Shown: positions 1-64,000 of the stretch, piece after piece | How positions within the stretch are numbered: position 1 is the stretch's first letter | Layout of the letters: each line of letters starts with the position of its first letter | Assembly (NCBI GenBank): GCA_024277375.1 | Contig: JAJRVD010000027.1 | Coordinates: 19,063 to 83,062, forward strand | Source: Candidatus Omnitrophota bacterium | Lineage (GTDB): Bacteria; Omnitrophota; Gorgyraeia; Tantalellales; Tantalellaceae | Length of the DNA: 64,000 bases | Direction of reading: 5' to 3' | Program-made: the position numbers and the translations under genes | Notes under the pieces: model-generated | What the model saw: only the letters and a program-made list of their open reading frames with translations | Told to the model about the DNA's origin: nothing | Databases searched by the model: none

Positions 1-7
1 GCTTTTC

Positions 8-415
8 GTGATCGCGGTCATTTTGTTATTCTTTAAACGAAAAGACATAAAAATAACAGGAATTCTATTAATGGCTGCTCTTGCATGTTCTTATCAAGTA
101 GTGCATTTTCTTAAGATGTCTTTTTCGCGGCCTAGGCCATTTATTACTCTGGAGGCCGTGAACGTGCTAATTGAGCAAAAAGGTTTTTCATTTCCGTCAG
201 CACATGCCGCAATGGCTTTTACTGCAGCCGTAATATTGACTAAGTGTTTAAAAAAAGGGTATATATTTTTTGCAATAGCTGCAACAGTAGCGATTACAAG
301 GATTTATATAGGCGTGCATTATCCATCTGATGTAATCGTGGGGTCTCTCCTTGGATGCCTGATAGGGTATGCTCTTATCAATATTTCCAGTCGAAGTAGT
401 TTATACAACAAATAA
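8..415 (+). CDS. PAP2-family lipid phosphatase, 5'-partial (reading frame open to window start)
   Basis: All three PAP2 signature motifs are present: KMSFSRPRP (KX6RP), PSAH and TRIYIGVHYPSDV (SRX5HX3D-like). It is hydrophobic and membrane-embedded. The frame is open upstream of position 8, so the N-terminus is probably missing. Confidence 0.6.
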   Translation: MIAVILLFFKRKDIKITGILLMAALACSYQVVHFLKMSFSRPRPFITLEAVNVLIEQKGFSFPSAHAAMAFTAAVILTKCLKKGYIFFAIAATVAITRIYIGVHYPSDVIVGSLLGCLIGYALINISSRSSLYNK

Positions 416-493
416 TGATCATTATTTGAATTAGGTTGCTTGTATTCTAAGCTTTTGTTATAATAACAAAACAATTGTTAGGAGTAAGTAAGT

Positions 494-3400
494 ATGGATA
501 TGAAAGAACCCAGATCTAAAATAATAATCAAAGTTATATCTCTTTCGGTGAGTATTCTCATGCTCTGGCAGGGCCTAGTGTGGGCGAATCCTGAAATCTT
601 CTCAAAAAGTAAAACTACTTTGCAACCGCTTACTTTGCGTGCTCGTGGTGATTATAGTATTTGGTTCGTAAAATCCCTCTTGGTTTCCCTCGAGAAAACC
701 GAAAAAAATATCACTAATCAAAATTTCTCTCAGGTAGCCAATATTGTCAAATCTGAAATACGTGCGATGCTTGCGATAAAAACCGGCGAGGCGGAAACGC
801 ATGATTTCCATTCTAAGCTTTTTGCGCTATTTAGCGATATTGAGACACAGGAAAAGCATAGGTTTTACCGTAAGTTTTTTCTCATTGATATGGGAGTGTT
901 TTGCATAAGATATTATTTTTCGGAAGATGTCCGAGATCCAGGAGATCAATATCAGGTTATTTCTGATGAAAAAATAGGTCGGTATCTTTATAAACAGCTT
1001 TTGCTGAAAAGAGAATTTTCTGACGATGGTATTATCAAGAAAGAAGCTGCATACAGGCTTTATGAAGCGCTTGTAACCCATCCAAAAGAAGAACCGGTTC
1101 CTAAAAAAGAACAAGATACCATATTCTTTGATGGGGAAATGGTAAAAGCAATGGATACTGATCGATATTTAATCGAAGATGCGACTGTCTCTGATGCAGA
1201 AGTAATATCTGAAATGTATAGAAATAGTATAAATCTTGAAGATATGAGTCCTTCACGTTTGATTAAGATAATCAGCCAGGGGAAGATTGGTGAAAACCAG
1301 AATACTTATTTAAAAGTGTGTCGTGATCGTCAAAGCGGGAAAGTTGCCGGTTATATTTTTGCCATTGATGGGGAAAATGGACAGGGAAATGTCTACATAA
1401 AGCATTTAGTGATTTCAACATGGTACAGACGGCAGTACGTCGCCCAGACACTTCTTATGGATATGTGTAGGACGATGCAAACGAAAAGCTATGAGAGTTG
1501 TACTATACTCCCGATTTATCCCGCTGTTACGGATATAACTAAGTTCTTGGGGTTTAAATGGGATCGCAATATAGCGATGTTCAGGAAAACTTTTGAGGAA
1601 AATTCTTGGGATGGATGTATTGCCAGGGGAGATTCGGATGAGTTGTTTAAGCGGTTCGAGGATATGTTTAAGGTCAAAGGAACCATTAAACCTTTGAGGG
1701 ATTCCTTCCGGGATGGATTGTCAGAGGCAATTGATGAGATCAAGGCTAGACTTGAAAAAATGGAAGAGAGTATTCCCAGGAGGGACAATCAGTGGAGAGG
1801 GTCTATAAAAATAGCTAATGATGAGATCGAGAAGATCTTGAAAAACATAAGATCAGATCGGGTTGTAGAATTCAGGGGAATAGTGTTACCGTCCGACTAC
1901 TTAAATATAAAGCCGAAAGAATGGCTCCTAGGATTTAATACAATTGGACTTGATCTTGATGAAAAATACGAGCAAAAAGGAATGAGGGCTTTAAGGCAGA
2001 GGATAAACAAGTTAGTGCCTGGGGCGATCGGTCTTTCATCGCAGGTACTTGATATTATGGAGTCGCGTCCGGCTGGTAGTGTTGTTCAGGAGTTTCTTTT
2101 TCACGAAATTATTTGCCCAAGAATTGGACACCGATTGTCGAGAGTGTTCCAGGAGGAATTGTTTCCTGAAAACTACCAAAGGTTATGGACATCAGGAAAA
2201 GGCGGATACAAAGACGGAATCTTGGGGCATATGTTGAAAGAGGTTATAATCGATGAAAACAAGAAAACTAAAAAGAGAGATAGAGACAGAAAACAAAAGA
2301 GAGTAAAACGAGCTAAAAAAAAGTTATCCAAAGTTGAAGCAGGCGAAAAAAAACCAGTGCGGGAGAAGCCGGGGAACGGCATAGTATTGCGCAAAAAAAC
2401 GTCTCCGGCGAGGATAAAGTGGATAAAGAATAAGTTCTTTCCAAACGCAAAGGATGATCAATATGCCATCGGAGGGGCTCCTCTGTTTGAAGAAGCCATA
2501 TTTTATTATAGTTTCGCCGTTTCAGGGATCCACATGGCGAATCTCACAAATGTGTATTTCGCGGCGTTTTTGGTGGCTCTTAGAATTTTGTTTTATTTTT
2601 TGCATACGGATAAAGATAATAAAAAAACGGAACGCACTTGGTTTGAAAAATGTGGTATTCCATTTATCATGACGATAATAGGTGTGCTGGTTGTATTGGT
2701 GCCTTTTATTTATCCTGTTACCGCCGGTGCGGAAGCAACTTTTATTAAAAGTGCTACGGGAATGCTGATTTTTACGCATAGCCTTCTAAATTGTTTTGCT
2801 GTTAACGCGGGTTGGTCTCCGGCGAATGTATTGAATTTTTTTGGGCCGAAGATACCTGCGACTTCGAAAGATGTTTTAAGGTTTATGGAAAGGATTTTCG
2901 GAAAGTTTAAATTGAAAGGGAAGAATTTTTTAGAAATAGGATTTGTTGATAGAGAAGACTATGTTTCTGACCTGAGAGACGCGGGTGTTAATGTTACCAG
3001 GATAGAATCTGCGTCTTTGAGTGCGCACCTTTTTAAATTTAAAAAATATTCTTTTCAGACTGTATTTATGCATCAGATGCCGGGGGAGATGGCCGATGAG
3101 GTTAAAGTTGTGAAAACCTTTCGTGGTGTAGCGCGTATTATGGATATCCAGGGCCGTTTAGTGATTTTTGATGAAGAAATAAAAAAACACACAAGAAAAT
3201 CTATTGAGAAAGTCTTGTCTCAAGCCGGATTGCGGATAGAGTCTATGAGTAAATATCCGGGAGTATTAGTTGTTTGTAAGGATACTATGTTGGAATATCG
3301 AATGTGGAAGCTTTTGGAAAAGTGGTTGGATCTTCTGGAGAACGATGGATATGATATTGAAGAGGTATCCGATACCCTGCTTGAGCGCGAATATGGCCAT

Positions 3401-4876
3401 GCAATTACACATTATCTCCTGGGTAAAGTCCTCAATATCGTTCGAGATAAGGGTATGACACCATTTGCTGAAAAAATAATAGAATTTATACTTGTTGTTA
3501 ATAAATCCGTAAATGTTTCAGGGATGAGATTGTTTTTTAAATTTCTCAATTCCGCTAAGCCCGCCAAGGTCGAAATCGCTTCTTTCATCATAAAAGGAAT
3601 GGGGATGAAGGCTGTAAGCCACTTAGTGTCCGAAGGTTCAGGGAAGAAGAGTGAATATAAAAGAGATCTCTATTTGGGTTTGTTGGCTCATGTCGTCGCG
3701 GAGAATTTAAATGTAACGCGGTTGGCTGCATATTACAAAAAAGTTAAGCACCCTCGTAAAAAGAAGTTTTTTGTCGAGGCGATGGTAGCTGCCGGAGAGA
3801 AGCTTGTGAAAAAGATAAAGCACAAGAGAAAGGTCGCAAGTGAAATAATCATAACGACAGAAAGTTATAATGAAAAAATATATATGGAAGAATTCATGGG
3901 ATATTCAGGGGAACTATTGAATGATATCGCTGCGGAAAGAGATAGAGCCGCAAAGGTGCTAAAGCCGGGTGTGATACTAAAGCTTCAAAAATGGTTTGCG
4001 CCGCACATGTCACCGGAAAAGTACGCGGTTAAGAGGGCTCCGTGGATTGAGGAGGGTATATTCTTTATGTTGCCGGCCCTAGCCGCGGAAGGTATAAATT
4101 ATTGGGTCCGATGGGGAGGTTGGGGAACACTTGTTCTTATATCCCTTTCGAGGATATTATTATTTTTTCTGCACGAAGGTGCACGCGGTAACGCTCCACC
4201 GAAAGAGTATATTGTTCCATTGATCGTTGCTGCTTTAGGTTTTGTGTATGCAATGCTTGTCCCACAGGTTGCTCTCTCCGGTGTTTTAAACATGTTTTTT
4301 ATCCTGACCCTTTTTTTTGCGATCGGATATACGCACTATAGTCTCAATAAATTCGCCCTCCATACAGGTATCCCCCCGGCGAGTATTGCTAAAAGTAACA
4401 GTAGACACAAAACTTCCTATCTTGTGTTATGTTTAGAGGATGTTGTCAAGGGGAGCAAAGGCAAAGAGAGGCAAGTATTAAGTATTAACGGGGCAGTGTC
4501 AGAAGAAGATATATATTCATTGCTTCAGAAAGGAATTTTTGTGACAAATGTGAAATTAAGCCAAATAGATGACCCTGATTCGGAGCTATTGAGAAATGGT
4601 TATTTTGATGTTACGGTTATAAAGGATTTTGGTGAGGCAAACAATAGGAGGGGCGAAGTATGGAAATATATTTTCCAAAGTCTCAAGCCTTCGGGGTTGG
4701 TAGTTGTTACAGATAAGCAGATCTTTGATGAAAGCGTTGCTGATGAGACATTAGATCTATCAGCTCTTGTTGCTAAGTTGTATAATTCGTCGTCAAAAGT
4801 TTGGCTTATCAAGAAGAAGCGAAGTTTTTCAAGCAGAGAAATACGGAATATTGATGAGGAGTTGTATCGCTTGTAG
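494..4876 (+). CDS. Giant (1460 aa) secreted/polytopic membrane multi-domain protein of unknown function
   Basis: A 4.4-kb uninterrupted ORF with an AGGAG-like RBS before the ATG and an N-terminal signal/TM segment. A GNAT acetyltransferase-like core is visible (GYIFAIDGENGQGNVYIKHLVISTWYRRQYVAQTLLMD, about nt 1180-1560). A K/R-rich linker follows (KKTKKRDRDRKQKRVKRAKKKLSK, about nt 2264-2444). There are several TM helices. Two degenerate SAM-methyltransferase-like segments occur (FLEIGFVDRED...GRLVIFDEE near nt 2900-3280, and GYFDVTVIKDFGE...LKPSGLVVV near nt 4480-4760). Confidence 0.75.
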   Translation: MDMKEPRSKIIIKVISLSVSILMLWQGLVWANPEIFSKSKTTLQPLTLRARGDYSIWFVKSLLVSLEKTEKNITNQNFSQVANIVKSEIRAMLAIKTGEAETHDFHSKLFALFSDIETQEKHRFYRKFFLIDMGVFCIRYYFSEDVRDPGDQYQVISDEKIGRYLYKQLLLKREFSDDGIIKKEAAYRLYEALVTHPKEEPVPKKEQDTIFFDGEMVKAMDTDRYLIEDATVSDAEVISEMYRNSINLEDMSPSRLIKIISQGKIGENQNTYLKVCRDRQSGKVAGYIFAIDGENGQGNVYIKHLVISTWYRRQYVAQTLLMDMCRTMQTKSYESCTILPIYPAVTDITKFLGFKWDRNIAMFRKTFEENSWDGCIARGDSDELFKRFEDMFKVKGTIKPLRDSFRDGLSEAIDEIKARLEKMEESIPRRDNQWRGSIKIANDEIEKILKNIRSDRVVEFRGIVLPSDYLNIKPKEWLLGFNTIGLDLDEKYEQKGMRALRQRINKLVPGAIGLSSQVLDIMESRPAGSVVQEFLFHEIICPRIGHRLSRVFQEELFPENYQRLWTSGKGGYKDGILGHMLKEVIIDENKKTKKRDRDRKQKRVKRAKKKLSKVEAGEKKPVREKPGNGIVLRKKTSPARIKWIKNKFFPNAKDDQYAIGGAPLFEEAIFYYSFAVSGIHMANLTNVYFAAFLVALRILFYFLHTDKDNKKTERTWFEKCGIPFIMTIIGVLVVLVPFIYPVTAGAEATFIKSATGMLIFTHSLLNCFAVNAGWSPANVLNFFGPKIPATSKDVLRFMERIFGKFKLKGKNFLEIGFVDREDYVSDLRDAGVNVTRIESASLSAHLFKFKKYSFQTVFMHQMPGEMADEVKVVKTFRGVARIMDIQGRLVIFDEEIKKHTRKSIEKVLSQAGLRIESMSKYPGVLVVCKDTMLEYRMWKLLEKWLDLLENDGYDIEEVSDTLLEREYGHAITHYLLGKVLNIVRDKGMTPFAEKIIEFILVVNKSVNVSGMRLFFKFLNSAKPAKVEIASFIIKGMGMKAVSHLVSEGSGKKSEYKRDLYLGLLAHVVAENLNVTRLAAYYKKVKHPRKKKFFVEAMVAAGEKLVKKIKHKRKVASEIIITTESYNEKIYMEEFMGYSGELLNDIAAERDRAAKVLKPGVILKLQKWFAPHMSPEKYAVKRAPWIEEGIFFMLPALAAEGINYWVRWGGWGTLVLISLSRILLFFLHEGARGNAPPKEYIVPLIVAALGFVYAMLVPQVALSGVLNMFFILTLFFAIGYTHYSLNKFALHTGIPPASIAKSNSRHKTSYLVLCLEDVVKGSKGKERQVLSINGAVSEEDIYSLLQKGIFVTNVKLSQIDDPDSELLRNGYFDVTVIKDFGEANNRRGEVWKYIFQSLKPSGLVVVTDKQIFDESVADETLDLSALVAKLYNSSSKVWLIKKKRSFSSREIRNIDEELYRL

Positions 4877-4921
4877 AACGGATTAATAAATAAAGAACAA
4901 GCGTGCGACCGTTTTAAAGAT

Positions 4922-5728
4922 ATGGACAATAATTCTGCTGTAACATTTCATTTGATCAAAAGAGTAAAAAAAATATATGCCAAAAAAAATCATGTCATGG
5001 CGGGAATGATTGGAGATATTATTTATGAGCTAAATCATCGATCCGCTTCGGATGGAATATCGTTAATACCATACTTGTTCGATACTGGAGACCCTGTGGC
5101 AACGTTTGTGGGTAGGAAAATTTTGAGAAAAATAGGGAAAAACAGTTTTCATGCACTTATAAACTACGGAGTTAGTGATGGTAGTGGCACTGGAGGCGAG
5201 GTGTGCGGTGAGATTCTTACGGAGCTGATAAGGGAAAATATGGGGATAGGATACGTAGTTGCTATTTACAAGAAGTATTCCGAAAGCGACAAAAGTAGCG
5301 ATTTGGTCAAAAGAATGTTCATTGTCAAAGCGGTATCAGATTCGGGGCAGCAAGGACAGATGCAAGTAAGAAATTTCAAAAAACGAATGAAGGACAAAAT
5401 AAAAAAAGCGCCTTCGAAGATCGGAAAAAGTTCATTGAGAGCGGAACGAGAAGTTGTCAGTATGTTGCTAAGGGATGTAGAGAACTATAGTGCGAGCCAT
5501 AGTTCTCAAAACCGCTTAAGAGACAAGGATTTATCCAAAGAACCCGATGAAAAGATCGCGAAAACGAAAGCGGATAGCATGATGAGTATGTTGATCTCTT
5601 CTGTGAAGCTTAATCGGGGAGTTAAGGTATTGGTGTTTGATCTTGGCGCCGGCAATGGCGAGATGAAAAATACAGTAATGAGTATTGTAGAAACGGATAT
5701 AGCGCGGGTAAAAGAAAATGATATATAG
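4922..5728 (+). CDS. Hypothetical protein (268 aa), co-oriented with and tightly following the giant ORF
   Basis: The ORF follows the upstream giant ORF after a 45-nt gap. No recognisable motif. Its stop (TAG) directly abuts the next ATG. Confidence 0.45.
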   Translation: MDNNSAVTFHLIKRVKKIYAKKNHVMAGMIGDIIYELNHRSASDGISLIPYLFDTGDPVATFVGRKILRKIGKNSFHALINYGVSDGSGTGGEVCGEILTELIRENMGIGYVVAIYKKYSESDKSSDLVKRMFIVKAVSDSGQQGQMQVRNFKKRMKDKIKKAPSKIGKSSLRAEREVVSMLLRDVENYSASHSSQNRLRDKDLSKEPDEKIAKTKADSMMSMLISSVKLNRGVKVLVFDLGAGNGEMKNTVMSIVETDIARVKENDI

Positions 5729-6607
5729 ATGGGGGAAGCTTTAGGAAATATGGATATAATTGTAGGCGTTGGTAAAAGTCTTGCGAAGAAGGCAATGAAG
5801 ATCTCAACTTTAAATGGAGGGAATATAAGTCCTGAAGCTATGGAGATCATTGCCGGCGAACAAAACAGAAGACATTACATTCATTTTATAAACAAAGCTG
5901 CGGTAACTTTTGTAGATAAGGATGAACTTCTCCGAGACGCTAAGGGCAAATACGAATTTGACGAGAAAAGAGCAAAAAGATTAGCAGACAATGTTGTGGG
6001 GGCATTAATTGTCGCTGCTGAAAATAAGGAAAAGCCATTGGAAGCGTTGATATTTGATCTGGAGCTTGGCAAAGGAAAGATGAGAAAGATCATAAGGGGG
6101 ATGGTTGAAGATGGCATAGTGAAGATAAAAAAGAACAATAAGGAGTTAGGTATATTTTTAGAAGGCGTCGAAATATTTTTTGGAGAGGGGGAAGTTTTTG
6201 CCAAAAGGATGGTAAACATTACGACCTTGGGCAAAGGCGTAAGAGATCCTGAGGGTCTTATAGTTATTTCTAATGACAAAAACAAAGAATATTATGCGGA
6301 GCTTATCAACAAAGCGACAATGACATTTGTTAACGATAGCGATCTTGCCGAGGATGATTTTGTGTGCCTGCCGGCTATTTTACTGTGTACTTTGGGTAAA
6401 TATCTAAATTGGCCGGTTGAAGATCTGATTAAGCATTACAAGAATATTCCAAATGCCAAAAAATATAGCGATGATTTTTATAAGAAATTATTTTCACCTA
6501 AGAATAAGACGTTATTGATTAAGCTTATACCAGGCGCGGCAAAAATAGATTTTAACAAGTCTGATGATCTAGTAGATGCTTGGGTAAGGATATTAAAGAG
6601 CGCGTAG
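5729..6607 (+). CDS. Hypothetical protein (292 aa) with an internal duplicated motif
   Basis: The ATG immediately follows the TAG of the upstream ORF, which suggests an operon. An internal repeat is present: HYIHFINKAAVTFVDKDEL (about nt 5873-5930) and EYYAELINKATMTFVNDSDL (about nt 6290-6350). No known domain is recognised. Confidence 0.45.
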   Translation: MGEALGNMDIIVGVGKSLAKKAMKISTLNGGNISPEAMEIIAGEQNRRHYIHFINKAAVTFVDKDELLRDAKGKYEFDEKRAKRLADNVVGALIVAAENKEKPLEALIFDLELGKGKMRKIIRGMVEDGIVKIKKNNKELGIFLEGVEIFFGEGEVFAKRMVNITTLGKGVRDPEGLIVISNDKNKEYYAELINKATMTFVNDSDLAEDDFVCLPAILLCTLGKYLNWPVEDLIKHYKNIPNAKKYSDDFYKKLFSPKNKTLLIKLIPGAAKIDFNKSDDLVDAWVRILKSA

Positions 6608-6621
6608 AGGCCGCTCCTACG
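6604..6621 (+). repeat. Partial copy of REP family B (AGGCCGCTCCTACG core)
   Basis: gtagaggccgctcctacg matches the core of the REP sequences that flank the RAYT gene at 55965-56526. It lies at the 3' end of pabB. Confidence 0.5.
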
Positions 6622-6622
6622 A

Positions 6623-8035
6623 TTATTTAGATAGGCTGTCTATGAGCGCGCGCGCCTTTACGAGAGTTTCTTCATATTCCAGCTCGGGGTCACTGTCGGC
6701 GACAATACCGCCACCCGCGGCGAAATATACTTCGGTCCCTTTTACTACCATTGTGCGGATAGCGATATTAAGGTCCATAGTATCATGGAAACTTATGTAG
6801 CCTATAGAGCCTGTGTAGATGCCCCTTTGTGTAGGTTCCAACTCATCCAGTATTTCCATAGCTCTTATTTTAGGGCAACCTGTTATTGACCCTCCGGGAA
6901 AAGCGGCTTTTATTACCTCCACCAGGCTTGAAGTTTTATTTTGCTCTCCTTGTATAACGGATATTGCCTGAAATACGGTAGGATATGTTTCGATCCTTCT
7001 GGATTCGACAACTCTGATCGATCCTGGTACGCAGACCCGGCCGAGATCGTTCCTCTCGAGGTCCGTTATCATGGATAGTTCCGCTGTATCTTTAGTGCTC
7101 GTGTCTAATTCAAGCTTAAGAGCTTTGTCTTCCTGGGGATTGCCTCCACGTCGGCGAGTTCCTTTCATGGGACGTGTCTCGATAGTGTTTTGGCGTTTTC
7201 TCAAAAAGAGTTCGGGGCTTGAGGAAATGATCTTAGAGTCTATAAAATTCAGATACGCGCTGAAGGGTGAGGGGTTTAATTTGTTTAGTTTTAAGTATAA
7301 ATCATATGGATCATGTGGCCATGTGGTTTTAAAGCGTTGAGAAAGACATGCCTGGTAGATGTCACCCGCGCGAATATGTTCGATAACGCTTTTTATGGCG
7401 TTGGTGTAGGATTTCTTGGTAAAATTTAATTCGATAGATCCTGATACTGATATTGGGGTCAGGTCTCCACATTTGACATTGTGAGGTCTTGTCGGAAGTG
7501 TCAAATGTGGAGACCTGACCCCAATATGCGCGACAGTGATCCGGCCAGGCTCTTGCCTGTCATAGATAAGGATCGTTCGGTAAAAAACAAAGTAGATATC
7601 GGGGAGGTCCAAGTCATCTTGCGCTTTTTGCGGCAGTATTTCCAGACGATCTTTAAGGTCATAGGACAGGTAGCCTATGCCTCCGGCGGTGAAAGGCAAG
7701 TTGGTCGTATTATTGGTTTTATAGTGTGTGAGTATGGACTCCAGGCATTTAAAAGGATCTTCCTGAATGCTGAAACTGTCCCTTTCAGTTCGAATGGTCA
7801 AGTTTGTGCCTTTGCCCTTAAAAGTGAGGAAGGGGTGCGTTCCGATAAAGGAATACCTGCCCGCATCTGTTTCAAGGGAGCTGTTCAGGAAAGAAGTGTC
7901 ATCTTGATCGGAGAAGTGAGAATAGAGATCCTCTATCGAACAGTTAATGGGGATTTGTTCGACAGTTGGGGTAGAGTTTATTTTTGGGAGATTTGATAAT
8001 AGTTCGCGGCCGGAGGCCGCTCCTGCGTTATTCAT
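6623..8035 (-). CDS. pabB: Aminodeoxychorismate synthase component I (PabB; chorismate-binding enzyme, TrpE/PabB family)
   Basis: C-terminal chorismate-utilising signatures are present: PGGSITGCPKIRAMEILDELEP, RGIYTGSIGY and AGGGIVADSDPELEYEETLVKA. These are near-identical in pattern to E. coli PabB. The 470-aa length fits. The first roughly 12 codons are encoded by a REP-B repeat, so the true start is uncertain. Confidence 0.8.
   Translation of the reverse strand: MNNAGAASGRELLSNLPKINSTPTVEQIPINCSIEDLYSHFSDQDDTSFLNSSLETDAGRYSFIGTHPFLTFKGKGTNLTIRTERDSFSIQEDPFKCLESILTHYKTNNTTNLPFTAGGIGYLSYDLKDRLEILPQKAQDDLDLPDIYFVFYRTILIYDRQEPGRITVAHIGVRSPHLTLPTRPHNVKCGDLTPISVSGSIELNFTKKSYTNAIKSVIEHIRAGDIYQACLSQRFKTTWPHDPYDLYLKLNKLNPSPFSAYLNFIDSKIISSSPELFLRKRQNTIETRPMKGTRRRGGNPQEDKALKLELDTSTKDTAELSMITDLERNDLGRVCVPGSIRVVESRRIETYPTVFQAISVIQGEQNKTSSLVEVIKAAFPGGSITGCPKIRAMEILDELEPTQRGIYTGSIGYISFHDTMDLNIAIRTMVVKGTEVYFAAGGGIVADSDPELEYEETLVKARALIDSLSK
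8002..8027 (-). repeat. REP family B copy (gttcgcggccggaggccgctcctgcg)
   Basis: A near-exact match to the REPs flanking the RAYT at 55965-55991 and 56501-56526. It contains the GCGGCC-GGAG-GCCGC hairpin. It overlaps the pabB start and the ispH stop. Confidence 0.7.
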
Positions 8036-8871
8036 GGCGCAATATTCCTAAGTTGTTTTACTATTTCTTTTGTAATGTAGTCAGGAGTGGAGGCGCCGGC
8101 CATTATACCAACTTTTTTTATGTTCTTGAACCATATGGGTTTAAGGTTTTTAGCGCACTCGATCCAATGGGTTTTATCATTTATGCTTTTTGATATCTGA
8201 TAGAGCCTTTTTGTGTTAGCGCTGGTTTTCGAGCCGATAATAAGAATAAGATCATTTTCTTTTGGCAGTGAGTTTATTTCTTCCTGTTTTACCTTTGTCG
8301 TTCGGCATGTTGTATCGTAAAGCTCAACGTCAGGTATTATTTTTACAAGACGTTGCATGATATTGTTTATATTTTCGATCGTCTGTGTAGATTGGGTAAC
8401 TACCGCAGCTTTTTTAATATGTCCCAGCTTTTCGCGTGAAATATCCCGCGGGGACTCGATCGTTATCGGTTTTTTCTTAAGCTGTCCGGCAATGCCCTTA
8501 ACTTCATCATGGTTATTGTCGCCGATTATAATGATCTTATGGTCTTTTTCTAATTTTTGCGCGATTTTGTATATGTCCTTCACCATAGGGCAAGTAGCAT
8601 CTTCGATCTTATAACCCGACGCTGAGGCTTTGTCGAATGTTACTTGCGGGGCGCCATGAGCCCTGATGATAAGAATAGCGTTTTTCGCGGGGCGTATACG
8701 TTGTATCTTTTTTATGCCTTTTTCTTCAAGTTCCCGGACGACAAAGCTGTTATGTACTATGTCGCCCAAGACATATACGGCTTTTTCCCCATCCGCGAGA
8801 TCCTTGCTAAGGTCTATCGCGCGTTTTACGCCGAAACAGAATCCTGAACTTTTGGCTATGTTTATTTTCAT
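8032..8871 (-). CDS. ispH: 4-hydroxy-3-methylbut-2-enyl diphosphate reductase (IspH/LytB)
   Basis: The N-terminus MKINIAKSSGFCFGVKRAI, the three conserved Cys contexts and the VVTQSTQ motif match IspH. At 279 aa it is typical of IspH. It overlaps pabB by ATGA. Confidence 0.9.
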   Translation of the reverse strand: MKINIAKSSGFCFGVKRAIDLSKDLADGEKAVYVLGDIVHNSFVVRELEEKGIKKIQRIRPAKNAILIIRAHGAPQVTFDKASASGYKIEDATCPMVKDIYKIAQKLEKDHKIIIIGDNNHDEVKGIAGQLKKKPITIESPRDISREKLGHIKKAAVVTQSTQTIENINNIMQRLVKIIPDVELYDTTCRTTKVKQEEINSLPKENDLILIIGSKTSANTKRLYQISKSINDKTHWIECAKNLKPIWFKNIKKVGIMAGASTPDYITKEIVKQLRNIAP

Positions 8872-10013
8872 GTTATTAGGGATTTTTTTGTCAGGCCTTC
8901 GGCCTTTCTCTCAATGACAGTTTTTGAGGATAGATCGGTGATGAAGCTTGTGAGGGTATTTTTGTGCTTTATTGCCATCTTTAGGGTTTTGAGAGCGATA
9001 TGTGCTTCTTTGAAAAAAGAATCGGATGTTTTTAAGCAATGATCACGCGCCCCGGTCGTTTTTATTAATTTGCGGATCTTTAAGAGGTCTTGGTAGGTCT
9101 TTTTATCTTTTTTCATAAGACGAGCGAAGGTTGCTTTGTCCTTTCCTTTCAGGTCTTTATAGGTTTTCCATACCAGGAGCGTTTTTTTTGACTCGTCCAG
9201 GTCGGAAAGTATGGGTTTTCCTGTTTTTTTGCTTGTAGAAAAAACATCTAAAAGATCATCTTGTATCTGAAAAGCCTGTCCCAGGGCCAGGGCCAGTCCG
9301 GACAGCTTCTTCTGTTCGGCTTTGGAGGCGCCGGCTAATATCGCGCCGATAAGAAGAGGTCCTTCAAAGGTGTATCTGGCGGTCTTTAGGATATAGGTTA
9401 GAAAAACGTCGCGCCTCGTGATCTTCTCTATCTCTTTGACGTTGTTAACGACATCAAGAAATTCACCGATTCCGGTAGCGGCCGCGATATTGGTAAATAT
9501 CTTTAGAGCTTCTTTTTTACGCTTAGGCGGAGCATCAAATTCAGAAAGGGCGTCTACCGCCATCGCGAACATAATATCGCCCGTCACAATGCTCAAATTC
9601 GCTCCCAGATCGTTATTCAAGGGTACTCCCAGTTTTGAGTTGAATACTCTGTGTAAGGTGGGTTTGCCGCGTCTGAGATCGGAATTGTCTATAACATCGT
9701 CATGTACCAGCAAAAAATCGTGCAAGAGTTCAAGTGATAAAGAGCTCCGTAGAAGCTGTTTTCGTGGAACTTTACGCTTTTTTGTATATCCGAGGTATCC
9801 TAGGATGAAGAGCAGAGGCCGGATACGTTTACCGCTCCGCCCGAGGAAGTTCACGAGGCCGCTGAATAGCAGTCCGGAGGCCTTTTTGAGCTCCAGATTC
9901 TCGGTTGTTTCTTTAAGAAAGAGACCGAGCTCCATATCTATATCATTTCTTAGCTTAGCAAGCATGTTCAATACTGTATCATAAGTGTGATGGAGGGGCA
10001 ATAATATTCGCAT
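8868..10013 (-). CDS. Polyprenyl diphosphate synthase (trans-isoprenyl diphosphate synthase family)
   Basis: The first DDxxD motif is LLVHDDVIDNSDLRRGKPT. The second is FQIQDDLLDVF. KRIRP is near the N-terminus. The 4-nt overlap with ispH suggests an isoprenoid operon. Chain-length specificity cannot be told from the sequence. Confidence 0.85.
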   Translation of the reverse strand: MRILLPLHHTYDTVLNMLAKLRNDIDMELGLFLKETTENLELKKASGLLFSGLVNFLGRSGKRIRPLLFILGYLGYTKKRKVPRKQLLRSSLSLELLHDFLLVHDDVIDNSDLRRGKPTLHRVFNSKLGVPLNNDLGANLSIVTGDIMFAMAVDALSEFDAPPKRKKEALKIFTNIAAATGIGEFLDVVNNVKEIEKITRRDVFLTYILKTARYTFEGPLLIGAILAGASKAEQKKLSGLALALGQAFQIQDDLLDVFSTSKKTGKPILSDLDESKKTLLVWKTYKDLKGKDKATFARLMKKDKKTYQDLLKIRKLIKTTGARDHCLKTSDSFFKEAHIALKTLKMAIKHKNTLTSFITDLSSKTVIERKAEGLTKKSLIT

Positions 10014-10088
10014 TTTTAGCTTGAAATGGGGACCATATATTGTATAATAGGTAGCTCAATCAAGCACATTAAAAGGCGGGAGTTGATC

Positions 10089-10325
10089 ATGAAACCTAGA
10101 AAGAATTTTAGAAGTCGTCCCAAAAAGAATGGGGCAAAGAAAAGACAGAAAGTTTTAAGCCAAAAGAGAAGATTGGTCGCGGCAGGTGAGGACAAAGACA
10201 AAGTGGAAAAGCTGACACCAGTTGAGACCAGAAATCACCTTAAGGTAGTCGCTAAAAAGAAATCCGTAAAACCCGCGGTAAAGAAAAAGGCGAAGGCGCC
10301 TGCTAAAACTAAGGCCAAAGCGTAA
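10089..10325 (+). CDS. Small lysine/alanine-rich basic protein (histone H1/Hc1-like composition)
   Basis: MKPRKNFRSRPKKNGAKKRQ ... KKKSVKPAVKKKAKAPAKTKAKA. GGCGGGAG lies 8 nt upstream of the ATG at 10089. This is a low-complexity call only. Confidence 0.35.
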   Translation: MKPRKNFRSRPKKNGAKKRQKVLSQKRRLVAAGEDKDKVEKLTPVETRNHLKVVAKKKSVKPAVKKKAKAPAKTKAKA

Positions 10326-10352
10326 ATGGGAGGGGTATATTGCAATGTGCCC

Positions 10353-12245
10353 CTATAGAAATCTATTGTAAAAAACAAGGCTTCTTTTAGCTATCTTTAT
10401 CCAGCTGAATTCATCTTTAGCTAATTTAAATCCGTTTTTGGCGACCTTGTTTCGCAAAGCAGTATTCCGATTAAAGACCTTGTAAGCTCCTGCAAGGTCT
10501 TTTTTATTGGCAGGATTTACTATGAGACAGTTTTGTTTGTTCTTAAGGTATTTTGTTATTCCCGCGCGTTCGCTCGCTATCAGGGGGGTCCCGCACGCCA
10601 TCGCTTCCGCTGCCGTCATGCCGAAAGGTTCGAATTTTGAGGGAAGTACAAAGAAATTCGCCCTGCGGTAATAGATGGGCATAAGCTCATCTTTAATGTG
10701 GTGGGCAAAAAACACTCTGCTTTTTATATGAGTTTTGTTGATTATTGCCATAAGGTTTTTTCTTAGTCTTTTCTCTTCGGGGGTGGGGTTCTTGGACCCT
10801 CCGCCGATTACCAGAAAAAGATCCTTTTCTTTTGTTACAATTTGAGCGAAAGCGTTTAACAGGTAGTCGAGACCTTTGTTGGTAGCGAATCTACCTACCC
10901 AGAATATATAATTTTGAGGTACATCTATCTTTTTCTCTTTTTCCCCTTTTTTGAGGGGGCGAAAAAATGACGTATTTACGCCCGCGGGCAGTACAGCATA
11001 ATTCTTCTTATTGTAATTGTAAAACCGCTTGGAGTGTTTTATCATATCTGTCGATGTCATTACCAGGCCCCTGGTTTTTTTGTAAACGATCTTCTCTATT
11101 TTTATACGCTTTTTGAAATTGTAAAGTTTTTCCATCTTGATCGGATCGCCGCCCATGTGTTCTTTTTTCCAGGCACCCAAAGAGTGGAAAGTATGAAAAA
11201 AGCAGGTTCCCAGACGTTCAGTAAGTGTCATCGCTACGTATCCGGCGTCCCAGTAATGAGAGTGATATATGTTGTATTTCAGGTTCTCCTTTTTGATGAA
11301 TTTCTGCATGTTATCTACGAACTCATCCAAATAGGGGAGAAGTCTCTCTTTCGCGATAAATTTTGTTCCTCCACACGGTATCCTGATGATACGAACATCT
11401 TTTGTGACGCGCTCAACCGCTTTTTTCCCTTGAAATTTACGCGTATAGATATCTACTTTTATACCTTTTTCGGCTAGGGCTTTGGAGAGTTCAAGGACAT
11501 ATGTTACTTGCCCGCCGGTATCTGTTTTGCCAAGAATTGGTTTGGGGTCGACATAGCCATGGACAGTAAGCATGGCTATGCTTTTGATTTTTCCCGCGTG
11601 TTTTTTTAACTCAATTATTGAATAATTCGCATCAAGGATGATATCCGCGAGTTTATTATGTTTTGAAATTATTCTGTGTTCGATGGCTAGAATATGTTCG
11701 TCAAATTTATCTATTTTGTCACGTTTTCTGGCCATACGAGCTTCCAGGGTTTCTTTATGCGTGCGCGCGAGGAATATTTTTTTATCTATGTTCTTAAGAA
11801 GAGAAGTGAAGGTTCCTTCTACGATCAGGACCTTAGTGGTTTTACATTTTAGGGTCTCCCTGTCGATCTTATTCTTCTCGAAATCGACAAGAGGTTTGTT
11901 GATCTCGGTCGTTTTAAGATTTTTAAAACGCCTGATATGGCCATTTATCGAGGTGAGGTTTACCTCGCTCGTTCCCACGATTGAGATATCCTTTCGCCGC
12001 AGCTTATAATTGGTCTTTGGCGGATGCTTAAAGTAATCGTCCTGATGGAGTATCAGCGTTTTTATCTTTTTTTTCTCCAAGAGAGCCTTTAGCTCGTATG
12101 CGATCTCAGATTTACCCGATCCGGATTCGCCTCCTATGCCAATGACGTACTTGTCAGATGGGGATATCTCCGGCGAGATCGCTTTAGCTATTTTTCTCGC
12201 CGCGTCGGTATGGTGGGGTTTTATTAAGAGCTTATCGCCTATCAT
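10353..12245 (-). CDS. Fusion protein: N-terminal uridine-kinase/PRK-like P-loop domain plus C-terminal GT4 glycosyltransferase (sucrose-phosphate-synthase-like)
   Basis: The N-terminus carries Walker A VIGIGGESGSGKSEIA and LILHQDDYF, as in uridine kinase/phosphoribulokinase. The C-terminal 420 aa carry GT4/SPS signatures: TGGQVTYVLELSKALAEKG and EPFGMTAAEAMACGTPLIASERAG (the EX7E motif). Confidence 0.75.
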   Translation of the reverse strand: MIGDKLLIKPHHTDAARKIAKAISPEISPSDKYVIGIGGESGSGKSEIAYELKALLEKKKIKTLILHQDDYFKHPPKTNYKLRRKDISIVGTSEVNLTSINGHIRRFKNLKTTEINKPLVDFEKNKIDRETLKCKTTKVLIVEGTFTSLLKNIDKKIFLARTHKETLEARMARKRDKIDKFDEHILAIEHRIISKHNKLADIILDANYSIIELKKHAGKIKSIAMLTVHGYVDPKPILGKTDTGGQVTYVLELSKALAEKGIKVDIYTRKFQGKKAVERVTKDVRIIRIPCGGTKFIAKERLLPYLDEFVDNMQKFIKKENLKYNIYHSHYWDAGYVAMTLTERLGTCFFHTFHSLGAWKKEHMGGDPIKMEKLYNFKKRIKIEKIVYKKTRGLVMTSTDMIKHSKRFYNYNKKNYAVLPAGVNTSFFRPLKKGEKEKKIDVPQNYIFWVGRFATNKGLDYLLNAFAQIVTKEKDLFLVIGGGSKNPTPEEKRLRKNLMAIINKTHIKSRVFFAHHIKDELMPIYYRRANFFVLPSKFEPFGMTAAEAMACGTPLIASERAGITKYLKNKQNCLIVNPANKKDLAGAYKVFNRNTALRNKVAKNGFKLAKDEFSWIKIAKRSLVFYNRFL

Positions 12246-12329
12246 GTGAACCGTCCTTTAGAGTAGAGGGTAGGGGCGTAATGCGTTACGTCCCTACGTT
12301 TTAATATTATTTATTGTGAACGATTTTTA

Positions 12330-12357
12330 TTGCTATATATCTCGCAGTACTTATAAT
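12330..12357 (+). promoter_or_regulatory. Candidate sigma70-type promoter for glgP (TTGCTA-16 nt-TATAAT)
   Basis: TTGCTA at 12330-12335 and TATAAT at 12352-12357 with a 16-nt spacer, about 55 nt upstream of the glgP start. It lies in the divergent intergenic region. Confidence 0.25.
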
Positions 12358-12410
12358 ATACATGAAAATGACGAAATATCCTACACATATAAAGCGTTGA
12401 TCAAATTATC

Positions 12411-14861
12411 GTGAGAAAAACTGAAAAAGAAAAGATTATAGAAGACCTTAAAAGTGATTTTTTGCGTAATCGCAAATACTCGCTTGCCAAAGATGTTTAT
12501 ACCTCCACTGATTACGATAATTTTAAGTCATTGGCTATGACGATACGTGATCGCCTGATCGAGAGATGGATACTGACCCAACAGAGGTATCATGACGAGA
12601 ACAGTAAAAGAGTATATTATCTTTCCCTGGAGTTTCTTCCCGGTCGATTTTTATCTAACAATATGATCAATTTGGATATTCTCGAAGAATGCAAGAGCGC
12701 CGTTAGTGAAATTGGATTAAATCTGGAAGACTTATGCGAACAGGAAGTAGACCCCGGGCTTGGCAATGGCGGGCTTGGCAGGCTAGCGGCTTGTTTTCTC
12801 GACTCGATGGCTACGCTTGGTATCCCAGCGACAGGTTACGGGATCCGGTATGATTATGGAATATTTAAACAAAAAATTGAAAAAGGATTTCAGGTAGAAG
12901 TTCCGGAAGAATGGCTTCGCCTGGGCAACCCATGGGAATTTGAAATGCCGGAGGTGACGCTTAAGATCCGTCTTTACGGTAAAACCATTAAACGTACGGA
13001 CAAAAATGGTAAGTTATGTGTGGATTGGGTGGATACCAGTGACATATTGGCAATGCCTTATGATACCCCGATCGCCGGATACAGGAACGGTGTGGTCAAT
13101 AACCTGAGACTTTGGTCAGCGAGAAGTACTGAAGAATTCGATCTTGATTATTTTCATGATGGAGACTATATAAAAGCATGTGAAGACAAGATAGTTACTG
13201 AAAATATCTCGCGAGTACTCTATCCGAGCGATAATGTGTACAAGGGCCTTGAATTGCGTCTTAAACAGGAATATTTTTTCACCTCCGCGTCAATACAGGA
13301 TATTATTCGTCGTTTCAAGATGCACAATAACGACTTTAGCGCTTTCCCTGAAAAAACAGCGATCCATCTCAATGACACGCATCCGGCTGTAGCGATAATA
13401 GAGTTGATGCGTATTCTTTTGGACGAAGAAGAATTAGATTGGGATATGGCCTGGGGTATTACGACCGGAACATTCGCTTACACCAACCACACGATCCTCC
13501 CCGAGGCCTTAGAGGCCTGGCCGGTATCGCTCTTTGGTAAACTATTGCCCAGGCATCTTGAGTTGATCTATGAAATAAATATGAGGTTTCTTAAGGACGT
13601 AGCCAAACATTTTCCGCACGATCAGGATAGGCTTAAACGTATGTCGTTAATAGAAGAAGGACCAAATAAAAAGTTGAGAATGAGTCACCTATGTATCGTA
13701 GGAAGTCATTCGGTGAATGGAGTTTCAAAGCTTCATACGGAATTATTGAAGACGACTCTTTTTAAAGATTTTTACGAGTTTTGTCCGGAGAAGTTCAATT
13801 CGAAGACGAACGGTATTACACAAAGACGGTGGCTTAAAAAAGCAAATTCTTCTTTAGCTCAGTTAATAACCACCAAGATCGGTGATGAGTGGACCGGAGA
13901 TCTTACACAATTAAAAAAATTAATTCCATTGTCATCCGATCGGCTTTTTAAGAAAAAATGGAGTCAGATCAAAAGGGATAACAAAATAAAGTTTGCCGAG
14001 TACGTAAAGAACGGAACGGGTGTTATTATCGATCCTGATTCTATTTTTGATGTGCAGGTAAAAAGAGTGCATGAATACAAAAGACAAGTTCTTTTCGCGT
14101 TCTATCTGATAGCGCGCTATCTCAGGATAAAACATAATCCAAAAAAAAACGTAGTTCCAAGAACGGCTATTTTTGCCGGGAAGGCCGCCCCGGGATACGC
14201 GAGAGCGAAGCTGATAATAAAATTCATCAATAATATCGCGGATGTTATTAATAAAGATCCGGAGATAAATGATAAGTTGAAAGTTGTTTTTCTGGAAAAC
14301 TATTCTGTGTCCATGGCAGAGAGGATATTTCCGGCAAGTGATCTGTCGGAACAGATATCAACCGCCGGGAAAGAAGCCTCGGGTACCGGAAATATGAAGT
14401 TCATGCTTAATGGCGCGCTTACTATAGGGACATGGGACGGCGCGAATATAGAGATCGCCGAGGAAGTTGGCCTCGATAATATTTTTATTTTTGGACTAAA
14501 AGCGGATAAGATCGCTCAGATCAAGGCAACAGGGTATAATCCGCATGAGTACGTCAAGAAAAACCCGCTTCTGAATGAGTCTCTTTCTCTTATTAAGGAA
14601 GACTTTTTCTCGCAGTTTGAACCCGGGATATTTAAACCTTTGTGCGATTCACTTATCTGGCATGACGAATACATGATCTTTGCCGACTTTGAGGATTATG
14701 TCGCGACACAAGATAAAGTTTCAAAGGCATATCGTGATCAGGAAAAATGGACAGAAAGATCTATAATGAACACCGCTAATTCCGGAAGGTTCTCCAGTGA
14801 CAGGACAGTTGCTGAGTATGCCGAAGACATCTGGGGAGTGGATCATAACGGAAAAAAATGA
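12411..14861 (+). CDS. glgP: Glycogen/alpha-glucan phosphorylase
   Basis: The pyridoxal-phosphate site EASGTGNMKFMLNGALTIGTWDGANIE is present. At 816 aa the length fits. The overall GT35 pattern is present (LGNGGLGRLAACFLDS). GTG start. Confidence 0.9.
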   Translation: MRKTEKEKIIEDLKSDFLRNRKYSLAKDVYTSTDYDNFKSLAMTIRDRLIERWILTQQRYHDENSKRVYYLSLEFLPGRFLSNNMINLDILEECKSAVSEIGLNLEDLCEQEVDPGLGNGGLGRLAACFLDSMATLGIPATGYGIRYDYGIFKQKIEKGFQVEVPEEWLRLGNPWEFEMPEVTLKIRLYGKTIKRTDKNGKLCVDWVDTSDILAMPYDTPIAGYRNGVVNNLRLWSARSTEEFDLDYFHDGDYIKACEDKIVTENISRVLYPSDNVYKGLELRLKQEYFFTSASIQDIIRRFKMHNNDFSAFPEKTAIHLNDTHPAVAIIELMRILLDEEELDWDMAWGITTGTFAYTNHTILPEALEAWPVSLFGKLLPRHLELIYEINMRFLKDVAKHFPHDQDRLKRMSLIEEGPNKKLRMSHLCIVGSHSVNGVSKLHTELLKTTLFKDFYEFCPEKFNSKTNGITQRRWLKKANSSLAQLITTKIGDEWTGDLTQLKKLIPLSSDRLFKKKWSQIKRDNKIKFAEYVKNGTGVIIDPDSIFDVQVKRVHEYKRQVLFAFYLIARYLRIKHNPKKNVVPRTAIFAGKAAPGYARAKLIIKFINNIADVINKDPEINDKLKVVFLENYSVSMAERIFPASDLSEQISTAGKEASGTGNMKFMLNGALTIGTWDGANIEIAEEVGLDNIFIFGLKADKIAQIKATGYNPHEYVKKNPLLNESLSLIKEDFFSQFEPGIFKPLCDSLIWHDEYMIFADFEDYVATQDKVSKAYRDQEKWTERSIMNTANSGRFSSDRTVAEYAEDIWGVDHNGKK

Positions 14862-16879
14862 AGAAATATTTGTTGCACGACGATAATGGTAAACTAGAGA
14901 CCCATATAGATTTCAAAGGGAGTCTTAACGATCAGCAGTATGAAGTTGTAACCGCCGCGGAAGGCCCATGTCTTGTTCTCGCCGGCGCGGGAAGCGGTAA
15001 GACCCGAACTCTCATATATCGCCTGGCATATCTTTTGGAACGTGGAATCCCCCCGGGTAATATTTTGCTTATGACCTTTACTAATAAGGCAGCGAGAGAG
15101 ATGCGCGAGCGCACTGAAATGCTTTTAAAGTACAGGCCCAAAGGGTTATGGAGCGGGACATTCCATCATGTGGGGAATAGATCTTTACGCGCGTACGCTC
15201 CCGAAGTTGGTTACGAACGAGACTTTGGTATACTTGACCAGCATGATTCCCGTGAGATTATTAAGTCATGTGTAAAAAAAATGCGTATTAGTCCGGGAAA
15301 AGAAAAGTTTCCTAAGCCGTCGGTGATACAGGCAGTAATAAGTCTCGCGACAAATACCCAAAGAATCACTAAAGAAGTCTTGGAGGATAGATTCCCGTAT
15401 CTATTGAAATTCGCGCCACAGATAAGCGCGATAAAAGATCTCTATGAAAAAAAGAAAGTTTCATCGGGGAACATGGATTATGACGATCTTCTTTCAAAAT
15501 GGAAATGGCTTCTGGAGAACGTAACTGAGGTAAGAAAAAGATATTCTGAGCAGTTTCGGTACATAATGGTAGATGAATATCAGGATACGAACTTTCTTCA
15601 AGCGGACATAATAAATATCCTTAGCGGTCACCACTGTAATTTATTGGCGGTAGGAGATGACGCCCAATCTATTTATTCATTTCGCGGTGCCCGAGTAGAG
15701 AATATACTACAGTTCCCAAAAAAGTTTAAGAGCGCCAAGGTCTTTAAACTGGAGATCAACTATCGTTCAACTCCCGAAATACTGGACTTGGCGAATGATT
15801 CTCTTTTAAATAATGAGAACCAGTTTGAAAAACAGCTTAAAGCGGTAAACCCGTCTATAGATAAGCCCGCGCTGGTCGAAGTAAGAGATCCTTATGCTCA
15901 GGCGAAATTCATCGCGCAGAGGGTAAAAGAAATGCGTGAAGAGGGTATTGAGATGAAAGATATCGCTGTTCTTTTCAGGGCGCATTATCAGTCAGCCGAG
16001 CTTGAAATGGAGCTTGTTAAGAGAGGAATGCCATATATTGTCCGAGGAGGAATACGCTTTTTTGAACAGGCTCATATCAAGGATGTATTGGCTTATTTGA
16101 AAATAGTCATTAATCCTATTGATGAAGTAGCCTGGATCCGGGCTCTTGTTCTGTGTCCTGGTATCGGACCGGGATATGCGGAGAAGATATATTCCGCTTT
16201 TTGCGGATCGGGCACTGATATTGCAAGATTTCTGAAAAGTGGTTTCGTGAATAATTTGCCCAAAAAAGCGCAGGATGGATACGGGCGATTTCAGAAGATA
16301 ATGCGCGCTATAATTTCTGAAGATGTCAACGGTGATACCGGGAGCATGATAGCAGCCGTATTGGACGCGGGGTATGAAACGCATCTTCAGGTAGCTTTCG
16401 AGAACGCGAAAGACCGCGTAGACGATATACATGAACTGATAAATTTTTCTCATGAATATGAGACATGCGCGGATTTTTTAAGTGATATAACGCTCAGGGA
16501 AGGATTTAGGGGAGAGATTGTTCAGGACGGGCAAGACGAAGAATAACAGCTTGTGCTTTCAACCATACATCAGGCAAAAGGTTTAGAGTGGAAGGCTGTT
16601 TTTGTGATAGGTCTTTGTGAAGGGCAGTTCCCGCATCCCAAGGCTTATGCGGAATCGGCGGAGATGGAAGAAGAGAGGCGTCTTTTTTATGTAGCGGCAA
16701 CCAGAGCGGAAGAATTTTTATACCTTATTCATCCCCGTACGCGTTATGACTATCAGCAGGGGACGGTAATAGCTCGCCAGAGCAGATTTCTTGAAGAATT
16801 GGATCCGGATGATTATGAGGTGTGGGAAGTGGGGTCGAATTCGTTCCCAAGCAACGAAGAAAGGACCATTGAGCTGTAA
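14858..16879 (+). CDS. uvrD: UvrD/PcrA-type ATP-dependent DNA helicase, interrupted by one in-frame TAA (16544-16546); possible pseudogene or readthrough
   Basis: Walker A LAGAGSGKTRTLIYRLAYLL and motif II MVDEYQDTN are present. The C-terminal piece (16553-16879) carries motif VI, LSTIHQAKGLEWKAVFVIGL...RRLFYVAATRAEEFLYL. Both parts are in the same frame and are separated only by TAA, CAG, CTT. The track splits the gene into 562-aa and 108-aa ORFs. Confidence 0.8.
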
Positions 16880-17301
16880 TGAAACAATTTGCCGCGGGCG
16901 GTGTGGTAATAAAAAAAGAAAGAGGAATCCCAAAAATTCTTCTCATAAAAGATAGCTACGGTCATTGGACCTGGCCGAAGGGGCATATGGAGAAGAAAGA
17001 AACGCTTGAAGAAACGGCCCTGAGGGAGATCGCCGAGGAGACCGGCCAGAAGAAAACAGAGATAGTGAAAAAGATAGGGGAGCAGAAATATATTTTTACG
17101 CTTCGTGGTAAAAAAATATCTAAAATCGTTTACATTTTTTTGATAAAAGCACAGGCGCGAGAAAAACTTGTAGTACAAGCTTCGGAAATAGAGAAGGCAA
17201 AGTGGTTCCGGGCAGAAGAGGCGCTGGAGAAGATAGAGTACAAAGGTTCTCGCGCGCTACTTAAGAAGGGAATAGAGGCGTTTAAAAGGAAATATTGCTG
17301 A
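16879..17301 (+). CDS. NUDIX hydrolase
   Basis: A canonical Nudix box GHMEKKETLEETALREIAEETG (GX5EX7REUXEEXGU) is present. TAATG overlap with the helicase stop. Confidence 0.8.
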   Translation: MKQFAAGGVVIKKERGIPKILLIKDSYGHWTWPKGHMEKKETLEETALREIAEETGQKKTEIVKKIGEQKYIFTLRGKKISKIVYIFLIKAQAREKLVVQASEIEKAKWFRAEEALEKIEYKGSRALLKKGIEAFKRKYC

Positions 17302-17306
17302 TAGGT

Positions 17307-17414
17307 GACGTAGGAGCGCCTTCCACCGCCGCCAAGGTCTTCGACGGACAGGCCGGCCGCGAACATAAAAATTGTCATCCTGAGCGAGGCCGTTAGGCCG
17401 AGCCGAAGGATCTC
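17307..17414 (+). repeat. Composite intergenic repeat: REP-B variant (gacgtaggagcgcc...ggccgcgaac) followed by REP family C (tgtcatcctgagcgaggcc...gccgagccgaaggatctc)
   Basis: Both halves recur elsewhere in the window. Family C is at 29647-29695, 42445-42521 and 55372-55415. Confidence 0.6.
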
Positions 17415-17420
17415 TGAAAA

Positions 17421-18044
17421 ATGAGTACTATTATAAAATCCATATTTTTCGATCTTGGTAACGTCTTGGTTAAACTTAAGCCGGAAATGCTTGCGGAGGG
17501 TTTTGCCCCTTATTGTAAGGCTAAAAAGGGTGAGATCATCCCCTATGTTATGGAGCAATCCAAGCAAGTGGATAGATACATGGAAGGTAAATCCACGTCT
17601 TCTCAGTTTTATACAAACACCTGCAAATATTTTAAAATGAAGATCAAGTATTACGACTTTTACGAGATCTGGAACAGTATGTTCGATCCGTATCCGGAGA
17701 TGGATGATATTATAAGGACTCTTAAAAAAGACTATCCCGAAATTAAATTGCTGCTGCTTTCTAATACCAATGAGGCGCATTACGGATATATTAAAGAGAA
17801 GTATAAGATCTTGGAAGTATTGGATCATCATGTGGTTTCACACGAAGTCGGTGCTCAAAAACCTGACCCCAAAATATTTAATGAGGCGTTAAAGATAGCC
17901 GGTAGTATTTCCAAAAATACCTTTTATACGGATGATCGTCAGGATCTGATTGATGCCGCGCGTGTTATGGGTCTTCGGGCGTTTCAATTTACAGATCACG
18001 AATCTTTTAGCAAACAACTCTCCAAGTTTGAAATTAACGTATAA
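17421..18044 (+). CDS. HAD-superfamily phosphatase, YihX-like (alpha-D-glucose-1-phosphate phosphatase type)
   Basis: The N-terminus IFFDLGNVLV matches the YihX-type motif I. A C-terminal YTDDRQDLIDAA motif IV-like segment is present. Confidence 0.7.
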   Translation: MSTIIKSIFFDLGNVLVKLKPEMLAEGFAPYCKAKKGEIIPYVMEQSKQVDRYMEGKSTSSQFYTNTCKYFKMKIKYYDFYEIWNSMFDPYPEMDDIIRTLKKDYPEIKLLLLSNTNEAHYGYIKEKYKILEVLDHHVVSHEVGAQKPDPKIFNEALKIAGSISKNTFYTDDRQDLIDAARVMGLRAFQFTDHESFSKQLSKFEINV

Positions 18045-18060
18045 GAATAGGTAGGCTTGA

Positions 18061-18152
18061 TATATGAGGGGCCATACCGTGCTCAAACATGCGGAAGAAC
18101 AGAAGTATTATTCTGTTCTTCCGAACTGCGCGCGGTATGGCCCCTCATATAT
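18061..18152. repeat. Compound hairpin (20-bp outer stem atatatgaggggccataccg / cggtatggcccctcatatat enclosing an inner 11-bp hairpin)
   Basis: Outer arms at 18061-18080 and 18133-18152 are perfect inverted repeats. The inner segment ggaagaacagaa...ttctgttctcc also pairs. The motif ccgaactgcgcgcggta recurs at 48987-49003. Confidence 0.6.
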
Positions 18153-18240
18153 CAAGCCCTGGAATAGTAATGTTATCCTGAACGAAATGTTCGTAGGGCA
18201 TGAAGCTGAATGATTTCAATTGAAAGCTATTCTGTGGAGT

Positions 18241-18280
18241 GGGGGGACAGAGCCTTTTTGGGCAAAAAGGCTCTGTCCCC
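18241..18280. repeat. Palindromic repeat family A (GGGGACAG-N-CCTTTTTGGGCAAAAAGG-N-CTGTCCCC)
   Basis: A perfect hairpin with a roughly 17-bp stem. Related copies are at 18694-18733 and 55531-55590. Confidence 0.65.
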
Positions 18281-18451
18281 ATTTTAACTATAGATGTAGT
18301 GTGGGATGTTAAATGATTATAATAAAAGCACTTATGCTCAAAAGCCGTTAACATTCAAAAAGGTAGCCATGTGGCCTTGCTAATGTTGTTACTATTGGGT
18401 AACATATAAGTGCAAATAAAAGGTAGATAGGGGCTAAAGAATATATCTTTG

Positions 18452-18597
18452 TGGGGGCGCGGCATGCAGACTGTGTCGTAATTTGTTTCGCGGATGACCG
18501 CATACAACATATTGTAGGGGTTCGATTTATCGAACCCGATATAACGGGCTTGATGAATCAAGCCCCTACATTATGACACAGTCTGATGCCGTGCCCC
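18452..18597 (+). repeat. Family D structured repeat, copy 1. It is about 115 nt, with an outer stem cagactgtg/cacagtctg and two internal hairpins. It could be an ncRNA or a MITE.
   Basis: The core tgtgtcgtaat...gtaggggttcgatttatcgaacccgatataacgggcttgatgaatcaagcccctacattatgacacag is conserved in 4 copies. The outer stem pairs with a G-U wobble (tgtgtcgtaat / attatgacaca). The internal hairpins are ggttcgat..atcgaacc and gggcttga..tcaagccc. Confidence 0.7.
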
Positions 18598-18693
18598 TAC
18601 GGATGATTTTTTTTGCTCGGTTATTTCAAACATTTTAAAAGCATATGAGGTGCAGGCGATGAAACTGTCATTGAGAAGAGGAGCTAAGAGCAA

Positions 18694-18733
18694 GGGGGAC
18701 AGCCTCTTTTTGGCCAAAAAGAGGCTGTCCCCC
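18694..18733. repeat. Palindromic repeat family A copy (gggggacagcctctttttggccaaaaagaggctgtccccc)
   Basis: A perfect hairpin. It lies inside the first 35 codons of the six-frame ORF 18650, so the real start of the giant gene is probably downstream at 18755. Confidence 0.65.
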
Positions 18734-18754
18734 TTGCTACGTTGTTCGCTCGTG

Positions 18755-21700
18755 ATGACGGGGAAGGGTATTGCCTCGCTGGTCACTTTGATAGCTTTTG
18801 TATTAAATATTTTAGGCGCGGAAGTTATTAGTATAAAAGCATATGCCGCTATTTCCCCTGAAATAGCTTCTACCAATCCCGCTGAGTATAATTTTCTGAA
18901 TGTCGATTCTTTTACATTACCCAAATACCTTGGAACCATAAAAGATTTGTGGAAGTCTGCCTCCGGACGAGACACGGTTATTCATATCCAGGACGCTCAT
19001 TGTAACTATGCCGCGCAGGATACGATAGCTAAGATGATAGAACGTATCGATTCGGAGTACGATATAGACGTGATAAATCTTGAAGGCGGCGCGGAGGATT
19101 ATGACCTGTCTTTGTTTACCGATATTGAGGATAAGGGCGTAAGACAAAAAGTAGTCGACTATTTTATGAAGCTTGGCATGGTCTCCGGTGCCGAAAGCTT
19201 TGTTCTTAATAATCAGGATAAAGCAAAGTTATGGGGCGTCGAAGACGTGGATCTTTATTTTGACAACCTTAGCGCCTACCGGAATTCGCTGGAGTACAAG
19301 GAAGAAGTTGACGGGTATCTTAAAATGCTCAGCCGTTTGCTGAATGAACTTAAAATAAACGTTTATTCGAACGAACTTTTGGAGTTTGATCTTAAATATT
19401 CCGCTTACAAGGCGGGTAATCTGGCTTTCAGAGATTATGTGATCTATATTCGTGATAAGGCCGCGAAATGTGCTATCGACATGGAGGAGTTTGAGAATAT
19501 TGCGTTATTGTCTGAGTCTCTTGAACTTGAGGGCAAAATTGATTTCAAAAAGGCCAATCGCGAGAGGGATATGCTCATAGAAGAGCTCCGGCGCATGGTC
19601 TCGAAAAACGAGCTTGAAAACCTGGTGCTCAAGACCTTACAGTTCAAGAAAAAGATAATTTCCCGGAAAGACTATTATACGTATCTTTTTGAAAAAGCGC
19701 GGCTTGTGAACATCGGCTTGGATGGGTTCGGCGAACTCAGGAAATACACTGACTATATCTCAAAGTATCAGACCGTTGATAGATCAAAGATATTAGAAGA
19801 AATGTCTATTATTGAGGATGCGATCAAGGATGTTCTATGCGTAAAAGATAAAGATCGTACGCTTGTCAGGTTGTCCAAGAATTTCGCGCTCCTAAAGAAC
19901 ATATTCAACGTCTCGCTCACAAAAGACGACTATGTGTATTACAAAACCAACGAACCCGCGTTCGCGGTGAAAAACTATATTTCATTCATTAAGGCTAACG
20001 ACTCATCATTGCGTGGAGCTGTGCCTTTCTCGCCGTTGCGAGGAGCCGACCTATCCTCTGTCATTGCGAGCCCGCCGAAGGCGGGAGAAGCAATCTCTGA
20101 AAACATCTATAATCTCGACCGCCACCGCGAACAAATATCCCGTTTTTACGAAGATGGCATCAAGCGTGACGATGCATTCTTGCGCAACCTCAGGTTTCAA
20201 CGTAAGCAGGGAGTAGGAAGCAGGGAGCAGGGTGTCGTAGGAGAGGCCTCTAGCCGTGAACAAAAAACGACAATTTTAGTTACCGGCGGATTTCACACCA
20301 AAAATTTATGCGAGCTGTTTAAAGAGAAAGGTATCTCCTACGTTTCTATCATGCCTAACTTCCGGAATGAGAATGGTTATGAAAGCCCGTATTTTAACCT
20401 TCTCGCTGGTAAGAAAAATGATGTAGCCGCGGCGCTTACAAGTGATATATCTTCGTTGGCGTTATATTCTGATTTATTGCAGAACGGTCTAAACAATGGA
20501 GATTTTACCTCGAATGTTAAAGCGGTTAGAAGGTTGTGGGTAAGTCTGGTTGCCGCTCAGATCAGGAAAAACGGGAGAAATGTCATATTCGGAGATATTA
20601 ATGGTCGTTATAGACGCTATTCATTCAACTCCGAAGATGGTGATCCTGTAGCGGGACTTACAATAAACGGAAAACAGGTATACGCAAGGAATTTTGGTGG
20701 GGAAAGATCCCTTCAGGCTGAAGCGAAGGCATTATATGAGGAAATTTCCAGAGATATTGTATCCTTTGCCGCGGAAAGAGAGGAGATAAAGTCCGCGGTT
20801 GTCAGGTTAAGAGAGATCTTTAGTACTTTTCCCGACGTTGTTATCTCTGAAGTGAGAAATTTCTGGGAAAATGAAAAAGAAAGCACCGGAAATGTTTTCA
20901 GAGCTGTCGAGTTCTTTGATCTGATGCCCGAGATAATGCTTAATGCGAAAGTAGAGCGGTTGAAAGAAGCGGCGTTGAGTTTTGTCGACCGTCAACTGGA
21001 ACATATTTTTGACAGAGAAAACGCGGTGGCCATATATAACGAGATAATATCTACCGACGAAGGTATTCCTCAAGACCTGCTCAAATACGCTTTGTACTAC
21101 AGGAATCTAAAGGAGGGTAAAACTCTTACGGATGAGCAGTTGGCCCTGCATGGCCTCAGCAGCAAAGAGGACTTCCCATATTCCCTCGAGGTCGATCGTG
21201 TCTTAAAACACAAGGATGATAGTAATCCTAAAAAACTTTTGCTTATTTATAATGCTGAACATACCAGTATGGTAGGGATGGGAGACCAGATATCAAATGT
21301 GGTTCCCCTGGTTCAGGCACTTAAGGATAAATATCCCAAGTTGGACATAACCATATATACGGATAAACCCTTTGTGTATGAGGCTCATGACAATGTCCGT
21401 GTATTTAGCATGTCTTCTCCCGGAATAAATGCCGAAGAGGTTTTTGATATGGCGATCGATTATTCGGACAGTAAGAGTCGAGAGGAATATCCGGATAAAT
21501 ATTTAGTTCAAGAAGCGCAGATCTCTATTGTAGGGGATTTCAATAATTTAACAGTTAAGGCTAAGGGGTTACCGCCTTTGGGCATAAAAGTTCGTAATCG
21601 AAGTAATGCATATTCATTAAGCTTACGGTTATGTGCCGAATTGAGACTTCCTGTCAGGATAGGAACAGAACAACCTCAGACAAGTTCGATAGTTCTTGGC

Positions 21701-24700
21701 CCGGGTAGTGAGGAAGCCGATATGTGGTGGGAGGAAAATGTAGTATTGAAAAACACAGAAAAGAGAAAAGTCGTATTTTTGAATCCGTATGGAGGGGAAT
21801 GGAAGGAAAAGGGATACATTTATAACGATAGGCTAGTCAAGGATATAGAAGCCCTTCTTGAAGACGGAAACTATATTGTTATATCTCCAAATGACACTCG
21901 TTGGGGTACTCGTGAAAAAATCGAAGAAATGCTGAAACTATTAGATGCAGCAAAACAAAAATACATTACTATTTCAAAGGGTCCGTCAGAGGCTGGAAAT
22001 TTAATAAAACATTGGTTATATAGGGCTGATCATATTGTCACGGTTGAGGGTGGTACCGCGCATTTGGCCTACAATTTGGGTAAAACATTTACGCTTGTCT
22101 GGAAAAGAGGCGCGGGATTACTACATGATATCCCGCCTATGTGCGATCTTGGTCAGGAGTTAATCCCGATAGGAGGTAAACCGCAGGATATAGTGGATGC
22201 TGTTAAAAGAGCTTTTGAGAGTGACGATGAAGGCTCAAAAGTTACTAGTATCGGAACCGGAATTTTGCGAAAAACAAAAACAGTACTATCCGGTCTTTTG
22301 GTCTTTCTTGCCGGATCTTCAGCTTTGCAAATACTTTTGGCGGGCGATCTCTTCGCGGCGACGCCGGATGCGATTATGCAGGCTACTGCGACGCCGTGGG
22401 GCTGGATTGCAGTAGTGGTGGTTGCGGGTTTTATTGTGTATAGGTATTTTGCGATGTCTGCAGAAAGAATGGGTACAAAAGTTATTCCATTGGGAATAGC
22501 AGGTTTGATCTTTATGGGGGTTCAATGTAGCTATGCAGCCGCGTTGTCTCCACGTGAGGGTAAAACAAAAATATTAGTTTCATCTGCTGAGTTTCAGGAA
22601 AAACAGCAGCAGATCCGAGAAATGATAAAAGGGCTTGCGGATAGCGAAGAACATCTTTCAGGGAAAGAAAGGGAGTTGCTTGAAGGAATATTAAGTCTTA
22701 TCGAGGATGGAGATATCAAGATTAAATATGATCCTGAAAGGAATTATGCGTATGCCGATAAAGAGAATAAAGAAGTCGGGTTGCCTGAGAGTAGCTTCAT
22801 GGACAGGTATCGATTGGCGAGTGCCATAATTCATGAATTATTACATCAGCTATGCGCGAAACGTAATATCGATTTTTCAGATAAGATTAAAACGAGTGGG
22901 TTTAATGATTCAAATGATTATTGGCAATGGCTTGATCCCGGGGAGGAAGGATGGGTGCTCCGAAATACCATGATGATCATGAATCAAATCCCGATGGAAG
23001 CATTAGGCCTGAAACTGCTACTTGCGGAAGTCCCAAATCAAGAATCTTTCAATACTCAGATATTGACATATGATAACGAACCCATTACGAATGTTGACAG
23101 AATTATAGAATTGGCAAAAGATCCGGAAATGGTTATGGAAAAAAGAAGATTTCTGGTGAAGTTGTTACCTCTCATAAGCCTTAATATCGCGGAAAAAGTC
23201 GGAAACACCGGGATCATAAGGCCAGTTGACGCGGAAACCTCAAAAGAGGCAGAAGAGGCTTTGCTGGCTTTGAAAAAGTATTATGAGAGCGAACAAAATA
23301 TATTAGCAACGAAACATAAAATCCTGAAAAACAATAAGAAGAGACCCAAGCTGGTTAATGGGGCGGTCCGTCTGTCCTGGAAAGATCCCTCCAAGCTAAC
23401 ATCAGAAGATAAAGATCTCGTTGAATGGTGGTCAAATGTTAAATTGCTGGAAACGATAGAGCTATCAAGAAGGATGCTTAACGAGAGCAAGGTAAGTGTA
23501 GATAAAAAGTTAGATGAGTTTACTGTCCTAATAGTGGATGGGATCAAGCGTGAAATGAAGGTATCTGATTTGAGAATAGGGATGGCACGTATGTTGTATG
23601 GGAGTGAAGAAAAACTCGTAAAAGATGTCTTGAGGGAGTTGAAGCCTTGGGAAATCGACCTGATCGTGTATTACCAAAAAGAGATAAGGATCAAGCTAAA
23701 ACAGACTATTTCATATTATGAGGGAAGAGAGTTTGAGTTTAATAAGAACAACTTAACGGGAGCAATTAGCACGATAATGATGTCGCTTTTGCGGGATGTC
23801 TCAAAAACCGAGTATAACAGCATTTATGATCATAATAATCGTGGCCTTAAATGGGATGACCCGGGACGGTGGCATGGGCTCACGTTTGATGATAGATGGT
23901 ATGAGATCGGCAACCTGAATGGTTTATCATATAATTACTATAACGAACATCGTAAAAATGAAACAGAGGAAGAAAAGTACAAAGCTGATAATCCAAACAG
24001 GCCGAAAAATTTCGTTAACAATAACGCGACAAAAGGGTTTCGCGTGGATATGAGGGAGACATATTTATTCATGCGCTTCTATCCTGAAGAACTAGCTAAG
24101 ATCGTTAAGAAGGACAGAGGTGTAGCCGCAAAAGTAGAATTATTGGAAGAATATATGGGCAAATTGAAGCGGAATGTTAATAAAACAGCAAAATGGAGAG
24201 GAGACAGACAAAAAAAGAAAGAGAGTGAAAAGACATCAGACGGTATCAATACACTTAAAGGAATAATGGCTTTCGCGATAGCCCTGCCGCTTGTGCAGAT
24301 GCTTTTGGCGGGCGATCTCTTCGCGGCGACACCGGGGGTGCTTGTGCCCTCGATATTTAACTCGTTTAATGTTATAGGGTTCTTGTTAACGGTGGTGTGC
24401 TTAGGTTTAGCCGGGCTTATTCTTTATTATGATACCAATGATGCGGACGAATGGGATGATATCCCAGAGAGTGAGTCGATAAGGGCCTGGCAGGTTCTCT
24501 TAGGAGGGCGTGAGTGGGAAAAGATGGGGAAAGAATTCACTGACCGCTTAGCGATCTTGACCCCACAGGAGAGTGAGAACCGAACACTTCTTTTTGAGTT
24601 TTTGGAGAGATTCGGAAGAAAAGATTTACTCGCCCATATCAAGAGAAAACCGGATGAATTTTTGCCTGTTCTTGAGCATTTGAGGGGTAGTGAATTCATT

Positions 24701-27700
24701 TCAGGATACTTTGGAGAATTACTATATAGGGTAGACCGGTCGGGGGAGAAAGAACAGGAATTGCTGGATCTTGACTTGAAGACAGAACCATTGAAGGTAT
24801 GGGAATTGATAGATATTCTCATTGAAGTTGATTCATTTCAGCAAGATCTATACGAGTTCCTGACAAAAGATACCGCATATTCGGCAATACCCGGACAACA
24901 GTATTTGCCGCTTAATGTGAATGTCGTAAATGTTGTAGGGCAGATGGTTGAAGAAACGAGAAGTGCAAATCGGGTGAATATAAGGGGCAATCTTATCGCG
25001 ATAAGCGGGCAATTCCCCGGATATTATGCCGCTATTTGCGATTCTATTCTGAGGAATCCTGCCAGGATTCTAGAATTTGACATTGCCCCGGAAGTTGTAG
25101 AAAGAAATCTAAAATTTCTTCAACCTGAAAATTCCAAAGATCATATAACCTCTTTTGAGGGGTTTGTGGCGTTTCTGAAGAGGGAAAGTAAAGTTACCGA
25201 TAATATGGGGAAATCACCCATTGGTAAAGGTGTTCTGGATATATCGAAACGTGTTTTTAAATTCTTCGGCAAGGAAATAACTCCGGTTGTTGAAAATACA
25301 TGGATCCCGGTATTTGAAGAACTTGTGATGTTTTTGGTTTTGGCGGGCGGATATTTGGGCGGGTTATTCGTTCTTTCCGCACTGCCGTATATCCTCACCA
25401 GAATTATATTTACCGCATGGCACCTGAAAAACGAAAGTGGCACCTGGTTGCAGAAAATGCTTGTGCCGGGCATCGCGTCTGTGTTTGCGCTTATACCGGT
25501 GATGGCGGTTTTGGTATTGCCGGCGGTGTCCGCAGAGTTAATGTTAGCGGCGGCATTGGCTTTGGGAACCGGAACACATGTGCTAGGAAACCGGAGAGTA
25601 CACAAAAAGCGGATGGATGCATTTAAGCGTATCTTCGAAGAGAAAAAAGAAACTCTCGTTAAACAGGTAAGTGATGAAGAATTATTGGATGAATTTATCG
25701 GATATCTAGATGTGAATGTCAAAGAACTATTCGGGATCGGATTGCTTCTTGAGATAAGAGAGTTCTCTAAGTCTATACCTTTATCCAGAGATGAACAAAC
25801 TCGTCGCGGAAGACAAAGGGCGATTCTTTTAATGGCCGGGTTGAATGTCAGCGAAACGGAGTTGTACAAAGAAAATCAAAGAAAGATCGAGGAAGAACGC
25901 GTAATAGCGGAAGATCTAAATGGTATGGAAAATATTCATGATCTGATAGAGGGAAAGTTTGTTACGGTAAAACAGCTGAAAAGGGCCATAGAACTGTCCG
26001 CTGGGAACATAACCTCAGCGCTTGAAACATTAAATAAACTGAAAGACGTTATTAAAAAACACGGTATCGATGAGCTGTTTGAATTAGCCGATTTGGAGCG
26101 CGTATCCAATAATGTTCCGTGGAATTGTTTTGAATGGGTTGATTATGATTCCGCGCGAGATTTATTGGATCAATACGGCATCAAGCCATTTCTCAAAATG
26201 AGACGTTTGGGAGTAGGAGAATATTCATATCGTTCCATAGATTCTTATTCTCTGACGCTTCGGGGCATATTTAATTTGGTTAGGGACATGAGAGATGGGG
26301 ATATCAGTGAGAGATATGGGATAAGTGTTACCGGTTCTAATGTCGAGAAAATAACCATCAACATCATCAAAGAAAAGATATCGCTAAAAGGGCCGTCCAG
26401 TTTGCCTGTTAACATGTTCCCGGAAGATGAGATCGAATTTTTAGAAAAAAGTCATGAGGATACATACCGGCGTGAGAGCGAAAAAAACATGGATCGTTAT
26501 CTGAACAGGGAAAAACATAAAAAAGCGATATTGTCGTATATGCTGCTTTGCGAACGTTACGGCCCGGATAACATTAGGCGTCTTGTGCGGGATAACGTGC
26601 TGGAGAAGTGGAGCGAAAAAGTAGAGTCAATTAAAGACCAGTTGAGAGATCTAAAATCCGTGATCGACTTGCCGAGTGTCGGGATAGAACCGTTTGTTGA
26701 GTTTTCCGGAGGGAATGAAGACGGGCTTTGGCCGCTGACATTTATTGAAAAAGAAAAATGGGCACAATTTCTTACGTCGATACTAATTCAAAGAGGAGAT
26801 GTCACCGCGAAAAATAAAAGGCTCAGCGATCTTTATATCAACAATATGCTCGCTTCGGTAGGGAACAATATTGTTCCGAATGTGTCTATGATCAATGTTA
26901 TCGCGGAACTCCTTACACATAACGCGCAAAGCGGGGTACATCCCGTAGAGAGTTTTTTGCTTTCCGCGCTTGGTGAAGCGGGATTAAACAAGGGTTCAAT
27001 AGAAAAAATCTTAGAATATCTGGCGAAGAACAAAAAAAGTGAGATAAAAAGGTCGCAAATTATACGGGCCTTAGCCGGTATATATTGGGGATTTAAGTAT
27101 GAACGCTTTTCGGCGGGAACAATAGATACGCGAATGATAAACGCTATTATCGAGACGGAAGACACTCGCCGATTAAGCGCGGCGCTGAATTTTATCCCCG
27201 CGTTAATTGATCTTCTCGAGTCGGGAATACTTGCCAAAGAAGAGATCGAAACCGGGACAAGATCGGGAAATATAGTTGACAAAATCGGAGGGTTATTGAA
27301 AAGTAAGATTGAAGAAACATTTAGTATAAAGATCAGTGATACCGATTTGGAGGTACAGGCGGCTCTTTCCGACACGTATTTTCTGGCGGATTTATTCAGT
27401 TTTCGAAGAAAGTATAAGGAAGAAGACGAAAACGCCTATAAGATATTCCTGGGATTGGTCAAAGCGTATTTTGAGAACGGCAGTAAAGGTGTGAGAGAAT
27501 ATAAAAACTCAAATGAGCTTGTCAATGTACAAATCCCTGAAAGGATAAAGGAGAAAGGATTTGAACAACTTTCGCGCCTCAGGACGTTCGCGCGGTCGGG
27601 GGAAGGTGAAGAGATGAGTGTATTTGACCGACTATTTAAAACAACATTAAGAAATTATGATGAGCATTCTAAGGAAATGAAATTTGATCCCGGTTCGATC

Positions 27701-29623
27701 AGCGCGGCGTCAACGGAAGAAATAAGTAACTTTGAGAAGAGTATAGAGGAGTTTCGCGGGGGAATAAGTAACATTGAATTAAAGAAAGCTGTAGAGCATG
27801 CTATAGCGTCGGGAGATACTAATACGTTAAAGAAGTTAGAAAATCTATCACGTCCGGATAAAAAGTCACGCGGATATGCTATCGGATCGATCGAAAAATT
27901 GTACGCGATGCGGCAAGAAGGTAGCGTGGTCGAAGCGGCTATGATAATCAAGAGCCTGCGCGGTATCAAAGATATTTCCGTCGGGGAACAGGAAAAAGAG
28001 CTCAGGACATTATATTCCTCCAGCAAAGAAAAGATTGAGGAGCTTATTCCGACATTGAGGTATATCCGCGGCAAAATGCAGGCTAAAAATAAACCCGTAG
28101 CGATAATTATAGGAGGAATGATTGGTTTATTGACAGGATTGGAAAAATTCTCAACAGGAAAGAGCGATATATTATCGGAGAAGAAAATCACGGCGGAAAT
28201 AAGTTTTGACCTGAAAGAGATCTTAAAAATAGGGCGTTACGGCGCCAGCGGCGAAGGTAATTGCCAGCATAGCAATAGTCCGGGTGAGAGCAACCATAGT
28301 TTAATGAGTTTTATAGGGGACGCTCATGAACTTATTATTCTGTTTAGAGATGATGACGGTATTGTCGTAGGGCAGGCGCTGATGCACGGAGTATACCTGG
28401 AGACCGGAGATTTTGTTTATATGAAAGAGGATGTTTACACTAATGATAATTCCCTGAAAGCGTTGATGGAAACCGCGGCAAGGAGAATGGGTAAGGCAAT
28501 AGCTAATTTTTACGGAATTAAAGTTTTAGATCCAGGGGCAGTCGAGAATAAAAAGATTTTTAATAACATAAAAATACCGCCAAGTAAGGTATTTCGTTAT
28601 TTAGACTCATTGGGCGGAGAAGTGTACACGTTTATGGAATCCATGCCGCTTGAAAAACCTTTATTGGCAGGGGTAGTTGAACCTATACACATTCGGGGCG
28701 GACGGGAAAGTAGCTATAGATTGTCTCCCATCGGCGGGATGTTGAGTGCGGATCAGCTGATCGCCCGTGCACAGGACCCTAAGATTTCTGCCGCGGAATT
28801 GGTCGGAAATCTGAAGCTGACCGGATTAGATCAAGCACATGTGGTTCAGGAGGCTTTGGCTGATCCGGAATATGCCGACAAGCTCAAAGAATTTAACAGG
28901 TTGCTTGCCAGGGCTCTGGGGGGAACCGAACTTGTCGAAAAGGCGAAAAGGGAGGAGAGGGAAGAAGCGATCGAAGATCGGCAGGCGGTGACGGTGGAGG
29001 TATTTGGGGAGGTTAACAGGAAAACCGATACGGTGAGAGCGGTTATAGGTGTTCCCAAAGGCATGCCGCAGAAAGTACTGCAGAAAATGCTTCGTGAAGT
29101 TAACAGAGGCCTTGCCAAAAATGGGTTTGGAGAGAGAAACGATACGCATCAGGTCATAGTGTTTGAAATGGATGCTGACAATAAAGATTTAACGGAAAGT
29201 AACCAGGCCGCGGCAGTAGAAAAAGCCCGGAAAGATCTATCCAAAAAAGGAATGATCGTTCTTTTTTCGCCCGAGACGGACAAGTTGCCGCTTGCGGAAC
29301 TCACGGTTGAAAAGTACAAGGATCAAGAAAATATTACTATTATCAGAGATGCTTATTCAGATTCCAAGCCGCAAGAAAAACAGTTCCTTGATGTTGATGT
29401 AAGGGCGGCACTCGCTAGGCATATAGCTTTTTATTATAACGGCAGTGATCAAGCATCCGCGATAAGCGCGATAAATGCTTTGATGAGGCAGATATCCGAT
29501 GAGCATAAGGACATATCGGATATAAACGAACTATTGGCCATGGTTGTTAGAATAAGGCCGATCGATTATGGGGAAATAACGCAGTGGGCCGAAGCGCAGA
29601 TAGCGACGGCAACGTCGCTGTAA
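18755..29623 (+). CDS. Giant (about 3620 aa) polytopic membrane multi-domain protein with an embedded GT9 (heptosyltransferase-like) domain
   Basis: A 10.9-kb open frame. The ATG at 18755 is the first start downstream of the family-A palindrome. An N-terminal TM helix is present. Region nt 18920-20450 carries IHIQDAHCNYAAQ and ILVTGGFHT, a weak resemblance to the TraB/GumN/ChaN fold. Region nt 21230-22110 matches the GT9 pattern: KKLLLIYNAEHTSMVGMGDQISNVVPLVQALKDKYPKLDITIYTD and ADHIVTVEGGTAHLAYNLGKTFTLVW. An HExxH motif (IIHELLHQL) is near nt 22835. There are two TM bundles, each beginning with the identical motif LLAGDLFAATP (nt 22339 and 24301). A further 4-helix TM bundle is near nt 25300-25600. 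Confidence 0.8.
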   Translation: MTGKGIASLVTLIAFVLNILGAEVISIKAYAAISPEIASTNPAEYNFLNVDSFTLPKYLGTIKDLWKSASGRDTVIHIQDAHCNYAAQDTIAKMIERIDSEYDIDVINLEGGAEDYDLSLFTDIEDKGVRQKVVDYFMKLGMVSGAESFVLNNQDKAKLWGVEDVDLYFDNLSAYRNSLEYKEEVDGYLKMLSRLLNELKINVYSNELLEFDLKYSAYKAGNLAFRDYVIYIRDKAAKCAIDMEEFENIALLSESLELEGKIDFKKANRERDMLIEELRRMVSKNELENLVLKTLQFKKKIISRKDYYTYLFEKARLVNIGLDGFGELRKYTDYISKYQTVDRSKILEEMSIIEDAIKDVLCVKDKDRTLVRLSKNFALLKNIFNVSLTKDDYVYYKTNEPAFAVKNYISFIKANDSSLRGAVPFSPLRGADLSSVIASPPKAGEAISENIYNLDRHREQISRFYEDGIKRDDAFLRNLRFQRKQGVGSREQGVVGEASSREQKTTILVTGGFHTKNLCELFKEKGISYVSIMPNFRNENGYESPYFNLLAGKKNDVAAALTSDISSLALYSDLLQNGLNNGDFTSNVKAVRRLWVSLVAAQIRKNGRNVIFGDINGRYRRYSFNSEDGDPVAGLTINGKQVYARNFGGERSLQAEAKALYEEISRDIVSFAAEREEIKSAVVRLREIFSTFPDVVISEVRNFWENEKESTGNVFRAVEFFDLMPEIMLNAKVERLKEAALSFVDRQLEHIFDRENAVAIYNEIISTDEGIPQDLLKYALYYRNLKEGKTLTDEQLALHGLSSKEDFPYSLEVDRVLKHKDDSNPKKLLLIYNAEHTSMVGMGDQISNVVPLVQALKDKYPKLDITIYTDKPFVYEAHDNVRVFSMSSPGINAEEVFDMAIDYSDSKSREEYPDKYLVQEAQISIVGDFNNLTVKAKGLPPLGIKVRNRSNAYSLSLRLCAELRLPVRIGTEQPQTSSIVLGPGSEEADMWWEENVVLKNTEKRKVVFLNPYGGEWKEKGYIYNDRLVKDIEALLEDGNYIVISPNDTRWGTREKIEEMLKLLDAAKQKYITISKGPSEAGNLIKHWLYRADHIVTVEGGTAHLAYNLGKTFTLVWKRGAGLLHDIPPMCDLGQELIPIGGKPQDIVDAVKRAFESDDEGSKVTSIGTGILRKTKTVLSGLLVFLAGSSALQILLAGDLFAATPDAIMQATATPWGWIAVVVVAGFIVYRYFAMSAERMGTKVIPLGIAGLIFMGVQCSYAAALSPREGKTKILVSSAEFQEKQQQIREMIKGLADSEEHLSGKERELLEGILSLIEDGDIKIKYDPERNYAYADKENKEVGLPESSFMDRYRLASAIIHELLHQLCAKRNIDFSDKIKTSGFNDSNDYWQWLDPGEEGWVLRNTMMIMNQIPMEALGLKLLLAEVPNQESFNTQILTYDNEPITNVDRIIELAKDPEMVMEKRRFLVKLLPLISLNIAEKVGNTGIIRPVDAETSKEAEEALLALKKYYESEQNILATKHKILKNNKKRPKLVNGAVRLSWKDPSKLTSEDKDLVEWWSNVKLLETIELSRRMLNESKVSVDKKLDEFTVLIVDGIKREMKVSDLRIGMARMLYGSEEKLVKDVLRELKPWEIDLIVYYQKEIRIKLKQTISYYEGREFEFNKNNLTGAISTIMMSLLRDVSKTEYNSIYDHNNRGLKWDDPGRWHGLTFDDRWYEIGNLNGLSYNYYNEHRKNETEEEKYKADNPNRPKNFVNNNATKGFRVDMRETYLFMRFYPEELAKIVKKDRGVAAKVELLEEYMGKLKRNVNKTAKWRGDRQKKKESEKTSDGINTLKGIMAFAIALPLVQMLLAGDLFAATPGVLVPSIFNSFNVIGFLLTVVCLGLAGLILYYDTNDADEWDDIPESESIRAWQVLLGGREWEKMGKEFTDRLAILTPQESENRTLLFEFLERFGRKDLLAHIKRKPDEFLPVLEHLRGSEFISGYFGELLYRVDRSGEKEQELLDLDLKTEPLKVWELIDILIEVDSFQQDLYEFLTKDTAYSAIPGQQYLPLNVNVVNVVGQMVEETRSANRVNIRGNLIAISGQFPGYYAAICDSILRNPARILEFDIAPEVVERNLKFLQPENSKDHITSFEGFVAFLKRESKVTDNMGKSPIGKGVLDISKRVFKFFGKEITPVVENTWIPVFEELVMFLVLAGGYLGGLFVLSALPYILTRIIFTAWHLKNESGTWLQKMLVPGIASVFALIPVMAVLVLPAVSAELMLAAALALGTGTHVLGNRRVHKKRMDAFKRIFEEKKETLVKQVSDEELLDEFIGYLDVNVKELFGIGLLLEIREFSKSIPLSRDEQTRRGRQRAILLMAGLNVSETELYKENQRKIEEERVIAEDLNGMENIHDLIEGKFVTVKQLKRAIELSAGNITSALETLNKLKDVIKKHGIDELFELADLERVSNNVPWNCFEWVDYDSARDLLDQYGIKPFLKMRRLGVGEYSYRSIDSYSLTLRGIFNLVRDMRDGDISERYGISVTGSNVEKITINIIKEKISLKGPSSLPVNMFPEDEIEFLEKSHEDTYRRESEKNMDRYLNREKHKKAILSYMLLCERYGPDNIRRLVRDNVLEKWSEKVESIKDQLRDLKSVIDLPSVGIEPFVEFSGGNEDGLWPLTFIEKEKWAQFLTSILIQRGDVTAKNKRLSDLYINNMLASVGNNIVPNVSMINVIAELLTHNAQSGVHPVESFLLSALGEAGLNKGSIEKILEYLAKNKKSEIKRSQIIRALAGIYWGFKYERFSAGTIDTRMINAIIETEDTRRLSAALNFIPALIDLLESGILAKEEIETGTRSGNIVDKIGGLLKSKIEETFSIKISDTDLEVQAALSDTYFLADLFSFRRKYKEEDENAYKIFLGLVKAYFENGSKGVREYKNSNELVNVQIPERIKEKGFEQLSRLRTFARSGEGEEMSVFDRLFKTTLRNYDEHSKEMKFDPGSISAASTEEISNFEKSIEEFRGGISNIELKKAVEHAIASGDTNTLKKLENLSRPDKKSRGYAIGSIEKLYAMRQEGSVVEAAMIIKSLRGIKDISVGEQEKELRTLYSSSKEKIEELIPTLRYIRGKMQAKNKPVAIIIGGMIGLLTGLEKFSTGKSDILSEKKITAEISFDLKEILKIGRYGASGEGNCQHSNSPGESNHSLMSFIGDAHELIILFRDDDGIVVGQALMHGVYLETGDFVYMKEDVYTNDNSLKALMETAARRMGKAIANFYGIKVLDPGAVENKKIFNNIKIPPSKVFRYLDSLGGEVYTFMESMPLEKPLLAGVVEPIHIRGGRESSYRLSPIGGMLSADQLIARAQDPKISAAELVGNLKLTGLDQAHVVQEALADPEYADKLKEFNRLLARALGGTELVEKAKREEREEAIEDRQAVTVEVFGEVNRKTDTVRAVIGVPKGMPQKVLQKMLREVNRGLAKNGFGERNDTHQVIVFEMDADNKDLTESNQAAAVEKARKDLSKKGMIVLFSPETDKLPLAELTVEKYKDQENITIIRDAYSDSKPQEKQFLDVDVRAALARHIAFYYNGSDQASAISAINALMRQISDEHKDISDINELLAMVVRIRPIDYGEITQWAEAQIATATSL

Positions 29624-29646
29624 CAGTGGATAGTTGTTAGTGAATA

Positions 29647-29695
29647 GAGATCCTTCGACTTCGTGCTCTTCGGGCACTCCGCTCAGGATGACAGG
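29647..29695 (-). repeat. REP family C copy, reverse orientation (cctgtcatcctgagcggagtgcccgaag...)
   Basis: It is the reverse complement of the family C consensus. It is intergenic, between the giant ORF stop and the era stop. Confidence 0.55.
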
Positions 29696-29756
29696 GGTGG
29701 AGGCATTACATAGCATCATATACTACGTGCGCTGTACGCTATACGATGTACGCAAA

Positions 29757-30653
29757 TTAGTCTGAATATCCCATCTCTCTGAGGGCGTTGGGGTCTCTTT
29801 TCCATTTCTCGGATACTTTTACCCAGAGGTCCAGGTATATGTGGGTGTCCACAAGCAGTTCTATGTCGCGCCGGGCGAGTTTACCTATTTTTTTCATCAT
29901 CTCGCCCCCTTTGCCGATGATGATCGATTTCTGGCTGGCGCGCTCGACAAAAACTGTCGCGAAGATCTTTAAAGCTTTGGTTTCTTCATCTTCGGTAATG
30001 TCGTCTACGATAACGGCAATAGAGTGGGGAACTTCTTCATGAGTGAGTATTAATATTTTTTCACGTATGATCTCCTGTATGTGGAACTGTTCACTTTTAT
30101 CCGTTAGCTGGTCTTCCGGATAGAGAGGGGGACCTTCTATGAGATATGATTTTATAACTTTGAGGAGATTGTCCAGGTCTCCCTGTTTAAGGGCGCATAG
30201 GGGCACGATCTCGTCAAACGGATACATCTTCTGAGCTTTTTCTATCAAGGGCAGAAGAATCCTTTTATTCTTCACTTTATCAACTTTGTTTATGACTAGT
30301 ATCACTATTTTGTCCCCCTTAGGATCAGGAAGACGTTTTATGATATTTTTGTCTCTTTCGTCAAAAGCTTTTCCTTTCTCTGTAACAAAAAGGACTATTT
30401 CCGATTCCATGAGAGCCGATTGTGCTCTAGAAAGCATGAGTTTTCCCAATAAGTCATGAGGTTTGTGTATGCCGGGTGTGTCAATAAACACTATCTGAGA
30501 GTTTTTATCGCTAAGAATACCGGTAATAGTGTCCCTGGTCGTTTCCGGCTTTTTAGAGATAATGGCAAGTTTTTCTCTTAAAAACCCGTTCAGCATGGTG
30601 CTTTTGCCCACGTTTGGCTGTCCTGATATGGCTACAATTCCTGATCTATACAT
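29757..30653 (-). CDS. era: GTPase Era
   Basis: G1 motif AISGQPNVGKST, a DTPG G3 motif, NKVD G4 and a C-terminal KH domain are present. At 298 aa it is typical. Confidence 0.9.
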   Translation of the reverse strand: MYRSGIVAISGQPNVGKSTMLNGFLREKLAIISKKPETTRDTITGILSDKNSQIVFIDTPGIHKPHDLLGKLMLSRAQSALMESEIVLFVTEKGKAFDERDKNIIKRLPDPKGDKIVILVINKVDKVKNKRILLPLIEKAQKMYPFDEIVPLCALKQGDLDNLLKVIKSYLIEGPPLYPEDQLTDKSEQFHIQEIIREKILILTHEEVPHSIAVIVDDITEDEETKALKIFATVFVERASQKSIIIGKGGEMMKKIGKLARRDIELLVDTHIYLDLWVKVSEKWKRDPNALREMGYSD

Positions 30654-30762
30654 AGTGGGATGATTATAACATAAGTAAGCGGGTTATGTCCTTAAATAAA
30701 AATTTTATTGGCATTTCAGGTTTTAACCGTATAATGTAATAGTAATTCGTATGTAGCTCGTT

Positions 30763-30810
30763 AAAGGGACAGTCCACGCACTCACTACGTTAGTTTGGGA
30801 CAGTCCCTTT
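30763..30810. repeat. Palindromic repeat family A-prime (AAAGGGACAGTCC-acgcactc...-GGGACAGTCCCTTT)
   Basis: Related copies are at 32247-32292, 48932-48983 (inverted) and 51151-51192. It lies in the era/mgtE divergent intergenic region. Confidence 0.6.
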
Positions 30811-30832
30811 CCCGATGCGTGAGGAATTTTAT

Positions 30833-32194
30833 ATGACAAATCCACAAGACAAAAAGATCATCACACAGAAAGAGCGTTTGACCCTGCTCAGGTCTCTTTT
30901 AGAGGAAGCGCGGAGTGAACGTTTTTTGGCGTTCCTGAAAGAAACCAAGCCTGAAGATGTCGCTGAACTTTTAGGAGAGTTTTCCTCTGACGAGAAGCTC
31001 ACTATATTTAATTCTCTCTCAGACGAGAATGCCGCGGTTGTTCTTGATGATACCGATCCGCAGACTCGTTTGCAATTATTGCAGAGAGTTAATAACGACA
31101 AGCTGGCTAAAGTGCTTGATGAGATGCCTGTTGATGAAGCCGCTGACGTCATAGAGGAAGTTCCGAAAAAAGAAAGAGAAGACCTGCTTGACCTTATGGA
31201 AGAAAAAGACGCCGAAGAGGTCGAGGAGATATTAAGTTATCCGGAGGACTCCGCCGCGCGCGTCATGAACCCGGAGTTTATTTCAGTAAAAGGTGACGCT
31301 GATGTGGAAGACTCCATCCAAAATATCAGAGGTCAGGAGCTGGATGAAGACGTTTTTTATATTTACGTTATCGGGGAAAAAGATAAGTTTTTGGGTGTTG
31401 TACCGATAAGAAAGCTCTTGACGTCCAAGGCGGGGACGTTGGTGAAGGATATAATGGAAGAAGATGTTCAATCTGTTCTGGTTGATACTGACCAGGAAGA
31501 GGCCGCTTTGATCATGAAAAAGTATGACATTTTTTCTTTGCCGGTCGTAGATGATAAAGGGTGCCTGGTGGGGCGTATCACGGCAGACGACATTATTGAC
31601 GTTATGGATGAAGAGCGAGGGGAAGATATAAGCCGCATGACAGGAACCATAGAGGAAGAGCAGGGTACGGAGACGGCTTTTGCCGCGACACAGAACAGGC
31701 TTCCCTGGCTTATTGTCTGTATGCTGGGTAGCATTGTCACGGGTTTGGTTATTCAAATGTTTGAAGTTACGCTTGCCGAGACCATCGCGTTGGTTTCTTT
31801 TATTCCGGTGATCACGGCGACCGGCGGCAATTCCGGGGTTCAGGCGTCAACTGTTGTAGTTCGGGAAATAGCTCTGGGGCAGATGAAGTATTCTAAGGTT
31901 GGGGGCGAACTTTGGAGGCAACTGAAAGTAGCGTTAAGTCTGGGGCTTGTGTGCGGAACTTCCTTAACGATCTTAGCGAATTTCTGGAAAAAGAACAGCC
32001 TGGTGGGAATGGTAGCGGGACTTTCTATTTTTCTGGTTGTGATATGGTCGAATTTTGTAGGCGTATTGATCCCTGTCATATTCAAAAGAATACGTATAGA
32101 CCCGGCGATAGCCTCAGGGCCCCTCATTACCACTCTGAACGACGTTATTGGTGTATTCATATATTTGAGTGTTGCCGCTTTTATTCTGGCATAA
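30833..32194 (+). CDS. mgtE: Magnesium transporter MgtE
   Basis: An acidic N-terminal domain, tandem CBS domains and C-terminal TM helices with the GGNSGVQASTVVVR motif are present. The ATG at 30833 has a GAGGA RBS 8 nt upstream. The track ORF starts 18 nt earlier. Confidence 0.85.
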   Translation: MTNPQDKKIITQKERLTLLRSLLEEARSERFLAFLKETKPEDVAELLGEFSSDEKLTIFNSLSDENAAVVLDDTDPQTRLQLLQRVNNDKLAKVLDEMPVDEAADVIEEVPKKEREDLLDLMEEKDAEEVEEILSYPEDSAARVMNPEFISVKGDADVEDSIQNIRGQELDEDVFYIYVIGEKDKFLGVVPIRKLLTSKAGTLVKDIMEEDVQSVLVDTDQEEAALIMKKYDIFSLPVVDDKGCLVGRITADDIIDVMDEERGEDISRMTGTIEEEQGTETAFAATQNRLPWLIVCMLGSIVTGLVIQMFEVTLAETIALVSFIPVITATGGNSGVQASTVVVREIALGQMKYSKVGGELWRQLKVALSLGLVCGTSLTILANFWKKNSLVGMVAGLSIFLVVIWSNFVGVLIPVIFKRIRIDPAIASGPLITTLNDVIGVFIYLSVAAFILA

Positions 32195-32246
32195 TTGAGT
32201 TCGTTGCGTTTGTTGTGGAGTTTATTGAGTTGTTCGAGAATGCTAA

Positions 32247-32292
32247 CCGGGGACAGTCCACGCACTCGCGTTGCTCGCTTGGGACAGTCCCC
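32247..32292. repeat. Palindromic repeat family A-prime copy (ccggggacagtccacgcactcgcgttgctcgcttgggacagtcccc)
   Basis: About 85% identical to 30763-30810. It sits directly after the mgtE stop and may act as a terminator. Confidence 0.6.
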
Positions 32293-32323
32293 TAACGCAA
32301 GAAACTCTAAAAGGGAGAATGAA

Positions 32324-32515
32324 ATGGGAAAGATATTGAGCCTGTTGATCGGAGCGATCGTTGTTGTTGCCGGACTGATCCTTCTTTTCGCGTGGTGGTA
32401 CGAGCTTGTTATTGTTTTTAAGGGGATACTGCCATTGGTACTTTTGGCGGGCGGAGTTATAGCTGTTTTTGCCGGTATCGGCGAATTTAAAGATGTTTTG
32501 AAGAGTAAGAAATAA
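32324..32515 (+). CDS. Small (63 aa) two-TM membrane protein
   Basis: MGKILSLLIGAIVVVAGLILLFAWWYELVIVFKGILPLVLLAGGVIAVFAGI. An AAGGGAGAAT RBS precedes the ATG at 32324. The upstream part of track ORF 32195 is repeat sequence. Confidence 0.4.
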   Translation: MGKILSLLIGAIVVVAGLILLFAWWYELVIVFKGILPLVLLAGGVIAVFAGIGEFKDVLKSKK

Positions 32516-32521
32516 ATCATG

Positions 32522-32609
32522 ACGTAGAAGTCGTATTATCCTTCGGATAATGGGCGGCGAACAATAAATTTATTCGCGGTCCATCGCCGAAGGCGATACC
32601 GCTCCTACG
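32522..32609. repeat. Inverted doublet of REP family B variants (acgtagaagtcgtattatccttcgg ... ccgaaggcgataccgctcctacg)
   Basis: The two arms are reverse complements of each other (about 22/25 positions). They are separated by an AT-rich spacer gcgaacaataaatttattcgc. Confidence 0.6.
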
Positions 32610-32621
32610 GGACAGAAAAAA

Positions 32622-33173
32622 ATGAACACAACAATAATTATATTTCTTGTATTGTTTTTGCAGGGGTGCGGGGATCGCGGGGTCGATATAGAGAAAAAGG
32701 TATTAGCCTTTGATCCGTCTTTTCAAAACGCTATCAACGTGCGGAATTCGTTGGCTGAAGAGATAAGCGCTCGTCAAATAAGTTATAACGAAAAAGAAGC
32801 TGATTTTGTAGAGAGGATAAATGTTCTTAATGCCAAAAAAGAAACGGCAAAAAGAGAGTATTTTGCCTCGGTTGAAGAGATAAAAAGACGGTTGGATCCC
32901 AGAAAAAGAAGTTTAAGGCAGGAGCTTATTGATATTGAACGACGTTACAGAAACCAGAAGACAGAATTAGAGTACATTGATCGGGATATAAAAGAGATCA
33001 GCGCGCTGATCGATAAAAAGGATCGACTGATATTAACCCCAGAGGAGATACGTTCCTGGAATGAACGGCTTGCTGTTCTGATAGACAAAAGGTCCGACAT
33101 AACTTCGAAAAAAGAAGAACTAAAGCAAGAGATAGAAATAACGAAATTAAAAATAAAGGTGCTGGAAATATAG
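32622..33173 (+). CDS. Coiled-coil lipoprotein (183 aa)
   Basis: A lipobox LFLQGC follows a signal peptide. The rest is charged, heptad-like coiled-coil sequence. Confidence 0.5.
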   Translation: MNTTIIIFLVLFLQGCGDRGVDIEKKVLAFDPSFQNAINVRNSLAEEISARQISYNEKEADFVERINVLNAKKETAKREYFASVEEIKRRLDPRKRSLRQELIDIERRYRNQKTELEYIDRDIKEISALIDKKDRLILTPEEIRSWNERLAVLIDKRSDITSKKEELKQEIEITKLKIKVLEI

Positions 33174-33220
33174 TGCAGAGGTTGCCACGTCGTCCGCTTC
33201 GCGGACTCCTCGCGGTCGAA

Positions 33221-33331
33221 TTGTGTCGTAATTCGTTTTGCGGACGCTCGCATGCAATATATCGTAGGGGTTTGATCCATAGAACCCGATATAACGGGCT
33301 TGATGAACCAAGCCCCTACATTATGACACAG
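33221..33331 (+). repeat. Family D structured repeat, copy 2
   Basis: ttgtgtcgtaattcgttttgcgg...gtaggggtttgatccatagaacccgatataacgggcttgatgaaccaagcccctacattatgacacag. It is 55 nt upstream of purH. Confidence 0.7.
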
Positions 33332-33385
33332 CTTGAATGACGGGAGAGGCACTGTACGCTAAACGCTAGAAAAAAGGAAGTTTTC

Positions 33386-34945
33386 ATGAAAATTAAACGA
33401 GCATTGATCAGTGTGTCGGATAAGGCTCACTTGGAGGGTTTTGTAAAAGTGTTGGATCAGCTGGGAGTAGAGATAATTTCTACCGGTGGAACCGCAAAGA
33501 TGATCAGTTCCTTAGGTGTCTCCGTTGTGGAAGTTTCTGATTATACAGGGCTCCCTGAAATGATGGATGGAAGGGTAAAAACACTCCATCCGAAAATACA
33601 CGCCGGACTTTTAGCTGTTCGTGATAATGATGAACATATGAGCCAAATGAAAGAGCAGTCCATCCCGACAATAGATATGGTAGTGGTTAATCTTTATCCG
33701 TTCGAAGAGACTGTCGCGCGTCCAGGGGTGACAATGGAAGACGCGATCGAAAATATTGATATCGGAGGACCTAGTATGCTTCGCAGCGCGGCAAAAAATT
33801 TCAGATCGGTCGCTGTTCTAAGCTCGCCGGAGCAGTATGGAAGTATTATTGATGAGTTGGAGGCTACCGGCGGCGAAATCTCAGAGGCCACTATGAAAGG
33901 TCTTGCGGAGAGCGTATTCGCGAGGACAGCTCAGTATGACGGTGCTATAGCCAATTACCTCTCCGGTGCCTCCGCGGCCTCAGAGGATGAGGATGATCTT
34001 CCGGATGAGATAAGCATAAAATTAAATAAAGTGCGGTCTCTCAGGTATGGTGAGAACCCGCATCAGAAAGCGGCTTTTTACGCGGAAGCCGCGTCTAAGA
34101 ATTCGTGGATAACCGAAGCTGAACAGTTGCAGGGTAAGGAACTTTCGTTCAATAATATAATAGACCTTTCATCCGCGTATGAGATGGTAAAGGTTTTTGA
34201 GCAGCCTGCCGTAAGTATCGTCAAACATAATAATCCTTGCGGCGCGGCAACAGCTGAAACGTTGGAACAAGCCTACTTAGGCGCGCTTGATTGTGACCGC
34301 CTAAGCGCGTTCGGCGGTATCATGGGGTTTAATCGGGCCATAGGCGGGCAGATGGCCGAAGTTATATTAGAAGAGGCTGATTTTGTGGAATGCGTGATCG
34401 CACCGGACTTTGACGCGGAGTCTTTAAAAGCGTTCAGTGTTAAGAAGAACCTCAGGGTATTGAAAGTTCCGATCTCGGATGTATCGACCGAAAAAGATAT
34501 CAAAAAAGTCCCGGGCGGTGCTTTGGTCCAGGATGCCGATGCCGGGGTGATATCTGAAAGTGACATTAAAGTTGTTACGAAAAATAAACCTTCGACGGAA
34601 TTGTTGGACGCGATGATGTTCGCGTGGAAGATCGTAAAATTCGTTAAAAGTAACGCCATAGTGTTAGCTAACGGGACTAAAACCGTTGGTATAGGCGCGG
34701 GGCAAATGTCACGAGTGGACTCGGTGATAATCTCTATACGCAAAGCCGCCGACAGAACAAAAGGTGCCGTTCTTGCCAGTGACGCTTTTTTCCCGAAAGC
34801 GGATTCTATTGAAGAAGCGCACAAAGCGGGTGTAGCCGCTATCATCCAGCCGGGTGGCTCTATACGAGATGAAGAGGTTATCGCCGCTTGCGATAAGTTC
34901 GGGATCCCGATGGTTTTGACAGGTATGAGACATTTTAGACACTGA
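33386..34945 (+). CDS. purH: Bifunctional AICAR transformylase / IMP cyclohydrolase PurH
   Basis: The N-terminal MGS-like domain KRALISVSDK and the typical C-terminal end ...GMRHFRH are present. At 519 aa the length fits. Confidence 0.9.
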   Translation: MKIKRALISVSDKAHLEGFVKVLDQLGVEIISTGGTAKMISSLGVSVVEVSDYTGLPEMMDGRVKTLHPKIHAGLLAVRDNDEHMSQMKEQSIPTIDMVVVNLYPFEETVARPGVTMEDAIENIDIGGPSMLRSAAKNFRSVAVLSSPEQYGSIIDELEATGGEISEATMKGLAESVFARTAQYDGAIANYLSGASAASEDEDDLPDEISIKLNKVRSLRYGENPHQKAAFYAEAASKNSWITEAEQLQGKELSFNNIIDLSSAYEMVKVFEQPAVSIVKHNNPCGAATAETLEQAYLGALDCDRLSAFGGIMGFNRAIGGQMAEVILEEADFVECVIAPDFDAESLKAFSVKKNLRVLKVPISDVSTEKDIKKVPGGALVQDADAGVISESDIKVVTKNKPSTELLDAMMFAWKIVKFVKSNAIVLANGTKTVGIGAGQMSRVDSVIISIRKAADRTKGAVLASDAFFPKADSIEEAHKAGVAAIIQPGGSIRDEEVIAACDKFGIPMVLTGMRHFRH

Positions 34946-34949
34946 TCCC

Positions 34950-36290
34950 ATGGAAGCTCACACCGATACTATTACCTATCTCAATTCTTTGATCAATTAT
35001 GAGAAGAGCGGGTTTGGCCCGGATTGTAAACATTTTGATCTGGATAAATTGCGCGTGGTTCTTGAAAAATCAGGGAATCCCCATCATGATTACAGGTGTG
35101 TGCATGTTGCCGGGACAAAAGGCAAGGGGTCCATATGTGAATTTGCCTCAGGTATTTTGCAAGCATCTGGCTATAGGGTGGGTCTATTTACTTCACCTCA
35201 TCTTAGTTCTCCGAACGAAAGAATAAAGATAAACGGAAATATGATACGCGATGATGACATTGCCGGCGTGGTCAGTTGTCTGAGGGAACATCTGGGGCAC
35301 GCGGAAGGTGAGTTCACTTTTTTCGAGGTATATACGCTGCTTGCCTTGTTATATTTCAGCAAAGAAAAAGTAGATCATGCTATTTTTGAAGTGGGTCTTG
35401 GGGGACGGTTAGACGCTACCAATGTGATATTTCCGGACGTGTGCGCCATTAGTCCTGTAAGTTACGATCATATGGAAGTTTTGGGCTCTAAGATCGATGA
35501 GATAGCTATTGAGAAAGCGGCGATAATAAAAAAAGGCACACATTGTGTAAGTGCCGAGCAGATCCCATCGGTTTTGAATGTTATAGATAAAAGATGCCGG
35601 GAGGTCGGGGCATCTTTGTCTGTTGTCGGCAAGGATATAACGTATAAGCCTACCAGTTTATCCGAGGTCGGAAGCTGTTTTGACGTAATAAGCAGGGACA
35701 CGGCGCGCCGTGCCCCTGCCATAAAAAGATACGAGGGATGCAAGGCGAATATGCCCGGTGAGTTCCAAGTTTCTAATGCCGCCACGGCTGTAGGTATATG
35801 TGAAAAACTTCTCGGCGCAGAAAAAACGGATATGGAGGCGTTTAAGCGCGGTATCCAGAACGCGTTTCTCCCCGGGAGATTGGAGACCTTGTGTCGGTGT
35901 CCTGCAATTGTTATTGATGGCGCCCAAAATGGTGCCAGCGCGGAACATCTGAAATATTCTGTTGAACAAATCTTCAAATATGATAAATTAATACTCCTCC
36001 TGGGGATCTCGGACGATAAATACGTAAAAAGTGTATGTCGCGAGCTTGTGCCTATAGCGGATGAAATAATACTTACTCGTTAGTCTAGCAGTCGAGCTAC
36101 GGATCCACACTTGATAAGAGGCCATATAAGAGGTAAGCGAGTTAATGTAACTAAAAACACGATCGAAGCTCTGGGGTTGGCGCTTAAGACCGCCGGAGAA
36201 AATGATATGATCCTGGCGACGGGGTCGTTTTTTTTGATTGGAGAAGTTAGGGGATTAGTATTAGCACAACAAATTCAAACGACACAATAG
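34950..36290 (+). CDS. folC: Folylpolyglutamate synthase/dihydrofolate synthase FolC with a single in-frame TAG at 36081-36083
   Basis: The Mur-ligase P-loop VHVAGTKGKGS is present. The same frame continues past the TAG for 68 codons. These encode the conserved FolC C-terminus ...[34 protein letters not shown], consistent with the VLVCGSFHTVAHV end of E. coli FolC. The track ORF stops at 36083. Confidence 0.8.
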
Positions 36291-37657
36291 CGGCGATATC
36301 TACACCTCTCGGAGAGGGGGGTATCGGGGTAATACGTCTAAGCGGAAAAGACTCTCTCGAGATCGCGGATAAGATCTTCTCTTCGCCCAAGGATAAGGGT
36401 TTATCTTCTTCAGAGAGTCATACGGTGCGTTATGGACATATTAAATCCCCTTCAAGCGGTGAGATCGTGGACGAGGTTCTCCTTACCGTTCTTCGCGCTC
36501 CAAGAACTTACACCGCTGAAGATGTCATCGAAATAAGCTGTCATGGCGGCACCATGTCCCTGAAGAAGGTACTTGAGCTGTGTCTTACCGAAGGTGCGCG
36601 TCTGGCGGAACCCGGCGAATTTACCAAACGCGCTTTTTTAAGCGGCAGGATCGATCTGTCTCAGGCGGAAGCGGTATTGGATATTATCAAGTCTGAAACA
36701 GATACTTCTCGCAAGGTTTCTGTCGATCAGCTTCGCGGTGTTTTTTCTGAGGAGATCCGCGCTTTACGTGCGGCTATCGTGGAAACCCTCGCTCTTATTG
36801 AGCTGACGATCGACTTTTCTCAGGAGGACGTGGATTTTCCTGAACCTGAAGAGACGATCGAAAAAATAAATGATATAAATCAGTCGCTTCAAAAGGTTCT
36901 CGGGACTTATGACAAGGGGATGATCCTGCGTCAGGGGGCTAGTGTTGTTATCTGCGGAAGACCAAATGTAGGCAAATCGAGCCTTATGAACGCTTTGTTA
37001 AAACATGACAGGGTAATAGTAACTCCTGTCGCCGGGACGACCAGAGATGTGATAGAGGAGTCCATAGACCTGTCGGGAGTTAAAGTAAGGTTATCTGATA
37101 CGGCAGGCATAATAGAAACTCGCGACAGAGTCGAAGTCGAGGGCATAAAGCGATCAAAGGAAAAATTAGAAGCTGCGGATATTGTTATCTTTATGTTGGA
37201 CTATAGCCGTGTTTTTTCTGAAAAAGACGCGGCCATATTCAATACTATCAAGGACAAAAAGGTTGTCGTGGTTGTGAATAAGACAGATCTTTCCGGAAAA
37301 CTCAGGATCAAAGAAGTTAAAGAAATGTTGGGTGTCAAAAATACCGTGGAACTGTCGGTTCTGAAAAATAAAGGTATTGAAGAACTGGAAGACGCCATAG
37401 CGGAAAAACTTTTTGAAGGCAAAAGCGGTATTCCGGAAGGTCCCATAGTTACGAATATGCGGCATAAAACGCTTTTGGAGAAAGCTGTCAGGAGTATGGA
37501 CAGATGTATTAAAGAAGCGATAGATAAAGAGTTTAAAAGTGAACTGGTTGCCAGCGACCTTAATGACGTGGTTTATCATCTTGGCCTTATCATAGGTGAA
37601 TCCGTCAGTGACGACGTGCTGGACAAGATATTCTCACAGTTCTGTGTGGGCAAATGA
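36260..37657 (+). CDS. mnmE: tRNA modification GTPase MnmE (TrmE); probable non-canonical ATT start
   Basis: The conserved N-terminus [23 protein letters not shown], the G domain [16 protein letters not shown] and the C-terminal CVGK are present. There is no ATG, GTG or TTG in frame between the upstream stop (36248) and the conserved N-terminus. ATT at 36260 is preceded by AGGGGA 5 nt upstream. The track ORF starts at an internal GTG (36425). Confidence 0.8.
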
Positions 37658-37674
37658 CGCATAAAGGAGTGATC

Positions 37675-38244
37675 ATGGATAAAGAAAAAATAAAAAAGGC
37701 AATAAGAGACATCTTAGAAGCGGTAGGTGACGATCCGGAAAGAGAGGGCCTTAAAAATACCCCTGAGAGGGTCGCGAATATGTATGAAGAGATCCTGGGC
37801 GGTATGCATCGTTCGGTCGATGATGACCTTAAGGTGTTTTTTGAGCAGGAGCATGACGAGATCATTCTTCTTAAAGACATACCTCTATACTCTCTATGTG
37901 AGCATCATATGGTTCCGTTTATGGGTAAAGCCCATGTGGCATACATACCTGACGCGAACAGAATAACGGGACTTAGTAAAATCGCGAGGGTTGTTGATAC
38001 TCTCTCCAGGAGGCTTCAAGTGCAGGAACGGCTCACGACGGAAATAGCCGGTGTGCTGATGAGAAAGCTTAAACCGAAAGGTGTACTTGTGGTGATAGAG
38101 GCGGAACATCTTTGTATGAGCATGAGAGGTGTAAAAAAACCCGGAGTTCTCACTACCACAAGTGCCGTTAAGGGAATATTTCGTACAAGTCAGAAAACGC
38201 GAATGGAAGCGTTATCCTTAATAGGTCAGCCGAGAAGGTGGTAA
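37675..38244 (+). CDS. folE: GTP cyclohydrolase I FolE
   Basis: The region contains CEHHMVPF, and a Cys-containing C-terminal region is present. An AAAGGAG RBS precedes the ATG at 37675. Confidence 0.9.
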
Positions 38245-38347
38245 TTGATGGATTTTGAAAGACAGTTTGCCTTTTGGGCGTTATTATAATATAATTACAG
38301 CGTATAACCTGACCCACATGTCATTAAAACGTGGAAATTCGTAAAAT

Positions 38348-38809
38348 ATGGAAACACACGGTATTTTTTACCAATTCTTTCATAACCCGGTTGTCGGGGC
38401 TACCTTTTTGGGTTGGTTCATAGCCCAGACTGTTAAGGTGGTCGTTGGTGTTGTGAAGGAGAGGCGATTTAACTTTAAATGGTTCGTGGGCACCGGAGGT
38501 ATGCCGAGTTCACACGCGGCCGGGGTGACGGCTATGGCCACCAGCGTGGGGTTGTATGAAGGTACGGGGACGGCGATCTTTGGTGTAACACTTATGTTTA
38601 CGGTTGTAGTTATCTGTGATGCCCAGGGGGTCAGGCGAGCGACCGGACAACAGGCCGAGATATTGAATAGGATCATGGAAGATATCTACTGGAAGAAGAA
38701 GATCCAGGAGAATCGTCTTAAGGAGCTTATCGGGCATACTCCGATACAGGTAATAGCGGGCATTTTTCTCGGGCTTTTTGTGGGTTTTGTGTTGTATTGG
38801 ATGGGGTAA
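38348..38809 (+). CDS. Divergent PAP2-family membrane protein (DUF212-like)
   Basis: GMPSSHAAGVTAMATSVG lies in a small four-TM protein. The pattern is that of the acid-phosphatase/vanadium-haloperoxidase-related divergent PAP2 family. Confidence 0.55.
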   Translation: METHGIFYQFFHNPVVGATFLGWFIAQTVKVVVGVVKERRFNFKWFVGTGGMPSSHAAGVTAMATSVGLYEGTGTAIFGVTLMFTVVVICDAQGVRRATGQQAEILNRIMEDIYWKKKIQENRLKELIGHTPIQVIAGIFLGLFVGFVLYWMG

Positions 38810-38817
38810 AAGGAGAT

Positions 38818-39747
38818 ATGATTAATCGTAGACTTTTATTGATTCTTATAACCATTATCGCGGTTTTGGCGACCGGATGGTCTTTTGTAGCGCTGAATGG
38901 GGAACGAAGTAAGGTCCCTATAGAGCGTCTGGATAAAGCGGAGCTTGTGTATTCCAGAGCTGAGAGTTTCCTGAAAGGTGCCGATCAGGAGAAAGCGATA
39001 AACGCTTTTATAACGACTGTTAACCAGTACTCGGGCTCTAAATACGCCGAAAAAGCTCTAAGGAAACTGGCATCCATTAGTGTCGGTGACGACGACTACA
39101 AAAAGGCTAATTACTATTACAAACGTCTTTTAAAAGCTTTTCCGGAGATAAAAGATGGAGATCAGATACGTTCCTCTATCGACGAACTTAATGTTAAAAT
39201 GATACAGTCGGCTCTTGTGACTGAAGACAGTATAGAATATGTGGTCCAATCGGGAGATACACTTTTTGTTATAGCAAAAAGATTCAATACGACCGTTGAG
39301 TTGATCAAAAAAACTAATAATCTCAGCAATGATATCATAAGGCTTGGTCAAAAACTAAAGATAATTATTTCTAAATTCTCTATTTTTGTCGATAAATCCG
39401 ACAATATGCTTATACTTAAAAAAGACGGAGAACCGTTTAAGACGTATATGGTGTCCACCGGAAGAAACAACTCAACTCCGGTGGGAGTGTTCACTGTTAC
39501 TGACAAGATGATAAAACCTCCATGGACAAAGCCGGGAGTCGGGATAATTACGGCTGATAGCGACGAATACGAGCTGGGAGAACGATGGATAGCTATATCC
39601 GCTCAGGGGTATGGAATACATGGAACCAATGACGAGAATTCAATAGGTGGACAGGTTACAGCCGGATGTGTGCGAATGCATAATGACGAGGTTATAGAGC
39701 TTTATGATATAATCCCCAGGGGCACAGAGGTAGAAATAATTGATTAA
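38818..39747 (+). CDS. L,D-transpeptidase with LysM domain
   Basis: LysM: YVVQSGDTLFVIAKRFNTTVELIKKTNNL. YkuD catalytic domain: HGTNDENSIGGQVTAGCVRMHNDEV (the H...GC.R catalytic pair). An AAGGAG RBS precedes the ATG at 38818. N-terminal TM anchor. Confidence 0.75.
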   Translation: MINRRLLLILITIIAVLATGWSFVALNGERSKVPIERLDKAELVYSRAESFLKGADQEKAINAFITTVNQYSGSKYAEKALRKLASISVGDDDYKKANYYYKRLLKAFPEIKDGDQIRSSIDELNVKMIQSALVTEDSIEYVVQSGDTLFVIAKRFNTTVELIKKTNNLSNDIIRLGQKLKIIISKFSIFVDKSDNMLILKKDGEPFKTYMVSTGRNNSTPVGVFTVTDKMIKPPWTKPGVGIITADSDEYELGERWIAISAQGYGIHGTNDENSIGGQVTAGCVRMHNDEVIELYDIIPRGTEVEIID

Positions 39748-39760
39748 GAGGTGCAAATTA

Positions 39761-39835
39761 ACGTAGGAGCCGCCTCTGGCGGCGAATTGTAAATAATGTT
39801 CGCGGAATATCACCGAAGGTGATACCGCTCCCACG
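39761..39835. repeat. Inverted doublet of REP family B variants (acgtaggagccgcctctggcggcgaa ... ccgaaggtgataccgctcccacg)
   Basis: Same architecture as 32522-32609. It lies between the L,D-transpeptidase and accA. Confidence 0.6.
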
Positions 39836-39852
39836 AAATATGGAGAGTTGAA

Positions 39853-40809
39853 ATGGCGATAGTTCTGGATTTTGAAAAACCTATAATTGAGCTGGAAGAC
39901 AAGATAGAAGAGCTTAAAAAATTTACCAGCAAAGAAGATATAGATCTTTCCGCTGAGATAGTAAGCCTTACCAGGAGATTGGAACGGCTCAAAAAAGAGA
40001 TCTTTGAGAATCTGACTTCGTGGCAAAGGGTTTTACTGTCACGTCACCCGGAACGTCCGTATACACTTGATTATATAGGTCTGATCATGGATGAGTTCGT
40101 TGAAATACATGGAGACCGACATTTTTCCGATGATAAAGCTCTCATCGCTGGATTAGCTGAGATGGATGGGCAGAAGTTGATGGTGATGGGGCATCAGAAA
40201 GGGCGTGAGACAACCGAGAATCTGGAAAGGAATTTCGGGTGCGCGCATCCTGAAGGATACCGTAAAGCGATGCGGCTTATGCGTTTGGCGGAGAAATTTG
40301 AGATCCCGATAGTTACTTTCATAGATACGCCGGGGGCTTACCCGGGGGTGGGGGCTGAAGAACGTGGGCAAGCTGAGGCCATAGCTTATAATTTGAGAGA
40401 AATGGCGGGATTAAAAGTTCCGGTTGTTGTGGTGGTAATAGGTGAAGGCGGTTCCGGTGGAGCTCTTGGTATAGGTGTAGGCGATAAAATATTTGTTTTG
40501 GAAAACGCGTATTATTCGGTCATATCTCCGGAAGGATGCGCGGCTATTTTGTGGAGAGAGCGTTCGAAAGCGCCGGCGGCCGCTAAAGCACTCAGGCTAA
40601 CGGCACCGGAACTCCTTGAACTCGGAATAATCGATGGCATGATCAAGGAATCTCTGGGCGGTGCTCATAGGAACTCGGCAAAAACGGCAGCTCGCATAAA
40701 ATCGGCGATAAAAAAGAGTTTGCAGGAGCTATCTGTGCTTTCTCCCGACGAATTAGTGCAGCAGCGGTATGAAAAATACAGAGAAATGGGTGAGTATAGA
40801 GAGAGTTAA
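39853..40809 (+). CDS. accA: Acetyl-CoA carboxylase carboxyltransferase subunit alpha
   Basis: [66 protein letters not shown] matches AccA nearly motif for motif. 318 aa. Confidence 0.9.
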
Positions 40810-40812
40810 AAT

Positions 40813-41223
40813 ATGAAACAAAAAACAAGCATAGCAAATGATAGCAACCTTTTAAAAGAAGTCAGCAAGGACCTGATAAGCGCCTTGAAAGATAAAGAGG
40901 TCGTTGAAGAGATCATTTTTGATATTCATGTGGCTTTTGAAGAAGCCTTACGCAATGCCATGATCCATGGTAATAAGAATGATCCGGATAAAGAGGTTAG
41001 TGTGGAAATAGAACTATCGGACGATGCTGTAACTATTTGCATTGAAGACGAGGGAGAGGGCTTCGACCCGGATAAATTACCGGATCCGACGTTTGGTGAG
41101 AATTTACTCAAAGAAAGCGGACGCGGGGTATATCTCATGCGACACCTTATGGATGAAGTGGAACATGAGAATGATGGCAGAAAAGTAGTTATGAAGAAAC
41201 TTTTCGAAAAAAAACATTTGTAA
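40813..41223 (+). CDS. Anti-sigma-factor-type serine kinase (RsbW/SpoIIAB-like HATPase)
   Basis: N-box EALRNAMIHGN and G-box ICIEDEGEGFDPD are present. The 136-aa size is typical of RsbW. Confidence 0.7.
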   Translation: MKQKTSIANDSNLLKEVSKDLISALKDKEVVEEIIFDIHVAFEEALRNAMIHGNKNDPDKEVSVEIELSDDAVTICIEDEGEGFDPDKLPDPTFGENLLKESGRGVYLMRHLMDEVEHENDGRKVVMKKLFEKKHL

Positions 41224-41240
41224 AAATAGATGGAGGCAAA

Positions 41241-41573
41241 ATGCAGATCAACCTGGAAGAAAAAAATGACATAGCCGTTTATCGTGTAACGGGTGATATC
41301 GACATCGAGTCGTCTCCGGAGGTTAAAAAATTTTTTGATAAAGTAGCGAAAGAACAAAGGAGCAAGGTTCTGGTCAACTTAAAGGAAGTGAATTATGTTG
41401 ATTCGTCCGGTCTTGCCACGCTGGTTGAGATATTCAAGAACCTTCGAACATATGGAGGGAAACTTAAACTATCGAATCTTTCCGCTAAAGTTAATGGTCT
41501 TTTTGAAATAACAAAGCTGGACAAGCTGTTTGATATTTCCGAAGAAGAGGATGACGCTTTAAGCTCGTTCTAA
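41241..41573 (+). CDS. STAS-domain anti-sigma-factor antagonist (RsbV/SpoIIAA-like)
   Basis: 110 aa. The phosphorylatable Ser context is VNYVDSSGLATLVEI. Confidence 0.75.
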   Translation: MQINLEEKNDIAVYRVTGDIDIESSPEVKKFFDKVAKEQRSKVLVNLKEVNYVDSSGLATLVEIFKNLRTYGGKLKLSNLSAKVNGLFEITKLDKLFDISEEEDDALSSF

Positions 41574-41593
41574 ATCAGTGTAGGATTAAAAAC

Positions 41594-42391
41594 ATGAATA
41601 ATCCAATAGCCGCTATAGGCAGAGTATCAATTAATGTTTTTCAGGATACGATCAAAATACTGGGTCTTTTTTTTAATACGATCTGGTGGATAATTGTTGG
41701 TCCGTTTAAAGGAAAAACCGCCAGTCGCACGAGTGTTTTTGAACAGCTGGTATTCGCGGGGACCCAATCCGTCATTATCGTCTTTTTTATAACCTTTTTC
41801 ACCGGTATAGTTATAGCTATGCAGAGCGCTTATCAGCTTAAACAACTGGGTGCTGTAATATATGTCGCGCCCATGGTAAGCATAAGCATGGCGAGAGAAT
41901 TAGGCCCGGTGTTTGCCGCGTTAGTTGTTACCGGGAGAGTCGGCTCGGCTATTACAGCGGAACTCGGTACAATGAAGGTTTCTGAGCAGATAGAAGCATT
42001 AGAGACAATAGCGCTTGATCCGGTCAGATATCTTGTGGTTCCTCGTTTTCTGGCATTATTGATCATGTTGCCGTGTCTGACTATCATGGGGGACCTGATG
42101 GGGATATTGGGTGGCTTGGTCGTAGGAGTGTTTAACCTCAACATTAACCCATATAGATATGTTACTTTCTCATTCGACCTTATGACCTGGAAAGACATAT
42201 GGACGGGTTTGGTGAAAAGCGGAGCGTTCGCGATCATTATATCGCTAATTTCATGTCATGTAGGGTTGGAGACCCGCGGCGGCGCGGAAGGTGTTGGAAA
42301 ATCTACAACGCTAAGTGTTGTTTTAAGTTTTATTTTGATTATTTTGTTCGATTGTATTTTGACGGGAATATTTTTCTTTTCTAACATGTAA
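41594..42391 (+). CDS. mlaE: Phospholipid ABC transporter permease MlaE
   Basis: A 265-aa polytopic MlaE/Ttg2B-type permease. It is followed by the mlaF and mlaD homologues. Confidence 0.8.
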   Translation: MNNPIAAIGRVSINVFQDTIKILGLFFNTIWWIIVGPFKGKTASRTSVFEQLVFAGTQSVIIVFFITFFTGIVIAMQSAYQLKQLGAVIYVAPMVSISMARELGPVFAALVVTGRVGSAITAELGTMKVSEQIEALETIALDPVRYLVVPRFLALLIMLPCLTIMGDLMGILGGLVVGVFNLNINPYRYVTFSFDLMTWKDIWTGLVKSGAFAIIISLISCHVGLETRGGAEGVGKSTTLSVVLSFILIILFDCILTGIFFFSNM

Positions 42392-42400
42392 ATTCCTCAC

Positions 42401-42553
42401 ATAACTTACGCGACCGAAGGAAGCGTAAGTTATAAGTGGGGAATTTATCCTGAGCGAACGAACGAAGTGAGAGAGCCGAAGGATCTCATTCCAGATTCTT
42501 CGCTTCGCTCAGAATGACAGGAGTAGAGATTGCACGGGCCTGCGGCCCGCGCA
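42401..42553. repeat. Cluster of three hairpins between mlaE and mlaF, including an inverted doublet of REP family C (42445-42521)
   Basis: First hairpin: ataacttacgc..gcgtaagttat (42401-42433). Family C doublet: atcctgagcgaacgaacgaag...cttcgcttcgctcagaatgacagg. Third hairpin: gggcctgcggcccgcgc (42536-42553). Confidence 0.6.
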
Positions 42554-42593
42554 ATGAGGACATGACGAAAAGGCGAAACACAACAAGAATATC

Positions 42594-43394
42594 ATGGAAA
42601 ATAGAGAAGTAGTGATAGAAGTAAAAGATCTGGTGCGTAAGTTCGGAGACAGGACCGTTCTTAACGGAGTTAATCTCAAGGTGCATAGAGGTGAGATATT
42701 CGTTATTATGGGTGGTTCCGGATGCGGGAAAAGCACGCTTTTACGCCATATTATAGGTAATTTAAAACCCACATCGGGAAGGGTCGAATTGCTGGGTACG
42801 GATATTACGGACTTTTATGGGACAGAACTGGATGGTGTGCGCAAAAAGATAGGCATGTCATTCCAGTCTTCAGCGCTTTTTGACTCAATGACGGTTGCCG
42901 AGAATGTGAGTCTTCCCCTGAGAGAGCATACAAAACTCGAACAAAGCGTTATAGATATAATGGTGAAGATGAAGCTGGAGCTTGTGGGGCTCAGAGGGTT
43001 TGAAGACCTGTTGCCCAGTGAGATATCCGGTGGGATGAAAAAACGTGTGGGTCTTGCGCGCGCGATCGCCATGGACCCTGAAATTATTTTTTATGATGAA
43101 CCGACGGCCGGGTTGGATCCCATCGTCGCGGCAGTTGTAGATAAGCTTATTATCGACCTTGCCCGTAAACTTGCTATTACAAGTGTTGTTGTTACGCACG
43201 ATATGAAAAGCGTTATGACTATCGCGGATAGTGTAGCGATGCTTTACGAGGGGAAAGTGCTGGAAACCGGGACGGTAGAGGAGATAAAAAATTCAAAGAA
43301 TGAGATGGTTCAACAGTTCATTAATGGTGATCCGGACGGCCCTATACGATTTTTTCAACAGAAAGACGATTATTTAGAGCATTTAACGCAATAA
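42594..43394 (+). CDS. mlaF: Phospholipid ABC transporter ATP-binding protein MlaF
   Basis: Walker A GGSGCGKSTLL, signature LSGGMKKRVGLARA and Walker B IIFYDEPTAGLD are present. Confidence 0.85.
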   Translation: MENREVVIEVKDLVRKFGDRTVLNGVNLKVHRGEIFVIMGGSGCGKSTLLRHIIGNLKPTSGRVELLGTDITDFYGTELDGVRKKIGMSFQSSALFDSMTVAENVSLPLREHTKLEQSVIDIMVKMKLELVGLRGFEDLLPSEISGGMKKRVGLARAIAMDPEIIFYDEPTAGLDPIVAAVVDKLIIDLARKLAITSVVVTHDMKSVMTIADSVAMLYEGKVLETGTVEEIKNSKNEMVQQFINGDPDGPIRFFQQKDDYLEHLTQ

Positions 43395-43409
43395 AAGAAG
43401 GAGATAAAA

Positions 43410-44003
43410 ATGAGATTTAACAATGAAATAAAAGCCGGGATAGTTGTTGCGGCAGCGATCGCCGCGGGGATGCTTTTCTTTCTTAAAACAGGGACAAATT
43501 ATACTGAGACATATGAGGTGAAGACATATTTTCAATACGCCGGAAATCTTACTGCTGATGCTACAGTGAAACTCGCGGGAATTGAAGTGGGTAGGCTTAA
43601 AGAAATGAAATTCGTGTATACTCCCGAGACGAAAGTTGAGTGTATTCTTGAAATTGACGGAGTGGCGAGAATACGAGAGGATTCGCTTGCCTACATAGAT
43701 ACCGCGGGTTTCGTGGGCGACGCGTATATCGGTATTACCGCGGGAGAATCTTCTGAATTTTTGAAGGCTGGAACCACACTCAATAGTGAAGATCCGGTCC
43801 AGATGCGGCTTTTGATGAAAAAGGCTGATGATATTACGAAGAATCTGGATAGTATTCTTGTCGATATCAAATCTATTGTTTCCGATAATAAGGGGAACAT
43901 AGATGATATCGTAGTCAACTTAGAAGCTACTACTGAGAATTTCAAGGAATTCAGCGAGGATGTTAAAAAACATCCGTGGAAACTCATGTTCAAAGGGGAA
44001 TAG
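43410..44003 (+). CDS. mlaD: MCE-domain substrate-binding protein MlaD
   Basis: An N-terminal TM anchor and the MCE domain VKLAGIEVGRLKEMKF are present. It lies in an operon with mlaE and mlaF. Confidence 0.75.
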   Translation: MRFNNEIKAGIVVAAAIAAGMLFFLKTGTNYTETYEVKTYFQYAGNLTADATVKLAGIEVGRLKEMKFVYTPETKVECILEIDGVARIREDSLAYIDTAGFVGDAYIGITAGESSEFLKAGTTLNSEDPVQMRLLMKKADDITKNLDSILVDIKSIVSDNKGNIDDIVVNLEATTENFKEFSEDVKKHPWKLMFKGE

Positions 44004-44012
44004 TATATAAAC

Positions 44013-44528
44013 ATGATAAAAAAAATTATCATATGTGTTGCCTTCCTCTTAAGCCTGACTTATCTTACGTACGCCTCTAGCGATACGATCGTAATACTTT
44101 CTTTTGCCGGTGATGTGAAAATCATACCTTCCGGCGGAACAGATCCTGTTTTTTGTAATCCCGGTATGATATTGAAAGAAGGGACGCGTATTATTACGGG
44201 AGAAGAATCCTATCTTGAAATGGCTTTTGATAGATCCAGCCGAAACATCGTAATAGTAAAAGAGAACAGCGAAGTCGTCATTAGGCTGGACGGGATAGAC
44301 AAGATCAGTCTTATAGACGGTAAAATGTATACGCTTCTGCGGGAGCTTAAGAAAGGCGCGACTTTCAGGGTCCGGACACCAAGTGCCATATGCGGTGCTC
44401 GTGGTACCGGATGGAGCGTGTCGGCGGATGAAAACGTAACAGAGATCATATCTTTTGACGGCAGGGTTTTTGTTCGGGGCATAAACAGTGACGGGTCGGG
44501 AGCGGAAGAAGAGGTCTGGATCGAGTAA
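44013..44528 (+). CDS. Secreted FecR-domain protein (171 aa)
   Basis: A signal peptide is followed by the FecR-domain pattern GDVKIIPSGG...LKEGTRIITGEESYLEMAFDRSSRNIVIVKENSEV...FRVRTPSAICGARGTGWSV. Confidence 0.6.
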   Translation: MIKKIIICVAFLLSLTYLTYASSDTIVILSFAGDVKIIPSGGTDPVFCNPGMILKEGTRIITGEESYLEMAFDRSSRNIVIVKENSEVVIRLDGIDKISLIDGKMYTLLRELKKGATFRVRTPSAICGARGTGWSVSADENVTEIISFDGRVFVRGINSDGSGAEEEVWIE

Positions 44529-44872
44529 GGATATTCCAGGAAGATAAGAAAGTTCGAACGCCCCGGTAAAATGGAGAAGGTATCAGAAGCTAAGCTATCA
44601 GACTTGTTGGCGGAATTCGGGATCAAGAAAAACATACAAGATCATGACAAAATAAAAGCTATCAGTAAAATGCAGCGGATGAGAGAGGAACACACCGAAC
44701 ATTTGCTTGAGAAAAAAGATGAGAGTAGGTTTGATCAGATGCGTGATGATAAAAAAAATGACAGATCCTCGGGCGGCGGTCAGAAACACTAGGGTTAGAT
44801 TGGTCACACTGCCAAGTGGTCAATAAATAGGCTTGTGCAAAATGGAACTTTTGTTATTCAGGGTGTGTCGTA

Positions 44873-44977
44873 ATTCGTTTTGCGGATGACAGCATACAAC
44901 ATATTGTAGGGGTTCGATTCATCGAACCCGATATAACGGGCTTGATAAATCAAGCCCGTACATTATGACACAGTCTG
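44873..44977 (+). repeat. Family D structured repeat, copy 3
   Basis: gtgtgtcgtaattcgttttgcggatgacagcatacaacatattgtaggggttcgattcatcgaacccgatataacgggcttgataaatcaagcccgtacattatgacacagtctg. It lies between the two FecR-domain paralogues. Confidence 0.7.
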
Positions 44978-45030
44978 ATAAAAAACAGCGTTTCGCACAA
45001 GTCTAGTCAATGAATACAAAGGAGGGTGAT

Positions 45031-45930
45031 ATGAAATTTTTTTTAACCTTTACAGTATGCGCGATATTCGCGATCTGTGCCTCTTTCTCAGGGCATGCTT
45101 TGCCGGAGAAAGTAAGTATCATTTCTTATGGAGGGGATGCCAAAGTTGTTTTCGCGGGCCAGACAGACTCTATCGCGTGTAAGCCGGGAATGCTTTTAGA
45201 GGCGGGAGCGCGTCTCATAACCGGCAAGAACTCTTTTATCGAAATAGCTTTTGATGAAAACGCGGACAATATCGTAAAAGTTGAAGAAGAAACAGAGGTT
45301 ATTATCAAATTGTCGGGTATAGACAAGATCGAACTTGTTGATGGTGAGATGTTCACGCTGTTACAGGCTTTGGATGGAAAAGAAACTTTTCAGGTTCGTA
45401 CGCCGTTCGCGACCTGTGGAGCCAGGGGAACCGGGTGGAGGACTAAAACAGATGGCAATACCACTGATGTGGCGGTTATCAGGGACAAAGTTTACATTCG
45501 CGGTATAAATAAAGACGGGTCTGACATGGAAAAGAAATTTTGGGTTAAGGAGGGTTTTGAGAGAAAGGTAAATAAATTTGAGCGTCCCGGAAAAACGCAA
45601 AAAATAGATAAGGTAAGGTTTTCTGGCATGGAAAAAGAGATCAAGGTTCTTCAAAAGACCAAAGACAAAAAAAGAGTCCTGCCTAAGGAACCGATAAGGA
45701 CGCTGGAGAATCCTATTGTGAATAAATTGGACGATACTATCGACAAGATGGATAGGATCGACAGAATAGTGGGCCGTCAGGAGAAAGTAGAGATTAGAGA
45801 AAGGATAGACGACAGAAGAGAAGGCTTCAGAGATATAAAGAGAGATAATGTTTTAGACCGTAAGAGTGACAACAAAGTAGTGAATATACGTTTACGGAAA
45901 CCGAAGCCCGATGGCGGAGGAAATCAATAA
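45031..45930 (+). CDS. Secreted FecR-domain protein paralogue with a K/R/D/E-rich C-terminal extension
   Basis: Signal peptide. Its FecR-like segment (…FQVRTPFATCGARGTGWRT) aligns with the 44013 paralogue over about 150 aa. An AAGGAGGG RBS precedes the ATG at 45031. The C-terminal 120 aa are highly charged. Confidence 0.6.
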   Translation: MKFFLTFTVCAIFAICASFSGHALPEKVSIISYGGDAKVVFAGQTDSIACKPGMLLEAGARLITGKNSFIEIAFDENADNIVKVEEETEVIIKLSGIDKIELVDGEMFTLLQALDGKETFQVRTPFATCGARGTGWRTKTDGNTTDVAVIRDKVYIRGINKDGSDMEKKFWVKEGFERKVNKFERPGKTQKIDKVRFSGMEKEIKVLQKTKDKKRVLPKEPIRTLENPIVNKLDDTIDKMDRIDRIVGRQEKVEIRERIDDRREGFRDIKRDNVLDRKSDNKVVNIRLRKPKPDGGGNQ

Positions 45931-46961
45931 TGCGAAGATATTTCCTCGGCACATGTGTCCTTTTTATAGCCTTAGCCTTCGGTGGGGTAAGATCTTTTGC
46001 CGTTGATGAACAGATAACGGATAGGTATCCTTCTACAAGCCAGCCTCCGGAGAAAATAAAAGAAGTTGAGGAAGATGTTCCTTTCGAGCGAAAGCTCACA
46101 GAAATTACCGGATTTGTAGATCTACAGCAGGGCTATGACAATAATGTTGATCTTAATTCACAAAGACACAAAGATGGATTTTTGCAGGGGACGGCAAATA
46201 TAGACGTCAAATATGAACAGGCGGATAATTTAAAGTTGCGTGCGGGGGTAGATCTCTTTGAAGCGATTTACTATAAGCACAATGTTAATAACCTGTTAGA
46301 TGTGTCTCCTTATGCTGGTTTTGATCTGGAGATAACGCCTGAGATCATTTCCCGTAATCGTGTTATGTTTGAATATTTTTCTTATCCGAACAAGAAGGAA
46401 AGTACGTTTTCCGGGATCGTCCTTACATCGTATCTAAGGCATTATATTTCAAGAACGTTATATCAGGAAGTCGGATATGAATATATTCGGAGGTGGTATC
46501 CTGATAAGAAGGTGGCTCTCCATGAAGCGCAAGAAGGAAATATTGACAGGGGTGACGAGCGATATAGAGTCAAGTATAACGTAGGGATGTATTCGGATCG
46601 TTTTTTTGTGCGACTGAGCAATGAGTTCGCCCGGAATAACTCGAATTATACGTATCAGGAATATTATGATTATTGGTACTACAGGGTTAAGCCGTCAATC
46701 ATGTATTTCTTTACGGAAAAATTATATACAGCGGTAGGCGTTATTTATAAACGCACGAAATACAAGGATCGGCGTAGTACCGACGATCCCACGAAGATAG
46801 TAATAGATAACACTGTCATATGCGATGCTACCCTGTATTACGATATTACTTCCGGTATGACGTTCGGCCTTACGTATGCTTATAGCGAAAATTTTTCTAA
46901 TGATCCATATCAGCAATATTCAGGCAGTGTGGTTTCCGGAGGGATCTACTACAGTTTCTAA
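45930..46961 (+). CDS. Putative outer-membrane beta-barrel protein
   Basis: A signal peptide (ALAFGGVRSFA) is present. The sequence alternates and is rich in aromatic and Tyr residues. The C-terminus ...GGIYYSF ends in Phe. The stop overlaps the start of the upstream gene. Confidence 0.45.
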   Translation: MRRYFLGTCVLFIALAFGGVRSFAVDEQITDRYPSTSQPPEKIKEVEEDVPFERKLTEITGFVDLQQGYDNNVDLNSQRHKDGFLQGTANIDVKYEQADNLKLRAGVDLFEAIYYKHNVNNLLDVSPYAGFDLEITPEIISRNRVMFEYFSYPNKKESTFSGIVLTSYLRHYISRTLYQEVGYEYIRRWYPDKKVALHEAQEGNIDRGDERYRVKYNVGMYSDRFFVRLSNEFARNNSNYTYQEYYDYWYYRVKPSIMYFFTEKLYTAVGVIYKRTKYKDRRSTDDPTKIVIDNTVICDATLYYDITSGMTFGLTYAYSENFSNDPYQQYSGSVVSGGIYYSF

Positions 46962-46963
46962 AT

Positions 46964-48880
46964 ATGTTTAAAGAGTTTGATAGAACGAAAGTATTTTATT
47001 TTTTATTAATAGCCTCTCTAGTGGGGTTATTCCTCTATTTTTCATATTCCAGAGCATTTGATGAATTTGAGAACAGTGCTATTGATTTCCGTTTAAAATT
47101 GCGTCCGCACCAGGATGTTAGTGATGATATAGTTATTATTGAGATTGGTGATGACTCTATAGAGAAACTGGGGAAATGGCCTTTTCCCCGTAATTATCAC
47201 GCCCTTCTTACAAACGCGCTAAAACATTCCGGGGTAAAGACCATAGTTTTTGATATATTTTTCAGTGAAGGCAAAAAAGAGGATGAAGAGTTTGCCAGGG
47301 CTATTAGAGAAGCCGGTAACGTATATATGCCTCATGTTTTTGAGTTGGATAGGGAGAATCCGGACAGATCACGTCTTTGTGCCACAGGTTTTGCCGCTCG
47401 TTTGATAGAAGTGTACAAAAAGCCCGCTAAGGGTGTTGGTTTTATTAATGTTGTTCCGGAGATCGATGGTAAGATCCGCAGAGTTCCCCCTTTTGTCGAA
47501 TATGAAGGTGTATACCATCCGCATATAACCGTTTTAGCTGTACTGAATAACTTGGGATATAGCTTCAGCGACGTCAAGATCATTCCTCAGAAAAGTTTTA
47601 TTGTCTCTGAGGATCTGGTTATCCCTTTGGACGAGAATTCTTCGATCCTGGTTAATTATCCGGATGTTTGGGGCAAAGCTTTTCGACACTATTCCTACAT
47701 AGATATATTGCAATCTTACCTGGCGGATGTAACAGGACAGGAACCCATCGTGGACTTAAGTGAACTGAAAGACACGGTTTGCTTTATAGGCCTTACAGCG
47801 ACAGCATCACCGGATGCTCATCCATCGCCGATGGAACCGCTTTATCCGGGAGTAGGGGTTCATACGAGTCTTTATAACAGTGTGTTGAATAAAAGTCTTT
47901 TAGTAAGATTGAACCGGTGGTGGAATCTTCTTATTCTGATTATGCTGTGGGTGCTTACGGCATTCGTTACATCAAGAAGTCGTAAAAGGTTTGTTATCCC
48001 TTTTATTGTTCTTCTTATGGTGTCCTTTGTCTCCGCGGCGGTACTGCTCTTTTGTTTCGCGGGTATATGGATAGATGTTTTTTATCCTGTTGTTACGGTA
48101 GCCGCCGTGTATGTTGTTTTCGCGTTCAAAAAATATGTGGGTGAAATACAAAAGCGTGAGATATTAGAGAAAGAACTGGATATCGCGAAAAATATACAAC
48201 AGAGTTTTCTCCCCAGAGAGATCCCGGAGGTGGGAGGCATTAAGATAGGCGTTGAAATGTTAACGGCACGTCAGGTAGGTGGGGATCTTTATGATATTGT
48301 GCAGCTTGACGAGGATAGACTTGGCGTTATGTTGGGCGATGTTTCGGGGAAGGGGGTTCCGGCGGCTCTTTATATGGCAAGGGTTGTAAGTGTTTTTAAA
48401 ACCTATGTAAGGAAAGGCGCCGTCGCCGAGGTCGTAAAAAAAGTAAATGAAAGGTTGGTTGACGAGGGCGGCAGTAATCTTTTTGTAACGTTGACGTATA
48501 TGGAGTTCAAGACAAAGACCAATACTGTAGACATGGCGATAGGAGGGCATTTGCCTACTATTGTTATAGGCCCGGATGGGAATGTGGAGCTTCTTAATGT
48601 TGAGGAAGGAATGCCTTTGGGGCTTATAAGCAGTGACTTTTCACAAATAACATATAAGTATAAACCCGGAAGCATCTTTGTGCTTTATACCGATGGTGTT
48701 ACCGAGGCGATGAACCTGAAAAAAGATATGTTTGAAGAAGAGCGTCTTGTAGAACTTTCTAAAACACTAAAAGGATGTTCGCCAGAAGAAGTTGTAAAAA
48801 CAATTCACAAGGCCGTAGATGACTTTGCTGGTAAGGCCAAGCAATTCGATGACATCACGGTGATGGCGATTAAAACGTAA
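46964..48880 (+). CDS. CHASE2 sensor domain - PP2C-type serine phosphatase (RsbU/SpoIIE-like)
   Basis: The N-terminal CHASE2 pattern is DDIVIIEIGDDSIEKLGKWPFPRNYHALLTNALKHSGVKTIVFDIFF. TM helices follow. The C-terminal PP2C signature is GDVSGKGVPAALYMA...DGVTEA. Confidence 0.8.
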   Translation: MFKEFDRTKVFYFLLIASLVGLFLYFSYSRAFDEFENSAIDFRLKLRPHQDVSDDIVIIEIGDDSIEKLGKWPFPRNYHALLTNALKHSGVKTIVFDIFFSEGKKEDEEFARAIREAGNVYMPHVFELDRENPDRSRLCATGFAARLIEVYKKPAKGVGFINVVPEIDGKIRRVPPFVEYEGVYHPHITVLAVLNNLGYSFSDVKIIPQKSFIVSEDLVIPLDENSSILVNYPDVWGKAFRHYSYIDILQSYLADVTGQEPIVDLSELKDTVCFIGLTATASPDAHPSPMEPLYPGVGVHTSLYNSVLNKSLLVRLNRWWNLLILIMLWVLTAFVTSRSRKRFVIPFIVLLMVSFVSAAVLLFCFAGIWIDVFYPVVTVAAVYVVFAFKKYVGEIQKREILEKELDIAKNIQQSFLPREIPEVGGIKIGVEMLTARQVGGDLYDIVQLDEDRLGVMLGDVSGKGVPAALYMARVVSVFKTYVRKGAVAEVVKKVNERLVDEGGSNLFVTLTYMEFKTKTNTVDMAIGGHLPTIVIGPDGNVELLNVEEGMPLGLISSDFSQITYKYKPGSIFVLYTDGVTEAMNLKKDMFEEERLVELSKTLKGCSPEEVVKTIHKAVDDFAGKAKQFDDITVMAIKT

Positions 48881-48931
48881 CCTGCTATATGTGCTGAGAT
48901 AAATATGTGGATGATGCTAAAACATGTGGAG

Positions 48932-49011
48932 AAATAGGGGACTGTGCCAAGCGGCGAAGCCGCGCGTGGACTGTCCCCTATTTCTCCCGAACTGCGCGCG
49001 GTACCCCTGCC
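48932..49011 (-). repeat. Family A-prime palindrome (inverted orientation) followed by the ccgaactgcgcgcggta motif
   Basis: ggggactgtgccaagcggcgaagccgcgcgtggactgtcccc is the reverse complement of the 32247-32292 copy at about 85% identity. The 17-nt motif is shared with 18121-18137. Confidence 0.55.
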
Positions 49012-49092
49012 AATACCTGAGAAGCATGAAGTAAAATAGAAGCGGGATCTGCCCGCGAACCAAAAAAGTGTCAAAATATCAAAAGGAAAAAT

Positions 49093-50721
49093 ATGAAGTT
49101 AGAATTAAAAAAATTAAATAATTTTACACCTCGGAAAGGGCCGCTTTTGCTTATAATTATGGATGGTGTGGGGATAGGGCCTGAAGATGAGTCCAATGCC
49201 GTCTATGTTGCTAAGACACCATGCCTGGATCGTTTGTTTAGCAGCGATTTGTACTCTACGCTACAAGCGCACGGTGTCGCGGTGGGGCTTCCGAGCGATG
49301 AAGATATGGGAAATAGCGAAGTCGGACATAATGCTTTGGGTGCGGGACGTGTTTTTGCTCAAGGCGCTAAAATGGTAAATAATGCCATAAGCGATGGGAC
49401 TATTTTTAAAACGGATATATGGAATAAATTGTCGAATAAAGGGGAAAATGATGGCGGTACGATCCATTTTATAGGGCTCTTGTCGGATGGCAATGTTCAT
49501 TCTCATATTGAACAGTTGTTCGCGATGATAAAACAGCTTGCCAATGACGGTGTTAGAAGTGTGCGTGTGCATGTGCTTTTGGATGGTAGAGATGTTTACG
49601 AGAAATCCGCGTTGACGCACATAGATAAGACAGAGGAAGTGCTTGTTAAGATACGTTCCGAGAAAGGATATGATTATAGGATAGCTTCAGGCGGCGGACG
49701 AATGGTGACGACAATGGATCGATATAGTGCTGATTGGAGTGTTGTGAAAAACGGATGGGACGCGCATGTGCTCGGCAAGGCACGTCGGTTCTCTTCAGCG
49801 CGCGAAGCGGTAGAGACGTATTATAACGAAGATCCTAAAGCGACCGATCAGTATTTGCCGACTTTTGTCGTCGAGGAGGATGATAAGCCCGTGGGTCCTA
49901 TTGTTGACGGGGATTCGGTGATATTTTTTAATTTTAGAGGTGATCGCGCGATCGAGATCTCTCGCGCGTTTGAAGAGAAAGATTTTTCTGAATTTGATCG
50001 AGAAAGGGTTCCTGATGTTCTTTATGTCGGGATGATGGAATATGACGGAGATCTGCATATCCCTGAACATTTTCTGGTAGATCCGCCGCAGATCGACCGT
50101 ACGCTTTCAGAATATCTGTGTTCAGCGAACGTTAGTATGTTCGCGATCTCTGAAACTCAAAAATTCGGACATGTGACTTATTTCTGGAACGGGAATAAAT
50201 CGGGATATATTTGTCCCGATATTGAAGAGTATATCGAGATCCCTTCGGATAAAATACGGTTTGATAAAGCGCCCGGGATGAAAGCGGCGGAAATCACGGA
50301 TAAGACCATAGAATTATTAAAAAGCGGTAAATTCCGCTTTGGACGTCTTAATTTCCCGAACGGGGATATGGTAGGGCATACGGCATCGGAAAAAGCCGTA
50401 ATAGAAGCGGTAGAGTCGGTAGATGCCTCTGTTCAAAGACTTCTGGATGTTATAAAAGAACTCGGCGGTGTTGCTCTAATTACGGCCGATCATGGGAATT
50501 CTGATGAGATGTTTACTATAAAGGATGGTAAACACATACCTAAAACGGCCCATACCCTTAATCCTGTGCCTTTTGTGATATATGATCCTGAGTACTCAGA
50601 GGAATATAAGATGCGGGATCTGTCCGAAAGAGGACTTTCTAATGTAGCGGGTACGATCCTCAACCTTCTGGGGTATGAGAATGTAGAAGATTATGATCCA
50701 TCGCTGGTGGAGCTTAAATAG
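49093..50721 (+). CDS. gpmI: 2,3-bisphosphoglycerate-independent phosphoglycerate mutase
   Basis: N-terminal LLIIMDGVGI is present. The metal-binding region contains TADHGN. 542 aa. Confidence 0.85.
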   Translation: MKLELKKLNNFTPRKGPLLLIIMDGVGIGPEDESNAVYVAKTPCLDRLFSSDLYSTLQAHGVAVGLPSDEDMGNSEVGHNALGAGRVFAQGAKMVNNAISDGTIFKTDIWNKLSNKGENDGGTIHFIGLLSDGNVHSHIEQLFAMIKQLANDGVRSVRVHVLLDGRDVYEKSALTHIDKTEEVLVKIRSEKGYDYRIASGGGRMVTTMDRYSADWSVVKNGWDAHVLGKARRFSSAREAVETYYNEDPKATDQYLPTFVVEEDDKPVGPIVDGDSVIFFNFRGDRAIEISRAFEEKDFSEFDRERVPDVLYVGMMEYDGDLHIPEHFLVDPPQIDRTLSEYLCSANVSMFAISETQKFGHVTYFWNGNKSGYICPDIEEYIEIPSDKIRFDKAPGMKAAEITDKTIELLKSGKFRFGRLNFPNGDMVGHTASEKAVIEAVESVDASVQRLLDVIKELGGVALITADHGNSDEMFTIKDGKHIPKTAHTLNPVPFVIYDPEYSEEYKMRDLSERGLSNVAGTILNLLGYENVEDYDPSLVELK

Positions 50722-50778
50722 TCTTGACTATTAGGCCTTAAAATAATACAATTATTCCTCTGATCTTTCGAATATAAA

Positions 50779-50865
50779 GCCGGAGTGGTGGAATTGGCAG
50801 ACGCGCTGGATTCAAAATCCAGTGAGGGCAACCTCATGTGGGTTCAAGTCCCACCTCCGGTACCA
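50779..50865 (+). tRNA. tRNA-Leu (anticodon CAA)
   Basis: A cloverleaf can be drawn by hand. Acceptor gccggag/ctccggt. Anticodon arm ctgga-ttCAAaa-tccag. Long variable arm. Encoded CCA. Confidence 0.8.
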
Positions 50866-51020
50866 AAATTCCTGAATAACAGGAATTTTGTGAACAGATA
50901 TCTTGAAAAACAGATATCTGTTCAGTTCGTTCGGCGCAAAACCATCGGAAATAAATTCCCGTGATTTTGCTTCTCGCGAACTTTTACCGGAATGGGGATC
51001 TTCTTGGTGGGGGCGCTTAA

Positions 51021-51043
51021 GGGATTTCCCACCTCCGGTACCA
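51021..51043 (+). other. Duplicated 3'-terminal fragment of tRNA-Leu(CAA)
   Basis: gggatttcccacctccggtacca; the last 17 nt are identical to the 3' end of the tRNA-Leu 160 bp upstream. This is a candidate att-type direct repeat or a decayed tandem tRNA. Confidence 0.5.
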
Positions 51044-51060
51044 GTTTGCATGAAATATGT

Positions 51061-51136
51061 GGGGCTGTAGCTCAGCTGGGAGAGCGCGTGCATGGCATGC
51101 ATGAGGTCAGGGGTTCGAGCCCCCTCAGCTCCACCA
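51061..51136 (+). tRNA. tRNA-Ala (anticodon GGC)
   Basis: ggggctgtagctcagctgggagagc...cgtgc-atGGCat-gcatg... Carries the G3:U70 identity pair. T arm aggggttcgagcccct. Encoded CCA. Confidence 0.8.
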
Positions 51137-51150
51137 TTTCAACAAAAAAG

Positions 51151-51192
51151 AGGGACTGTCCCGAGTGAGCGCAGCGAACGGGTGGACTGTTT
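51151..51192 (-). repeat. Family A-prime palindrome copy directly downstream of tRNA-Ala
   Basis: agggactgtcccgagtgagcgcagcgaacgggtggactgttt is related to 48932-48983. It may serve as a terminator for the tRNA pair. Confidence 0.5.
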
Positions 51193-51339
51193 AAAAATAT
51201 ACTTTTTTAGTCTGTTGTGGGCGTAAGTACGCGTTATTGGAATAGTTTACGAAGTTCAAGGGTTTTTACTCTGTTTTTTGTCTGCTTTGTATCATGTATC
51301 ACACAAAGTTCCCCTTGAACCGGACGCGAGATAACAAAA

Positions 51340-51759
51340 ATGGAGGGGAAAATGGATAAGACGAAAATGGAGGGGTTCGGACCGCATTTGATGCTGGACC
51401 TCAGACAATGTAATCAGGAAAAACTAAAAGACTATAGTCTTATATTTAATATTCTGCATGAGCTTCCCAAAAAGATCGGGATGACAAAAATAACTCAGCC
51501 GTATGTATTTCCGTATTCCGGCCTTGTTCCTGAAGATAAAGGCATAACGGGAACGGTGATCATAGCGGAAAGTCATATTTCAATACATACTTTTCAGGAG
51601 AAAGACTATTGTTTTGTAGATGTATTTTCCTGTAAGGAATTCTCCGTTGAATTCGCCGCGGAATACCTTATAAATGCTTTTGAATCAAAGGAATTCGATA
51701 AACACATAGTTCATAGGGGTAGATATTTTGCGATACATCCAGAACTTGAAAAAGTATAG
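51340..51759 (+). CDS. speH: S-adenosylmethionine decarboxylase proenzyme (SpeH type, pyruvoyl-dependent)
   Basis: GPHLMLDL and the self-cleavage site context IIAESHISIHTFQE (the E-S bond) are present. A second in-frame ATG at 51352 lies after GGAGGGG and may be the real start. Confidence 0.8.
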   Translation: MEGKMDKTKMEGFGPHLMLDLRQCNQEKLKDYSLIFNILHELPKKIGMTKITQPYVFPYSGLVPEDKGITGTVIIAESHISIHTFQEKDYCFVDVFSCKEFSVEFAAEYLINAFESKEFDKHIVHRGRYFAIHPELEKV

Positions 51760-52609
51760 AAACTTCGGAGATATTTCGGGATCATTAACAGAGCTGGATT
51801 CGGCACGAATAGTGATCTTGCCGATCCCTTATGATAAAACAAGTACATGGATCAAGGGGGCCGATAATGGCCCCCTTGCTATTTTAGAGGCCTCGCGCGC
51901 GCTTGAATTATACGACATTGAAACTGATTATGAGGTTTATAAACACGGTATATATACCTGTCAACCGATTGTAACCGATTCCTCGCCCGAGGAAATGGTG
52001 CGGGAGGTCAAAAAAACAGTGCTTGGCCTTTTAGAGGATGAGAAGTTCGTTGTTACTCTCGGCGGCGAACATTCGGTAAGTATAGGCGCGGCGCAGGCTT
52101 ATGCCGATCAGTTTGATGATATTTCCGTGCTTCAATTGGACGCTCATTCGGACCTGAGAGATGAATATGAGGGGAGCCGATATAATCATGCCTGCGCGAT
52201 GGCTAGAATTAGTGAAATAGCTCCAATAGCGCAAGTCGGAATAAGGAGTATGGATTCGTCCGAGAAAAGTAAATTGGATAGTAAGAATGTATTTTTCGCC
52301 AGGGACATATGCGGGAAAGACGATTGGATAGACAAAGCAGTTGGTTGCCTTAAGCCTAACGTATATGTTACTATAGACTTGGATATGTTCGATCCGTCCA
52401 TTATGCCGGCAACCGGTACCCCGGAACCCGGTGGTCTTGATTGGTATTCGGTATTACGCTTTTTAAAATCCCTTAGCGAAAATAAAAATGTAGTGGGGTT
52501 TGATATCGCCGAACTTTGTCCGATGAAAGACAATAAGATCTCGGACTTTACAGCGGCAAAGCTTGTGTATAAGTTTTTAAGTTATGTGTTTAAAACTAAG
52601 GGAAAATGA
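51728..52609 (+). CDS. speB: Agmatinase / arginase-family ureohydrolase
   Basis: Mn-binding motifs GGEHSVSIGA, DAHSDLRD and DLDMFDP are present. It overlaps speH, which suggests a polyamine operon. Confidence 0.8.
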   Translation: MRYIQNLKKYRNFGDISGSLTELDSARIVILPIPYDKTSTWIKGADNGPLAILEASRALELYDIETDYEVYKHGIYTCQPIVTDSSPEEMVREVKKTVLGLLEDEKFVVTLGGEHSVSIGAAQAYADQFDDISVLQLDAHSDLRDEYEGSRYNHACAMARISEIAPIAQVGIRSMDSSEKSKLDSKNVFFARDICGKDDWIDKAVGCLKPNVYVTIDLDMFDPSIMPATGTPEPGGLDWYSVLRFLKSLSENKNVVGFDIAELCPMKDNKISDFTAAKLVYKFLSYVFKTKGK

Positions 52610-55116
52610 TGAAATTATATAATTTCAATGAAATAGAGGAAACCTGGCAGGACTGGTGGCGCGAGACGGGTCTGTTCAAGGTTGATGAAAAAAACATTAA
52701 AGATAAATACTATTGTCTGATGATGTTCCCTTATCCGTCCGCGGCCCTGCATGTCGGTCATGGACGCAATTATATAATTGGCGATGTTGTGGCCAGATAT
52801 AACATGATGAAGGGGCTTAATGTCCTTACTCCTATGGGCTGGGACGCGTTCGGTCTGCCCGCTGAAAACGCGGCTATCAAAAATGGGATCGATCCCAAAA
52901 AGTCTACACTTAGCAATATTAACATGATGAAAGCTCAGTTGGCTTCCTGGGGTGTAAATTACGATTGGGATCGTGAGGTTACTTCATGCATGCCGGACTA
53001 TTATAAATGGACCCAGTGGATATTTCTGAAATTATATGAAAAAGTACTTGCGTATCGAAAAAATGCTTTCGTTAACTGGTGCTCTTCGTGTAATACGGTT
53101 CTCGCGAACGAACAGGTCATAGATGGAGCTTGCGAAAGATGTGATACCGAGGTCGATCAAAAAAGGCTGGAACAATGGTTTTTTAAGATCACGGATTACG
53201 CGCAGAAACTTATCGATGACCTGGATAAACTGGATGAATGGCCGGATAAGGTTAAAACAATGCAACGCAACTGGATCGGTCGATCAGAGGGTGTGAATAT
53301 CGATTTTCCTGTCTGTCATTCTGAGGCCTCGCCTGTCCCGAGTGAAGTCGAGGGGAAGAGCCCGAAGGATCTCAACCTTACCTGTTTTACTACCCGTGTA
53401 GATACTATTTATGGCTGTACATATATGGTTCTTGCCGCCGAGCATCCTATGATAGAAGAGCTCATAGCCGATAATCCCGAAAAAGACAAGATAATGAAAT
53501 TTGTGCAGGAAGTTCGCTCTAAATCACGCATACAACGCGTACAAACAGATACCGAAAAGAGAGGTATCTTTACGGGGCGTTACGTAATAAATCAGGTGAA
53601 TGGCAGGAAAATACCTTTATGGATAGCCGATTATGTCCTTATGGAATATGGCACGGGAGCCGTTATGGCAGTTCCCGCGCATGATCAGAGAGATTTTGAA
53701 TTCGCTAAAAAGTATGACCTCCCCGTCGAAGTCGTTATAGATGATCCAAAGGATCATCTAGATGCCGGTAAGTTGACCGAAGCTTATGAGAACGAAGGCG
53801 TGCTTACCGCTTCAGCGCAGTTTGACGGAATGAAAAATAAAGACGCGATGGAGTCTATAGCCGACTACATGGAAAAAGAAAAGATCGGCGAGAGAACTAT
53901 TCACTTCAAACTCAGAGACTGGCTTATTTCACGCCAAAGATATTGGGGCGCTCCCATACCGATGGTATATTGCGATAAGTGCGGTATTGTCCCGGTCCCG
54001 GAGGAAGACCTGCCTGTTCTTCTCCCCGAAGGTGTGGAATTCAGGCCCACGGGCGAATCCCCTTTAAAAGAAGCCTCGGATTTTGTTAAGACAACGTGCC
54101 CTGAATGCGGAGGAAATGCCAGGCGTGAAATTGATACTATGGATACTTTTGTGGATTCAAGCTGGTACTACCTGAGATATATATCACCGAAGGCTGATGA
54201 CAAGCCTTTTGAAAAGGCTGACGTGAACGGCTGGTTGCCGGTAGATCAATATATCGGTGGGGTAGAGCACGCGATATTGCACTTACTGTATTCGCGTTTT
54301 ATTACCAAAGTTCTTTCCGATATGGATTATATAGGCTTTGATGAGCCGTTCAAGCGTCTTTTTACTCAAGGGATGATAGTTAAAGACGGCGCTAAGATGT
54401 CTAAATCTAAGGGCAATGTGGTAGATCCGGCTGAACTTATAAAAAAATATGGAGCGGACACGGTTCGTTTGTATACACTCTTTTTAGGCCCGCCGGAAAA
54501 AGACGCCGAGTGGTCGGATAGGGGAGTTGAAGGGTCGTTCAGATTTGTAAAAAGAGCATGGAATCTTCTTGAAGTTCTTGGATCAGCGCCTGAGTTTGAG
54601 GGGAATAAAGAGGCCTCTCTGGGGCTTTTAAGAAAAATGCATCAGACCATAAAAAAGGTAACAGATGACATAGAGGATTCTTTTCATTTTAACACGGCCA
54701 TAAGTGCTGTTATGGAGCTTGTCAATTATGTGTACTCCGGGTTGAATGATAACGGCAAAGATTGTTTTAGCAAAAAATGTATGGAAGAAGTAGTAAAGAA
54801 TATGACGCTTCTCTTGGCGCCGTTCGTGCCGCATATCGCGGAAGAGATGCATAAACAAACCGGTGGAGAGAAGAGCGTTTTTGAGGAAACCTGGCCGTCT
54901 TTTAACGAAGATATGTTAGTGGAAGACATTATAGTTATTCCTGTCCAAGTTAATGGTAAACTTCGAAATACCATAGAGATGGCTAGAGGCATTGACGAAG
55001 AGACGGTCAGGGAGACCATTTTAGCGGACGATAAAACGAAGCCATGGTTAGAGGGTAAACAGATCCGCAAGTGGATAATAATCCCCGATAAGTTAGTGAA
55101 TATAGTTGTGCAGTAG
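52606..55116 (+). CDS. leuS: Leucine--tRNA ligase
   Basis: HIGH motif HVGHGRNYIIGDV, KMSKS motif KMSKSKGN, and the editing and Zn-binding regions are present. 836 aa. Confidence 0.9.
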   Translation: MMKLYNFNEIEETWQDWWRETGLFKVDEKNIKDKYYCLMMFPYPSAALHVGHGRNYIIGDVVARYNMMKGLNVLTPMGWDAFGLPAENAAIKNGIDPKKSTLSNINMMKAQLASWGVNYDWDREVTSCMPDYYKWTQWIFLKLYEKVLAYRKNAFVNWCSSCNTVLANEQVIDGACERCDTEVDQKRLEQWFFKITDYAQKLIDDLDKLDEWPDKVKTMQRNWIGRSEGVNIDFPVCHSEASPVPSEVEGKSPKDLNLTCFTTRVDTIYGCTYMVLAAEHPMIEELIADNPEKDKIMKFVQEVRSKSRIQRVQTDTEKRGIFTGRYVINQVNGRKIPLWIADYVLMEYGTGAVMAVPAHDQRDFEFAKKYDLPVEVVIDDPKDHLDAGKLTEAYENEGVLTASAQFDGMKNKDAMESIADYMEKEKIGERTIHFKLRDWLISRQRYWGAPIPMVYCDKCGIVPVPEEDLPVLLPEGVEFRPTGESPLKEASDFVKTTCPECGGNARREIDTMDTFVDSSWYYLRYISPKADDKPFEKADVNGWLPVDQYIGGVEHAILHLLYSRFITKVLSDMDYIGFDEPFKRLFTQGMIVKDGAKMSKSKGNVVDPAELIKKYGADTVRLYTLFLGPPEKDAEWSDRGVEGSFRFVKRAWNLLEVLGSAPEFEGNKEASLGLLRKMHQTIKKVTDDIEDSFHFNTAISAVMELVNYVYSGLNDNGKDCFSKKCMEEVVKNMTLLLAPFVPHIAEEMHKQTGGEKSVFEETWPSFNEDMLVEDIIVIPVQVNGKLRNTIEMARGIDEETVRETILADDKTKPWLEGKQIRKWIIIPDKLVNIVVQ

Positions 55117-55371
55117 CAATAGTAAACACAGTTCGAATTCTTTCCCCGCGGAAATTTTTAACGCTTTTTTATCTTATTCTTAGCCCCGGCAAAACTCGTC
55201 CTTGATCAAACAAGTTTGTTCAAGGACTCAAACAGTTGCCGGTAGGTAGTTTGCCTTGCGAACAAGCTGAAAAGGCTAAATTTCCGAGGGGCCCCTTTAA
55301 TCCGAACTGTTTTTACTGTATTCACTCATTCATCGACGGCTGTATCTGCCGGTATTTCAAGTTCCCGCGAG

Positions 55372-55415
55372 CTGTCATCCTGAGCGAGGCCCGAAGGGCC
55401 GAGTCGAAGGATCTC
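55372..55415 (+). repeat. REP family C copy (ctgtcatcctgagcgaggcccgaagggccgagtcgaaggatctc)
   Basis: Matches 17373-17414 at about 90% identity. It carries an internal ggcc-N-ggcc hairpin. Confidence 0.6.
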
Positions 55416-55530
55416 ATAATATTGAATAAACAACATTTTTATTATACTTAACTTTGACTTAAAAGATAAGATATATTGAATAAAAATCAATAAAATGATA
55501 AAATTAAGAGCAACAGAAAGATAGTTGACA

Positions 55531-55590
55531 ATAGGAGCAATGGGGACAGCCTCCTTTTGACCAAAAGGAGGCTGTCCCCATTGCTCCTAT
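55531..55590. repeat. Family A-type perfect 28-bp-stem palindrome (ataggagcaatggggacagcctcctttt-gacc-aaaaggaggctgtccccattgctcctat)
   Basis: The two arms are exact reverse complements. It ends 18 nt upstream of the comEA start codon. Confidence 0.7.
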
Positions 55591-55608
55591 TGCCAGGAGA
55601 GATGAATT

Positions 55609-55965
55609 ATGGAACAAAAATCCGATTATTCTGAAAGAATAGTGCTGATCGGTCTTTGCGTTATATTATTCGCGGGTGCACTGTTCCTGAATGAGAAAGA
55701 CTCTCTTCAAGTCGAACGGCCGGATCTTATGAAAATTAAAGAGTTCTTGGATGAGAGGAAAATAGTTAATATAAATTCGGCTACTCCCGGTGAACTTACA
55801 GATCTTCCCGGGATCGGGAACGTGATGGCTCAAAGGATAGTGAAATATAGAAATGAGAATGGTAGTTTTAGTTTCGCTGATGATCTGTTAAAAATTAAAG
55901 GTATAGGCCCGAAGAAACTCGAGAAGATGAAGAGCTACATTAACGTAGGAGTGGCCTCAAGATAA
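55609..55965 (+). CDS. comEA: ComEA-like competence protein (TM anchor plus tandem helix-hairpin-helix DNA-binding motif)
   Basis: INSATPGELTDLPGIGNVMAQRIVKYRNENGSFSFADDLLKIKGIGPKKLEKM. The last 6 codons are REP-B sequence. Confidence 0.7.
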   Translation: MEQKSDYSERIVLIGLCVILFAGALFLNEKDSLQVERPDLMKIKEFLDERKIVNINSATPGELTDLPGIGNVMAQRIVKYRNENGSFSFADDLLKIKGIGPKKLEKMKSYINVGVASR

Positions 55966-56526
55966 CGTAGGAGCGGCCTCCGGCCGCGAACATTATGAAA
56001 AAAATTCACAAACAAAATAATTTACGAAAGGCCAGGATATACAATTCGGAATATCCGTACTTTGTAACAATTTGTACCGACAGTGGGCAGGAGTTGTTTG
56101 TGGGGAAAAATATTCCGGAATTATTGATAGAGAGCATTAAATGGTTCGCGGATAATTCATTGATACTGAATCTCGGATTTGTGATTATGCCTGATCACTT
56201 ACATTGGGCGTTTGCTTTAGTAAGGGGAGAAAAATTGGATAATATTATGCGACGATACAAAAATTGTACCGCTCAAAAGAGAAAAGATCTTAAAGATGAT
56301 GACATTCGGATGTGGCAAAAAGGATGTTATGATCACTTATTGAGGAATGTATAGGATTGTGAAGTAAAACTCAAATATATGCATAACAACCCTGTTCGAA
56401 AAGGCCTGGTAGATATCCCAGAGGAATATCTATACTCTACAGCTAATGAGAAATACACGGATATGATAAATTGGGAGTATGTCTGGGGTTTATGAAATAT
56501 GTTCGCGGCCGGAGGCCGCTCCTACG
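55943..56526 (+). mobile_element. REP-RAYT unit: IS200/IS605-like Y1 HUH transposase gene flanked by inverted REP family B copies
   Basis: Left REP at 55965-55991 (acgtaggagcggcctccggccgcgaac), with a partial copy at 55943-55958. Right REP at 56501-56526 (gttcgcggccggaggccgctcctacg) is the exact reverse complement. It is inserted in the 560-bp gap between comEA and comEC. Confidence 0.75.
55995..56495 (+). pseudogene. REP-associated tyrosine transposase (RAYT, IS200-like TnpA) with an in-frame TAG at 56352-56354 between the HUH and catalytic Tyr motifs
   Basis: The HUH motif is VIMPDHLHWAF. The same frame continues after the TAG as DCEVKLKYMHNNPVRKGLVDIPEEYLYST. This is the Y-x3-NPV-K/R-GLV catalytic-Tyr region typical of RAYTs. 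The total would be 166 codons. Confidence 0.7.
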
Positions 56527-58092
56527 ATGAAAAGGCCGATATTATTGTTGATAATTTCATATTTCGCGGGATTAATAGTTGTCGGGGTGACCGGAATTGC
56601 GATAGTTCCCGGGATTACAGTCGTCTTAATAACGTTTATTACTCTATCCGCCGTATTCTCGAAGAAGAAAAAAGTTTTTTATGCGCTTCTATGTGTTTTC
56701 TTTTTTTTGTTGGGAATTTTTAGATACTCTTCTGCCGTAACACCGGGCGCGGGGAATATATGTAATTTTGTGTCTGAAGAACCTGAGAGAGCTGTTCTTT
56801 ACGGAATTGTCGCTAGCCCCGGCGAGCATAAAGGGAAGTCATTTCGGGAACGTTTTGTGTTCCAGATAAAAGCGGAACGGCTGCTTATAGATGGGGAGGA
56901 ACATAAGGTTACGGGAGGCGTACAAATAGACCTTTATTCTTTGCGCAAGAAGCCCGCATTGGGGAATAGATTGGTTATTGGCGGTAAAATATTTCTGCCA
57001 AAAGGGGAAAGCGGACCCGATGGTTTTGACTATAAGGCTTACCTAAAGCGAAATAGTATTTACGCGGTAATGAGATCTTCGGAGGATGATTATTTTTTAA
57101 AGGTTGAGACCGGAAAGAACCCGATTATGCAATGCCAGCGATTTCTTTCGGAGGCCAGGACCCAAACGGACAGGCTATTCACCAAATATCTTCATGGTCA
57201 GACTCGTGACATTACCCGATCCATAGTTCTCGGCCTGCGTAGTACTCTAACCAAAGGCACAACTACCATATTCAGAAGGACAGGTACGATGCATATCCTG
57301 GCGGTAAGCGGTTTGCATATAGGGGTTGTAGCACTGATGTTGATGGGATCTTTGAAACTTATCAAGTGTCCGAAGATGGTAATGTGTTTCCTTGTGATAG
57401 CCGGGATATGTTCGTTTGCTGTTTTTACGGGCGCGCGAACATCTTCGATACGCGCCGCGATAATGGCGTCGTTCCTCTTGGTGGGTTTGGCGATGGAATG
57501 GAGGGTAGACATAATAAATACACTCATCCTGTCAGCGTTTATAATTACGTTTTTTCTCCCGGGGCAATTATTTCAACCGGGTTTTATCCTCTCGTACACA
57601 GCGGTCCTTTCGATAATTTACATAACACCCGTTACGGATCGGATGTTGAGAATCGTAAAGGGCGAAAGGTTTGAAAGCAGGATGGCGAGAATCCGGAGGT
57701 ACGCGTTAAAGTCAGTATCGGTATCGGTCGCGGTGTGGATAGGTATGGCCCCGGTGATCGCGGCATATTTCAACATAGTTACGCCTTCGGTGATATTGTC
57801 TAATCTTGTAGCGATCCCGATGCTTATAGTCGTGATCGGCCTGGGTTTTTCTCTGGCATTGGTTGGCGCGGTAAAGATTCTTGTGCCGATAGCCTTTGCT
57901 GTTTCCGGCATCCTGAATTTTTTGATACCACTTTTTTTAAAGACACTCCGGGACATCTCCAGTGTGCCTTTTTCGTTTATCGAAGTGCCCACGCCAAATT
58001 GGTTATTTATAGCGGGATACTATGCCGTTCTGGCGGGAGGATTAGTGAGAATTCGTTCAAACTGGTACGCCCGACAGGATTCGAACCTGTGA
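56527..58092 (+). CDS. comEC: ComEC/Rec2-family DNA internalisation channel protein (lacks C-terminal metallo-beta-lactamase domain)
   Basis: The ATG at 56527 immediately follows the right REP. A DUF4131-like N-terminal region is present (DYKAYLKRNSIYAVM). The competence-domain signature is HILAVSGLHIGVV. Polytopic. The last 10 codons overlap tRNA-Arg on the opposite strand. Confidence 0.75.
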   Translation: MKRPILLLIISYFAGLIVVGVTGIAIVPGITVVLITFITLSAVFSKKKKVFYALLCVFFFLLGIFRYSSAVTPGAGNICNFVSEEPERAVLYGIVASPGEHKGKSFRERFVFQIKAERLLIDGEEHKVTGGVQIDLYSLRKKPALGNRLVIGGKIFLPKGESGPDGFDYKAYLKRNSIYAVMRSSEDDYFLKVETGKNPIMQCQRFLSEARTQTDRLFTKYLHGQTRDITRSIVLGLRSTLTKGTTTIFRRTGTMHILAVSGLHIGVVALMLMGSLKLIKCPKMVMCFLVIAGICSFAVFTGARTSSIRAAIMASFLLVGLAMEWRVDIINTLILSAFIITFFLPGQLFQPGFILSYTAVLSIIYITPVTDRMLRIVKGERFESRMARIRRYALKSVSVSVAVWIGMAPVIAAYFNIVTPSVILSNLVAIPMLIVVIGLGFSLALVGAVKILVPIAFAVSGILNFLIPLFLKTLRDISSVPFSFIEVPTPNWLFIAGYYAVLAGGLVRIRSNWYARQDSNL

Positions 58093-58139
58093 CCCTCTGC
58101 TTAGAAGGCAGATGCTCTATCCAGCTGAGCTACGGGCGC
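58063..58139 (-). tRNA. tRNA-Arg (anticodon TCT)
   Basis: The reverse complement is gcgcccgtagctcagctggatagagcatctgc-ctTCTaa-gcagagggtcacaggttcgaatcctgtcgggcgtacca. Confidence 0.8.
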
Positions 58140-58147
58140 TCCAAGTT

Positions 58148-58231
58148 TGGTGCGGATGAAGGGATTCGAACCCCCACGGTAAAACCACTGGCTCCTAAGG
58201 CCAGCGCGTCTGCCAGTTCCGCCACATCCGC
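58148..58231 (-). tRNA. tRNA-Leu (anticodon TAG)
   Basis: The reverse complement is gcggatgtggcggaactggcagacgcgctggc-ctTAGga-gccag + long variable arm + gggggttcgaatccc...cacca. Confidence 0.8.
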
Positions 58232-58247
58232 ATTTATGCATATATAG

Positions 58248-58325
58248 TGGTCGGGAAGGTGGGATTCGAACCCACGACCCCCTGCTCCCAAAGCAGGTAC
58301 GCTAGCCAAACTGCGCCACTCCCCG
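58248..58325 (-). tRNA. tRNA-Pro (anticodon TGG)
   Basis: The reverse complement is cggggagtggcgcagtttggctagcgtacctgc-ttTGGga-gcagggggtcgtgggttcgaatcccaccttcccgacca. Confidence 0.8.
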
Positions 58326-58550
58326 AAATATTCTCAAAATAGAAACCTCATTATAGCAATGCCGTTTTTCGAAGTCAAGAACTGTTCGATATTTACCCGA
58401 TCCGGGTCTTTTCCGGGCCCTTTCCAGACCTTTCAGAAACTTCTTGTCTGCCAAATAGTACTGTAATATAATAACTTATCTTTTTTATGCAGGGAGTAGG
58501 GGCACAGCATACCGTGCTTCCACGTATACGAAATTACAAACAGAGAGGAT

Positions 58551-60065
58551 GTGGCGGGGATGTTTAGAACTTTTCTTGTATTAGTGTTGTGTCTATCTTT
58601 TTCCTGCGGTGATGTTTTTGCCCAGGCGAAGGCGGATGACGAGCTTTTGAAAAAGGGTATTTATCTGTTTCGTCAGGAAAACTATGATGAGGCTCTTGAC
58701 GCTTTCAGCGAGGTGATAAAAAAAGATCCGAAGTCTTCTCTGGCAGAGTACTACATGGCTCTCACGTATAAGAGAACAGAAAACTATGTTGCTTCAAGAG
58801 AACATTTCGAGAAATCCTTAAGTTTAACTCCGAAGATCAAAGGCGCGCTTATAGAGTTGGTCGATCTCCTTTACCGTCTTGGGGAATATGACGAAGCTAA
58901 GAAATGGATCAAGATTGCGGAAGAGGAAGGTGTACGTCCCGCCCAGACAAAATTCCTTAAAGGTCTTACTCTTCAGAAGAACGGGGAATACGTTGAAGCC
59001 ATAAAAGCGTTCGCGGACGCTAAAGATCTGGATGATAAGCTGATACAATCGGCGGATTATCAGACCGGTGTTTGTTATCTGAAAATGAAGAGATATTCTG
59101 ACGCTCGGGATCTTTTTAAAGATGTTTTTGCCGTGGACCCTTATTCGGATATTGCCGAACAGGCTAACACATATGTCGTGGCTTTGGAACGTAAGATCGA
59201 AAAAGACAAACCTTTTCATTTTACGGCTAAAGCCGCCTTCGAGTACGATTCTAATGTTATTTTAAAACCTACGGATTCCACTCTTGTCTCGGGGGTGACC
59301 GACCAGGATGACACCCGACAGGTATTTGACCTGAAAGGCGATTATACGTTCAAGACGGAAGATAATTTCCTCAGCCTGAAGACAGGATATGGGTTTAAGG
59401 TCTCCAAACAAAATGATTTCGGCGCTTACGATCTCGTCGGCCACAACGTTTCGGCCCAGGGTAGTATTTCGTTTAAGAAAGTGCTTGTTACATTTCCGGT
59501 GAACTACAGCTATACGGTAGTTAACGAGAAAAATTATCTTTCAAGTTTTACCGCCGGAAACATTAATAATTTCATGTTGGGTAAAACTCAAATGGCGCAG
59601 TTAGGCGCGCTCTATACACACGATGACTATTTGCGACCCTCGGCTACCGCAAGTGAAGACAGAACAGGAAATGAGCTTACGGCGATCGCCGGATGGTTCC
59701 ATTTTTTTAACGGGGGAAAAGGATTTGTGAATTTGAAATACAGCTATAACAAAGATTGGACGAAAGGTGCTAACTGGCAATACTCCGGACATAAGATCAA
59801 TGCCGGTGTTTTGTATCCCTTTTGGGACAAATTTAAGTTGAGCGTAAATGGTGAAGTGTTCCTGCAAAATTTTGATAATACCCATACGGTTTTTGACAAA
59901 AAGCGGCAGGATCAGGTATATACGGCCGCGTCACTTTTGTCTTATGAATTTTTAAAGAATATGGAAGTTCAGGTTCGGTATACATATGTGAACGAAAGAT
60001 CGAATCTTAGTGTTTATGAGTACGACAGGCACATAATAAGCACGGGTGTACAATATAAGTTTTAG
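58551..60065 (+). CDS. Secreted TPR-repeat protein with C-terminal outer-membrane beta-barrel (Slam/DUF560-like architecture)
   Basis: A signal peptide is present. About 200 aa of TPR-like repeats follow (YYMALTYKRTENYVASREHFEKSL...). The C-terminal half alternates in beta-strand-like fashion and ends GVQYKF. Confidence 0.55.
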   Translation: MAGMFRTFLVLVLCLSFSCGDVFAQAKADDELLKKGIYLFRQENYDEALDAFSEVIKKDPKSSLAEYYMALTYKRTENYVASREHFEKSLSLTPKIKGALIELVDLLYRLGEYDEAKKWIKIAEEEGVRPAQTKFLKGLTLQKNGEYVEAIKAFADAKDLDDKLIQSADYQTGVCYLKMKRYSDARDLFKDVFAVDPYSDIAEQANTYVVALERKIEKDKPFHFTAKAAFEYDSNVILKPTDSTLVSGVTDQDDTRQVFDLKGDYTFKTEDNFLSLKTGYGFKVSKQNDFGAYDLVGHNVSAQGSISFKKVLVTFPVNYSYTVVNEKNYLSSFTAGNINNFMLGKTQMAQLGALYTHDDYLRPSATASEDRTGNELTAIAGWFHFFNGGKGFVNLKYSYNKDWTKGANWQYSGHKINAGVLYPFWDKFKLSVNGEVFLQNFDNTHTVFDKKRQDQVYTAASLLSYEFLKNMEVQVRYTYVNERSNLSVYEYDRHIISTGVQYKF

Positions 60066-60080
60066 CGGATCCCCGTCTTT

Positions 60081-60200
60081 CAGACTATGTCAAGATGTAG
60101 GGGCTTGATTTATCAAGCCCGTTATATCGGGTTCGATGAATCGAACCCCTACAACATTATTGCAGGCAGCCCGTCGCGAAATGACTTTTGGTACAGTCTG
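60081..60200 (-). repeat. Family D structured repeat, copy 4 (inverted orientation)
   Basis: The reverse complement reads cagactgtacc...gtaggggttcgattcatcgaacccgatataacgggcttgataaatcaagcccctacatcttgacatagtctg. The core and outer stem are conserved and the 5' arm has diverged. Confidence 0.65.
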
Positions 60201-60239
60201 TTCGCGATGGATGACAGACAAGACAATGGAGGTAATATA

Positions 60240-63200
60240 ATGAAGAGTATAAAACTGGTCGTAGCGGTAGCGGTTTCGCTGTTACTCGCGTTTCCTATGA
60301 GTGTTCTTGCTGATGTGGTTGGTACGGTTACTTGCATCGAAGGCAGGGTTGATAGACTGGATATAGAAGGGGATAAGTATCTTCCTCTCGTAGTAGGCGA
60401 GGATATCTCAGTCGGCGACGCGATAAGAACAAAGAGTTTTTCTAAAATGGAAATTTCTTTTGAGGATAATTCTGTTGTTCAGCTGGGTGATAGCTCTCAG
60501 ATCAGGATCAAGGATTATACCGTGGGTGATGATGGATATAGGAAAAGCAGCGCCATAGATCTTGATAGAGGCAAGATACGTGCTATTGTGTCAAAAACTC
60601 CGGAGTTAACGCCGTTTGATATCAACACACCAAACGCATCCGGTTTTGTTAAAGGATCCGATATTTTCGTATCGTTCCTGCAGTCATCCACGAATGTATT
60701 GGTGACGGAAGGGACATTTACAATGGCCAACCCGACGTTTCCTGATGATCGTATAGACGTGAATCCCGGTATGACTTCGCTGGTGCCTTACAACGCGCCC
60801 CCCAAAGATCCGCGTGCTTTTTTGCCATCGGAGAAAGCAAAATACGAAGATGCAATTAGTCCCATTGTTAAAAAAACCGAAGGCGTAACGGAGAAACATT
60901 TCACCAAAGCTACGGTTTCCAAAACGTCCGGTGAGGTTAGAGTGCAGTCCAAAGGCACAAAAGAGTGGAAGGTGGTAACGAAAGATGTTGTGCTGAACGT
61001 GGGAGATCGAGTCGAAACGGGTAAAACCGGGAATATTCAGATAGTTTTTGATAACGGCCTTATCATAGAGCTACGCCCAAATACGCAACTTATTATTGTG
61101 AAGCTTAATCGTAACCCGAAAACAGGTGATTACGAAAGCATATTTGAATCAAAATACGGTAAGCTTATAGCCAAACTTCAGAATAAACCTGCCACGTCTA
61201 CGTTTCAGGTTAAGACTCCGCATGCGGTATGCGGTATACGCGGAACGATAATGTATCTTGATATCCTGCCTAATGCTACCAGAAGTTTTTTTGAAGGTGG
61301 TGAAGGTTTTGTGGCGGACGCCGCTACAGGCACGGCAAGAATAATACAGTTGGGAACTACCGCAACGACAGATGGTCAGGGGAATACGACAGAATCTGAG
61401 ACTACCGATGAGGAACGTTCCGGATTCGGTAGTGGTTTTGGTTCTGAGGGTGGCGATGAATACGGTTATTCAGGCGGAGGAGGTGGTGATCCCGCTGGTG
61501 ACCCTGATCCGGATCCGGCTCCGGCACCGGATCCCGCGCCGGTAGACCCGGACCCATCGGGTGGTGATGACCCCACAGGAGGTGATGTCGGAGACAATAT
61601 TACGAACGATATTATCGTTGACTTGACCAACCAGGAGCAGATAGTTCCGGTGGTGATAAATGATGAAAATACCGGCCCTGTTGATGTGAGAGCCGATTAT
61701 AACGGCACATATGGGTGTTACGGCTCTTTCGCGGCCGATCCGGAAAGTTGGGTGAGAGGCGTAATATCGGGTTCAACCAGCGGTGCTCCATGGATGGGTA
61801 TCTATCCGGCGGCGTTTGCGGGGGAATACTTCAATCCGAACGGATTAGACCTTTTTTGGGGTGAACTCGAAGGTGAAGGCTCGGACGGTGGAAGCATATA
61901 CGGGCGCATGGTCGGCGCTTCCGGTGATGCGCATGGAACGGAAACAGTGCTAGCGTCCCTATATGTGGATCCGTCCAATACGACGGGATGGATCTTTAAC
62001 GGTAATGACACTTCGGATGTCTTCTTTATACCCGTTACAGAAAGCCCTGTCCCGGCGGAAAATTTGCTGGATTCGATAAATGAAAGCGATGTGGAAACCG
62101 AATTGTGGTTTGATTTTTATAGAGATGAAGGCTATTTCGAAGGTGAATGCGAGGTCAATCAAATAAGCATCGACAGAGAAAACTGGGGTATATGGGAAGG
62201 TATTTTTAGCGCGTGGTATGACAACCCTGAAGGCATTGAGAACTGGACCGGTGTCAATATAGATGAGGCATTTGGTTCATGGCAGTATGGCCTTTTGATG
62301 GAAAGAAGAGTGTTGTCAGCACGAGTGATGGATTTTGACGGATTCGGCGAGGGTTATTCCATCACTGTTGTTGAGGGGATAGATGATCTGGAAGGATTTC
62401 TCCGAATGGATGTTATGGGGATGTATCTGGATTCTTACAGTCTTAACACTATGTATGGGACTATCGTGGGTACGTATGAGGCTAGAGATGGTTATTATTT
62501 CGAGGGTGTTGGCGCGGGAGGATGGAGTCAAAGTCCGCTTGCGTGGAGTGCGGAAGTGGATGCGTATTATCACTATCTCGATTATGGTGAGATTACTAGT
62601 GACGATTGTGAGTACGTTCATGCCGGTTTAGCGGGCGCTGTAACTTCACCGTTCGTTTCGCCCGGGACTCCGGTCGCGATCACCCTTATGGGGGAGACAG
62701 AACCCTATGGGTATATTTCATGGTGGGGGTATGTGTCCGAAAATGAGATGAGCGATGGTAGTGTTCTTCCCGACGGTTTTATCGGGGGGCGCACGAATTC
62801 CTGCGAGGGGATGCTTGCCAGTTTGTATATAGACGGCGACGGTCATGCCGGAACATTGTGGGGCAACTTTGACGGTGAATATTATGAGAATTTTGACATG
62901 TGGATGGCGACGGGAAGTATGACCGCTACGCAAAGAACCGTAGGGTATGACCCAGGGAGCTATGACACGGATGTTTACTATATGGATGGCGATATATACG
63001 GAGACTTTAATGATACGGGAGGGGAGATCTATTCTGACTATGGGATATACGGTGTGGCATATGGAGAACTGGGCGCGTACACAGCGTGGTTGATCAATCC
63101 CGAAACGGGTGATGCTGAACCGTGGGGTATATACAATATTGAACTTGGTGGTTATTTTGACTATCCAGATACATCGGACGACTGGACTCTTTATCTTGGT

Positions 63201-64000
63201 TGTGATAACGGTGAATGGCGTGATCTGGATCCGGATGAAAGATGGTTTGCGACCGTAGAAGGCAGTCAGTGGTCGGATCAAAGAATAGCGGGTACCTTAT
63301 ACGGAAGATATATGACTTCCAGGGTGCTGGGGACTATCAGCGGCGAAGTTCTCGGAAGCTATGATACGGAAGATTATGAGTCTTGGGAGGCGATAGCTCT
63401 CGGGGTGTTTACGGAAGAACCTCTTTCTCACCGTGGAAAAATCGAAGATGGTGAATTTTACGCGTTTACATTTGATGGGAGAATGGAATTCGGATTGAAT
63501 CCGGAACCCATCGGAGACATGAATGGTGTTATGGGTGGTGTGGGATCCTTGTGGTCGGGAGCGGATGACGTAACGTTATTGGGGTCGAGCCAATTGTATG
63601 ATAGTCTATCTTCTTGTGTGTGGAGGGCTCCTGTGTATAGTCGTAATGATGGAAGAATAACTTACACTACTTATGATGGCGGCGCTTACTATGGTTTCCT
63701 TCTCGGTTCACAGCGTGAGACTGAGATTGAAGGGGTGATGAGAGCACTGTACTTAGGACCGCCTGACGAGGATGGGAATATGGACGTTGGATTTGTTTCC
63801 GGTGATTTTTCCGGGGTGAATGCTCCCGATCTGGATATGTTCTGGATGGAAGGTTCCCTAGAGACAAATAGTATGGGTGTTTTTACGGAAATGCCGGGGA
63901 TATCATCACCTGAAGATCTGTACTTTTATTTCTCCGAGAACGATGAAGAGAGTTTCTTGGCCGGGGTAGGTGTTTGCCTGGGGGATCCGGAAGGAGAATC
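60240..64000 (+). CDS. Giant secreted protein (more than 1250 aa, 3'-partial). Two N-terminal FecR domains, a Pro/Asp/Gly-rich linker, and a long W/Y/G/D-rich repetitive region
   Basis: The ORF runs from the ATG at 60240 to the window end without a stop. It is absent from the track because it is unterminated. The signal peptide is MKSIKLVVAVAVSLLLAFPMSVLA. FecR domain 1 spans about aa 25-130. FecR domain 2 spans about aa 235-340 (…FQVKTPHAVCGIRGTIMYLD). The linker is PDPDPAPAPDPAPVDPDPSGGDDPTGGD, near nt 61490-61600. Confidence 0.75.
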   Translation, partial: MKSIKLVVAVAVSLLLAFPMSVLADVVGTVTCIEGRVDRLDIEGDKYLPLVVGEDISVGDAIRTKSFSKMEISFEDNSVVQLGDSSQIRIKDYTVGDDGYRKSSAIDLDRGKIRAIVSKTPELTPFDINTPNASGFVKGSDIFVSFLQSSTNVLVTEGTFTMANPTFPDDRIDVNPGMTSLVPYNAPPKDPRAFLPSEKAKYEDAISPIVKKTEGVTEKHFTKATVSKTSGEVRVQSKGTKEWKVVTKDVVLNVGDRVETGKTGNIQIVFDNGLIIELRPNTQLIIVKLNRNPKTGDYESIFESKYGKLIAKLQNKPATSTFQVKTPHAVCGIRGTIMYLDILPNATRSFFEGGEGFVADAATGTARIIQLGTTATTDGQGNTTESETTDEERSGFGSGFGSEGGDEYGYSGGGGGDPAGDPDPDPAPAPDPAPVDPDPSGGDDPTGGDVGDNITNDIIVDLTNQEQIVPVVINDENTGPVDVRADYNGTYGCYGSFAADPESWVRGVISGSTSGAPWMGIYPAAFAGEYFNPNGLDLFWGELEGEGSDGGSIYGRMVGASGDAHGTETVLASLYVDPSNTTGWIFNGNDTSDVFFIPVTESPVPAENLLDSINESDVETELWFDFYRDEGYFEGECEVNQISIDRENWGIWEGIFSAWYDNPEGIENWTGVNIDEAFGSWQYGLLMERRVLSARVMDFDGFGEGYSITVVEGIDDLEGFLRMDVMGMYLDSYSLNTMYGTIVGTYEARDGYYFEGVGAGGWSQSPLAWSAEVDAYYHYLDYGEITSDDCEYVHAGLAGAVTSPFVSPGTPVAITLMGETEPYGYISWWGYVSENEMSDGSVLPDGFIGGRTNSCEGMLASLYIDGDGHAGTLWGNFDGEYYENFDMWMATGSMTATQRTVGYDPGSYDTDVYYMDGDIYGDFNDTGGEIYSDYGIYGVAYGELGAYTAWLINPETGDAEPWGIYNIELGGYFDYPDTSDDWTLYLGCDNGEWRDLDPDERWFATVEGSQWSDQRIAGTLYGRYMTSRVLGTISGEVLGSYDTEDYESWEAIALGVFTEEPLSHRGKIEDGEFYAFTFDGRMEFGLNPEPIGDMNGVMGGVGSLWSGADDVTLLGSSQLYDSLSSCVWRAPVYSRNDGRITYTTYDGGAYYGFLLGSQRETEIEGVMRALYLGPPDEDGNMDVGFVSGDFSGVNAPDLDMFWMEGSLETNSMGVFTEMPGISSPEDLYFYFSENDEESFLAGVGVCLGDPEGE

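Follow-up and report, generated by a model that had tools for sequence, protein, structure and literature searches.

Within the window (the whole 64,000-nucleotide stretch of DNA that was analysed), one segment of a membrane-anchored, multi-module protein reads as a divergent glycosyltransferase module of the GT9 clan (GT-B fold), probably active and positioned at the cytoplasmic face, and to this reading we assign a probability of about 0.6. The resemblance to GT9 enzymes is not a chance one, as judged from a predicted (AF2) structure, the Foldseek search made with it, and a profile match to WaaF. The case for GT9 membership is made by the fold, by profile searches, and by intermediate homologues that clear the PF01075 threshold; the segment itself has no PF01075 match.

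Architecture of the host protein

The segment lies in a single uninterrupted open reading frame (ORF) of 3,657 codons on the forward strand (18650-29623), which opens with GTG 18650. Because a GAGG stands 8 nt upstream of ATG 18659, this ATG is the likely start, and its 3,654-aa product is identical to database protein P0002; residue numbers follow the 3,657-codon ORF throughout (Table 1). The first-pass annotation had described a GT9-like domain housed inside a giant protein instead of standing free, and the ORF bears this out: the two peptides it quoted, LLLIYNAEHTSMVGMGDQISNVVPLVQALKDKYPKLDITIYTD (residues 863-905; nt 21236-21364) and ADHIVTVEGGTAHLAYNLGKTFTLVW (residues 1126-1151; nt 22025-22102), are both present and in frame in that one ORF. 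The span it proposed, 21230-22110, falls within a domain that is somewhat larger.

Table 1. Features of the large multi-module membrane protein and its gene (nt, window positions; aa, ORF numbering)
Feature	Position (nt)	Strand	Basis
Gene, large multi-module membrane protein	18659..29623	+	ORF, GAGG, identity to P0002
N-terminal hydrophobic segment, aa 41-63; signal anchor or signal peptide (KAYA|A)	18770..18838	+	Kyte-Doolittle 2.28, flank charges
N-terminal module, aa 64-700	18839..20749	+	118 homologues; IHIQDAH at aa 111, VTGGFH at aa 544
GT9-like GT-B glycosyltransferase domain, aa about 855-1190	21212..22219	+	Fold and profile searches
Asp879 in G-M-G-D, equivalent of WaaC catalytic base Asp13	21284..21286	+	hhalign against E. 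coli WaaC
Lys1054 in P-Y-G-G-x4-K-G-Y, equivalent of WaaC Lys192	21809..21811	+	hhalign
E1133-G-G-T-A-H1138, equivalent of WaaC D261-T-G-L-S-H266	22046..22063	+	HMMER alignment to 1PSW, hhalign
First membrane cluster: hairpin aa 1212-1232 and 1249-1268, marginal third hydrophobic segment 1278-1299	22283..22546	+	Kyte-Doolittle, flank charges
HELLH (HExxH) motif, aa 1395-1399	22832..22846	+	Read from sequence
Second helical hairpin, aa 1872-1889 and 1906-1927	24263..24430	+	Hydropathy
Cluster of about 4 TM helices, aa 2222-2315	25313..25594	+	Hydropathy

Kyte-Doolittle hydropathy and flank charges indicate that the protein has about 10 hydrophobic segments, grouped into four clusters. Pfam searches gave no match anywhere in it up to E = 1; no SecA-DEAD, dockerin, or C39 domain was found, and no HEAT repeats were detectable. 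The first hydrophobic segment follows a Lys/Arg-rich tail and is conserved among homologues of the N-terminal module, every named one of which comes from Omnitrophota. Together with the AccA encoded in the window (72-77% identity to Omnitrophota MAGs), these named homologues point to a member of Omnitrophota as the encoding organism. The N-terminal module is a member of a family of membrane-protein ectodomains found across Omnitrophota, which by sequence looks Tiki/ChaN-like; PF04187 gave one weak match, in one homologue. In P0250, the module is followed by a TM helix and then by a GGDEF domain, an architecture that suggests a periplasmic location for it.

The domain had also been said to lie between TM bundles. 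This is correct only in a loose sense: on its C-terminal side, the first membrane cluster begins about 20 residues after it, with RKTKT before the first helix; upstream there is one anchor (aa 41-63), about 800 residues away. The Omnitrophota protein P0007 has the same succession after its GT9-like domain (basic flank, TM, acidic loop, TM, basic flank). The module around HELLH (aa 1300-1871) has no Pfam or PDB match, and the first and second hairpins have the motif LLAGDLFAATP in common. Directly after the cluster of about 4 helices stands a strongly basic flank, RRVHKKR, which predicts a cytoplasmic location for the last 1,340 residues. As a whole, the protein looks like a chain of separately anchored modules (Tiki/ChaN-like ectodomain, GT9-like, HExxH, and further modules); an integrated glycosylation and export machine is not what it looks like.

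The Omnitrophota habit of stringing enzyme modules into huge single proteins is already known, and this protein is a further example. Glycosyltransferase modules within giant Omnitrophota membrane proteins have been described (bioRxiv 10.1101/2023.11.21.568195); the families named in that report on "Archaeovorins" are GT5 and GT1, with no mention of a GT9-like module. Archaeovorins (West-Roberts et al., bioRxiv 10.1101/2023.11.21.568195; bioRxiv 10.64898/2026.06.07.730766) would belong to the same phylum as the window protein and share its plan, in which TM helices alternate, within one polypeptide, with modules that are enzymatic (glycosyltransferase, putative peptidase) or defy annotation, as well as strong domain divergence, often penetrable only by structure prediction, and contradictory topology predictions. 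They differ in size, at 10-147 kaa against 3.65 kaa for the window protein, which lies below their length criterion of about 7,000-10,000 aa, and they have a divergent SecA-DEAD domain, whereas none is Pfam-detectable here.

Fold and sequence relationship to GT9

The GT9-like domain comprises an N-terminal Rossmann half (about 861-1015), a C-terminal half (about 1040-1160), and then a C-terminal helix. An AF2 model built from a 45-sequence alignment reached a pLDDT of 90.8 and a pTM of 0.89, and the five best PDB matches that Foldseek returned for it were all GT9 (E 4e-10 to 3e-7). A profile from 45 homologues (A1) had WaaF as its best PDB sequence match (E 7.3e-5), and hhalign against WaaF gave a probability of 96.6%. 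Among the E. coli GT9 paralogues, the family HMM scored WaaF at 34.1 bits, WaaU at 12.6, WaaC at 11.5, and WaaQ at 6.9; of the controls, GT30 scored 5.1 bits and GT8 at most 0.6, and nothing was reported for GT4.

The GT9 assignment of the first-pass annotation is thus upheld by the GT-B fold, the WaaF profile match, and the top Foldseek matches, but not by the PF01075 search, the check which that annotation had itself named: neither the full-length protein nor the segment on its own gave a match up to E = 1. NCBIfam likewise gave no GT9 match to the window sequence, only a 14-bit GT30 match. The bridge to PF01075 comes from homologues at 30-34% identity: P0006 (34.5 bits) and P0047 (22.8) lie above the gathering score of 22, and P0011 (19.7) lies below it. 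Weak PF01075 matches also occur in 5 of the 63 mid-size family members, and P0033 and P0043 carry the IMG name "ADP-heptose:LPS heptosyltransferase."

With the LPS core heptosyltransferases WaaF/WaaC (GT9, PF01075; PDB 1PSW, 2H1F/2H1H, 3TOV), the domain shares the N-terminal half's G-D catalytic loop, a Lys that follows strand one of the C-terminal half, the W-G motif, and the (D/E)-x-G-x-x-H-x-A donor loop. It is only 14-17% identical to them, below the PF01075 threshold, and has two clade-specific elements, a G-G-x4-K-G motif and an N-x-Y-x-P-x2-R-L-x-A-E-L-G-L-P helix; in the AF2 model, its N-terminal half has one beta-hairpin more. WaaF and WaaC are standalone enzymes of 320-350 aa, whereas the clade domain sits within a 3,654-aa protein or is fused to HEAT repeats, and among the loci here it is never in an LPS-core operon.

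Catalytic and donor-binding positions

Equivalents of the WaaC residues for catalysis and donor binding are largely retained. In hhalign, GMGD with Asp879 aligns with SMGD of WaaC, whose Asp13 is the catalytic base (bioRxiv 10.1101/2021.06.16.448588); of the 120 family representatives in the alignment, 116 have this Asp. Lys1054 (Lys in 141 of 145) corresponds to the WaaC Lys that touches pyrophosphate and heptose, and the E1133-H1138 loop, which aligns with TNDSGLMH of WaaF and VDTGLSH of WaaC, to the loop that binds the sugar and alpha-phosphate (bioRxiv 10.1101/2021.06.16.448588). In this loop the Gly and His are kept and WaaC Asp261 is replaced by Glu; Glu and His each occupy their positions in 127 of 129 representatives. 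The W-G motif (W1085-G1086) is conserved, with positions +2 to +7 variable, and no conserved equivalent was found for Glu222, which binds ribose in WaaC: the window protein has Glu at +4, where Asp or Glu occurs in 53 of 149 representatives. The expected catalytic and donor-binding residues are thus intact at Asp879, Lys1054, and the loop Gly and His, with Glu in place of Asp261 and a variable Glu222 position. The hhalign alignment to the N-terminal half of WaaC (probability 61%) is too unreliable for placing the basic acceptor-binding residues Arg60, Arg63, Lys98, and Arg120 (Kdo2-lipid A).

GT9 enzymes transfer heptose from ADP-heptose, or in some members GlcNAc, with inversion. We infer that the module would be an active transferase that moves a sugar, with inversion, from a nucleotide-activated donor to an acceptor near the membrane. 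The donor would be ADP-heptose-like; because the Glu222 position varies, it may not be ADP-heptose itself. The Glu in place of Asp261, the variable Glu222 position, the missing PF01075 match, and the frequent fusion with HEAT repeats, i.e., protein-interaction modules, would also suit a non-catalytic GT9-fold scaffold for binding or assembly, resembling the chloroplast NDH subunit PnsB1. We consider such a role improbable, as it is exactly the catalytic and donor-binding positions that are near-invariant across 149 representatives at 25-45% identity, and mid-size members are set among glycosyltransferase and sugar-modification genes.

The clade and its genomic settings

The embedding of the domain had been presented as unusual, and here the first-pass annotation overstated the case: to judge from the sequences collected, the fused state is the rule for the clade, not an oddity. 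At 50% identity, the clade (uncurated) falls into at least 178 clusters. Most members are about 770 aa long and have C-terminal HEAT repeats, which were found in 48 of the 63 mid-size members; many others are parts of proteins of 1,300-7,800 aa, and the domain is common in large Omnitrophota proteins. Further fusion partners are SAM methyltransferase, HAD, kinase-like, and sigma-factor modules. Mid-size members are located in glycan gene clusters; the genes for P0021, P0020, and P0154 adjoin GT2, GT4, GT1, GT10, Anp1, and sugar-epimerase genes. Neither the window nor any of the three family loci inspected showed a gene of the ADP-heptose pathway.

O-GlcNAc transferase combines a helical repeat array with a GT-B catalytic domain. 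The GT-B and HEAT combination of the mid-size members is analogous, and the repeats could present protein acceptors, although that enzyme has N-terminal TPRs and a GT41 domain, whereas the clade has C-terminal HEAT repeats and a GT9-like domain. A capacity of these repeats to bind protein substrates, and the covalent tether of about 20 residues between domain and hairpin, would fit the suggestion of the first-pass annotation that the module glycosylates its own polypeptide or is coupled, via the adjacent helices, to glycan or protein export. We found no support for this proposal and regard it as very unlikely: (i) no membrane segment matches a transporter, flippase, GT-C, or polymerase family in Pfam, and the protein has no transporter-like membrane domain; (ii) the membrane clusters have only 2-4 helices, namely two 2-helix hairpins, the first with a possible third helix, and the cluster of about four; (iii) the domain is C-terminal in P0016 and N-terminal in P0003, which argues for shuffled modules, not a fixed unit of glycosyltransferase and channel; and (iv) the fold is nearer to the LPS heptosyltransferases than to TibC. 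The bacterial autotransporter heptosyltransferases TibC/AAH (PDB 4RAP), GT9-like enzymes that O-heptosylate proteins, match the domain more weakly than the LPS enzymes do; with only two Cys, it lacks the Cys4 motif of a TibC-type iron finger, and there is no adjacent autotransporter gene. TibC is, moreover, a standalone 406-aa dodecameric enzyme, in contrast to a module of a giant protein.

Side of the membrane

Most likely, to go by sequence features, the GT9-like domain faces the cytoplasm, held by the hairpin directly after it. This leaning is due to the flank charge of that hairpin (+4, RKTKT, on the domain side, with an acidic loop), to P0007, in which a soluble acidic N-terminus and the GT9-like domain precede the same hairpin, to the intracellular type of the fusion partners, and to the 82 of 126 mid-size family members without any hydrophobic segment.

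Against it, the N-terminal segment is strongly N-in, with a strongly basic tail and an AxA site, and the next module would be periplasmic to judge by its homologues, which are sensor-like and have a cytoplasmic GGDEF domain after the next TM. No confident TM lies between the N-terminal module and the GT9-like domain, as no segment in aa 64-1211 exceeds a Kyte-Doolittle value of 1.2. A 10-TM model that uses all predicted TMs has a consistent helix count and places both termini inside and the domain outside the cytoplasm. The N-terminal anchor could thus put residues 64-1211 outside, making the domain an effector-type Leloir glycosyltransferase in the periplasm, on the surface, or in prey or host, whose cells would supply the nucleotide sugar. 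A classical signal peptide, with no TM ahead of the domain, is present in at least 15 family members, and the catalytic residues are kept in 14 of the 15; in addition, Omnitrophota include predators and epibionts, for whose giant proteins a largely extracellular location has been predicted (bioRxiv 10.1101/2023.11.21.568195). We nevertheless consider export unlikely. Leloir GT-B enzymes require nucleotide sugars, and the periplasm has none; the hairpin charges, with no positive charge in the loop, and P0007 also speak against it. P0127 joins a signal-like N-terminus to a cytidylyltransferase-like domain, which makes an N-terminus of that kind a weak guide to where such a protein is located, and topology predictions for Omnitrophota giant proteins have been called unreliable (bioRxiv 10.1101/2023.11.21.568195).

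A bolder variant, to which we give little credence, is that the clade consists of protein- or prey-directed glycosyltransferases, with HEAT repeats presenting the acceptor in the form of about 770 aa and the large-protein and signal-peptide forms displayed outside or delivered into prey, where prey nucleotide sugars would be used on envelope or cytosolic targets. If true, a Leloir-type glycosyltransferase would be a predation effector inside a multi-module "Swiss-army" protein.

Implications

The view of GT9 chemistry and LPS synthesis is unchanged by the GT9-like domain. What it reveals is a whole clade of GT9-related domains that Pfam and NCBIfam miss at curated thresholds and that is left "hypothetical," although it is recognisable through profiles or predicted structure. 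The domain provides one assignable enzymatic module in otherwise dark Omnitrophota giant proteins, with a defined set of key residues (Asp879, Lys1054, Glu1133, and His1138). An enzyme that uses nucleotide sugars has to be placed where these occur, which makes the domain a clean test case for the membrane topology of these proteins: its location would calibrate the contradictory predictions.

Fold and family of the GT9-like domain

By eye, the first-pass annotation had picked out a GT9 heptosyltransferase-like domain inside the large membrane protein, a reading that it would have given up in the absence of a match to PF01075. Both GT9-type peptide blocks that it quoted are present in the translation, at aa 863-905 (nt 21236-21364) and aa 1126-1151 (nt 22025-22102). 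The window sequence does miss PF01075, however, since no match up to E = 1 came from the whole protein or from the excised segment, and judged on that model the finding would be refuted. Among NCBIfam models, the sole match was to a GT30 Kdo-transferase model (14 bits, 34 residues), and a phmmer search of PDB sequences with the segment returned noise only. The PF01075 miss proved to be a matter of sensitivity. Some homologues of the domain bridge to PF01075 (gathering score 22), with 34.5 bits for P0006 and 22.8 for P0047, while P0011 gets to 19.7, and two family members carry the IMG label 'ADP-heptose:LPS heptosyltransferase'.

Modeled with AF2 without an alignment, the domain reached a pLDDT of only 37.5, which is unusable; with A1, an alignment of 45 full-length copies that are 25-42% identical to the window domain, the pLDDT was 90.8 and the pTM 0.89, and the model consists of two Rossmann-like halves. 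In Foldseek comparisons against the PDB, GT9 chains took the first five ranks (3TOV, WaaF 1PSW, and WaaC 2H1H/2H1F; E 4e-10 to 3e-7), and non-GT9 GT-B families began at about 1e-5. After the LPS enzymes, the fold scores pass through PnsB1, a chloroplast NDH subunit (14.6), and TibC, a protein heptosyltransferase (11.2), and then fall to 8.6 for all other folds. This drop past the GT9-like proteins makes the fold match specific to GT9 rather than generic to GT-B. A viral fold library gave matches only to generic RfaF and GT-B.

The profile comparisons point the same way. Among 177,635 PDB sequences, the best match to the A1 profile was E. coli WaaF (E 7.3e-5), with TVEGGlMHlAYnLGkP opposite TNDSGLMHVAAALNRP. 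With an HMM of 149 family domains, the E. coli GT9 paralogues WaaF, WaaU, WaaC, and WaaQ scored 34.1, 12.6, 11.5, and 6.9 bits, respectively; of the controls, GT30 WaaA reached 5.1 bits and GT8 enzymes ≤0.6, while GT4 enzymes were not reported. The hhalign probability was 96.6% for WaaF and ≤10.6% for the controls. Chance motif resemblance is ruled out by these fold and profile statistics, and the by-eye observation is confirmed as a good detection of remote homology. Judged from sequence profiles and the predicted structure, the domain is a putative divergent module of the GT9 clan of glycosyltransferases.

The family itself emerged from an exhaustive phmmer search of aa 841-1198 against 1.84 billion cluster representatives, which returned 178 proteins at E ≤ 1e-3, 132 of them at E ≤ 1e-10. 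Word-indexed searches for homologues, first with the segment and afterwards with A1, returned only the 198-aa fragment P0001, and a search with the single domain among GTDB genomes found no relative. What the family shares is a domain about 300-335 residues long, at ORF aa about 855-1190. Most mid-size members (about 650-900 aa) carry C-terminal HEAT repeats (48/63), two of the 63 a GT2 domain, and one an Anp1 domain; in larger members, the domain is joined to methyltransferase, HAD, SLOG, kinase-like, acetyltransferase-like, or sigma-factor-like parts. The named large members, P0097 (7,778 aa) and P0007, are from Omnitrophota. Several genes of the family stand among sugar genes: P0021 lies between a GT4 gene and GT10, Anp1, GT2, and GT1 genes, with a sugar epimerase or reductase upstream; P0020 is flanked by GT2 and Anp1/GT1 genes; and P0154 is near an epimerase, a GT10, and an APS kinase. 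The clade is sizeable and uncurated and behaves like a working glycosyltransferase family, whose members are as a rule fused to other parts.

P0004 (38% identity) ranks among the three closest relatives of the window domain; its N-terminus is hydrophobic, and HEAT repeats and the GT9-like domain come after it. Its contig, L090, bears two archaeal hallmark genes as well, TBP and an intein-containing MCM, and genes of 1,157 and 1,496 aa lie alongside, the latter HopA1-like. This context may reflect exchange of the GT9-like module between archaea and Omnitrophota.

Catalytic and donor-binding residues

The catalytic base of E. coli WaaC (HepI) is Asp13; Lys192 touches the pyrophosphate and the heptose, Glu222 binds ribose, Asp261 and His266 bind heptose hydroxyls, and the backbone of Thr262/Gly263 binds the alpha-phosphate (bioRxiv 10.1101/2021.06.16.448588). 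We mapped these positions with the WaaC N-terminal alignment and local C-terminal alignments, as the global WaaF hhalign alignment mis-registered the N-terminal half. Asp13 corresponds to Asp879 (GMGD), Lys192 to Lys1054 (KEKGY), Asp261-Thr-Gly to Glu1133-Gly-Gly, and His266 to His1138. Among 149 representatives, the Asp is conserved in 116/120, the Lys in 141/145, the Glu in 127/129, and the His in 127/129, and invariant in A1 are the G of the G-D loop, the G, K, and G of G-G-x4-K-G, and the E, G, and H of V-E-G-G-x-x-H. The W-G motif before the Glu222 position is kept in the family, with no fixed acidic residue after it. The equivalents of the catalytic Asp, the Lys, and the His are kept, the donor-loop Asp is replaced by Glu, and the ribose-binding acidic position is not conserved. 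Given this conservation, the catalytic apparatus of the window domain looks intact, with a systematic Asp-to-Glu change, and its nucleotide recognition may differ from that of WaaC.

Membrane placement of the domain

We infer that the GT9-like domain is probably on the cytoplasmic face (roughly 60-65%). GT-B enzymes require nucleotide sugars, which counts for this placement, and the family is often fused to partners needing SAM, ATP, or NTP. The hairpin that follows the domain has RKTKT on the domain side and a loop without positive charge. In P0007, a soluble acidic N-terminus leads into the domain, after which the order is as in the window protein: basic flank, TM, acidic loop, TM, basic flank. 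On the other hand, the N-terminal tail of TM1 is very basic, no segment between TM1 and the domain exceeds a Kyte-Doolittle value of 1.2, and P0250 has the order N-terminal module, TM, GGDEF, which implies a periplasmic N-terminal module; these features would place the domain outside the cytoplasm. At least 15 relatives with classical signal peptides and no TM before the domain also favor the outside, whereas a hydrophobic segment is absent from 82/126 mid-size members.

Textbook signal peptides (e.g., ...SPALALA/PRS) occur among P0127 (2,572 aa), P0018, P0047, P0131, P0148, and P0025. In P0127, an N-terminus of this type is combined with a cytidylyltransferase-like domain, which should need NTPs. 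Either such members act in another cell, or signal-like N-termini are a poor guide to location in this group.

The first-pass suggestion of self-glycosylation or of a coupled glycosylation and export machine found no positive evidence. No membrane segment of the window protein matches a transporter, flippase, or GT-C family in Pfam, and the membrane clusters are too small for a channel. Compared with TibC-type protein glycosylation, the structural match of the window domain to TibC is weaker than that to the LPS-type enzymes, and the TibC iron-finger cysteines are absent.

Gene, surroundings, and membrane motifs

A GAGG lies 8 nt upstream of ATG 18659, making this the likely start; the 3,654-aa product is identical to the database protein P0002. 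Residues are numbered from the GTG of the ORF, so that P0002 numbering is the ORF number minus 3. Base composition and skew are even across the region, and the neighbors are ordinary chromosomal genes: a GT4/uridine-kinase fusion, glycogen phosphorylase, UvrD, NUDIX, HAD, Era, MgtE, PurH, MnmE, FolE, AccA (72-77% identical to that of Omnitrophota MAGs), MlaEFD, LeuRS, and ComEC.

Coordinates of features in the window and of one related gene
Feature	Position	Strand	Details
ORF of window protein, uninterrupted	nt 18650-29623	+	3,657 codons
TM1	aa 41-63		hydropathy
Membrane cluster, two clear helices and one marginal	aa 1212-1299		hydropathy
Hairpin	aa 1872-1927		hydropathy
About four helices, then +6 flank	aa 2222-2315		hydropathy
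LLAGDLFAATP copies	nt 22334-22366, 24302-24334	+	close first helix of both TM hairpins
1,460-aa ORF, then 268- and 292-aa ORFs	nt 494-4876, 4922-5728, 5729-6607	+	all without Pfam match
P-loop/GT4 fusion gene	nt 10353-12245	-	domain content; adjoins glycogen phosphorylase
UvrD-type helicase, split in two adjacent ORFs	nt 14858-16546, 16553-16879	+	562 aa + 108 aa
P0004 gene on L090 (JGI 3300033143, contig Ga0366829_1000295)	8001-11492		

The larger UvrD ORF holds the N-terminal domain together with part of the C-terminal one, and the smaller ORF the end of UvrD_C; a frameshift, an in-frame stop, a pseudogene, or a sequencing error may account for the split. The P-loop of the fusion gene (aa 33-156) is of the uridine-kinase/phosphoribulokinase type, and its GT4 part (aa 222-627) is sucrose-phosphate-synthase-like. 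The three ORFs at the start of the window form a further block of dark large proteins.

The window protein as a whole has no Pfam match, and its other three parts have no match among PDB sequences. The DNA of the two LLAGDLFAATP copies, 1,968 nt apart and in frame, is identical at 32/33 positions, with flanks at random level. The 30-mer has no other occurrence in the 64 kb, where chance predicts 0, and none of the 271 other proteins examined contains the motif. Because synonymous sites match as well, the pair points to a recent short-tract conversion or to a role of the nucleotide sequence itself.

By eye, the four-helix cluster (nt 25313-25594) contains FEEL..., FTAWH, and HVLGN, which resemble motifs of CPBP/CAAX intramembrane proteases, without Pfam support, and the module ahead of it contains an HExxH motif (HELLH, aa 1395-1399, nt 22832-22846). 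If these motifs are real, the window protein could cut itself into separate modules.

Module shuffling and the giant-protein context

For the N-terminal module (aa 64-700), 118 homologues were identified, typically membrane proteins of 900-1,000 aa, and every named one is from Omnitrophota. One of them gives a weak match to ChaN/Tiki, in agreement with the motifs IHIQDAH and VTGGFH. Outputs after the TM downstream of this module include GGDEF (P0250) and a CrtO-like acyltransferase membrane domain (P0158). The module may be a periplasmic sensor or enzyme ectodomain and serve as a general N-terminal cassette. P0016 (4,005 aa) shares it with the window protein and carries the GT9-like domain C-terminally, and in P0003 the GT9-like domain is near the N-terminus; these differing positions indicate that modules have been shuffled.

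Four JGI contigs (L001-L004) carry a related 3,200-aa gene (170-9772 in L001) with an N-terminal module 46% identical. Past several stop codons in L001, nt 9917-10597 encode only the C-terminal half of the GT9-like domain (the annotated P0001), followed by an rve transposase gene; the whole resembles a P0016-type gene that has decayed or been rearranged. An alternative genetic code joining the giant ORF to this fragment was rejected, as several different stop codons and the adjacent transposase point to a decayed remnant.

Giant Omnitrophota membrane proteins have been described with GT5/GT1 glycosyltransferases, methyltransferases, hydrolases, peptidases, and NUDIX domains between TM helices; such domains often emerge only when structures are predicted, and predictions of the proteins' topology are unreliable (bioRxiv 10.1101/2023.11.21.568195; bioRxiv 10.64898/2026.06.07.730766). 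At 3.65 kaa, the window protein is a small relative of these, and a GT9-like domain in a large Omnitrophota membrane protein fits the published pattern. The finding is chiefly useful for annotation and as a tractable way into the topology and function of the large proteins of Omnitrophota.

Follow-up and report, generated by a model that had tools for sequence, protein, structure and literature searches.

At the folC-mnmE junction of a bacterium belonging to Candidatus Omnitrophota, a stop codon interrupts the first gene in frame, and no canonical start codon is present where the second gene should begin. Do these two neighboring peculiarities form a device through which the translation of both genes is recoded, or are they lesions on which selection has not acted? 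The locus is part of a gene-dense window, by which we mean the entire stretch of 64,000 nucleotides of this Omnitrophota genome that was analyzed (coordinates are those of the window, and features are located on the plus strand unless stated otherwise). The genes purH (33386-34945), folC (from 34950), mnmE (up to 37657), and folE follow one another at the locus; both neighbors of the folC-mnmE pair, purH and folE, are intact. The closest relatives of the MnmE and FolC proteins are encoded by Omnitrophota MAGs and exhibit 57-67% identity.

The folC gene encodes a dihydrofolate synthase/folylpolyglutamate synthase. Its reading frame opens with an ATG at 34950, continues for 377 codons (34950-36080), and then meets an in-frame TAG (36081-36083), which is followed by exactly 68 sense codons (36084-36287) and by a terminal TAG (36288-36290). 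The first-pass annotation of this DNA had regarded the codons beyond the internal TAG as a conserved continuation of FolC, and both the sequence itself and the comparison with related proteins bear this out. The part in front of the TAG, delineated from the open reading frame list, the Pfam profile Mur_ligase_M and its relatives, is 57-62% identical to seven Omnitrophota FolC proteins, while the 68-codon tail is 48-67% identical to its seven closest relatives, has retained six of six near-invariant columns, and can be aligned up to the end of the Thermotoga maritima FolC structure (1O5Z). In 16 folC-mnmE loci from Omnitrophota and other bacteria, FolC is unbroken and comprises about 430-445 amino acids; the public gene call for the gene studied here (P0001) is a 377-amino-acid fragment. 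The last nine codons of the tail (LAQQIQTTQ; 36261-36287) are not conserved in the relatives and probably represent a stop-loss extension of FolC. Separate translation of the tail from a TTG codon at 36111 was considered as well and rejected, since this codon has neither a Shine-Dalgarno sequence nor a precedent.

The alignment column occupied by the internal TAG is informative with respect to its likely origin. Among 112 full-length FolC homologues this column holds Ala in 70 proteins, Ser in 34, Val in four, Thr in two, and Phe and Ile in one each, so that a small Ala or Ser residue, encoded in the relatives by GCN or TCN codons, is present in 104 of 112 cases; it belongs to the buried and conserved LTR[A/S]S strand. 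A stop codon was found at this position neither in the 112 full-length homologues nor in the 16 syntenic folC-mnmE loci. From all the residues observed, the only single-step path to TAG is the C>A change TCG>TAG, and the reverse substitution (A36082>C) would yield a TCG (Ser) codon, a state seen in relatives. Sixty nucleotides upstream of the TAG, FolC deviates a second time: the Asp residue of the DKD motif, present in 111 of the 112 homologues, is replaced by Tyr through a TAC codon (36021-36023) that is one G>T step away from GAC. This loss could not be repaired by reading through the TAG and consequently counts against a recoding interpretation.

The mnmE gene, encoding the tRNA modification GTPase, poses the second problem. 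Its reading frame is closed by a TAG at 36248-36250, and the codons that follow read GGG ATT AGT ATT AGC ACA ACA AAT TCA AAC GAC ACA ATA. We confirmed by reading this frame from the TAG onward that neither ATG nor GTG nor TTG is present between the stop codon and the conserved N-terminus, as had been claimed. The first canonical codon, a GTG at 36425, is not reached until 55 codons of the TrmE_N domain have passed, and it is from this GTG that the public call (P0121) derives a 410-amino-acid MnmE that lacks 55 TrmE_N residues. In the frame that opens at 36251, positions 1-117 of the Pfam TrmE_N profile match from residue 12 onward, and a gene started at the ATT codon at 36260 (36260-37657) would have the full conserved length, with the TrmE_N, MnmE_helical, and MMR_HSR1 domains. 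In all 79 usable mnmE loci inspected, a canonical start (ATG, GTG, or TTG) is located near the N-terminus, and in each of the 16 syntenic relatives it is an ATG that usually overlaps the end of folC.

Is the ATT at 36260 then a start codon in its own right? It is preceded, at a spacing of 5 nt, by the Shine-Dalgarno-like hexamer AGGGGA (36249-36254), exactly as had been noted. The duplex of this hexamer with the anti-Shine-Dalgarno sequence amounts to -6.4 kcal/mol (gene median -3.7 kcal/mol), a value that 11% of random positions match or exceed. The same nucleotides also serve as the Arg-Gly codons of the conserved GEVRG sequence of FolC and are found in relatives that use ATG; being dictated by these FolC codons, the hexamer argues against a dedicated AUU start. 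The ATT lies seven codons in front of the conserved DTI sequence, within the range of three to eight codons at which the relatives begin, and it is the best available and the only plausible near-cognate start codon of mnmE. Hence, of the suggestion that mnmE is initiated at a rare AUU codon, the choice of this ATT stands, whereas a dedicated AUU start does not accord with canonical codons in 79 of 79 loci. If AUU initiation did take place, the predicted N-terminal peptide would be (f)Met-STTNSNDTIAAISTPLGEGGIGVIR. The distance of 28 nt between the beginning of MnmE and the end of the FolC extension is correct for the ATT at 36260; it does not hold for the Asn codon of NDTI, whose first base (36278) precedes the last sense base of folC by 10 nt.

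Access to the mnmE frame by a -1 frameshift from folC at the U UUU UUG run (36228-36236) was rejected because the TAG at 36248 follows five codons later; downstream of this TAG, there is no slippery site for a folC-to-mnmE frameshift. A terminator-like hairpin followed by eight T residues is present inside folC (36207-36236) and overlaps the conserved ILATGSFF codons. Its T-run also occurs in the relatives, and the counts from a scan of the junction for promoters and terminators are within those expected by chance.

A single base offers a common view of the two ends. At the junction, the sequence ATTA (36260-36263) consists of the ATT codon followed by an A, and a T36262>G reversion changes ATT to ATG in the mnmE frame and, at the same time, TTA to TGA in the folC frame. 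The junction would then read GTATGAGC, with an ATGA start/stop overlap, an arrangement of folC and mnmE that is present in one of the relatives (L001). One base change at T36262 therefore explains why mnmE has no canonical start and why FolC carries a nine-codon tail. Tight translational coupling is a habit of this genome, since five other ATGA overlaps (8032-8035, 8868-8871, 14858-14861, 37654-37657, and 52606-52609) and one TAATG junction (at 45930) are found in the window.

Single-base reversions restore the state of the relatives at each of the three sites, 36021 (T>G, regaining Asp), 36082, and 36262. The corresponding changes, all presumably G:C>T:A substitutions, fall within 242 bp, and each of them strikes a strongly constrained position; the ancestral state was reconstructed by parsimony from relatives with no more than 57-67% identity. 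Paths that create nonsense codons are inherently rich in G:C>T:A changes (seven of 23), so that the shared substitution class of three out of three is weakly significant (about 0.03). The closeness of the two oddities, to which the first-pass annotation had drawn attention, is real: a distance of 181 bp separates two of the four gene-breaking lesions in the window (p roughly 0.03). When the junctions of the relatives were compared, none had a stop codon in the column of the TAG or an ATT as the start of mnmE.

The junction does not stand alone. We scanned the whole window for stop codons flanked by open frame on both sides, followed by homology checks, and found two further conserved genes that are interrupted. 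One is a pcrA/uvrD-like helicase gene (14858-16879), in which a TAA (16544-16546) is located just in front of motifs V and VI. The alignment with PcrA (1PJR, residues 22-648) is colinear through this TAA, and the 110 codons downstream of it clearly belong to UvrD_C (Pfam positions 288-346). The sequence context, GAC GAA GAA TAA, suggests that the stop codon may have originated from GAA by a GAA>TAA change. The other is a RAYT/TnpA-REP-like gene (55995-56495), interrupted by a TAG (56352-56354) in front of the catalytic tyrosine motif Y-x-x-NPV; here, too, Escherichia coli TnpA-REP (4ER8) aligns colinearly on both sides of the stop codon. In the segment 55967-56527, the RAYT (Y1 transposase) gene is flanked by perfect inverted repeats of 28 nt; CGTAGGAGCGGCCTCCGGCCGCGAACAT occupies 55967-55994, and the reverse complement of this sequence is located at about 56499-56526. 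A REP-like sequence resembling these repeats is present in the folC-mnmE spacer of another relative (L005, about 3530-3950).

In total, the contig harbors at least four gene-breaking lesions in 64 kb, all of which are substitutions, and we found no frameshifted gene in this stretch. Several pairs of same-frame neighbors that might have been taken for split genes proved to be separate genes: MgtE and its neighbor, AccA and an RsbW-like kinase, and MlaD and a FecR-like protein that share a frame (43410-44003 and 44013-44528). The reading frames 494-4876, 4922-5728, and 5729-6607, which share a frame and are divided by TAG codons only, were considered as a possible single gene. Their junctions resemble ordinary stop/start junctions, with a TAG followed by an ATG and with an AT-rich spacer; the frame 4922-5728, which has no homologue among 5.8 billion proteins, is uninformative in this respect. 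A leave-one-out comparison of FolC and of MnmE, the latter against 79 relatives, counted one deviation at near-invariant columns in FolC and none in MnmE, in a missense search that covered these two proteins and whose power is too low to measure an error rate of 0.1%.

We also looked for a second copy of the sequence. FolC (P0001) and MnmE (P0121) form singleton clusters among 15 billion proteins, and the next FolC in a search of 5.8 billion proteins is 62% identical. Look-ups of the exact proteins for another assembly of the species returned nothing on record, and metagenome contigs contained no match to a DNA pattern in which NNN stood in for the TAG. The species represented by the contig has thus been seen once in the collections searched, and its bases are without independent corroboration.

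Could the TAG in folC be something other than a stop? Had TAG been reassigned or become efficiently suppressed in this lineage through a suppressor tRNA, loss of RF1, or a pyrrolysine-like system, the TAG codons of folC and of the RAYT gene would be sense codons, and two of the three in-frame stops in the window are indeed TAG. This idea is already largely refuted and hardly deserves credence. TAG terminates the genes for LeuRS (52606-55116), iPGM (49093-50721), SpeH (51340-51759), a β-barrel outer-membrane protein finishing in YKF (58551-60065), and a GT4 glycosyltransferase (10353-12245, minus strand), all of which have complete Pfam profiles. Hence, at least five conserved genes end with TAG at homologous C-termini, and the sequence beyond these codons is not protein-like. 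The LeuRS gene closes with TAG-x-TAG-TAA, a reading frame of 3679 codons is free of TAG, and the third interruption in the window is a TAA. No tRNA with the anticodon CUA is among the five tRNAs encoded in the window, and in-frame TAG codons occur in two of about 45 genes. Treating the TAG at 36248 as a sense codon does not help mnmE either, since the frame that would be gained, back to a TGA at 36203-36205, contains no start codon. In short, TAG is an ordinary terminator in this window.

It is on these grounds, together with the features of the codon itself, that we weighed the proposition that the junction is a coupled recoding device, in which UAG 36081 would be read through, as a programmed or a tolerated event, and MnmE deliberately started at AUU 36260, so that the expression of both genes is tuned. 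As this proposition would have it, conservation in the 68 codons behind the TAG equals that in the remainder of FolC, although the same would be expected of an error or of a lesion of very recent date; an ATT occupies the homologous start position with a Shine-Dalgarno-like hexamer 5 nt upstream, and AUU starts are known from infC and pcnB of E. coli. The completion of FolC by programmed readthrough that had been put forward nevertheless fails on several counts. The stop codon and the non-canonical start are absent from all relatives; the minimum free energy of the region downstream of the TAG (36070-36200) is no better than that of shuffled sequences (z = +0.65), so that no stimulatory structure is evident; the base following the TAG is a U; TAG is a normal stop codon in this window and here replaces an Ala/Ser residue in a buried conserved strand; and the invariant Asp nearby has been lost too. 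The AGGGGA hexamer is forced by the GEVRG codons and is also present in relatives starting with ATG, genes unrelated to folC are also broken, one by a TAA and one by a TAG, and one base change covers both the ATT and the FolC tail. A literature search on stop-codon recoding in Omnitrophota returned nothing relevant. We regard coupled recoding as improbable. Still less probable is a lineage of Omnitrophota with leaky termination, for instance through a suppressor tRNA encoded outside the window, that tolerates in-frame UAG and UAA codons in housekeeping genes (folC, pcrA/uvrD) and an AUU start of mnmE, with reduced expression of the interrupted genes as a regulatory or drift-tolerated state.

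The reading that we favor, at a probability of about 0.6, is that the junction carries unselected point lesions, most likely consensus errors of the assembly, and not a recoding device. A G>T change at 36021 would have converted the invariant Asp of FolC into Tyr, a C>A change at 36082 the Ser codon TCG into TAG, and a G>T change at 36262 the ATGA overlap into ATTA, whereby the ATG of mnmE and the TGA of folC would have been lost together and FolC would have gained its nine-codon tail. Taken as written, the locus would specify a truncated FolC with a mutated Asp position and an MnmE that could be started only inefficiently from AUU. Consensus errors are favored because the lesions are substitutions only, belong to one chemical class, are tightly clustered, and affect otherwise conserved genes on a contig known from a single copy; further support comes from the same contig, which has isolated in-frame stops at two other sites but no frameshift. 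The one chemical class, G:C>T:A, holds wherever the direction of the change can be inferred. Such errors might have arisen where the patch was covered by few reads, through miscalls of the G>T type or an oxidized template. Cross-talk between the G and T channels in four-color Illumina chemistry yields changes of the G>T/C>A class. Costello and co-workers are said to have found, in 2013, that oxidation artefacts normally stay at low allele fraction and would not usually win the consensus. Other observations speak against errors: three nonsense codons in 64 kb imply roughly one substitution per kb if they are random, a high rate for a consensus built from short reads with reasonable coverage; near-invariant columns deviate once in FolC and nowhere in MnmE, so that these low-powered tests do not demonstrate a heavy overall burden of errors; and the ATT has a correctly spaced Shine-Dalgarno-like sequence, as a selected start would.

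The facts of the sequence would be the same if the G:C>T:A changes were genuine and recent, having arisen in a mutator lineage that suffers from oxidative damage or deficient repair and in which folC has been inactivated, mnmE weakened, and both have become young pseudogenes. That the pcrA/uvrD-like helicase is itself broken by a premature TAA would suit such a lineage; so would the condition of the damaged genes, which show no further decay, as befits very recent events, and the AUU, a known if weak initiator (10.1101/063800), which is placed behind a well-spaced AGGGGA. In this case MnmE, if made at all, would reach a few percent of its normal level by initiation at AUU 36260. Yet natural disruptions include frameshifts at least as often as nonsense mutations, and all four lesions here are substitutions; three hits within 242 bp are not expected of a mutator acting genome-wide; and the joint loss of FolC, of PcrA/UvrD, and of MnmE translation would be a heavy load for a dominant genotype, in a genome that is compact and otherwise intact. 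We therefore consider genuine mutations the main alternative, possible but unlikely, at odds clearly below those of consensus errors.

With consensus errors as the preferred reading, the closest counterparts of the locus are the pseudogenes with internal stops or lost starts that populate draft genomes and MAGs. As in these, single lesions in conserved genes can be restored by one base, several sites are affected per contig, and the lesions are not conserved in relatives; the present ones differ in being unusually clustered (three in 242 bp), in all being G:C>T:A, and in that one of them strikes a start/stop overlap and harms two genes at once. Artefacts from 8-oxoguanine would need very low coverage to reach the consensus. 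G>T/C>A changes that stem from oxidative DNA damage are a documented class of library-preparation artefact (PMC3616734); the substitution class is the same as that seen here, where both strand orientations are represented.

The known cases of unorthodox translation match the locus less well. In infC of E. coli, the AUU start is conserved and is part of the autoregulation of IF3; the mnmE loci of the relatives, in contrast, are canonical in 79 of 79 cases, and a single step separates the ATT from an ATGA overlap. Phage Qβ A1, MuLV gag-pol, and pyrrolysine exemplify programmed readthrough and UAG recoding, and folC resembles them in that an in-frame UAG is followed by conserved coding sequence; unlike in those systems, the stop codon is not shared by relatives, no RNA structure follows it, and UAG is a normal terminator throughout the window. 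We know of no recoding in the FolC gene family. The inferred ancestral folC-mnmE junction would correspond to the ATGA overlaps that mediate translational coupling, whereas in the present sequence this overlap is destroyed (ATTA). In E. coli, infC and pcnB are the only genes with confirmed AUU starts, and initiation at AUU reaches about 1-2% of that at AUG (10.1101/063800); the two genes share with mnmE an AUU behind a Shine-Dalgarno sequence at normal spacing.

Viewed against its relatives and the rest of the contig, the locus would thus appear to mimic a double recoding event and to dissolve into single-base lesions. As such the finding is ordinary, and support for the recoding interpretation does not extend beyond the ATT as the best available start codon. 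Its value is chiefly that of a caution, useful to annotators and as a warning about the quality of this contig. In the annotation, folC should carry a flag for an interrupted or low-quality gene, and mnmE should not be called from the GTG at 36425, which removes 55 residues of the N-terminal domain. The contig should be handled as one with substitution errors or fresh mutations, at roughly one visible gene-breaking site per 10-20 kb. Should the bases be real and fixed, an uncultivated bacterium with a broken FolC and a broken helicase, or one that reads through stop codons, would be of moderate interest.

Two features of the window are recorded here in their own right. Two unusually long stretches in which no gene is convincing (16880-17417, about 540 nt; 18045-18649, about 600 nt) flank the gene for a HAD hydrolase (17418-18044); they are situated upstream of a giant reading frame, and the minus-strand reading frames within them have no Pfam match. 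This giant frame (18587-29623; 3679 codons) and another very large one (494-4876; 1460 amino acids) are without a significant Pfam domain, and a further frame of at least 1250 codons extends from about 60240 to beyond 64000 and runs off the end of the window; Omnitrophota are known for giant genes.

Follow-up and report, generated by a model that had tools for sequence, protein, structure and literature searches.

FecR-domain proteins beside an outer-membrane barrel and a CHASE2-PP2C sensor in Candidatus Omnitrophota: a candidate trans-envelope signalling module

Stand-alone secreted FecR-domain proteins are already known from Leptospira, where LipL45 and Lsa33 are of this kind (PMC5553009), and FecR-domain proteins have also been reported next to CHASE2 sensors; Burkholderia encodes LysM-FecR proteins (BiofilmReg) beside CHASE2 histidine kinases (PMC5192318), and a CHASE2 cyclase in Campylobacterota is found with a FecR protein and a TPR protein (PMC9239204). 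The factors recognised by CHASE2 domains were stated to be not known in the Burkholderia study (PMC5192318); in Sinorhizobium meliloti a CHASE2 signal has been named. In a published summary of that pathway, signal perception by the S. meliloti CHASE2 cyclases (CyaD1/CyaD2/CyaK) depends on NsrA, a barrel of the outer membrane (PMC13001267); SMc02177, a FecR-domain protein, acts further down as a target and has no shown role as a co-sensor (PMC5498481).

The window, a 64,000-nucleotide stretch of Candidatus Omnitrophota DNA in which all positions below are given, carries three FecR-domain genes: two small paralogues, FecR-A (from 44013) and FecR-B (from 45031), and a giant gene from 60240. A preliminary description of this DNA had taken stand-alone FecR proteins to be a departure from the norm, which the Leptospira (PMC5553009) and LysM-FecR (PMC5192318) proteins contradict; absent from it were the conserved barrel and CHASE2-PP2C genes directly downstream of the small FecR pair.

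Unlike the anti-sigma factors of FecR type used in cell-surface signalling, the FecR proteins of the window carry no transmembrane anchor and, in a Pfam scan that detected DUF4880, FecR and FecR_C in the E. coli FecR control, no DUF4880 and no FecR_C/STN-binding subdomain (PF16344). Neither an ECF sigma factor nor a TonB-dependent transducer was found among the window ORFs scanned; the barrel encoded here has 14 strands and no plug, and the output would pass through a PP2C phosphatase and a partner-switching pair rather than through regulated anti-sigma proteolysis. Like the Burkholderia and Campylobacterota pairs, the locus combines a secreted FecR-domain gene with a CHASE2 sensor gene, an arrangement present in the window, in 20 of 35 related loci and in locus L045; a TPR protein, as in Campylobacterota, is present in the second module, that of the giant FecR protein. 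It differs from both in the PP2C output in place of a kinase or cyclase, in the dedicated 14-strand barrel, in the placement of the module among MlaFED and an RsbW/STAS pair, and in the FecR domain being tandem-duplicated or fused into a giant protein; no LysM domain was found in the window FecR proteins by Pfam scan, and the COG4254-type arrangement, LysM N-terminal to FecR, is absent from them. The likeness to the NsrA pathway is one of architecture and consists in an outer-membrane beta-barrel alongside inner-membrane CHASE2 proteins; the S. meliloti output is cAMP.

The FecR-domain proteins of the window

All three genes match the Pfam FecR profile PF04773 in a profile search (cutoff 24 bits), which confirms the domain assignment of the preliminary description: 44013-44525 with E 8.4e-9 and 36.2 bits, 45031-45927 with E 5.4e-9 and 36.8 bits, and 60240-63998 with E 3.5e-24 and 85.5 bits in two stretches. 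A six-frame search of the window with the family HMM returns just these three. The FecR motif quoted in that description reads FRVRTPSAICGARGTGW and FQVRTPFATCGARGTGW in the small paralogues and FQVKTPHAVCGIRGT in the second FecR domain of the giant protein. Both small proteins have N-termini that resemble signal peptides by inspection (MIKKIIICVAFLLSLTYLTYA/SS and MKFFLTFTVCAIFAICASFSGHA/LP); in the AF2 model of FecR-B, residues 3-17 form a helix and the segment behind it has no structure. FecR-A and FecR-B are thus predicted, from their sequences, to be exported stand-alone FecR-fold proteins without anti-sigma parts, as had been proposed. Their best NCBIfam matches are LipL45 (Qlp42) and Lsa33 (E 1.4e-11 to 1.5e-25), at 29-90 bits and therefore far below the cutoffs of 350-420; these are likewise stand-alone exported FecR-domain proteins of similar size, but are lipoproteins in Leptospira. 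Neither the FecR family profile nor the 343-aa barrel matched any entry in sequence searches of the PDB; fold comparison was used instead, and the best structural matches of the FecR fold are signalling domains.

FecR-B (45031..45930, + strand) is a 299 aa protein with a signal peptide, a FecR beta-domain at approximately residues 28-191 and a C-terminal part in which a conserved GFERK..FERPGK motif is followed by a charged helical tail; the charged helices at the C-terminus of the small FecR proteins are modelled by AF2 at low confidence. Residues G133-T134 are invariant in the alignment of 18 of 18 FecR-subfamily members and align with Gly181-Thr182 of E. coli FecR, weakly by hhalign (E 0.12) and in agreement with the Pfam register; Gly181-Thr182 is the self-cleavage site of that protein (PMC9249621). 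The subfamily comprises 377 clusters at 50% identity (E<=1e-30) and is almost confined to Candidatus Omnitrophota in homologue searches, so that the earlier idea of a lineage-specific family stands; its other half, a local expansion, does not, since at least 12 further genomes of Omnitrophota carry the tandem pair at this place in the operon. A scan of 43900-46100 for promoters and terminators found nothing that exceeds shuffled expectation.

FecR-A (44013..44528, + strand) consists of a signal peptide and a FecR domain and ends at an in-frame TAA (44526-44528) at codon 172. The same frame continues through 44529..44792 with the remnant of a C-terminus, comprising a GYSRKIRKFERPGK motif and a charged tail that still fits the family at HMM positions 175-256 (E 9.5e-16); this open, family-matching tail indicates that the ancestral FecR-A extended over 44013-44792. 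Were the stop an assembly error, FecR-A would be an intact protein of 259 aa. It is a serious possibility, somewhat short of an even chance, that the truncated FecR-A is a decaying pseudogene and FecR-B the sole functional copy in this organism: the single TAA deprives the protein of its final beta-strands and of the G..P..K motif, which is invariant, and single-copy genomes show that one FecR suffices. Against decay, the 87 codons past the stop are open and conserved, from which it follows that the stop is either very recent or an error; FecR-A is full length in all relatives, where the position of the TAA, which aligns with a Glu of FecR-B, holds a coding residue in 16 of 16. A UvrD-type helicase gene carries the same kind of in-frame TAA (16544-16546) following a Glu codon, and two such stops point to G-to-T consensus errors in the assembly; genome-wide reassignment of TAA was rejected as a cause because TAA is the commonest ordinary stop, ending 13 of 27 genes. 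For annotation, the FecR-A stop needs to be checked against reads.

The operon of the small FecR pair and a candidate signalling chain

The operon begins with an RsbW-like serine kinase/anti-sigma gene (40813..41223, + strand; HATPase_c_2 PF13581, E 8e-29), which is syntenic in more than 20 Omnitrophota loci, followed by a STAS protein of the anti-anti-sigma type (41241..41573, +; Pfam STAS E 7e-24) whose translation contains the phospho-serine motif YVDSSGLATL. The ABC-type lipid-transport genes MlaE (41594-42391), MlaF (42594-43394) and MlaD (43410-44003; Pfam MlaD E 6.6e-14) span 41594..44003 on the + strand; the MlaE and ABC_tran (MlaF) calls were made on orthologues from L001, which are 64-83% identical. 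FecR-A starts after a 9-nt gap. A 343 aa, 14-stranded outer-membrane beta-barrel (45930..46961, +) follows FecR-B, with its start overlapping the FecR-B stop (TAATG), and 2 nt past its own stop begins a CHASE2 sensor fused to a PP2C phosphatase of the SpoIIE/RsbU type (46964..48880, +; CHASE2 E 1.6e-51, SpoIIE E 1.7e-47), whose predicted periplasmic region covers approximately residues 22-333. The PP2C domain, the STAS protein with its DSSGL serine and the HATPase_c_2 protein are encoded together, which completes a partner-switching set of the RsbU-RsbV-RsbW type.

This order (RsbW-like kinase, STAS, MlaE, MlaF, MlaD, one or two FecR copies, 14-strand barrel, CHASE2-PP2C) is found across Omnitrophota; FecR lies directly 3' of MlaD in 25 of 35 related loci and is followed by the barrel and CHASE2-PP2C genes in 20, and in more distant genomes of the phylum a single FecR occupies the same operon position. 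In a neighbour-joining tree the FecR copies are star-like, with shared A and B types supported for the closest lineages only and clustering by genome outside of them; clean A/B orthology across all genomes is rejected on this basis. FecR-A and FecR-B are the products of an old duplication, common to at least the L007 and L008 lineages. Seven members of the FecR family occur in unrelated contexts.

It is hypothesized, at an even balance of probability, that FecR-A and FecR-B serve in the periplasm as partners or co-sensors within a signalling module that spans the envelope and also comprises the 14-strand barrel and the inner-membrane CHASE2-PP2C protein. This hypothesis draws on the synteny, including one locus (L038) that holds FecR, barrel and CHASE2 together without MlaEFD; on the tight coupling of the genes, with the FecR-B/barrel overlap and the 2-nt gap between barrel and CHASE2; on the domain matches for FecR, CHASE2, SpoIIE, MlaD, STAS and HATPase_c_2; on the invariant G133-T134 at the self-cleavage position of E. 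coli FecR; and on the literature, in which FecR-CHASE2 neighbours are reported elsewhere and CHASE2 cyclases sense through the barrel NsrA. The analysis itself shows the domain identities, the folds of FecR and of the 14-strand barrel, a conserved order of overlapping or almost abutting genes, and a second, paralogous FecR-plus-barrel module; any physical contact, the way in which the signal runs, its ligand and its output are inferred. Something that happens at the outer membrane or within the envelope would be passed to the FecR proteins via the barrel, and the FecR proteins would in turn act on CHASE2 in the periplasm; PP2C, on the cytoplasmic side, would then remove the phosphate from the STAS protein at its DSSGL serine, and the dephosphorylated STAS would switch partners with the RsbW-like kinase, changing an output that is perhaps a sigma factor, perhaps the MlaFED transporter encoded alongside.

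Several observations count against the co-sensor hypothesis: MlaD-FecR is kept in L023 and L026, from which the barrel and CHASE2 are missing, and the seven family members in unrelated contexts likewise weigh against it. The FecR_C/STN-binding subdomain that the window proteins lack is the part which contacts the outer-membrane transducer in true FecR systems, and the 343-aa barrel has neither a signalling domain nor a plug. The weak hhalign match to E. coli FecR is a further point on this side.

Gene order alone does not discriminate between CHASE2, the barrel and MlaD as the partner of FecR, and the position of FecR immediately after MlaD allows a different role. FecR and the barrel may be the periplasmic and outer-membrane parts of an MlaFED-type transporter, standing in place of MlaC and MlaA, with CHASE2-PP2C and RsbW/STAS being merely regulatory. 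The retention of MlaD-FecR in L023 and L026 fits such a transporter, as do the operon itself, in which no MlaC or MlaA homologue was seen, and the STAS gene, which is of the MlaB domain type and lies just 5' of MlaE. The role is nevertheless considered quite unlikely: L038 and L045 carry FecR, barrel and CHASE2 genes and no MlaEFD, Mla genes do not accompany the FecR-CHASE2 pairs of other phyla (PMC5192318, PMC9239204), and a lipid-binding role is not known for the FecR fold, whose closest structural matches are in signalling. The phosphorylatable STAS protein and the kinase directly upstream of MlaEFD suggest that lipid transport is regulated.

The giant FecR module

The giant FecR gene (60240..64000, + strand) runs off the window; the complete protein (P0062) is 1550 aa, with a signal peptide, two FecR domains at its head as the preliminary description had stated, a D/P/G-rich linker and a W/Y/G/D-rich region. 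Its homologues range from 835 to 2124 aa, and all of those with a source name are from Omnitrophota. The small FecR genes and the giant had been placed in one cluster; a contiguous FecR cluster over 44-64 kb is rejected, as approximately 9.7 kb of housekeeping genes and tRNAs (48880 to 58551) part the two.

The gene upstream of the giant (58551..60065, +) encodes TPR repeats, matched by Pfam TPR families, and a C-terminal beta-barrel which is DUF2860-like (28.4 bits, cutoff 22.9); weak matches to TPR_Slam and BBP2_2 were also obtained. It is unlike a Slam-type translocon, since TPR_Slam scores 23.8 bits, below its cutoff of 35.2, and the barrel fits DUF2860, not the Slam barrel family. When compared with the family of the 343-aa barrel, the TPR-linked barrel gives an hhalign probability of 83% (E 8.5e-6), and the two barrels appear, from these alignments, to be homologous. 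The TPR-barrel lies upstream of the giant FecR gene in L042, L043, L045, L047, L048 and L049, and with a SurA-like protein these genes form a second conserved trio, a paralogous FecR-plus-barrel module. L045 has a CHASE2-SpoIIE gene of its own directly 5' of this trio; such independent recurrence argues for the co-sensor hypothesis. A CHASE2 neighbour is present at one of the six giant-FecR loci examined, a proportion that counts against the same hypothesis.

Another candidate role for the FecR domain is that of a stopper or retention module, acting in the periplasm on proteins that are threaded through the neighbouring barrel; their C-terminal part would then be exposed at the surface and work as an adhesin or contact sensor. 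In the small proteins the exposed part would be the charged helical tail, in the giant the W/Y/G/D-rich region of approximately 1100 aa, and any coupling to CHASE2 would be secondary. This is unlikely. The NCBIfam model retention_LapA (NF033682) scores 32 bits, below its cutoff of 50; adhesins of the LapA type rely on type I secretion with a TolC-like pore instead of a signal peptide with a 14-strand barrel; the small proteins have a tail that is modelled at low confidence; and the conserved CHASE2-PP2C neighbour would be left without a reason.

A combined scheme, in which a FecR stopper on a barrel-threaded polypeptide is pulled, or self-cleaved at Gly-Thr, and read by CHASE2, would let surface contact or envelope stress pass through PP2C, STAS and RsbW to the control of MlaFED, with STAS as an MlaB-like subunit; the threaded part would be a short tail of charged residues in the small proteins and, in the giant, the 1100-aa W/Y/G/D-rich region at the surface. 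We consider this scheme very improbable. If true, it would give CHASE2 domains a mechanism and, as their class of ligand, a protein partner, and the operon would encode the first phospho-regulated Mla system.

Returning to the co-sensor hypothesis, the window and approximately 20 related Omnitrophota loci hold a tightly conserved trio of a FecR-fold protein, a small outer-membrane barrel and CHASE2-PP2C. Together with the giant-FecR module and the Burkholderia, Campylobacterota and S. meliloti reports, this trio supports a general picture in which CHASE2 would be the inner-membrane end of a FecA/FecR-like surface-signalling chain rather than a small-molecule receptor.

Family-D repeats

Four copies of a 124-nt repeat, family D, are present in the window where zero are expected by chance; all are intergenic, and each sits 37-63 nt 5' of a + strand gene. 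The copy between the small FecR genes (44856..44979, + strand) has a core at 44906-44961, a GTAG-tagged REP doublet, and flanking 16-nt terminal inverted repeats. Two other + strand copies lie upstream of an unrelated 3657-aa gene (18464..18587) and of purH (AICARFT/IMPCHase; 33214..33337). The copy before the giant FecR gene (60080..60203) is full length (nhmmer HMM positions 4-123) and lies on the - strand, being 92-94% complementary to the others; the repeat is thus present at both FecR positions where it had been described, in opposite orientations.

A GTAG tetranucleotide at the head and a short palindrome behind it define GTAG-tagged REPs (PMC3733652), and each half of the family-D doublet has this form, with a palindrome of approximately 20 nt. 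The core runs GTAG-hairpin-GATATAAC-hairpin-CTAC, and the head with its palindrome reads GTAGGGGTTCGATTYATCGAACCC, or GTAGGGGCTTGATTYATCAAGCCC on the other strand, in all four copies. In the manner of REP, REPIN and BIME elements, two similar REPs are inverted about an 8-nt spacer, the copies are dispersed, intergenic and in both orientations, and related copies show compensatory stem changes. Unlike those elements, the doublet is set within a longer unit of 124 nt that carries 16-nt terminal inverted repeats and an additional hairpin. No Y1_Tnp/RAYT transposase was matched among the ORFs scanned in this 64 kb window with its four repeat copies, and a search of the whole window against Rfam at gathering thresholds returned five tRNAs only and no family-D match. 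Searches of the species-representative genomes and of the JGI metagenomes found no exact copy of the 21-nt core; relatives were recovered only with a relaxed pattern.

The repeat had been linked to the FecR genes, and two copies do have a FecR gene start downstream, at distances of 52 and 37 nt; a functional tie could consist in driving recombination or duplication among these genes or in a shared 5' regulatory element. Such a functional tie is extremely unlikely. The other two copies precede purH and the unrelated 3657-aa gene; with the copy in front of the giant FecR gene in reverse orientation, the copies cannot share a strand-specific role as RNA or promoter, and a 5'-UTR RNA motif shared by the FecR genes is rejected on these grounds. 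The tandem FecR pair is present in 12 relatives, and nhmmer finds family D in none of the related loci, including their FecR-FecR spacers (-4 to 219 nt), from which it follows that the FecR duplication predates the insertion. On 14 metagenome contigs that carry related repeat cores, no FecR-family proteins are encoded, and the anatomy of the core, a GTAG tag and an inverted doublet, is that of REP/REPIN elements (PMC3733652, PMC3337134). By this anatomy, family D is classed as a GTAG-tagged REP doublet that is unrelated to the FecR genes and inserted in their spacer; for annotation, it is to be treated as a REP-type element.

FecR-domain proteins of the window

The window encodes two small stand-alone FecR-domain proteins, FecR-A (44013-44528, 171 aa) and FecR-B (45031-45930, 299 aa), both of which exceed the Pfam FecR gathering score (E 8.4e-9 and 5.4e-9) and, by inspection, have N-termini resembling signal peptides; a giant open frame that starts at 60240 and runs to the end of the window carries two FecR matches, likewise above the gathering score (E 3.5e-24), and its full-length product is 1550 aa (database entry P0062). 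The preliminary description, which reported two small exported FecR proteins and a giant bearing a FecR pair, is thereby confirmed in its observation; its interpretation holds in part. The motif (V/K)RTP-A-CGARGTGW is found in FecR-A and FecR-B, which share 43% identity across 208 residues, and the second domain of the giant protein displays the variant VKTPHAVCGIRGT. A family HMM run over all six frames detected no further FecR genes in the 64 kb.

FecR-A ends at a TAA (44526-44528) not mentioned in the preliminary description. Beyond it the same frame is open until 44792; the 87 codons past this stop retain the family match (family HMM, E 9.5e-16) and include the conserved motif GY/F-x-RK-x-KFE-x-PGK, and the first FecR gene is at least 257 aa in every relative examined. 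Because the post-stop frame is conserved and the relatives are full length, the ancestral gene is considered to span 44013-44792, with a single nonsense codon in the window copy. A UvrD/PcrA-type helicase (14858-16879) features the same kind of interruption, one in-frame TAA at 16544-16546 (context GAA GAA TAA CAG) past which its UvrD_C Pfam match runs on in the same frame; each of the two stops follows a Glu codon. Recoding of TAA is an unlikely cause, since TAA is the commonest ordinary stop in the window (13 of 27 genes); the in-frame codons suggest either G-to-T consensus errors in the assembly or recent nonsense mutations.

A structure model of FecR-B, built with 18 sequences, has a confident β-rich core (residues ~28-191, pLDDT mostly >90) and a charged helical tail of low confidence. 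E. coli FecR, analyzed as a control, contains DUF4880, FecR and FecR_C, whereas the window proteins contain FecR only. The family-invariant G133-T134 aligns with Gly181-Thr182 of E. coli FecR, and the Pfam registers agree. Non-enzymatic self-cleavage of FecR and FoxR takes place at this site (PMC9249621), which makes G133-T134 a candidate self-cleavage site of the family. Leptospira LipL45 and Lsa33 are known stand-alone FecR-domain proteins (PMC5553009); they are the best NCBIfam matches of the window proteins, far below the cutoff. Homologues with a named source are all from Candidatus Omnitrophota MAGs or MAGs labelled uncultured Planctomycetia. Searched with a profile, 1.84 billion cluster representatives yielded 377 clusters at E<=1e-30, rising to 3174 at E<=1e-10 and to 16,005 at E<=1e-3, with lengths of 187-428 aa in all but four of the best 150 cluster matches; the subfamily is a sizeable set of stand-alone proteins.

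Gene order around the small and giant FecR genes

Comparison of window proteins by tblastn with 35 loci from species-representative genomes reveals one conserved order: AccA, an RsbW-like kinase, STAS, MlaE, MlaF, MlaD, FecR (one or two copies), a 343-aa gene, CHASE2-SpoIIE(PP2C) and iPGM; exactly this order occupies 39853-50721. MlaD is followed by FecR at 25 of the 35 loci, and FecR by the 343-aa and CHASE2 genes at 20; FecR is in tandem at 12, and at least ten more distant loci have a single FecR in the same operon position, adjoining MlaD and/or the barrel and CHASE2. The tandem loci and the 377 clusters at E<=1e-30 show that the family did not expand in this genome alone. FecR-A starts 9 nt after MlaD, the start of the 343-aa gene (45930-46961, a predicted 14-strand outer-membrane barrel) overlaps the FecR-B stop, and 2 nt separate its end from the CHASE2-PP2C gene (46964-48880). 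In a neighbour-joining tree calculated without support values, the window A copy groups with the A copies of the related loci L007, L008, L009 and L015, and the B copy with those of L007, L008, L010 and L013; in the other loci FecR copies group by genome. The duplication is thus an old one in this sub-lineage. At L023 and L026 (about 7870-8600 in each) MlaD is followed by a shorter FecR (237-238 aa) and this directly by iPGM, the barrel and CHASE2-PP2C gene having been lost. In the window (40813-44003) the RsbW-like kinase and STAS (with a DSSGL phospho-serine motif) directly precede MlaE-MlaF-MlaD, an order conserved among Omnitrophota; the STAS protein might have a second role in the transporter, as an MlaB-like subunit regulated by phosphorylation.

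Contrary to the preliminary description, the giant FecR gene does not share the cluster of the small genes; iPGM, two tRNAs, arginase, LeuRS, ComEC and a further three tRNAs intervene, and it is a member of a separate conserved module. Upstream lies a gene for a TPR-plus-barrel protein of ~500 aa (58551-60065), found before the giant gene in all six loci with upstream sequence; of seven loci examined, six (five of them distinct) have a SurA-N-like gene after the giant gene. In hhalign, the TPR-barrel aligns through its C-terminal strands with the family of the 343-aa barrel (probability 83%, E 8.5e-6), and at the related locus L045 a second CHASE2-SpoIIE gene is directly upstream of the TPR-barrel; the FecR-fold and barrel pairing therefore occurs twice, in paralogous form, with its own CHASE2-PP2C in one relative. 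Elsewhere in Omnitrophota, small FecR-family genes also sit immediately upstream of unrelated giants, a 2982-aa protein without a Pfam match (L004:10001-20112) and a 2052-aa GH94 protein (L039:19-7449), neighbours which echo the fused giant of the window.

A proposed periplasmic link to CHASE2-PP2C

The best-supported reading of these domains, folds and gene order is that FecR proteins are the periplasmic link between barrel and CHASE2-PP2C. As periplasmic partners of the phosphatase, they would contact both and connect it with the outer-membrane barrel in a way that resembles the FecA-FecR link; the signal would lead to dephosphorylation of the STAS protein at its DSSGL motif, and thence to a partner switch with the RsbW-like kinase. 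In Burkholderiales and P. aeruginosa, a CHASE2 histidine kinase has a conserved LysM-FecR gene as its neighbour (PMC5192318), and in S. meliloti the CHASE2 cyclases sense a plant protein signal by way of NsrA, an outer-membrane barrel (PMC13001267). In the window, the FecR pair represents a variant of this FecR-CHASE2 association, which is known but uncharacterised; new here are the 14-strand barrel, the putative PP2C/STAS/RsbW output, the embedded Mla genes and the giant paralogous form. The FecR proteins and barrel could instead be accessory parts of the Mla transporter, as the MlaD-FecR adjacency kept at L023 and L026 without barrel or CHASE2 would suggest; however, FecR and CHASE2 occur together without Mla at L038, L045 and in other phyla. 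Alternatively, the FecR domain may act in the periplasm as a stopper on polypeptides that are displayed by way of the barrel, which is consistent with a 5ix9 match and a sub-threshold retention_LapA match (32 bits against a cutoff of 50). With FecR as a putative link between barrel and phosphatase, the gene context provides a concrete, testable hypothesis on how CHASE2 sensors receive signals.

Family D and other palindromic repeats

Family D is a 124-nt repeat with four copies in the window, three on the + strand (18464-18587, 33214-33337 and 44856-44979) and one, full length, on the - strand (60080-60203); the four occurrences of its central 21-mer compare with a chance expectation of none. 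The core, GTAG-GGGTTCGATTYATCGAACCC-GATATAAC-GGGCTTGATRAATCAAGCCC-CTAC, is a pair of similar palindromes inverted relative to each other, both with a GTAG head, and shares the anatomy of the GTAG-tagged REP doublets termed REPINs or BIMEs (PMC3733652, PMC3337134). Each copy is predicted to be able to form a very long hairpin (-69 to -110 kcal/mol), in which 16-nt terminal inverted repeats (CAGACTGTGTCGTAAT / ATTATGACACAGTCTG) pair, as do complementary flanks specific to each locus. The genes downstream of the copies are a 3657-aa gene, purH, FecR-B and the giant FecR, which agrees with the reported position between the small paralogues and before the giant; the FecR-FecR spacer is 238 nt, versus -4 to 219 nt in relatives. 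Contrary to the earlier suggestion, the repeat is not a sign of recombination among FecR genes: two copies precede unrelated genes, roughly 0.5 Mb of relatives' sequence contains no family-D copies, and the 17 related cores matched by a relaxed pattern lie on 14 metagenome contigs that encode no FecR-family proteins. Family D is therefore considered an ordinary dispersed palindromic element, inserted between the paralogues by happenstance. The related cores exhibit compensatory stem changes (TTCGAT/ATCGAA versus TTCAAT/ATTGAA and GTCGGAT/ATCCGAC), and their neighbouring hairpin modules differ; the scanned window ORFs included no RAYT gene. At L152 (1700-1760), a locus with a related repeat, a REP doublet immediately follows an apparent tRNA 3' end (GGTTCGAATCC...CCA), a hint that in a relative such elements insert beside tRNA genes.

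Several other families of short palindromic intergenic repeats, many GTAG-headed, are present (18233-18286, 18685-18738, 55532-55585; 39754-39786, 55958-55990, 7979-8027, 56478-56526; 30766-30807 and 32250-32291; 12270-12297; 42523-42557); one pair flanks mgtE, one copy lies in the MlaE-MlaF spacer, and REP-type elements, in several families, appear to be abundant in the genome. Three consecutive ORFs at 494-6607 (1460, 268 and 292 aa), all without a Pfam match, share one frame with only TAG stops between them, and may represent either a single giant gene with interruptions or three genes that happen to be in frame. The 3657-aa ORF, called from a GTG at 18650, begins by translating the palindromic copy at 18685-18738 (window 18650-18760); its true start is probably an ATG near 18755.

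Follow-up and report, generated by a model that had tools for sequence, protein, structure and literature searches.

The window analysed here, a 64,000-nt stretch of DNA from Candidatus Omnitrophota, a part of the PVC group, carries a comEA-like and a comEC-like gene with a REP-RAYT module between them. The module comprises a single gene for a REP-associated tyrosine transposase (RAYT; a class 2 Y1 HUH endonuclease, domesticated from a transposase of single-stranded DNA) with an in-frame TAG codon, and one REP on each side of it. The features of the locus are as follows.

55609-55965, + strand: comEA-like gene of 118 amino acids, with an N-terminal membrane helix and a helix-hairpin-helix DNA-binding domain
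55941-55958, + strand: half-REP, a copy of the REP head (TAACGTAGGAGTGGCCTC) in the 3′ end of comEA; direct repeat of 55963-55980 at an offset of 22 nt
55966-55993, + strand: left REP, a 28-nt inverted repeat ending one base before the RAYT ATG
55995-56495, + strand: RAYT (TnpA-REP) gene of 166 codons with a TAG at codon 120, a pseudogene as written
56193-56204, + strand: D67-H68-L69-H70, the DHLH of RAYT
56196-56204, + strand: HUH motif H68-L69-H70, aligned with E. coli H59-M60-H61
56352-56354, + strand: in-frame TAG, codon 120 of RAYT, eight codons before Tyr128
56376-56378, + strand: presumed catalytic Tyr128, downstream of the TAG and aligned with E. coli Y115
56499-56526, − strand: right REP, the exact reverse complement of the left REP, ending one base before the comEC ATG
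56527-58092, + strand: comEC-like gene of 521 amino acids with DUF4131 and Competence domains

The initial annotation described the gene as flanked by exact inverted 26-nt REPs. This was reproduced: CGTAGGAGCGGCCTCCGGCCGCGAAC is present at 55966-55991 (+) and 56501-56526 (−) with 0 mismatches, where 0 matches were expected in shuffles. The perfect complementarity runs beyond 26 to 28 nt (28/28; 55966-55993 against 56499-56526). The left REP is made up of a GTAG head, the dinucleotide GA, a 6-bp stem (GCGGCC), the loop TCC, the returning stem GGCCGC and a GAA tail, and its hairpin has a predicted energy of −11.8 kcal/mol. The two REP arms lie 1 nt before the RAYT ATG and 3 nt after its TGA. The hairpin showed covariation, as 54 elements of the form GT[AG]GGA-stem-loop-stem′-GAA, counted at loci not selected by the REP pattern, contained 10 different perfectly complementary 6-nt stems, compared with 0 in shuffles. 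The exact 24-25-nt REP core was also present in MAGs of at least seven phyla; labels among the matches listed were Gamma-, Beta- and Zetaproteobacteria, Thermodesulfobacteriota, Nitrospirota, Gemmatimonadales, Verrucomicrobiia and Latescibacterota. RAYTs located beside this shared core were as low as ~30% identical. The shared core argues either for extreme conservation of the REP type or for a cross-phylum spread of REP-RAYT systems. A full-text literature search with the REP head string returned unrelated papers only.

When read through the TAG with codon 120 as X, the RAYT scored 99.8 bits (cut-off 80) on the curated family model NF047646 (REP_Tyr_transpos), the match spanning positions 2-146 of the 146-position profile. 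Its best match in the PDB was 4ER8_A, the E. coli TnpA-REP (E = 4.7e-6). Both results support the initial assignment of an IS200-like HUH transposase with the motif MPDHLHW to the RAYTs. In the alignment with 4ER8, H68 and H70 correspond to H59 and H61, Q108 to Q95, R117 to R104, Y128 to Y115 and N132 to N119, and the TAG falls at K107. In an alignment of 16 sequences, H70 is fully and H68 almost fully conserved. In the RAYT translation, MPDHLHW lies 5′ of the TAG and YMHNNPVRKGLV lies 3′ of it, as does the Y---NP motif (Y128-M-H-N-N132-P133). The segment past the TAG aligned with the RAYT catalytic region, rather than failing to do so. DHLH, WQ and Y---NP are the signatures of class 2 (Quentin et al. 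2018, PMC6006769). Homologues of the RAYT are 165-166 amino acids long, and the closest RAYT locus in a metagenome scan was only 61% identical at the protein level.

The neighbouring genes were identified by their domains, namely Pfam HHH_3 (77 bits) and TIGR00426, the ComEA HhH region (62 bits against a cut-off of 53), for ComEA, and Pfam Competence (173 bits) and DUF4131 (72 bits) for ComEC. A Lactamase_B (metallo-beta-lactamase) domain was not found in the window ComEC by Pfam. The two genes are also adjacent in relatives. The RAYT lies in the gap of a competence gene pair, as first proposed. On the left side, the comEA stop TAA (55963-55965) adjoins the REP. The half-REP, 17/18 (94%) identical to 55963-55980, encodes NVGVAS, so that the last comEA codons are indeed REP-encoded; REP-derived sequence covers seven sense codons at the end of the gene together with its stop. 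ComEA ends in ...SYINVGVASR before its stop in the window and in ...EYIKIEP or ...EYIRLD in relatives. On the right side, the comEC ATG at 56527 abuts the REP, which also had been noticed, and a public 521-aa gene call (P0096, 100% identical) starts there. The start of ComEC (MKRP/MYRP) is the same in relatives. A GGAGG at 56511-56515 is located inside the right REP, 11 nt upstream of the comEC ATG. The 3′ half of an older REP, as expected if the cassette had entered a resident REP, was not found to the right of the cassette, where the sequence is the conserved comEC N-terminus (MKRP). In a promoter and terminator scan of 55100-58500, predicted sites were no more numerous than in shuffles and no terminator was detected between comEA and comEC; comEA, RAYT and comEC may be co-transcribed. 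The locus provides a natural example of a REP recruited into gene ends, where it forms the ComEA tail and stop codon and the sequence abutting the ComEC start. REPs near stop codons reportedly lower translation, an observation attributed to Liang, Rudd and Deutscher in 2015.

Other members of this REP family (GTAGGAGCGG...CCGCGAA) were found elsewhere in the window.

6606-6621, − strand: partial or degenerate REP head
8002-8027, − strand: near-exact REP copy (25/26) between ispH and trpE, four bases past the ispH stop
17309-17335, + strand: partial or degenerate REP head
20236-20260, + strand: diverged REP member, in frame within an ORF of 3657 codons and read as ...VVGEASSRE...
32523-32609: second REP doublet, made of long-stem variants at 32523-32561 (+) and 32573-32609 (−), intergenic
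39762-39835: REP doublet (REPIN-like) at 39762-39786 (+) and 39799-39835 (−), filling the gap between an L,D-transpeptidase gene and accA
49036-49059, + strand: partial or degenerate REP head

Outside the locus, the window thus holds six full and three to four partial members, two doublets included. The initial count of eight or more other sites holds when degenerate or partial copies are included, but not otherwise, the full copies being one near-exact and five diverged (20236, 32523, 32573, 39762 and 39799). These five have the head, the hairpin and a GCGAA tail. The window contains only three near-identical copies of the 26-mer, and the other members are quite diverged; we assume a direct link of the window RAYT to all of them. 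The window covers 64 kb of the genome, and an intact second RAYT elsewhere might keep the REP population active. The inverted doublets mentioned in the same annotation were recovered as two clear cases (32523/32573 and 39762/39799), both with the GTAG heads outside. The doublet at 39762-39835 combines a short-stem REP on the + strand (GCCGCC/GGCGGC, a compensatory variant) with a long-stem REP on the − strand.

The arrangement of the locus, recognized at the outset as that of a classic REPtron, is conserved. The order REP(+)-RAYT-REP(−) was present at all seven of the close-homologue loci examined (46-61% identical), with REP(+) stopping 3-12 nt short of the ATG and REP(−) just past the stop codon. 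Those of the seven that have a taxon label belong to Candidatus Omnitrophota. To our knowledge, REP-RAYT systems have been studied almost wholly in Proteobacteria. The window locus and its homologues form a compact and well-conserved REPtron family in Candidatus Omnitrophota. The module itself is ordinary, a new member of a well-known kind. The homologues are found in at least five different gene neighbourhoods (prfB|secA; carbamoyltransferase|SxtJ-like; glgC|tRNA-Ala-leuS; Rex-like; amino-acid permease).

In relatives with conserved leuS...comEA-comEC synteny, comEA and comEC are adjacent, with spacers of 199 nt and 110 nt, and neither a RAYT nor a 560-bp spacer was present (0/3 with RAYT; closest LeuRS 72% identical). 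Therefore, the cassette is a lineage-specific arrival at comEA-comEC. The insertion is seen at the level of gene order, as ComEC of these relatives is 46-49% identical and too diverged for a nucleotide alignment of the empty site. It is rather improbable that the cassette was ancestral at this site and was lost or moved in the sampled relatives, with no recent insertion. The relatives' spacers carry other palindromic repeats, and those of GTAG type could be remnants of such a cassette or mark a habitual REP site; one orthologue (L004/L204) also lies across leuS in the same chromosomal neighbourhood. However, the RAYT is missing from all three syntenic relatives, including those with the closest LeuRS, and orthologous RAYTs occupy at least five unrelated contexts. 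Returning to a lineage-specific arrival, we tentatively consider that the Omnitrophota REP-RAYT-REP relocates as a unit and that the window may possibly show one soon after landing, its catalytic half then being lost. This suggestion comes from homologues that are 46-61% identical and occur in at least five unrelated neighbourhoods, always within the same tight REP brackets. As far as we know, REPtrons are usually said not to transpose as a unit.

The TAG at 56352-56354 is the sole in-frame stop in the RAYT ORF translation, and it separates the HUH motif from the catalytic-Tyr motif as originally described. Codon 120 encodes E, K or Q at 64 of 84 homologous RAYT loci and is a stop at none of them; in-frame stops elsewhere in the RAYT were observed at two of the 84. 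The site aligns with Lys, Arg or Gly in close homologues, and one orthologue (L001) has AAG at this codon. Identity to the ten closest homologues is 59-80% over residues 121-164, compared with 46-60% over residues 8-119. This conservation past the TAG fits an intact gene equally well. Two aromatic positions that are invariant in the same ten homologues are Cys in the window RAYT (Y111C and F122C). Both replacements fall no more than 12 codons from the TAG, and they hint at a relaxation of constraint. The exact truncated product was absent from the contig index searched.

The best reading of the TAG is a recent nonsense mutation, most simply from AAG (Lys), because the downstream frame is intact and well conserved. 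The 119-aa product should be catalytically dead, because it would keep the HUH motif but lack the nucleophile and the C-terminal DNA-contact region. In E. coli TnpA-REP, activity is lost in the Y115F mutant, and removing 21-34 residues from the C-terminus impairs binding and cleavage (Corneloup 2021, PMC8266576), in agreement with the earlier view that the RAYT is inactive unless there is readthrough. We conclude with good confidence that 55966-56526 is a REPtron, composed of a RAYT gene and one cognate REP per side with GTAG heads outward, and that its RAYT is disabled by the nonsense codon.

The TAG at codon 120 is known from one assembled sequence. It could reflect a mistake in sequencing or assembly, or a minority allele captured by the MAG consensus, with Lys, Glu or Gln at codon 120 in the population and an intact RAYT, but this appears unlikely. 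The ORF has no further stops or frameshifts, the 44 codons past the TAG are closer to their homologues than the N-terminal part, and the flanking REPs are perfectly identical; moreover, the source is a metagenome-type contig, on which the TAG is known from the assembled consensus. However, substitution errors are rare in an assembled consensus, and the Y111C and F122C changes fit a decaying gene. Stops in two of the 84 homologous loci suggest that RAYT decay is not exceptional. A public protein collection contains ComEA and ComEC of this contig but no RAYT product, as would fit an uncalled or disrupted gene.

Transposases are often held at low expression by recoding. Translation through the TAG, whether by programmed readthrough, a suppressor tRNA or pyrrolysine, might yield a little full-length RAYT and so throttle REP mobility; the frame past the TAG is open and conserved. 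This reading is highly improbable, since TAG is an ordinary terminator that ends 12 of the 42 ORFs in the window (including leuS, where a second stop follows two codons past the TAG), no homologous locus among the 84 has a stop at codon 120, and none of the five window tRNAs has a CUA anticodon. A search of the window with Rfam detected no recoding RNA element, tRNAs being the only matches. On the same grounds, stop-codon reassignment or recoding was rejected.

Enzymes of E. coli, Stenotrophomonas (S. maltophilia) and Marinomonas have shown how REPtrons work (PMC8266576), and by homology the window RAYT family would bind, cleave and rejoin single-stranded REP DNA. The RAYT would bind the REP hairpin on single-stranded DNA, with the 5′ GTAG tetranucleotide serving as recognition and guide element, and would cleave and rejoin beside the hairpin through a covalent tyrosine intermediate. 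Such reactions would spread REPs and REP doublets into intergenic gaps. At the present locus, the REP-RAYT-REP unit occupies the comEA-comEC spacer, with REP-derived sequence forming the end of comEA and adjoining the comEC start codon. The nonsense codon (most simply AAG Lys to TAG) would remove the catalytic Tyr from the RAYT product. The RAYT is thereby probably caught early in decay, the state in which REPIN population models predict the onset of repeat-family erosion. For annotation, the locus is to be treated as a disrupted RAYT, neither as an insertion sequence nor as evidence for stop-codon recoding.

IS200/IS605 elements (TnpA Y1, e.g. IS608) share the HUH-Y1 fold superfamily with the RAYT and a single-stranded chemistry guided by a tetranucleotide 5′ of a hairpin. 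TIRYT/TIRtron units (Di Nocera 2013; Quentin subclass 2.1) likewise have a RAYT-like gene between inverted repeats. There is very little chance that an autonomous IS200/IS605-type IS, or a TIR-flanked TIRYT, landed between comEA and comEC: the superfamily is shared, the RAYT gives a weak Pfam Y1_Tnp match (20.4 bits, under the cut-off of 23) and the unit lies at different places in different genomes as if mobile as a whole, but the IS200 model NF033573 stayed at 14.8 bits, far under its cut-off of 55, and the RAYT model exceeded its own, no tnpB-like ORF is adjacent, and the 64-kb window holds one RAYT against many gene-less copies of the flanking repeat, doublets included. IS200/IS605 identity was rejected on the model scores and the Y motif, as class 1 has Y---Q, and often tnpB, whereas the window protein has the Y---NP of class 2. 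The ends of the window unit are perfectly identical inverted GTAG REPs that are themselves dispersed, unlike the dissimilar subterminal hairpins of IS200. TIRYTs differ by long TIRs unrelated to REPs and by a protein of ~238 amino acids with extra C-terminal domains, in contrast to the GTAG REPs and the short protein of the window.

Nunvar is said to have described the E. coli REPtron, TnpA-REP with flanking REP/BIME sequences, in 2010. Its protein (TnpA-REP = RayT/YafM; 4ER8) belongs to the same family as the window RAYT, with the HUH motif, Gln, Arg, catalytic Tyr and Asn aligned (Ton-Hoang 2012, PMC3333891; Messing 2012, PMC3479197; Corneloup 2021, PMC8266576). In both systems the protein has ~165 residues and inverted GTAG-headed hairpins flank the gene and are also dispersed in intergenic gaps. 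The similarity is weak (E = 4.7e-6), however, and the two differ in the HUH motif (DHLH in the window, EHMH in E. coli) and the W motif (WQ versus WE). The stem of the window REP is short and perfect (6 bp), with GA as its spacer and GAA as its tail, while that of the E. coli REP is long and bulged; a single REP lies on each side in the window, compared with clusters in E. coli. The Omnitrophota host and the disrupted gene also set the window apart.

In a comparison of motifs and length, the window RAYT, which may belong to Bertels group 2 or group 3, partly resembles the REPIN-RAYT systems of Pseudomonas/Xanthomonas (Bertels group 3; Quentin subclass 2.5): DH[LF]H, WQ and short REPs occur in both. 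These systems also have inverted doublets with heads outside in short intergenic gaps (REPINs), as in the window (Bertels & Rainey 2011, PMC3116915). The Y motif of the window RAYT, YMHNNP, is closer to the patterns of subclasses 2.4/2.6 than to the YI[VI]ANP of subclass 2.5, its 166 residues exceed the subclass 2.5 median of ~151, and the host phylum differs. As for the REPs, Di Nocera 2013 (PMC3733652) describes GTAG-1/GTAG-2 REPs in which two unpaired bases separate GTAG from the stem and a conserved motif of 3 bp follows at the opposite side. The window REP, GTAG-GA-GCGGCC-TCC-GGCCGC-GAA, fits the GTAG-1 type by that verbal description, as distinct from a consensus sequence.

The gap between comEA and comEC holds a 166-codon ORF between a palindromic unit of 26-28 nt and the reverse complement of the same unit, and the three genes all lie on the + strand:

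55609-55965 (+): comEA, followed by the palindromic unit
55966-55993 (+): left REP
55995-56495 (+): ORF of 166 codons, with the unit before it and its reverse complement after it
56499-56526 (-): right REP
56527-58092 (+): comEC, 3' of the reverse-complement unit

The REP unit CGTAGGAGCGGCCTCCGGCCGCGAAC was found at 55966-55991 (+) and 56501-56526 (-) with zero mismatches (chance expectation, 0 matches), and complementarity of the two arms was perfect over 28 nt. The ORF contains one in-frame TAG (56352-56354, codon 120), with MPDHLHW encoded 5' and YMHNNPVRKGLV 3' of it. Re-examination of the sequence bore out the coordinates and strings of the initial annotation. Read through the TAG, the ORF scored 99.8 bits on the NCBIfam model NF047646 (REP-associated tyrosine transposase, RAYT; cut-off 80). 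The match extends over profile positions 2-146 of 146 and so across the stop codon. The protein scored 14.8 bits on the IS200/IS605 model (cut-off 55) and slightly below the threshold of Pfam Y1_Tnp. The ORF encodes DHLH, WQ and Y---NP, the signatures of class 2 (TnpA-REP; Quentin et al. 2018, PMC6006769). The top solved structure by sequence was E. coli TnpA-REP (PDB 4ER8, E = 4.7e-6). Counted along the alignment, H68/H70 correspond to H59/H61, Q108 to Q95, R117 to R104, the TAG to K107, Y128 to Y115 and N132 to N119. In the E. coli enzyme, Y115F abolishes activity, and removal of the last 21-34 residues cripples binding and cleavage (PMC8266576). By homology, a 119-residue product should be catalytically dead. 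The cassette is a REPtron as Nunvar 2010, Ton-Hoang 2012 and Bertels & Rainey 2011 use the term.

A database search retrieved ten proteins with 50-61% identity to the ORF over nearly the full length, all of them complete. Most are 165-166 aa long; in the longer ones (186-212 aa), terminal extensions account for the difference. Those named are from Candidatus Omnitrophota, and remoter RAYTs are at most 39% identical. Some database RAYT "proteins" have N- or C-terminal extensions, such as RSGLLAANEE repeats (genome locus L201, 4001-4105; termini of database proteins P0003 and P0001), which are translated flanking REPs and thus gene-calling artefacts. Seven loci that carry close homologues (46-61% identical) share one layout: the start codon is preceded, at a distance of 3-12 nt, by the end of a same-family REP whose GTAG head points outward, and an inverted copy lies 3' of the stop codon. 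The REP of locus L001, CGTAGGAGCGGCCTCCAGGCCGCGAAC, differs from that of the window by one extra loop base, while the RAYT proteins are about 60% identical; the REP is almost unchanged across these loci. At locus L157 (4799-5450; MAG labelled "delta proteobacterium"), doublets with the same REP core flank a RAYT that shares only 30% identity with that of the window; the REP is far better conserved than its enzyme.

The REP opens with a GTAG head and an unpaired GA; a loop of 3-5 nt then separates the two complementary arms of a 6-bp G+C stem, and GAA closes the unit. Among loci not chosen by REP pattern, 54 instances carried ten different perfectly complementary stems (GCCGCC, GCGGCC, GCCGTC and others) and shuffles gave none, so compensatory change keeps the hairpin intact. 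Species-representative genomes, scanned for exact matches to GTAGGAGCGGCCTCC(N)GGCCGCGAA, yielded at least 114 stretches. Among the matches listed were six Omnitrophota assemblies and MAGs labelled Gamma-, Beta- and Zetaproteobacteria, Thermodesulfobacteriota, Desulfobacteraceae, Gemmatimonadales, Verrucomicrobiia, Nitrospirota and Latescibacterota; the MAG of locus L157 is one of these matches. At L004 1-760 / L204 and at L001 4890-4990, inverted copies seem inserted a few bases past the GTAG head of another REP, as in TAACGTAGCAATA[TTCGCCGCC...CTCCTACG]GACAGGTTAGCCGTGAAC, with short direct repeats of the head (AACGCATTCGTAG) around them. These nested REPs may mark a preferred insertion point of the family. 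Further members in the window are:

8002-8027 (-): near-exact extra copy at the ispH-trpE junction
32523/32573 and 39762/39799 (both strands): inverted doublets, heads outside, with long-stem variants and a compensatory GCCGCC/GGCGGC stem among them
20236-20260: diverged copy, in frame within ORF 18650-29623 (3657 codons) and read as ...VVGEASSRE...
6606, 17309 and 49036: partial or degenerate heads, plus a half-copy in the comEA tail

The initial annotation placed the family at eight or more other sites, a number reached when degenerate copies are counted and not without them. The first 2333 residues of ORF 18650-29623 had no Pfam match at E <= 0.001.

Other repeats were also present in the window. 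A family of about 124 nt, unrelated to the REP of the RAYT (18464-18587(+), 33214-33337(+), 44856-44979(+) and 60080-60157(-)), has an outer inverted repeat (GTGTCGTAAT... / ...ATTATGACAC) around a doublet whose two hairpins, GTAGGGGTTCGATTTATCGAACCC and GGGCTTGATGAATCAAGCCCCTAC, are GTAG-headed. These repeats have the look of a second REPIN family; a RAYT for them is not in the window. Near-perfect palindromes of 54-70 nt on GGGGACAGCCTC...GAGGCTGTCCCC form a third family (18233-18286, 18685-18738 and 55526-55595), one of them between leuS and comEA, just 5' of the comEA ribosome-binding site. Positions 30766, 32250 and 51151(-) hold a fourth family, GGGACAGTCCACGCACTC...GGGACAGTCCC.

In this genome fragment TAG serves as an ordinary stop: it ends 12 of the 42 ORFs in the window, among them leuS, which has a second stop two codons further on. 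Neither a tRNA with a CUA anticodon nor a known RNA element for TAG recoding was found in the window. Codon 120 corresponds to Lys, Arg or Gly in the ten close homologues and is AAG in the L001 orthologue. Across 84 homologous loci the residue aligned there is mainly Glu (41 loci), Lys (15 loci) or Gln (8 loci); a stop occurs in none. The 44 codons 3' of the TAG share 59-80% identity with the ten closest homologues, against 46-60% for the N-terminal part, and the ORF has no other stop or frameshift. Either the lesion is recent or it is not real. The TAG rests on a single assembled sequence, and an assembly or allele artefact is rather unlikely. Two aromatics invariant in the ten closest homologues are replaced close to the TAG (Y111C and F122C), which leans towards real decay of the RAYT. 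Two of the 84 loci have in-frame stops elsewhere in the gene, so disrupted RAYTs are not rare.

ComEA was identified by HHH_3 and TIGR00426, and ComEC by Competence and DUF4131. A public 521-aa gene call (P0096), identical to the window comEC, begins at ATG 56527, and the ComEC N-termini of relatives are also MKRP or MYRP. Three relatives (ComEC 46-48% identical, LeuRS up to 72%) have the order leuS...comEA-comEC and lack the RAYT, comEA and comEC being 199 nt and 110 nt apart. Orthologous RAYT units are found in five or more other gene contexts. The economical reading is that the unit relocated into the spacer in the window's lineage. The relatives are too diverged for an empty-site alignment. 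Their spacers hold other GTAG-type palindromes, so the gap seems a habitual REP site. ComEA ends in ...EYIKIEP or ...EYIRLD in relatives and in ...SYINVGVASR in the window, where the final codons repeat 18 nt of the REP head (17 of 18 positions identical, offset 22 nt) and the TAA stop lies just 5' of the full left REP. The window ComEC (521 aa) has no metallo-beta-lactamase domain, unlike the majority of its closest homologues, which are 805-851 aa long and 46-49% identical to it; there are also short forms, of 504-525 aa. The final ~10 codons of comEC overlap an opposite-strand tRNA-Arg(TCT) gene (58063-58139), the first in a set of three tRNA genes for Arg, Leu and Pro. A ComEC gene lies within 4 kb of the RAYT in 2 of 88 RAYT loci fetched independently of ComEC (L083 3947-7740, where the RAYT is directly 5' of a split ComEC, and L048 11-4483), each with a different REP family around the RAYT. 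With a roughly expected ~0.2 loci (Poisson P ~0.02, post hoc), this proximity may be coincidental.

A site scan found no terminator-like site between comEA and comEC, the three genes are co-oriented and the gaps to the REPs are 0-31 nt, so a single transcript is plausible. The left REP hairpin begins directly 3' of the comEA stop codon (0 nt), and other REP heads in the window follow stop codons at 1-14 nt (trpE 1, ispH 4, NUDIX gene 7 and L,D-transpeptidase gene 14 nt past the stop):

6606-6621, 8002-8027, 17309, 39762 and 55966: REP heads near stop codons

The copy at 8002-8027 would be translated as TrpE residues 3-11, provided that translation truly begins at ATG 8035. In E. coli, REPs at such short distances from a stop codon reportedly lower translation of the upstream gene, a finding ascribed to Liang, Rudd & Deutscher in 2015. 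The right REP contains GGAGG 11 nt before the comEC ATG, partly inside the hairpin. The REPs may affect comEA and comEC.

In the GTAG-1/GTAG-2 repeats described by Di Nocera et al. 2013 (PMC3733652), which take in Pseudomonas REPs, a dinucleotide separates GTAG from the stem, and a 3-bp motif on the far side is conserved. The anatomy of the window REP agrees with this verbal description. The same paper places GTAG REPs in the PVC superphylum and several other phyla, and RAYT-like genes have a patchy distribution over many phyla (PMC6006769). The new findings are modest: Omnitrophota hold a compact REPtron clade, a disrupted RAYT copy lies within a competence gene pair, and REP sequence forms gene ends.
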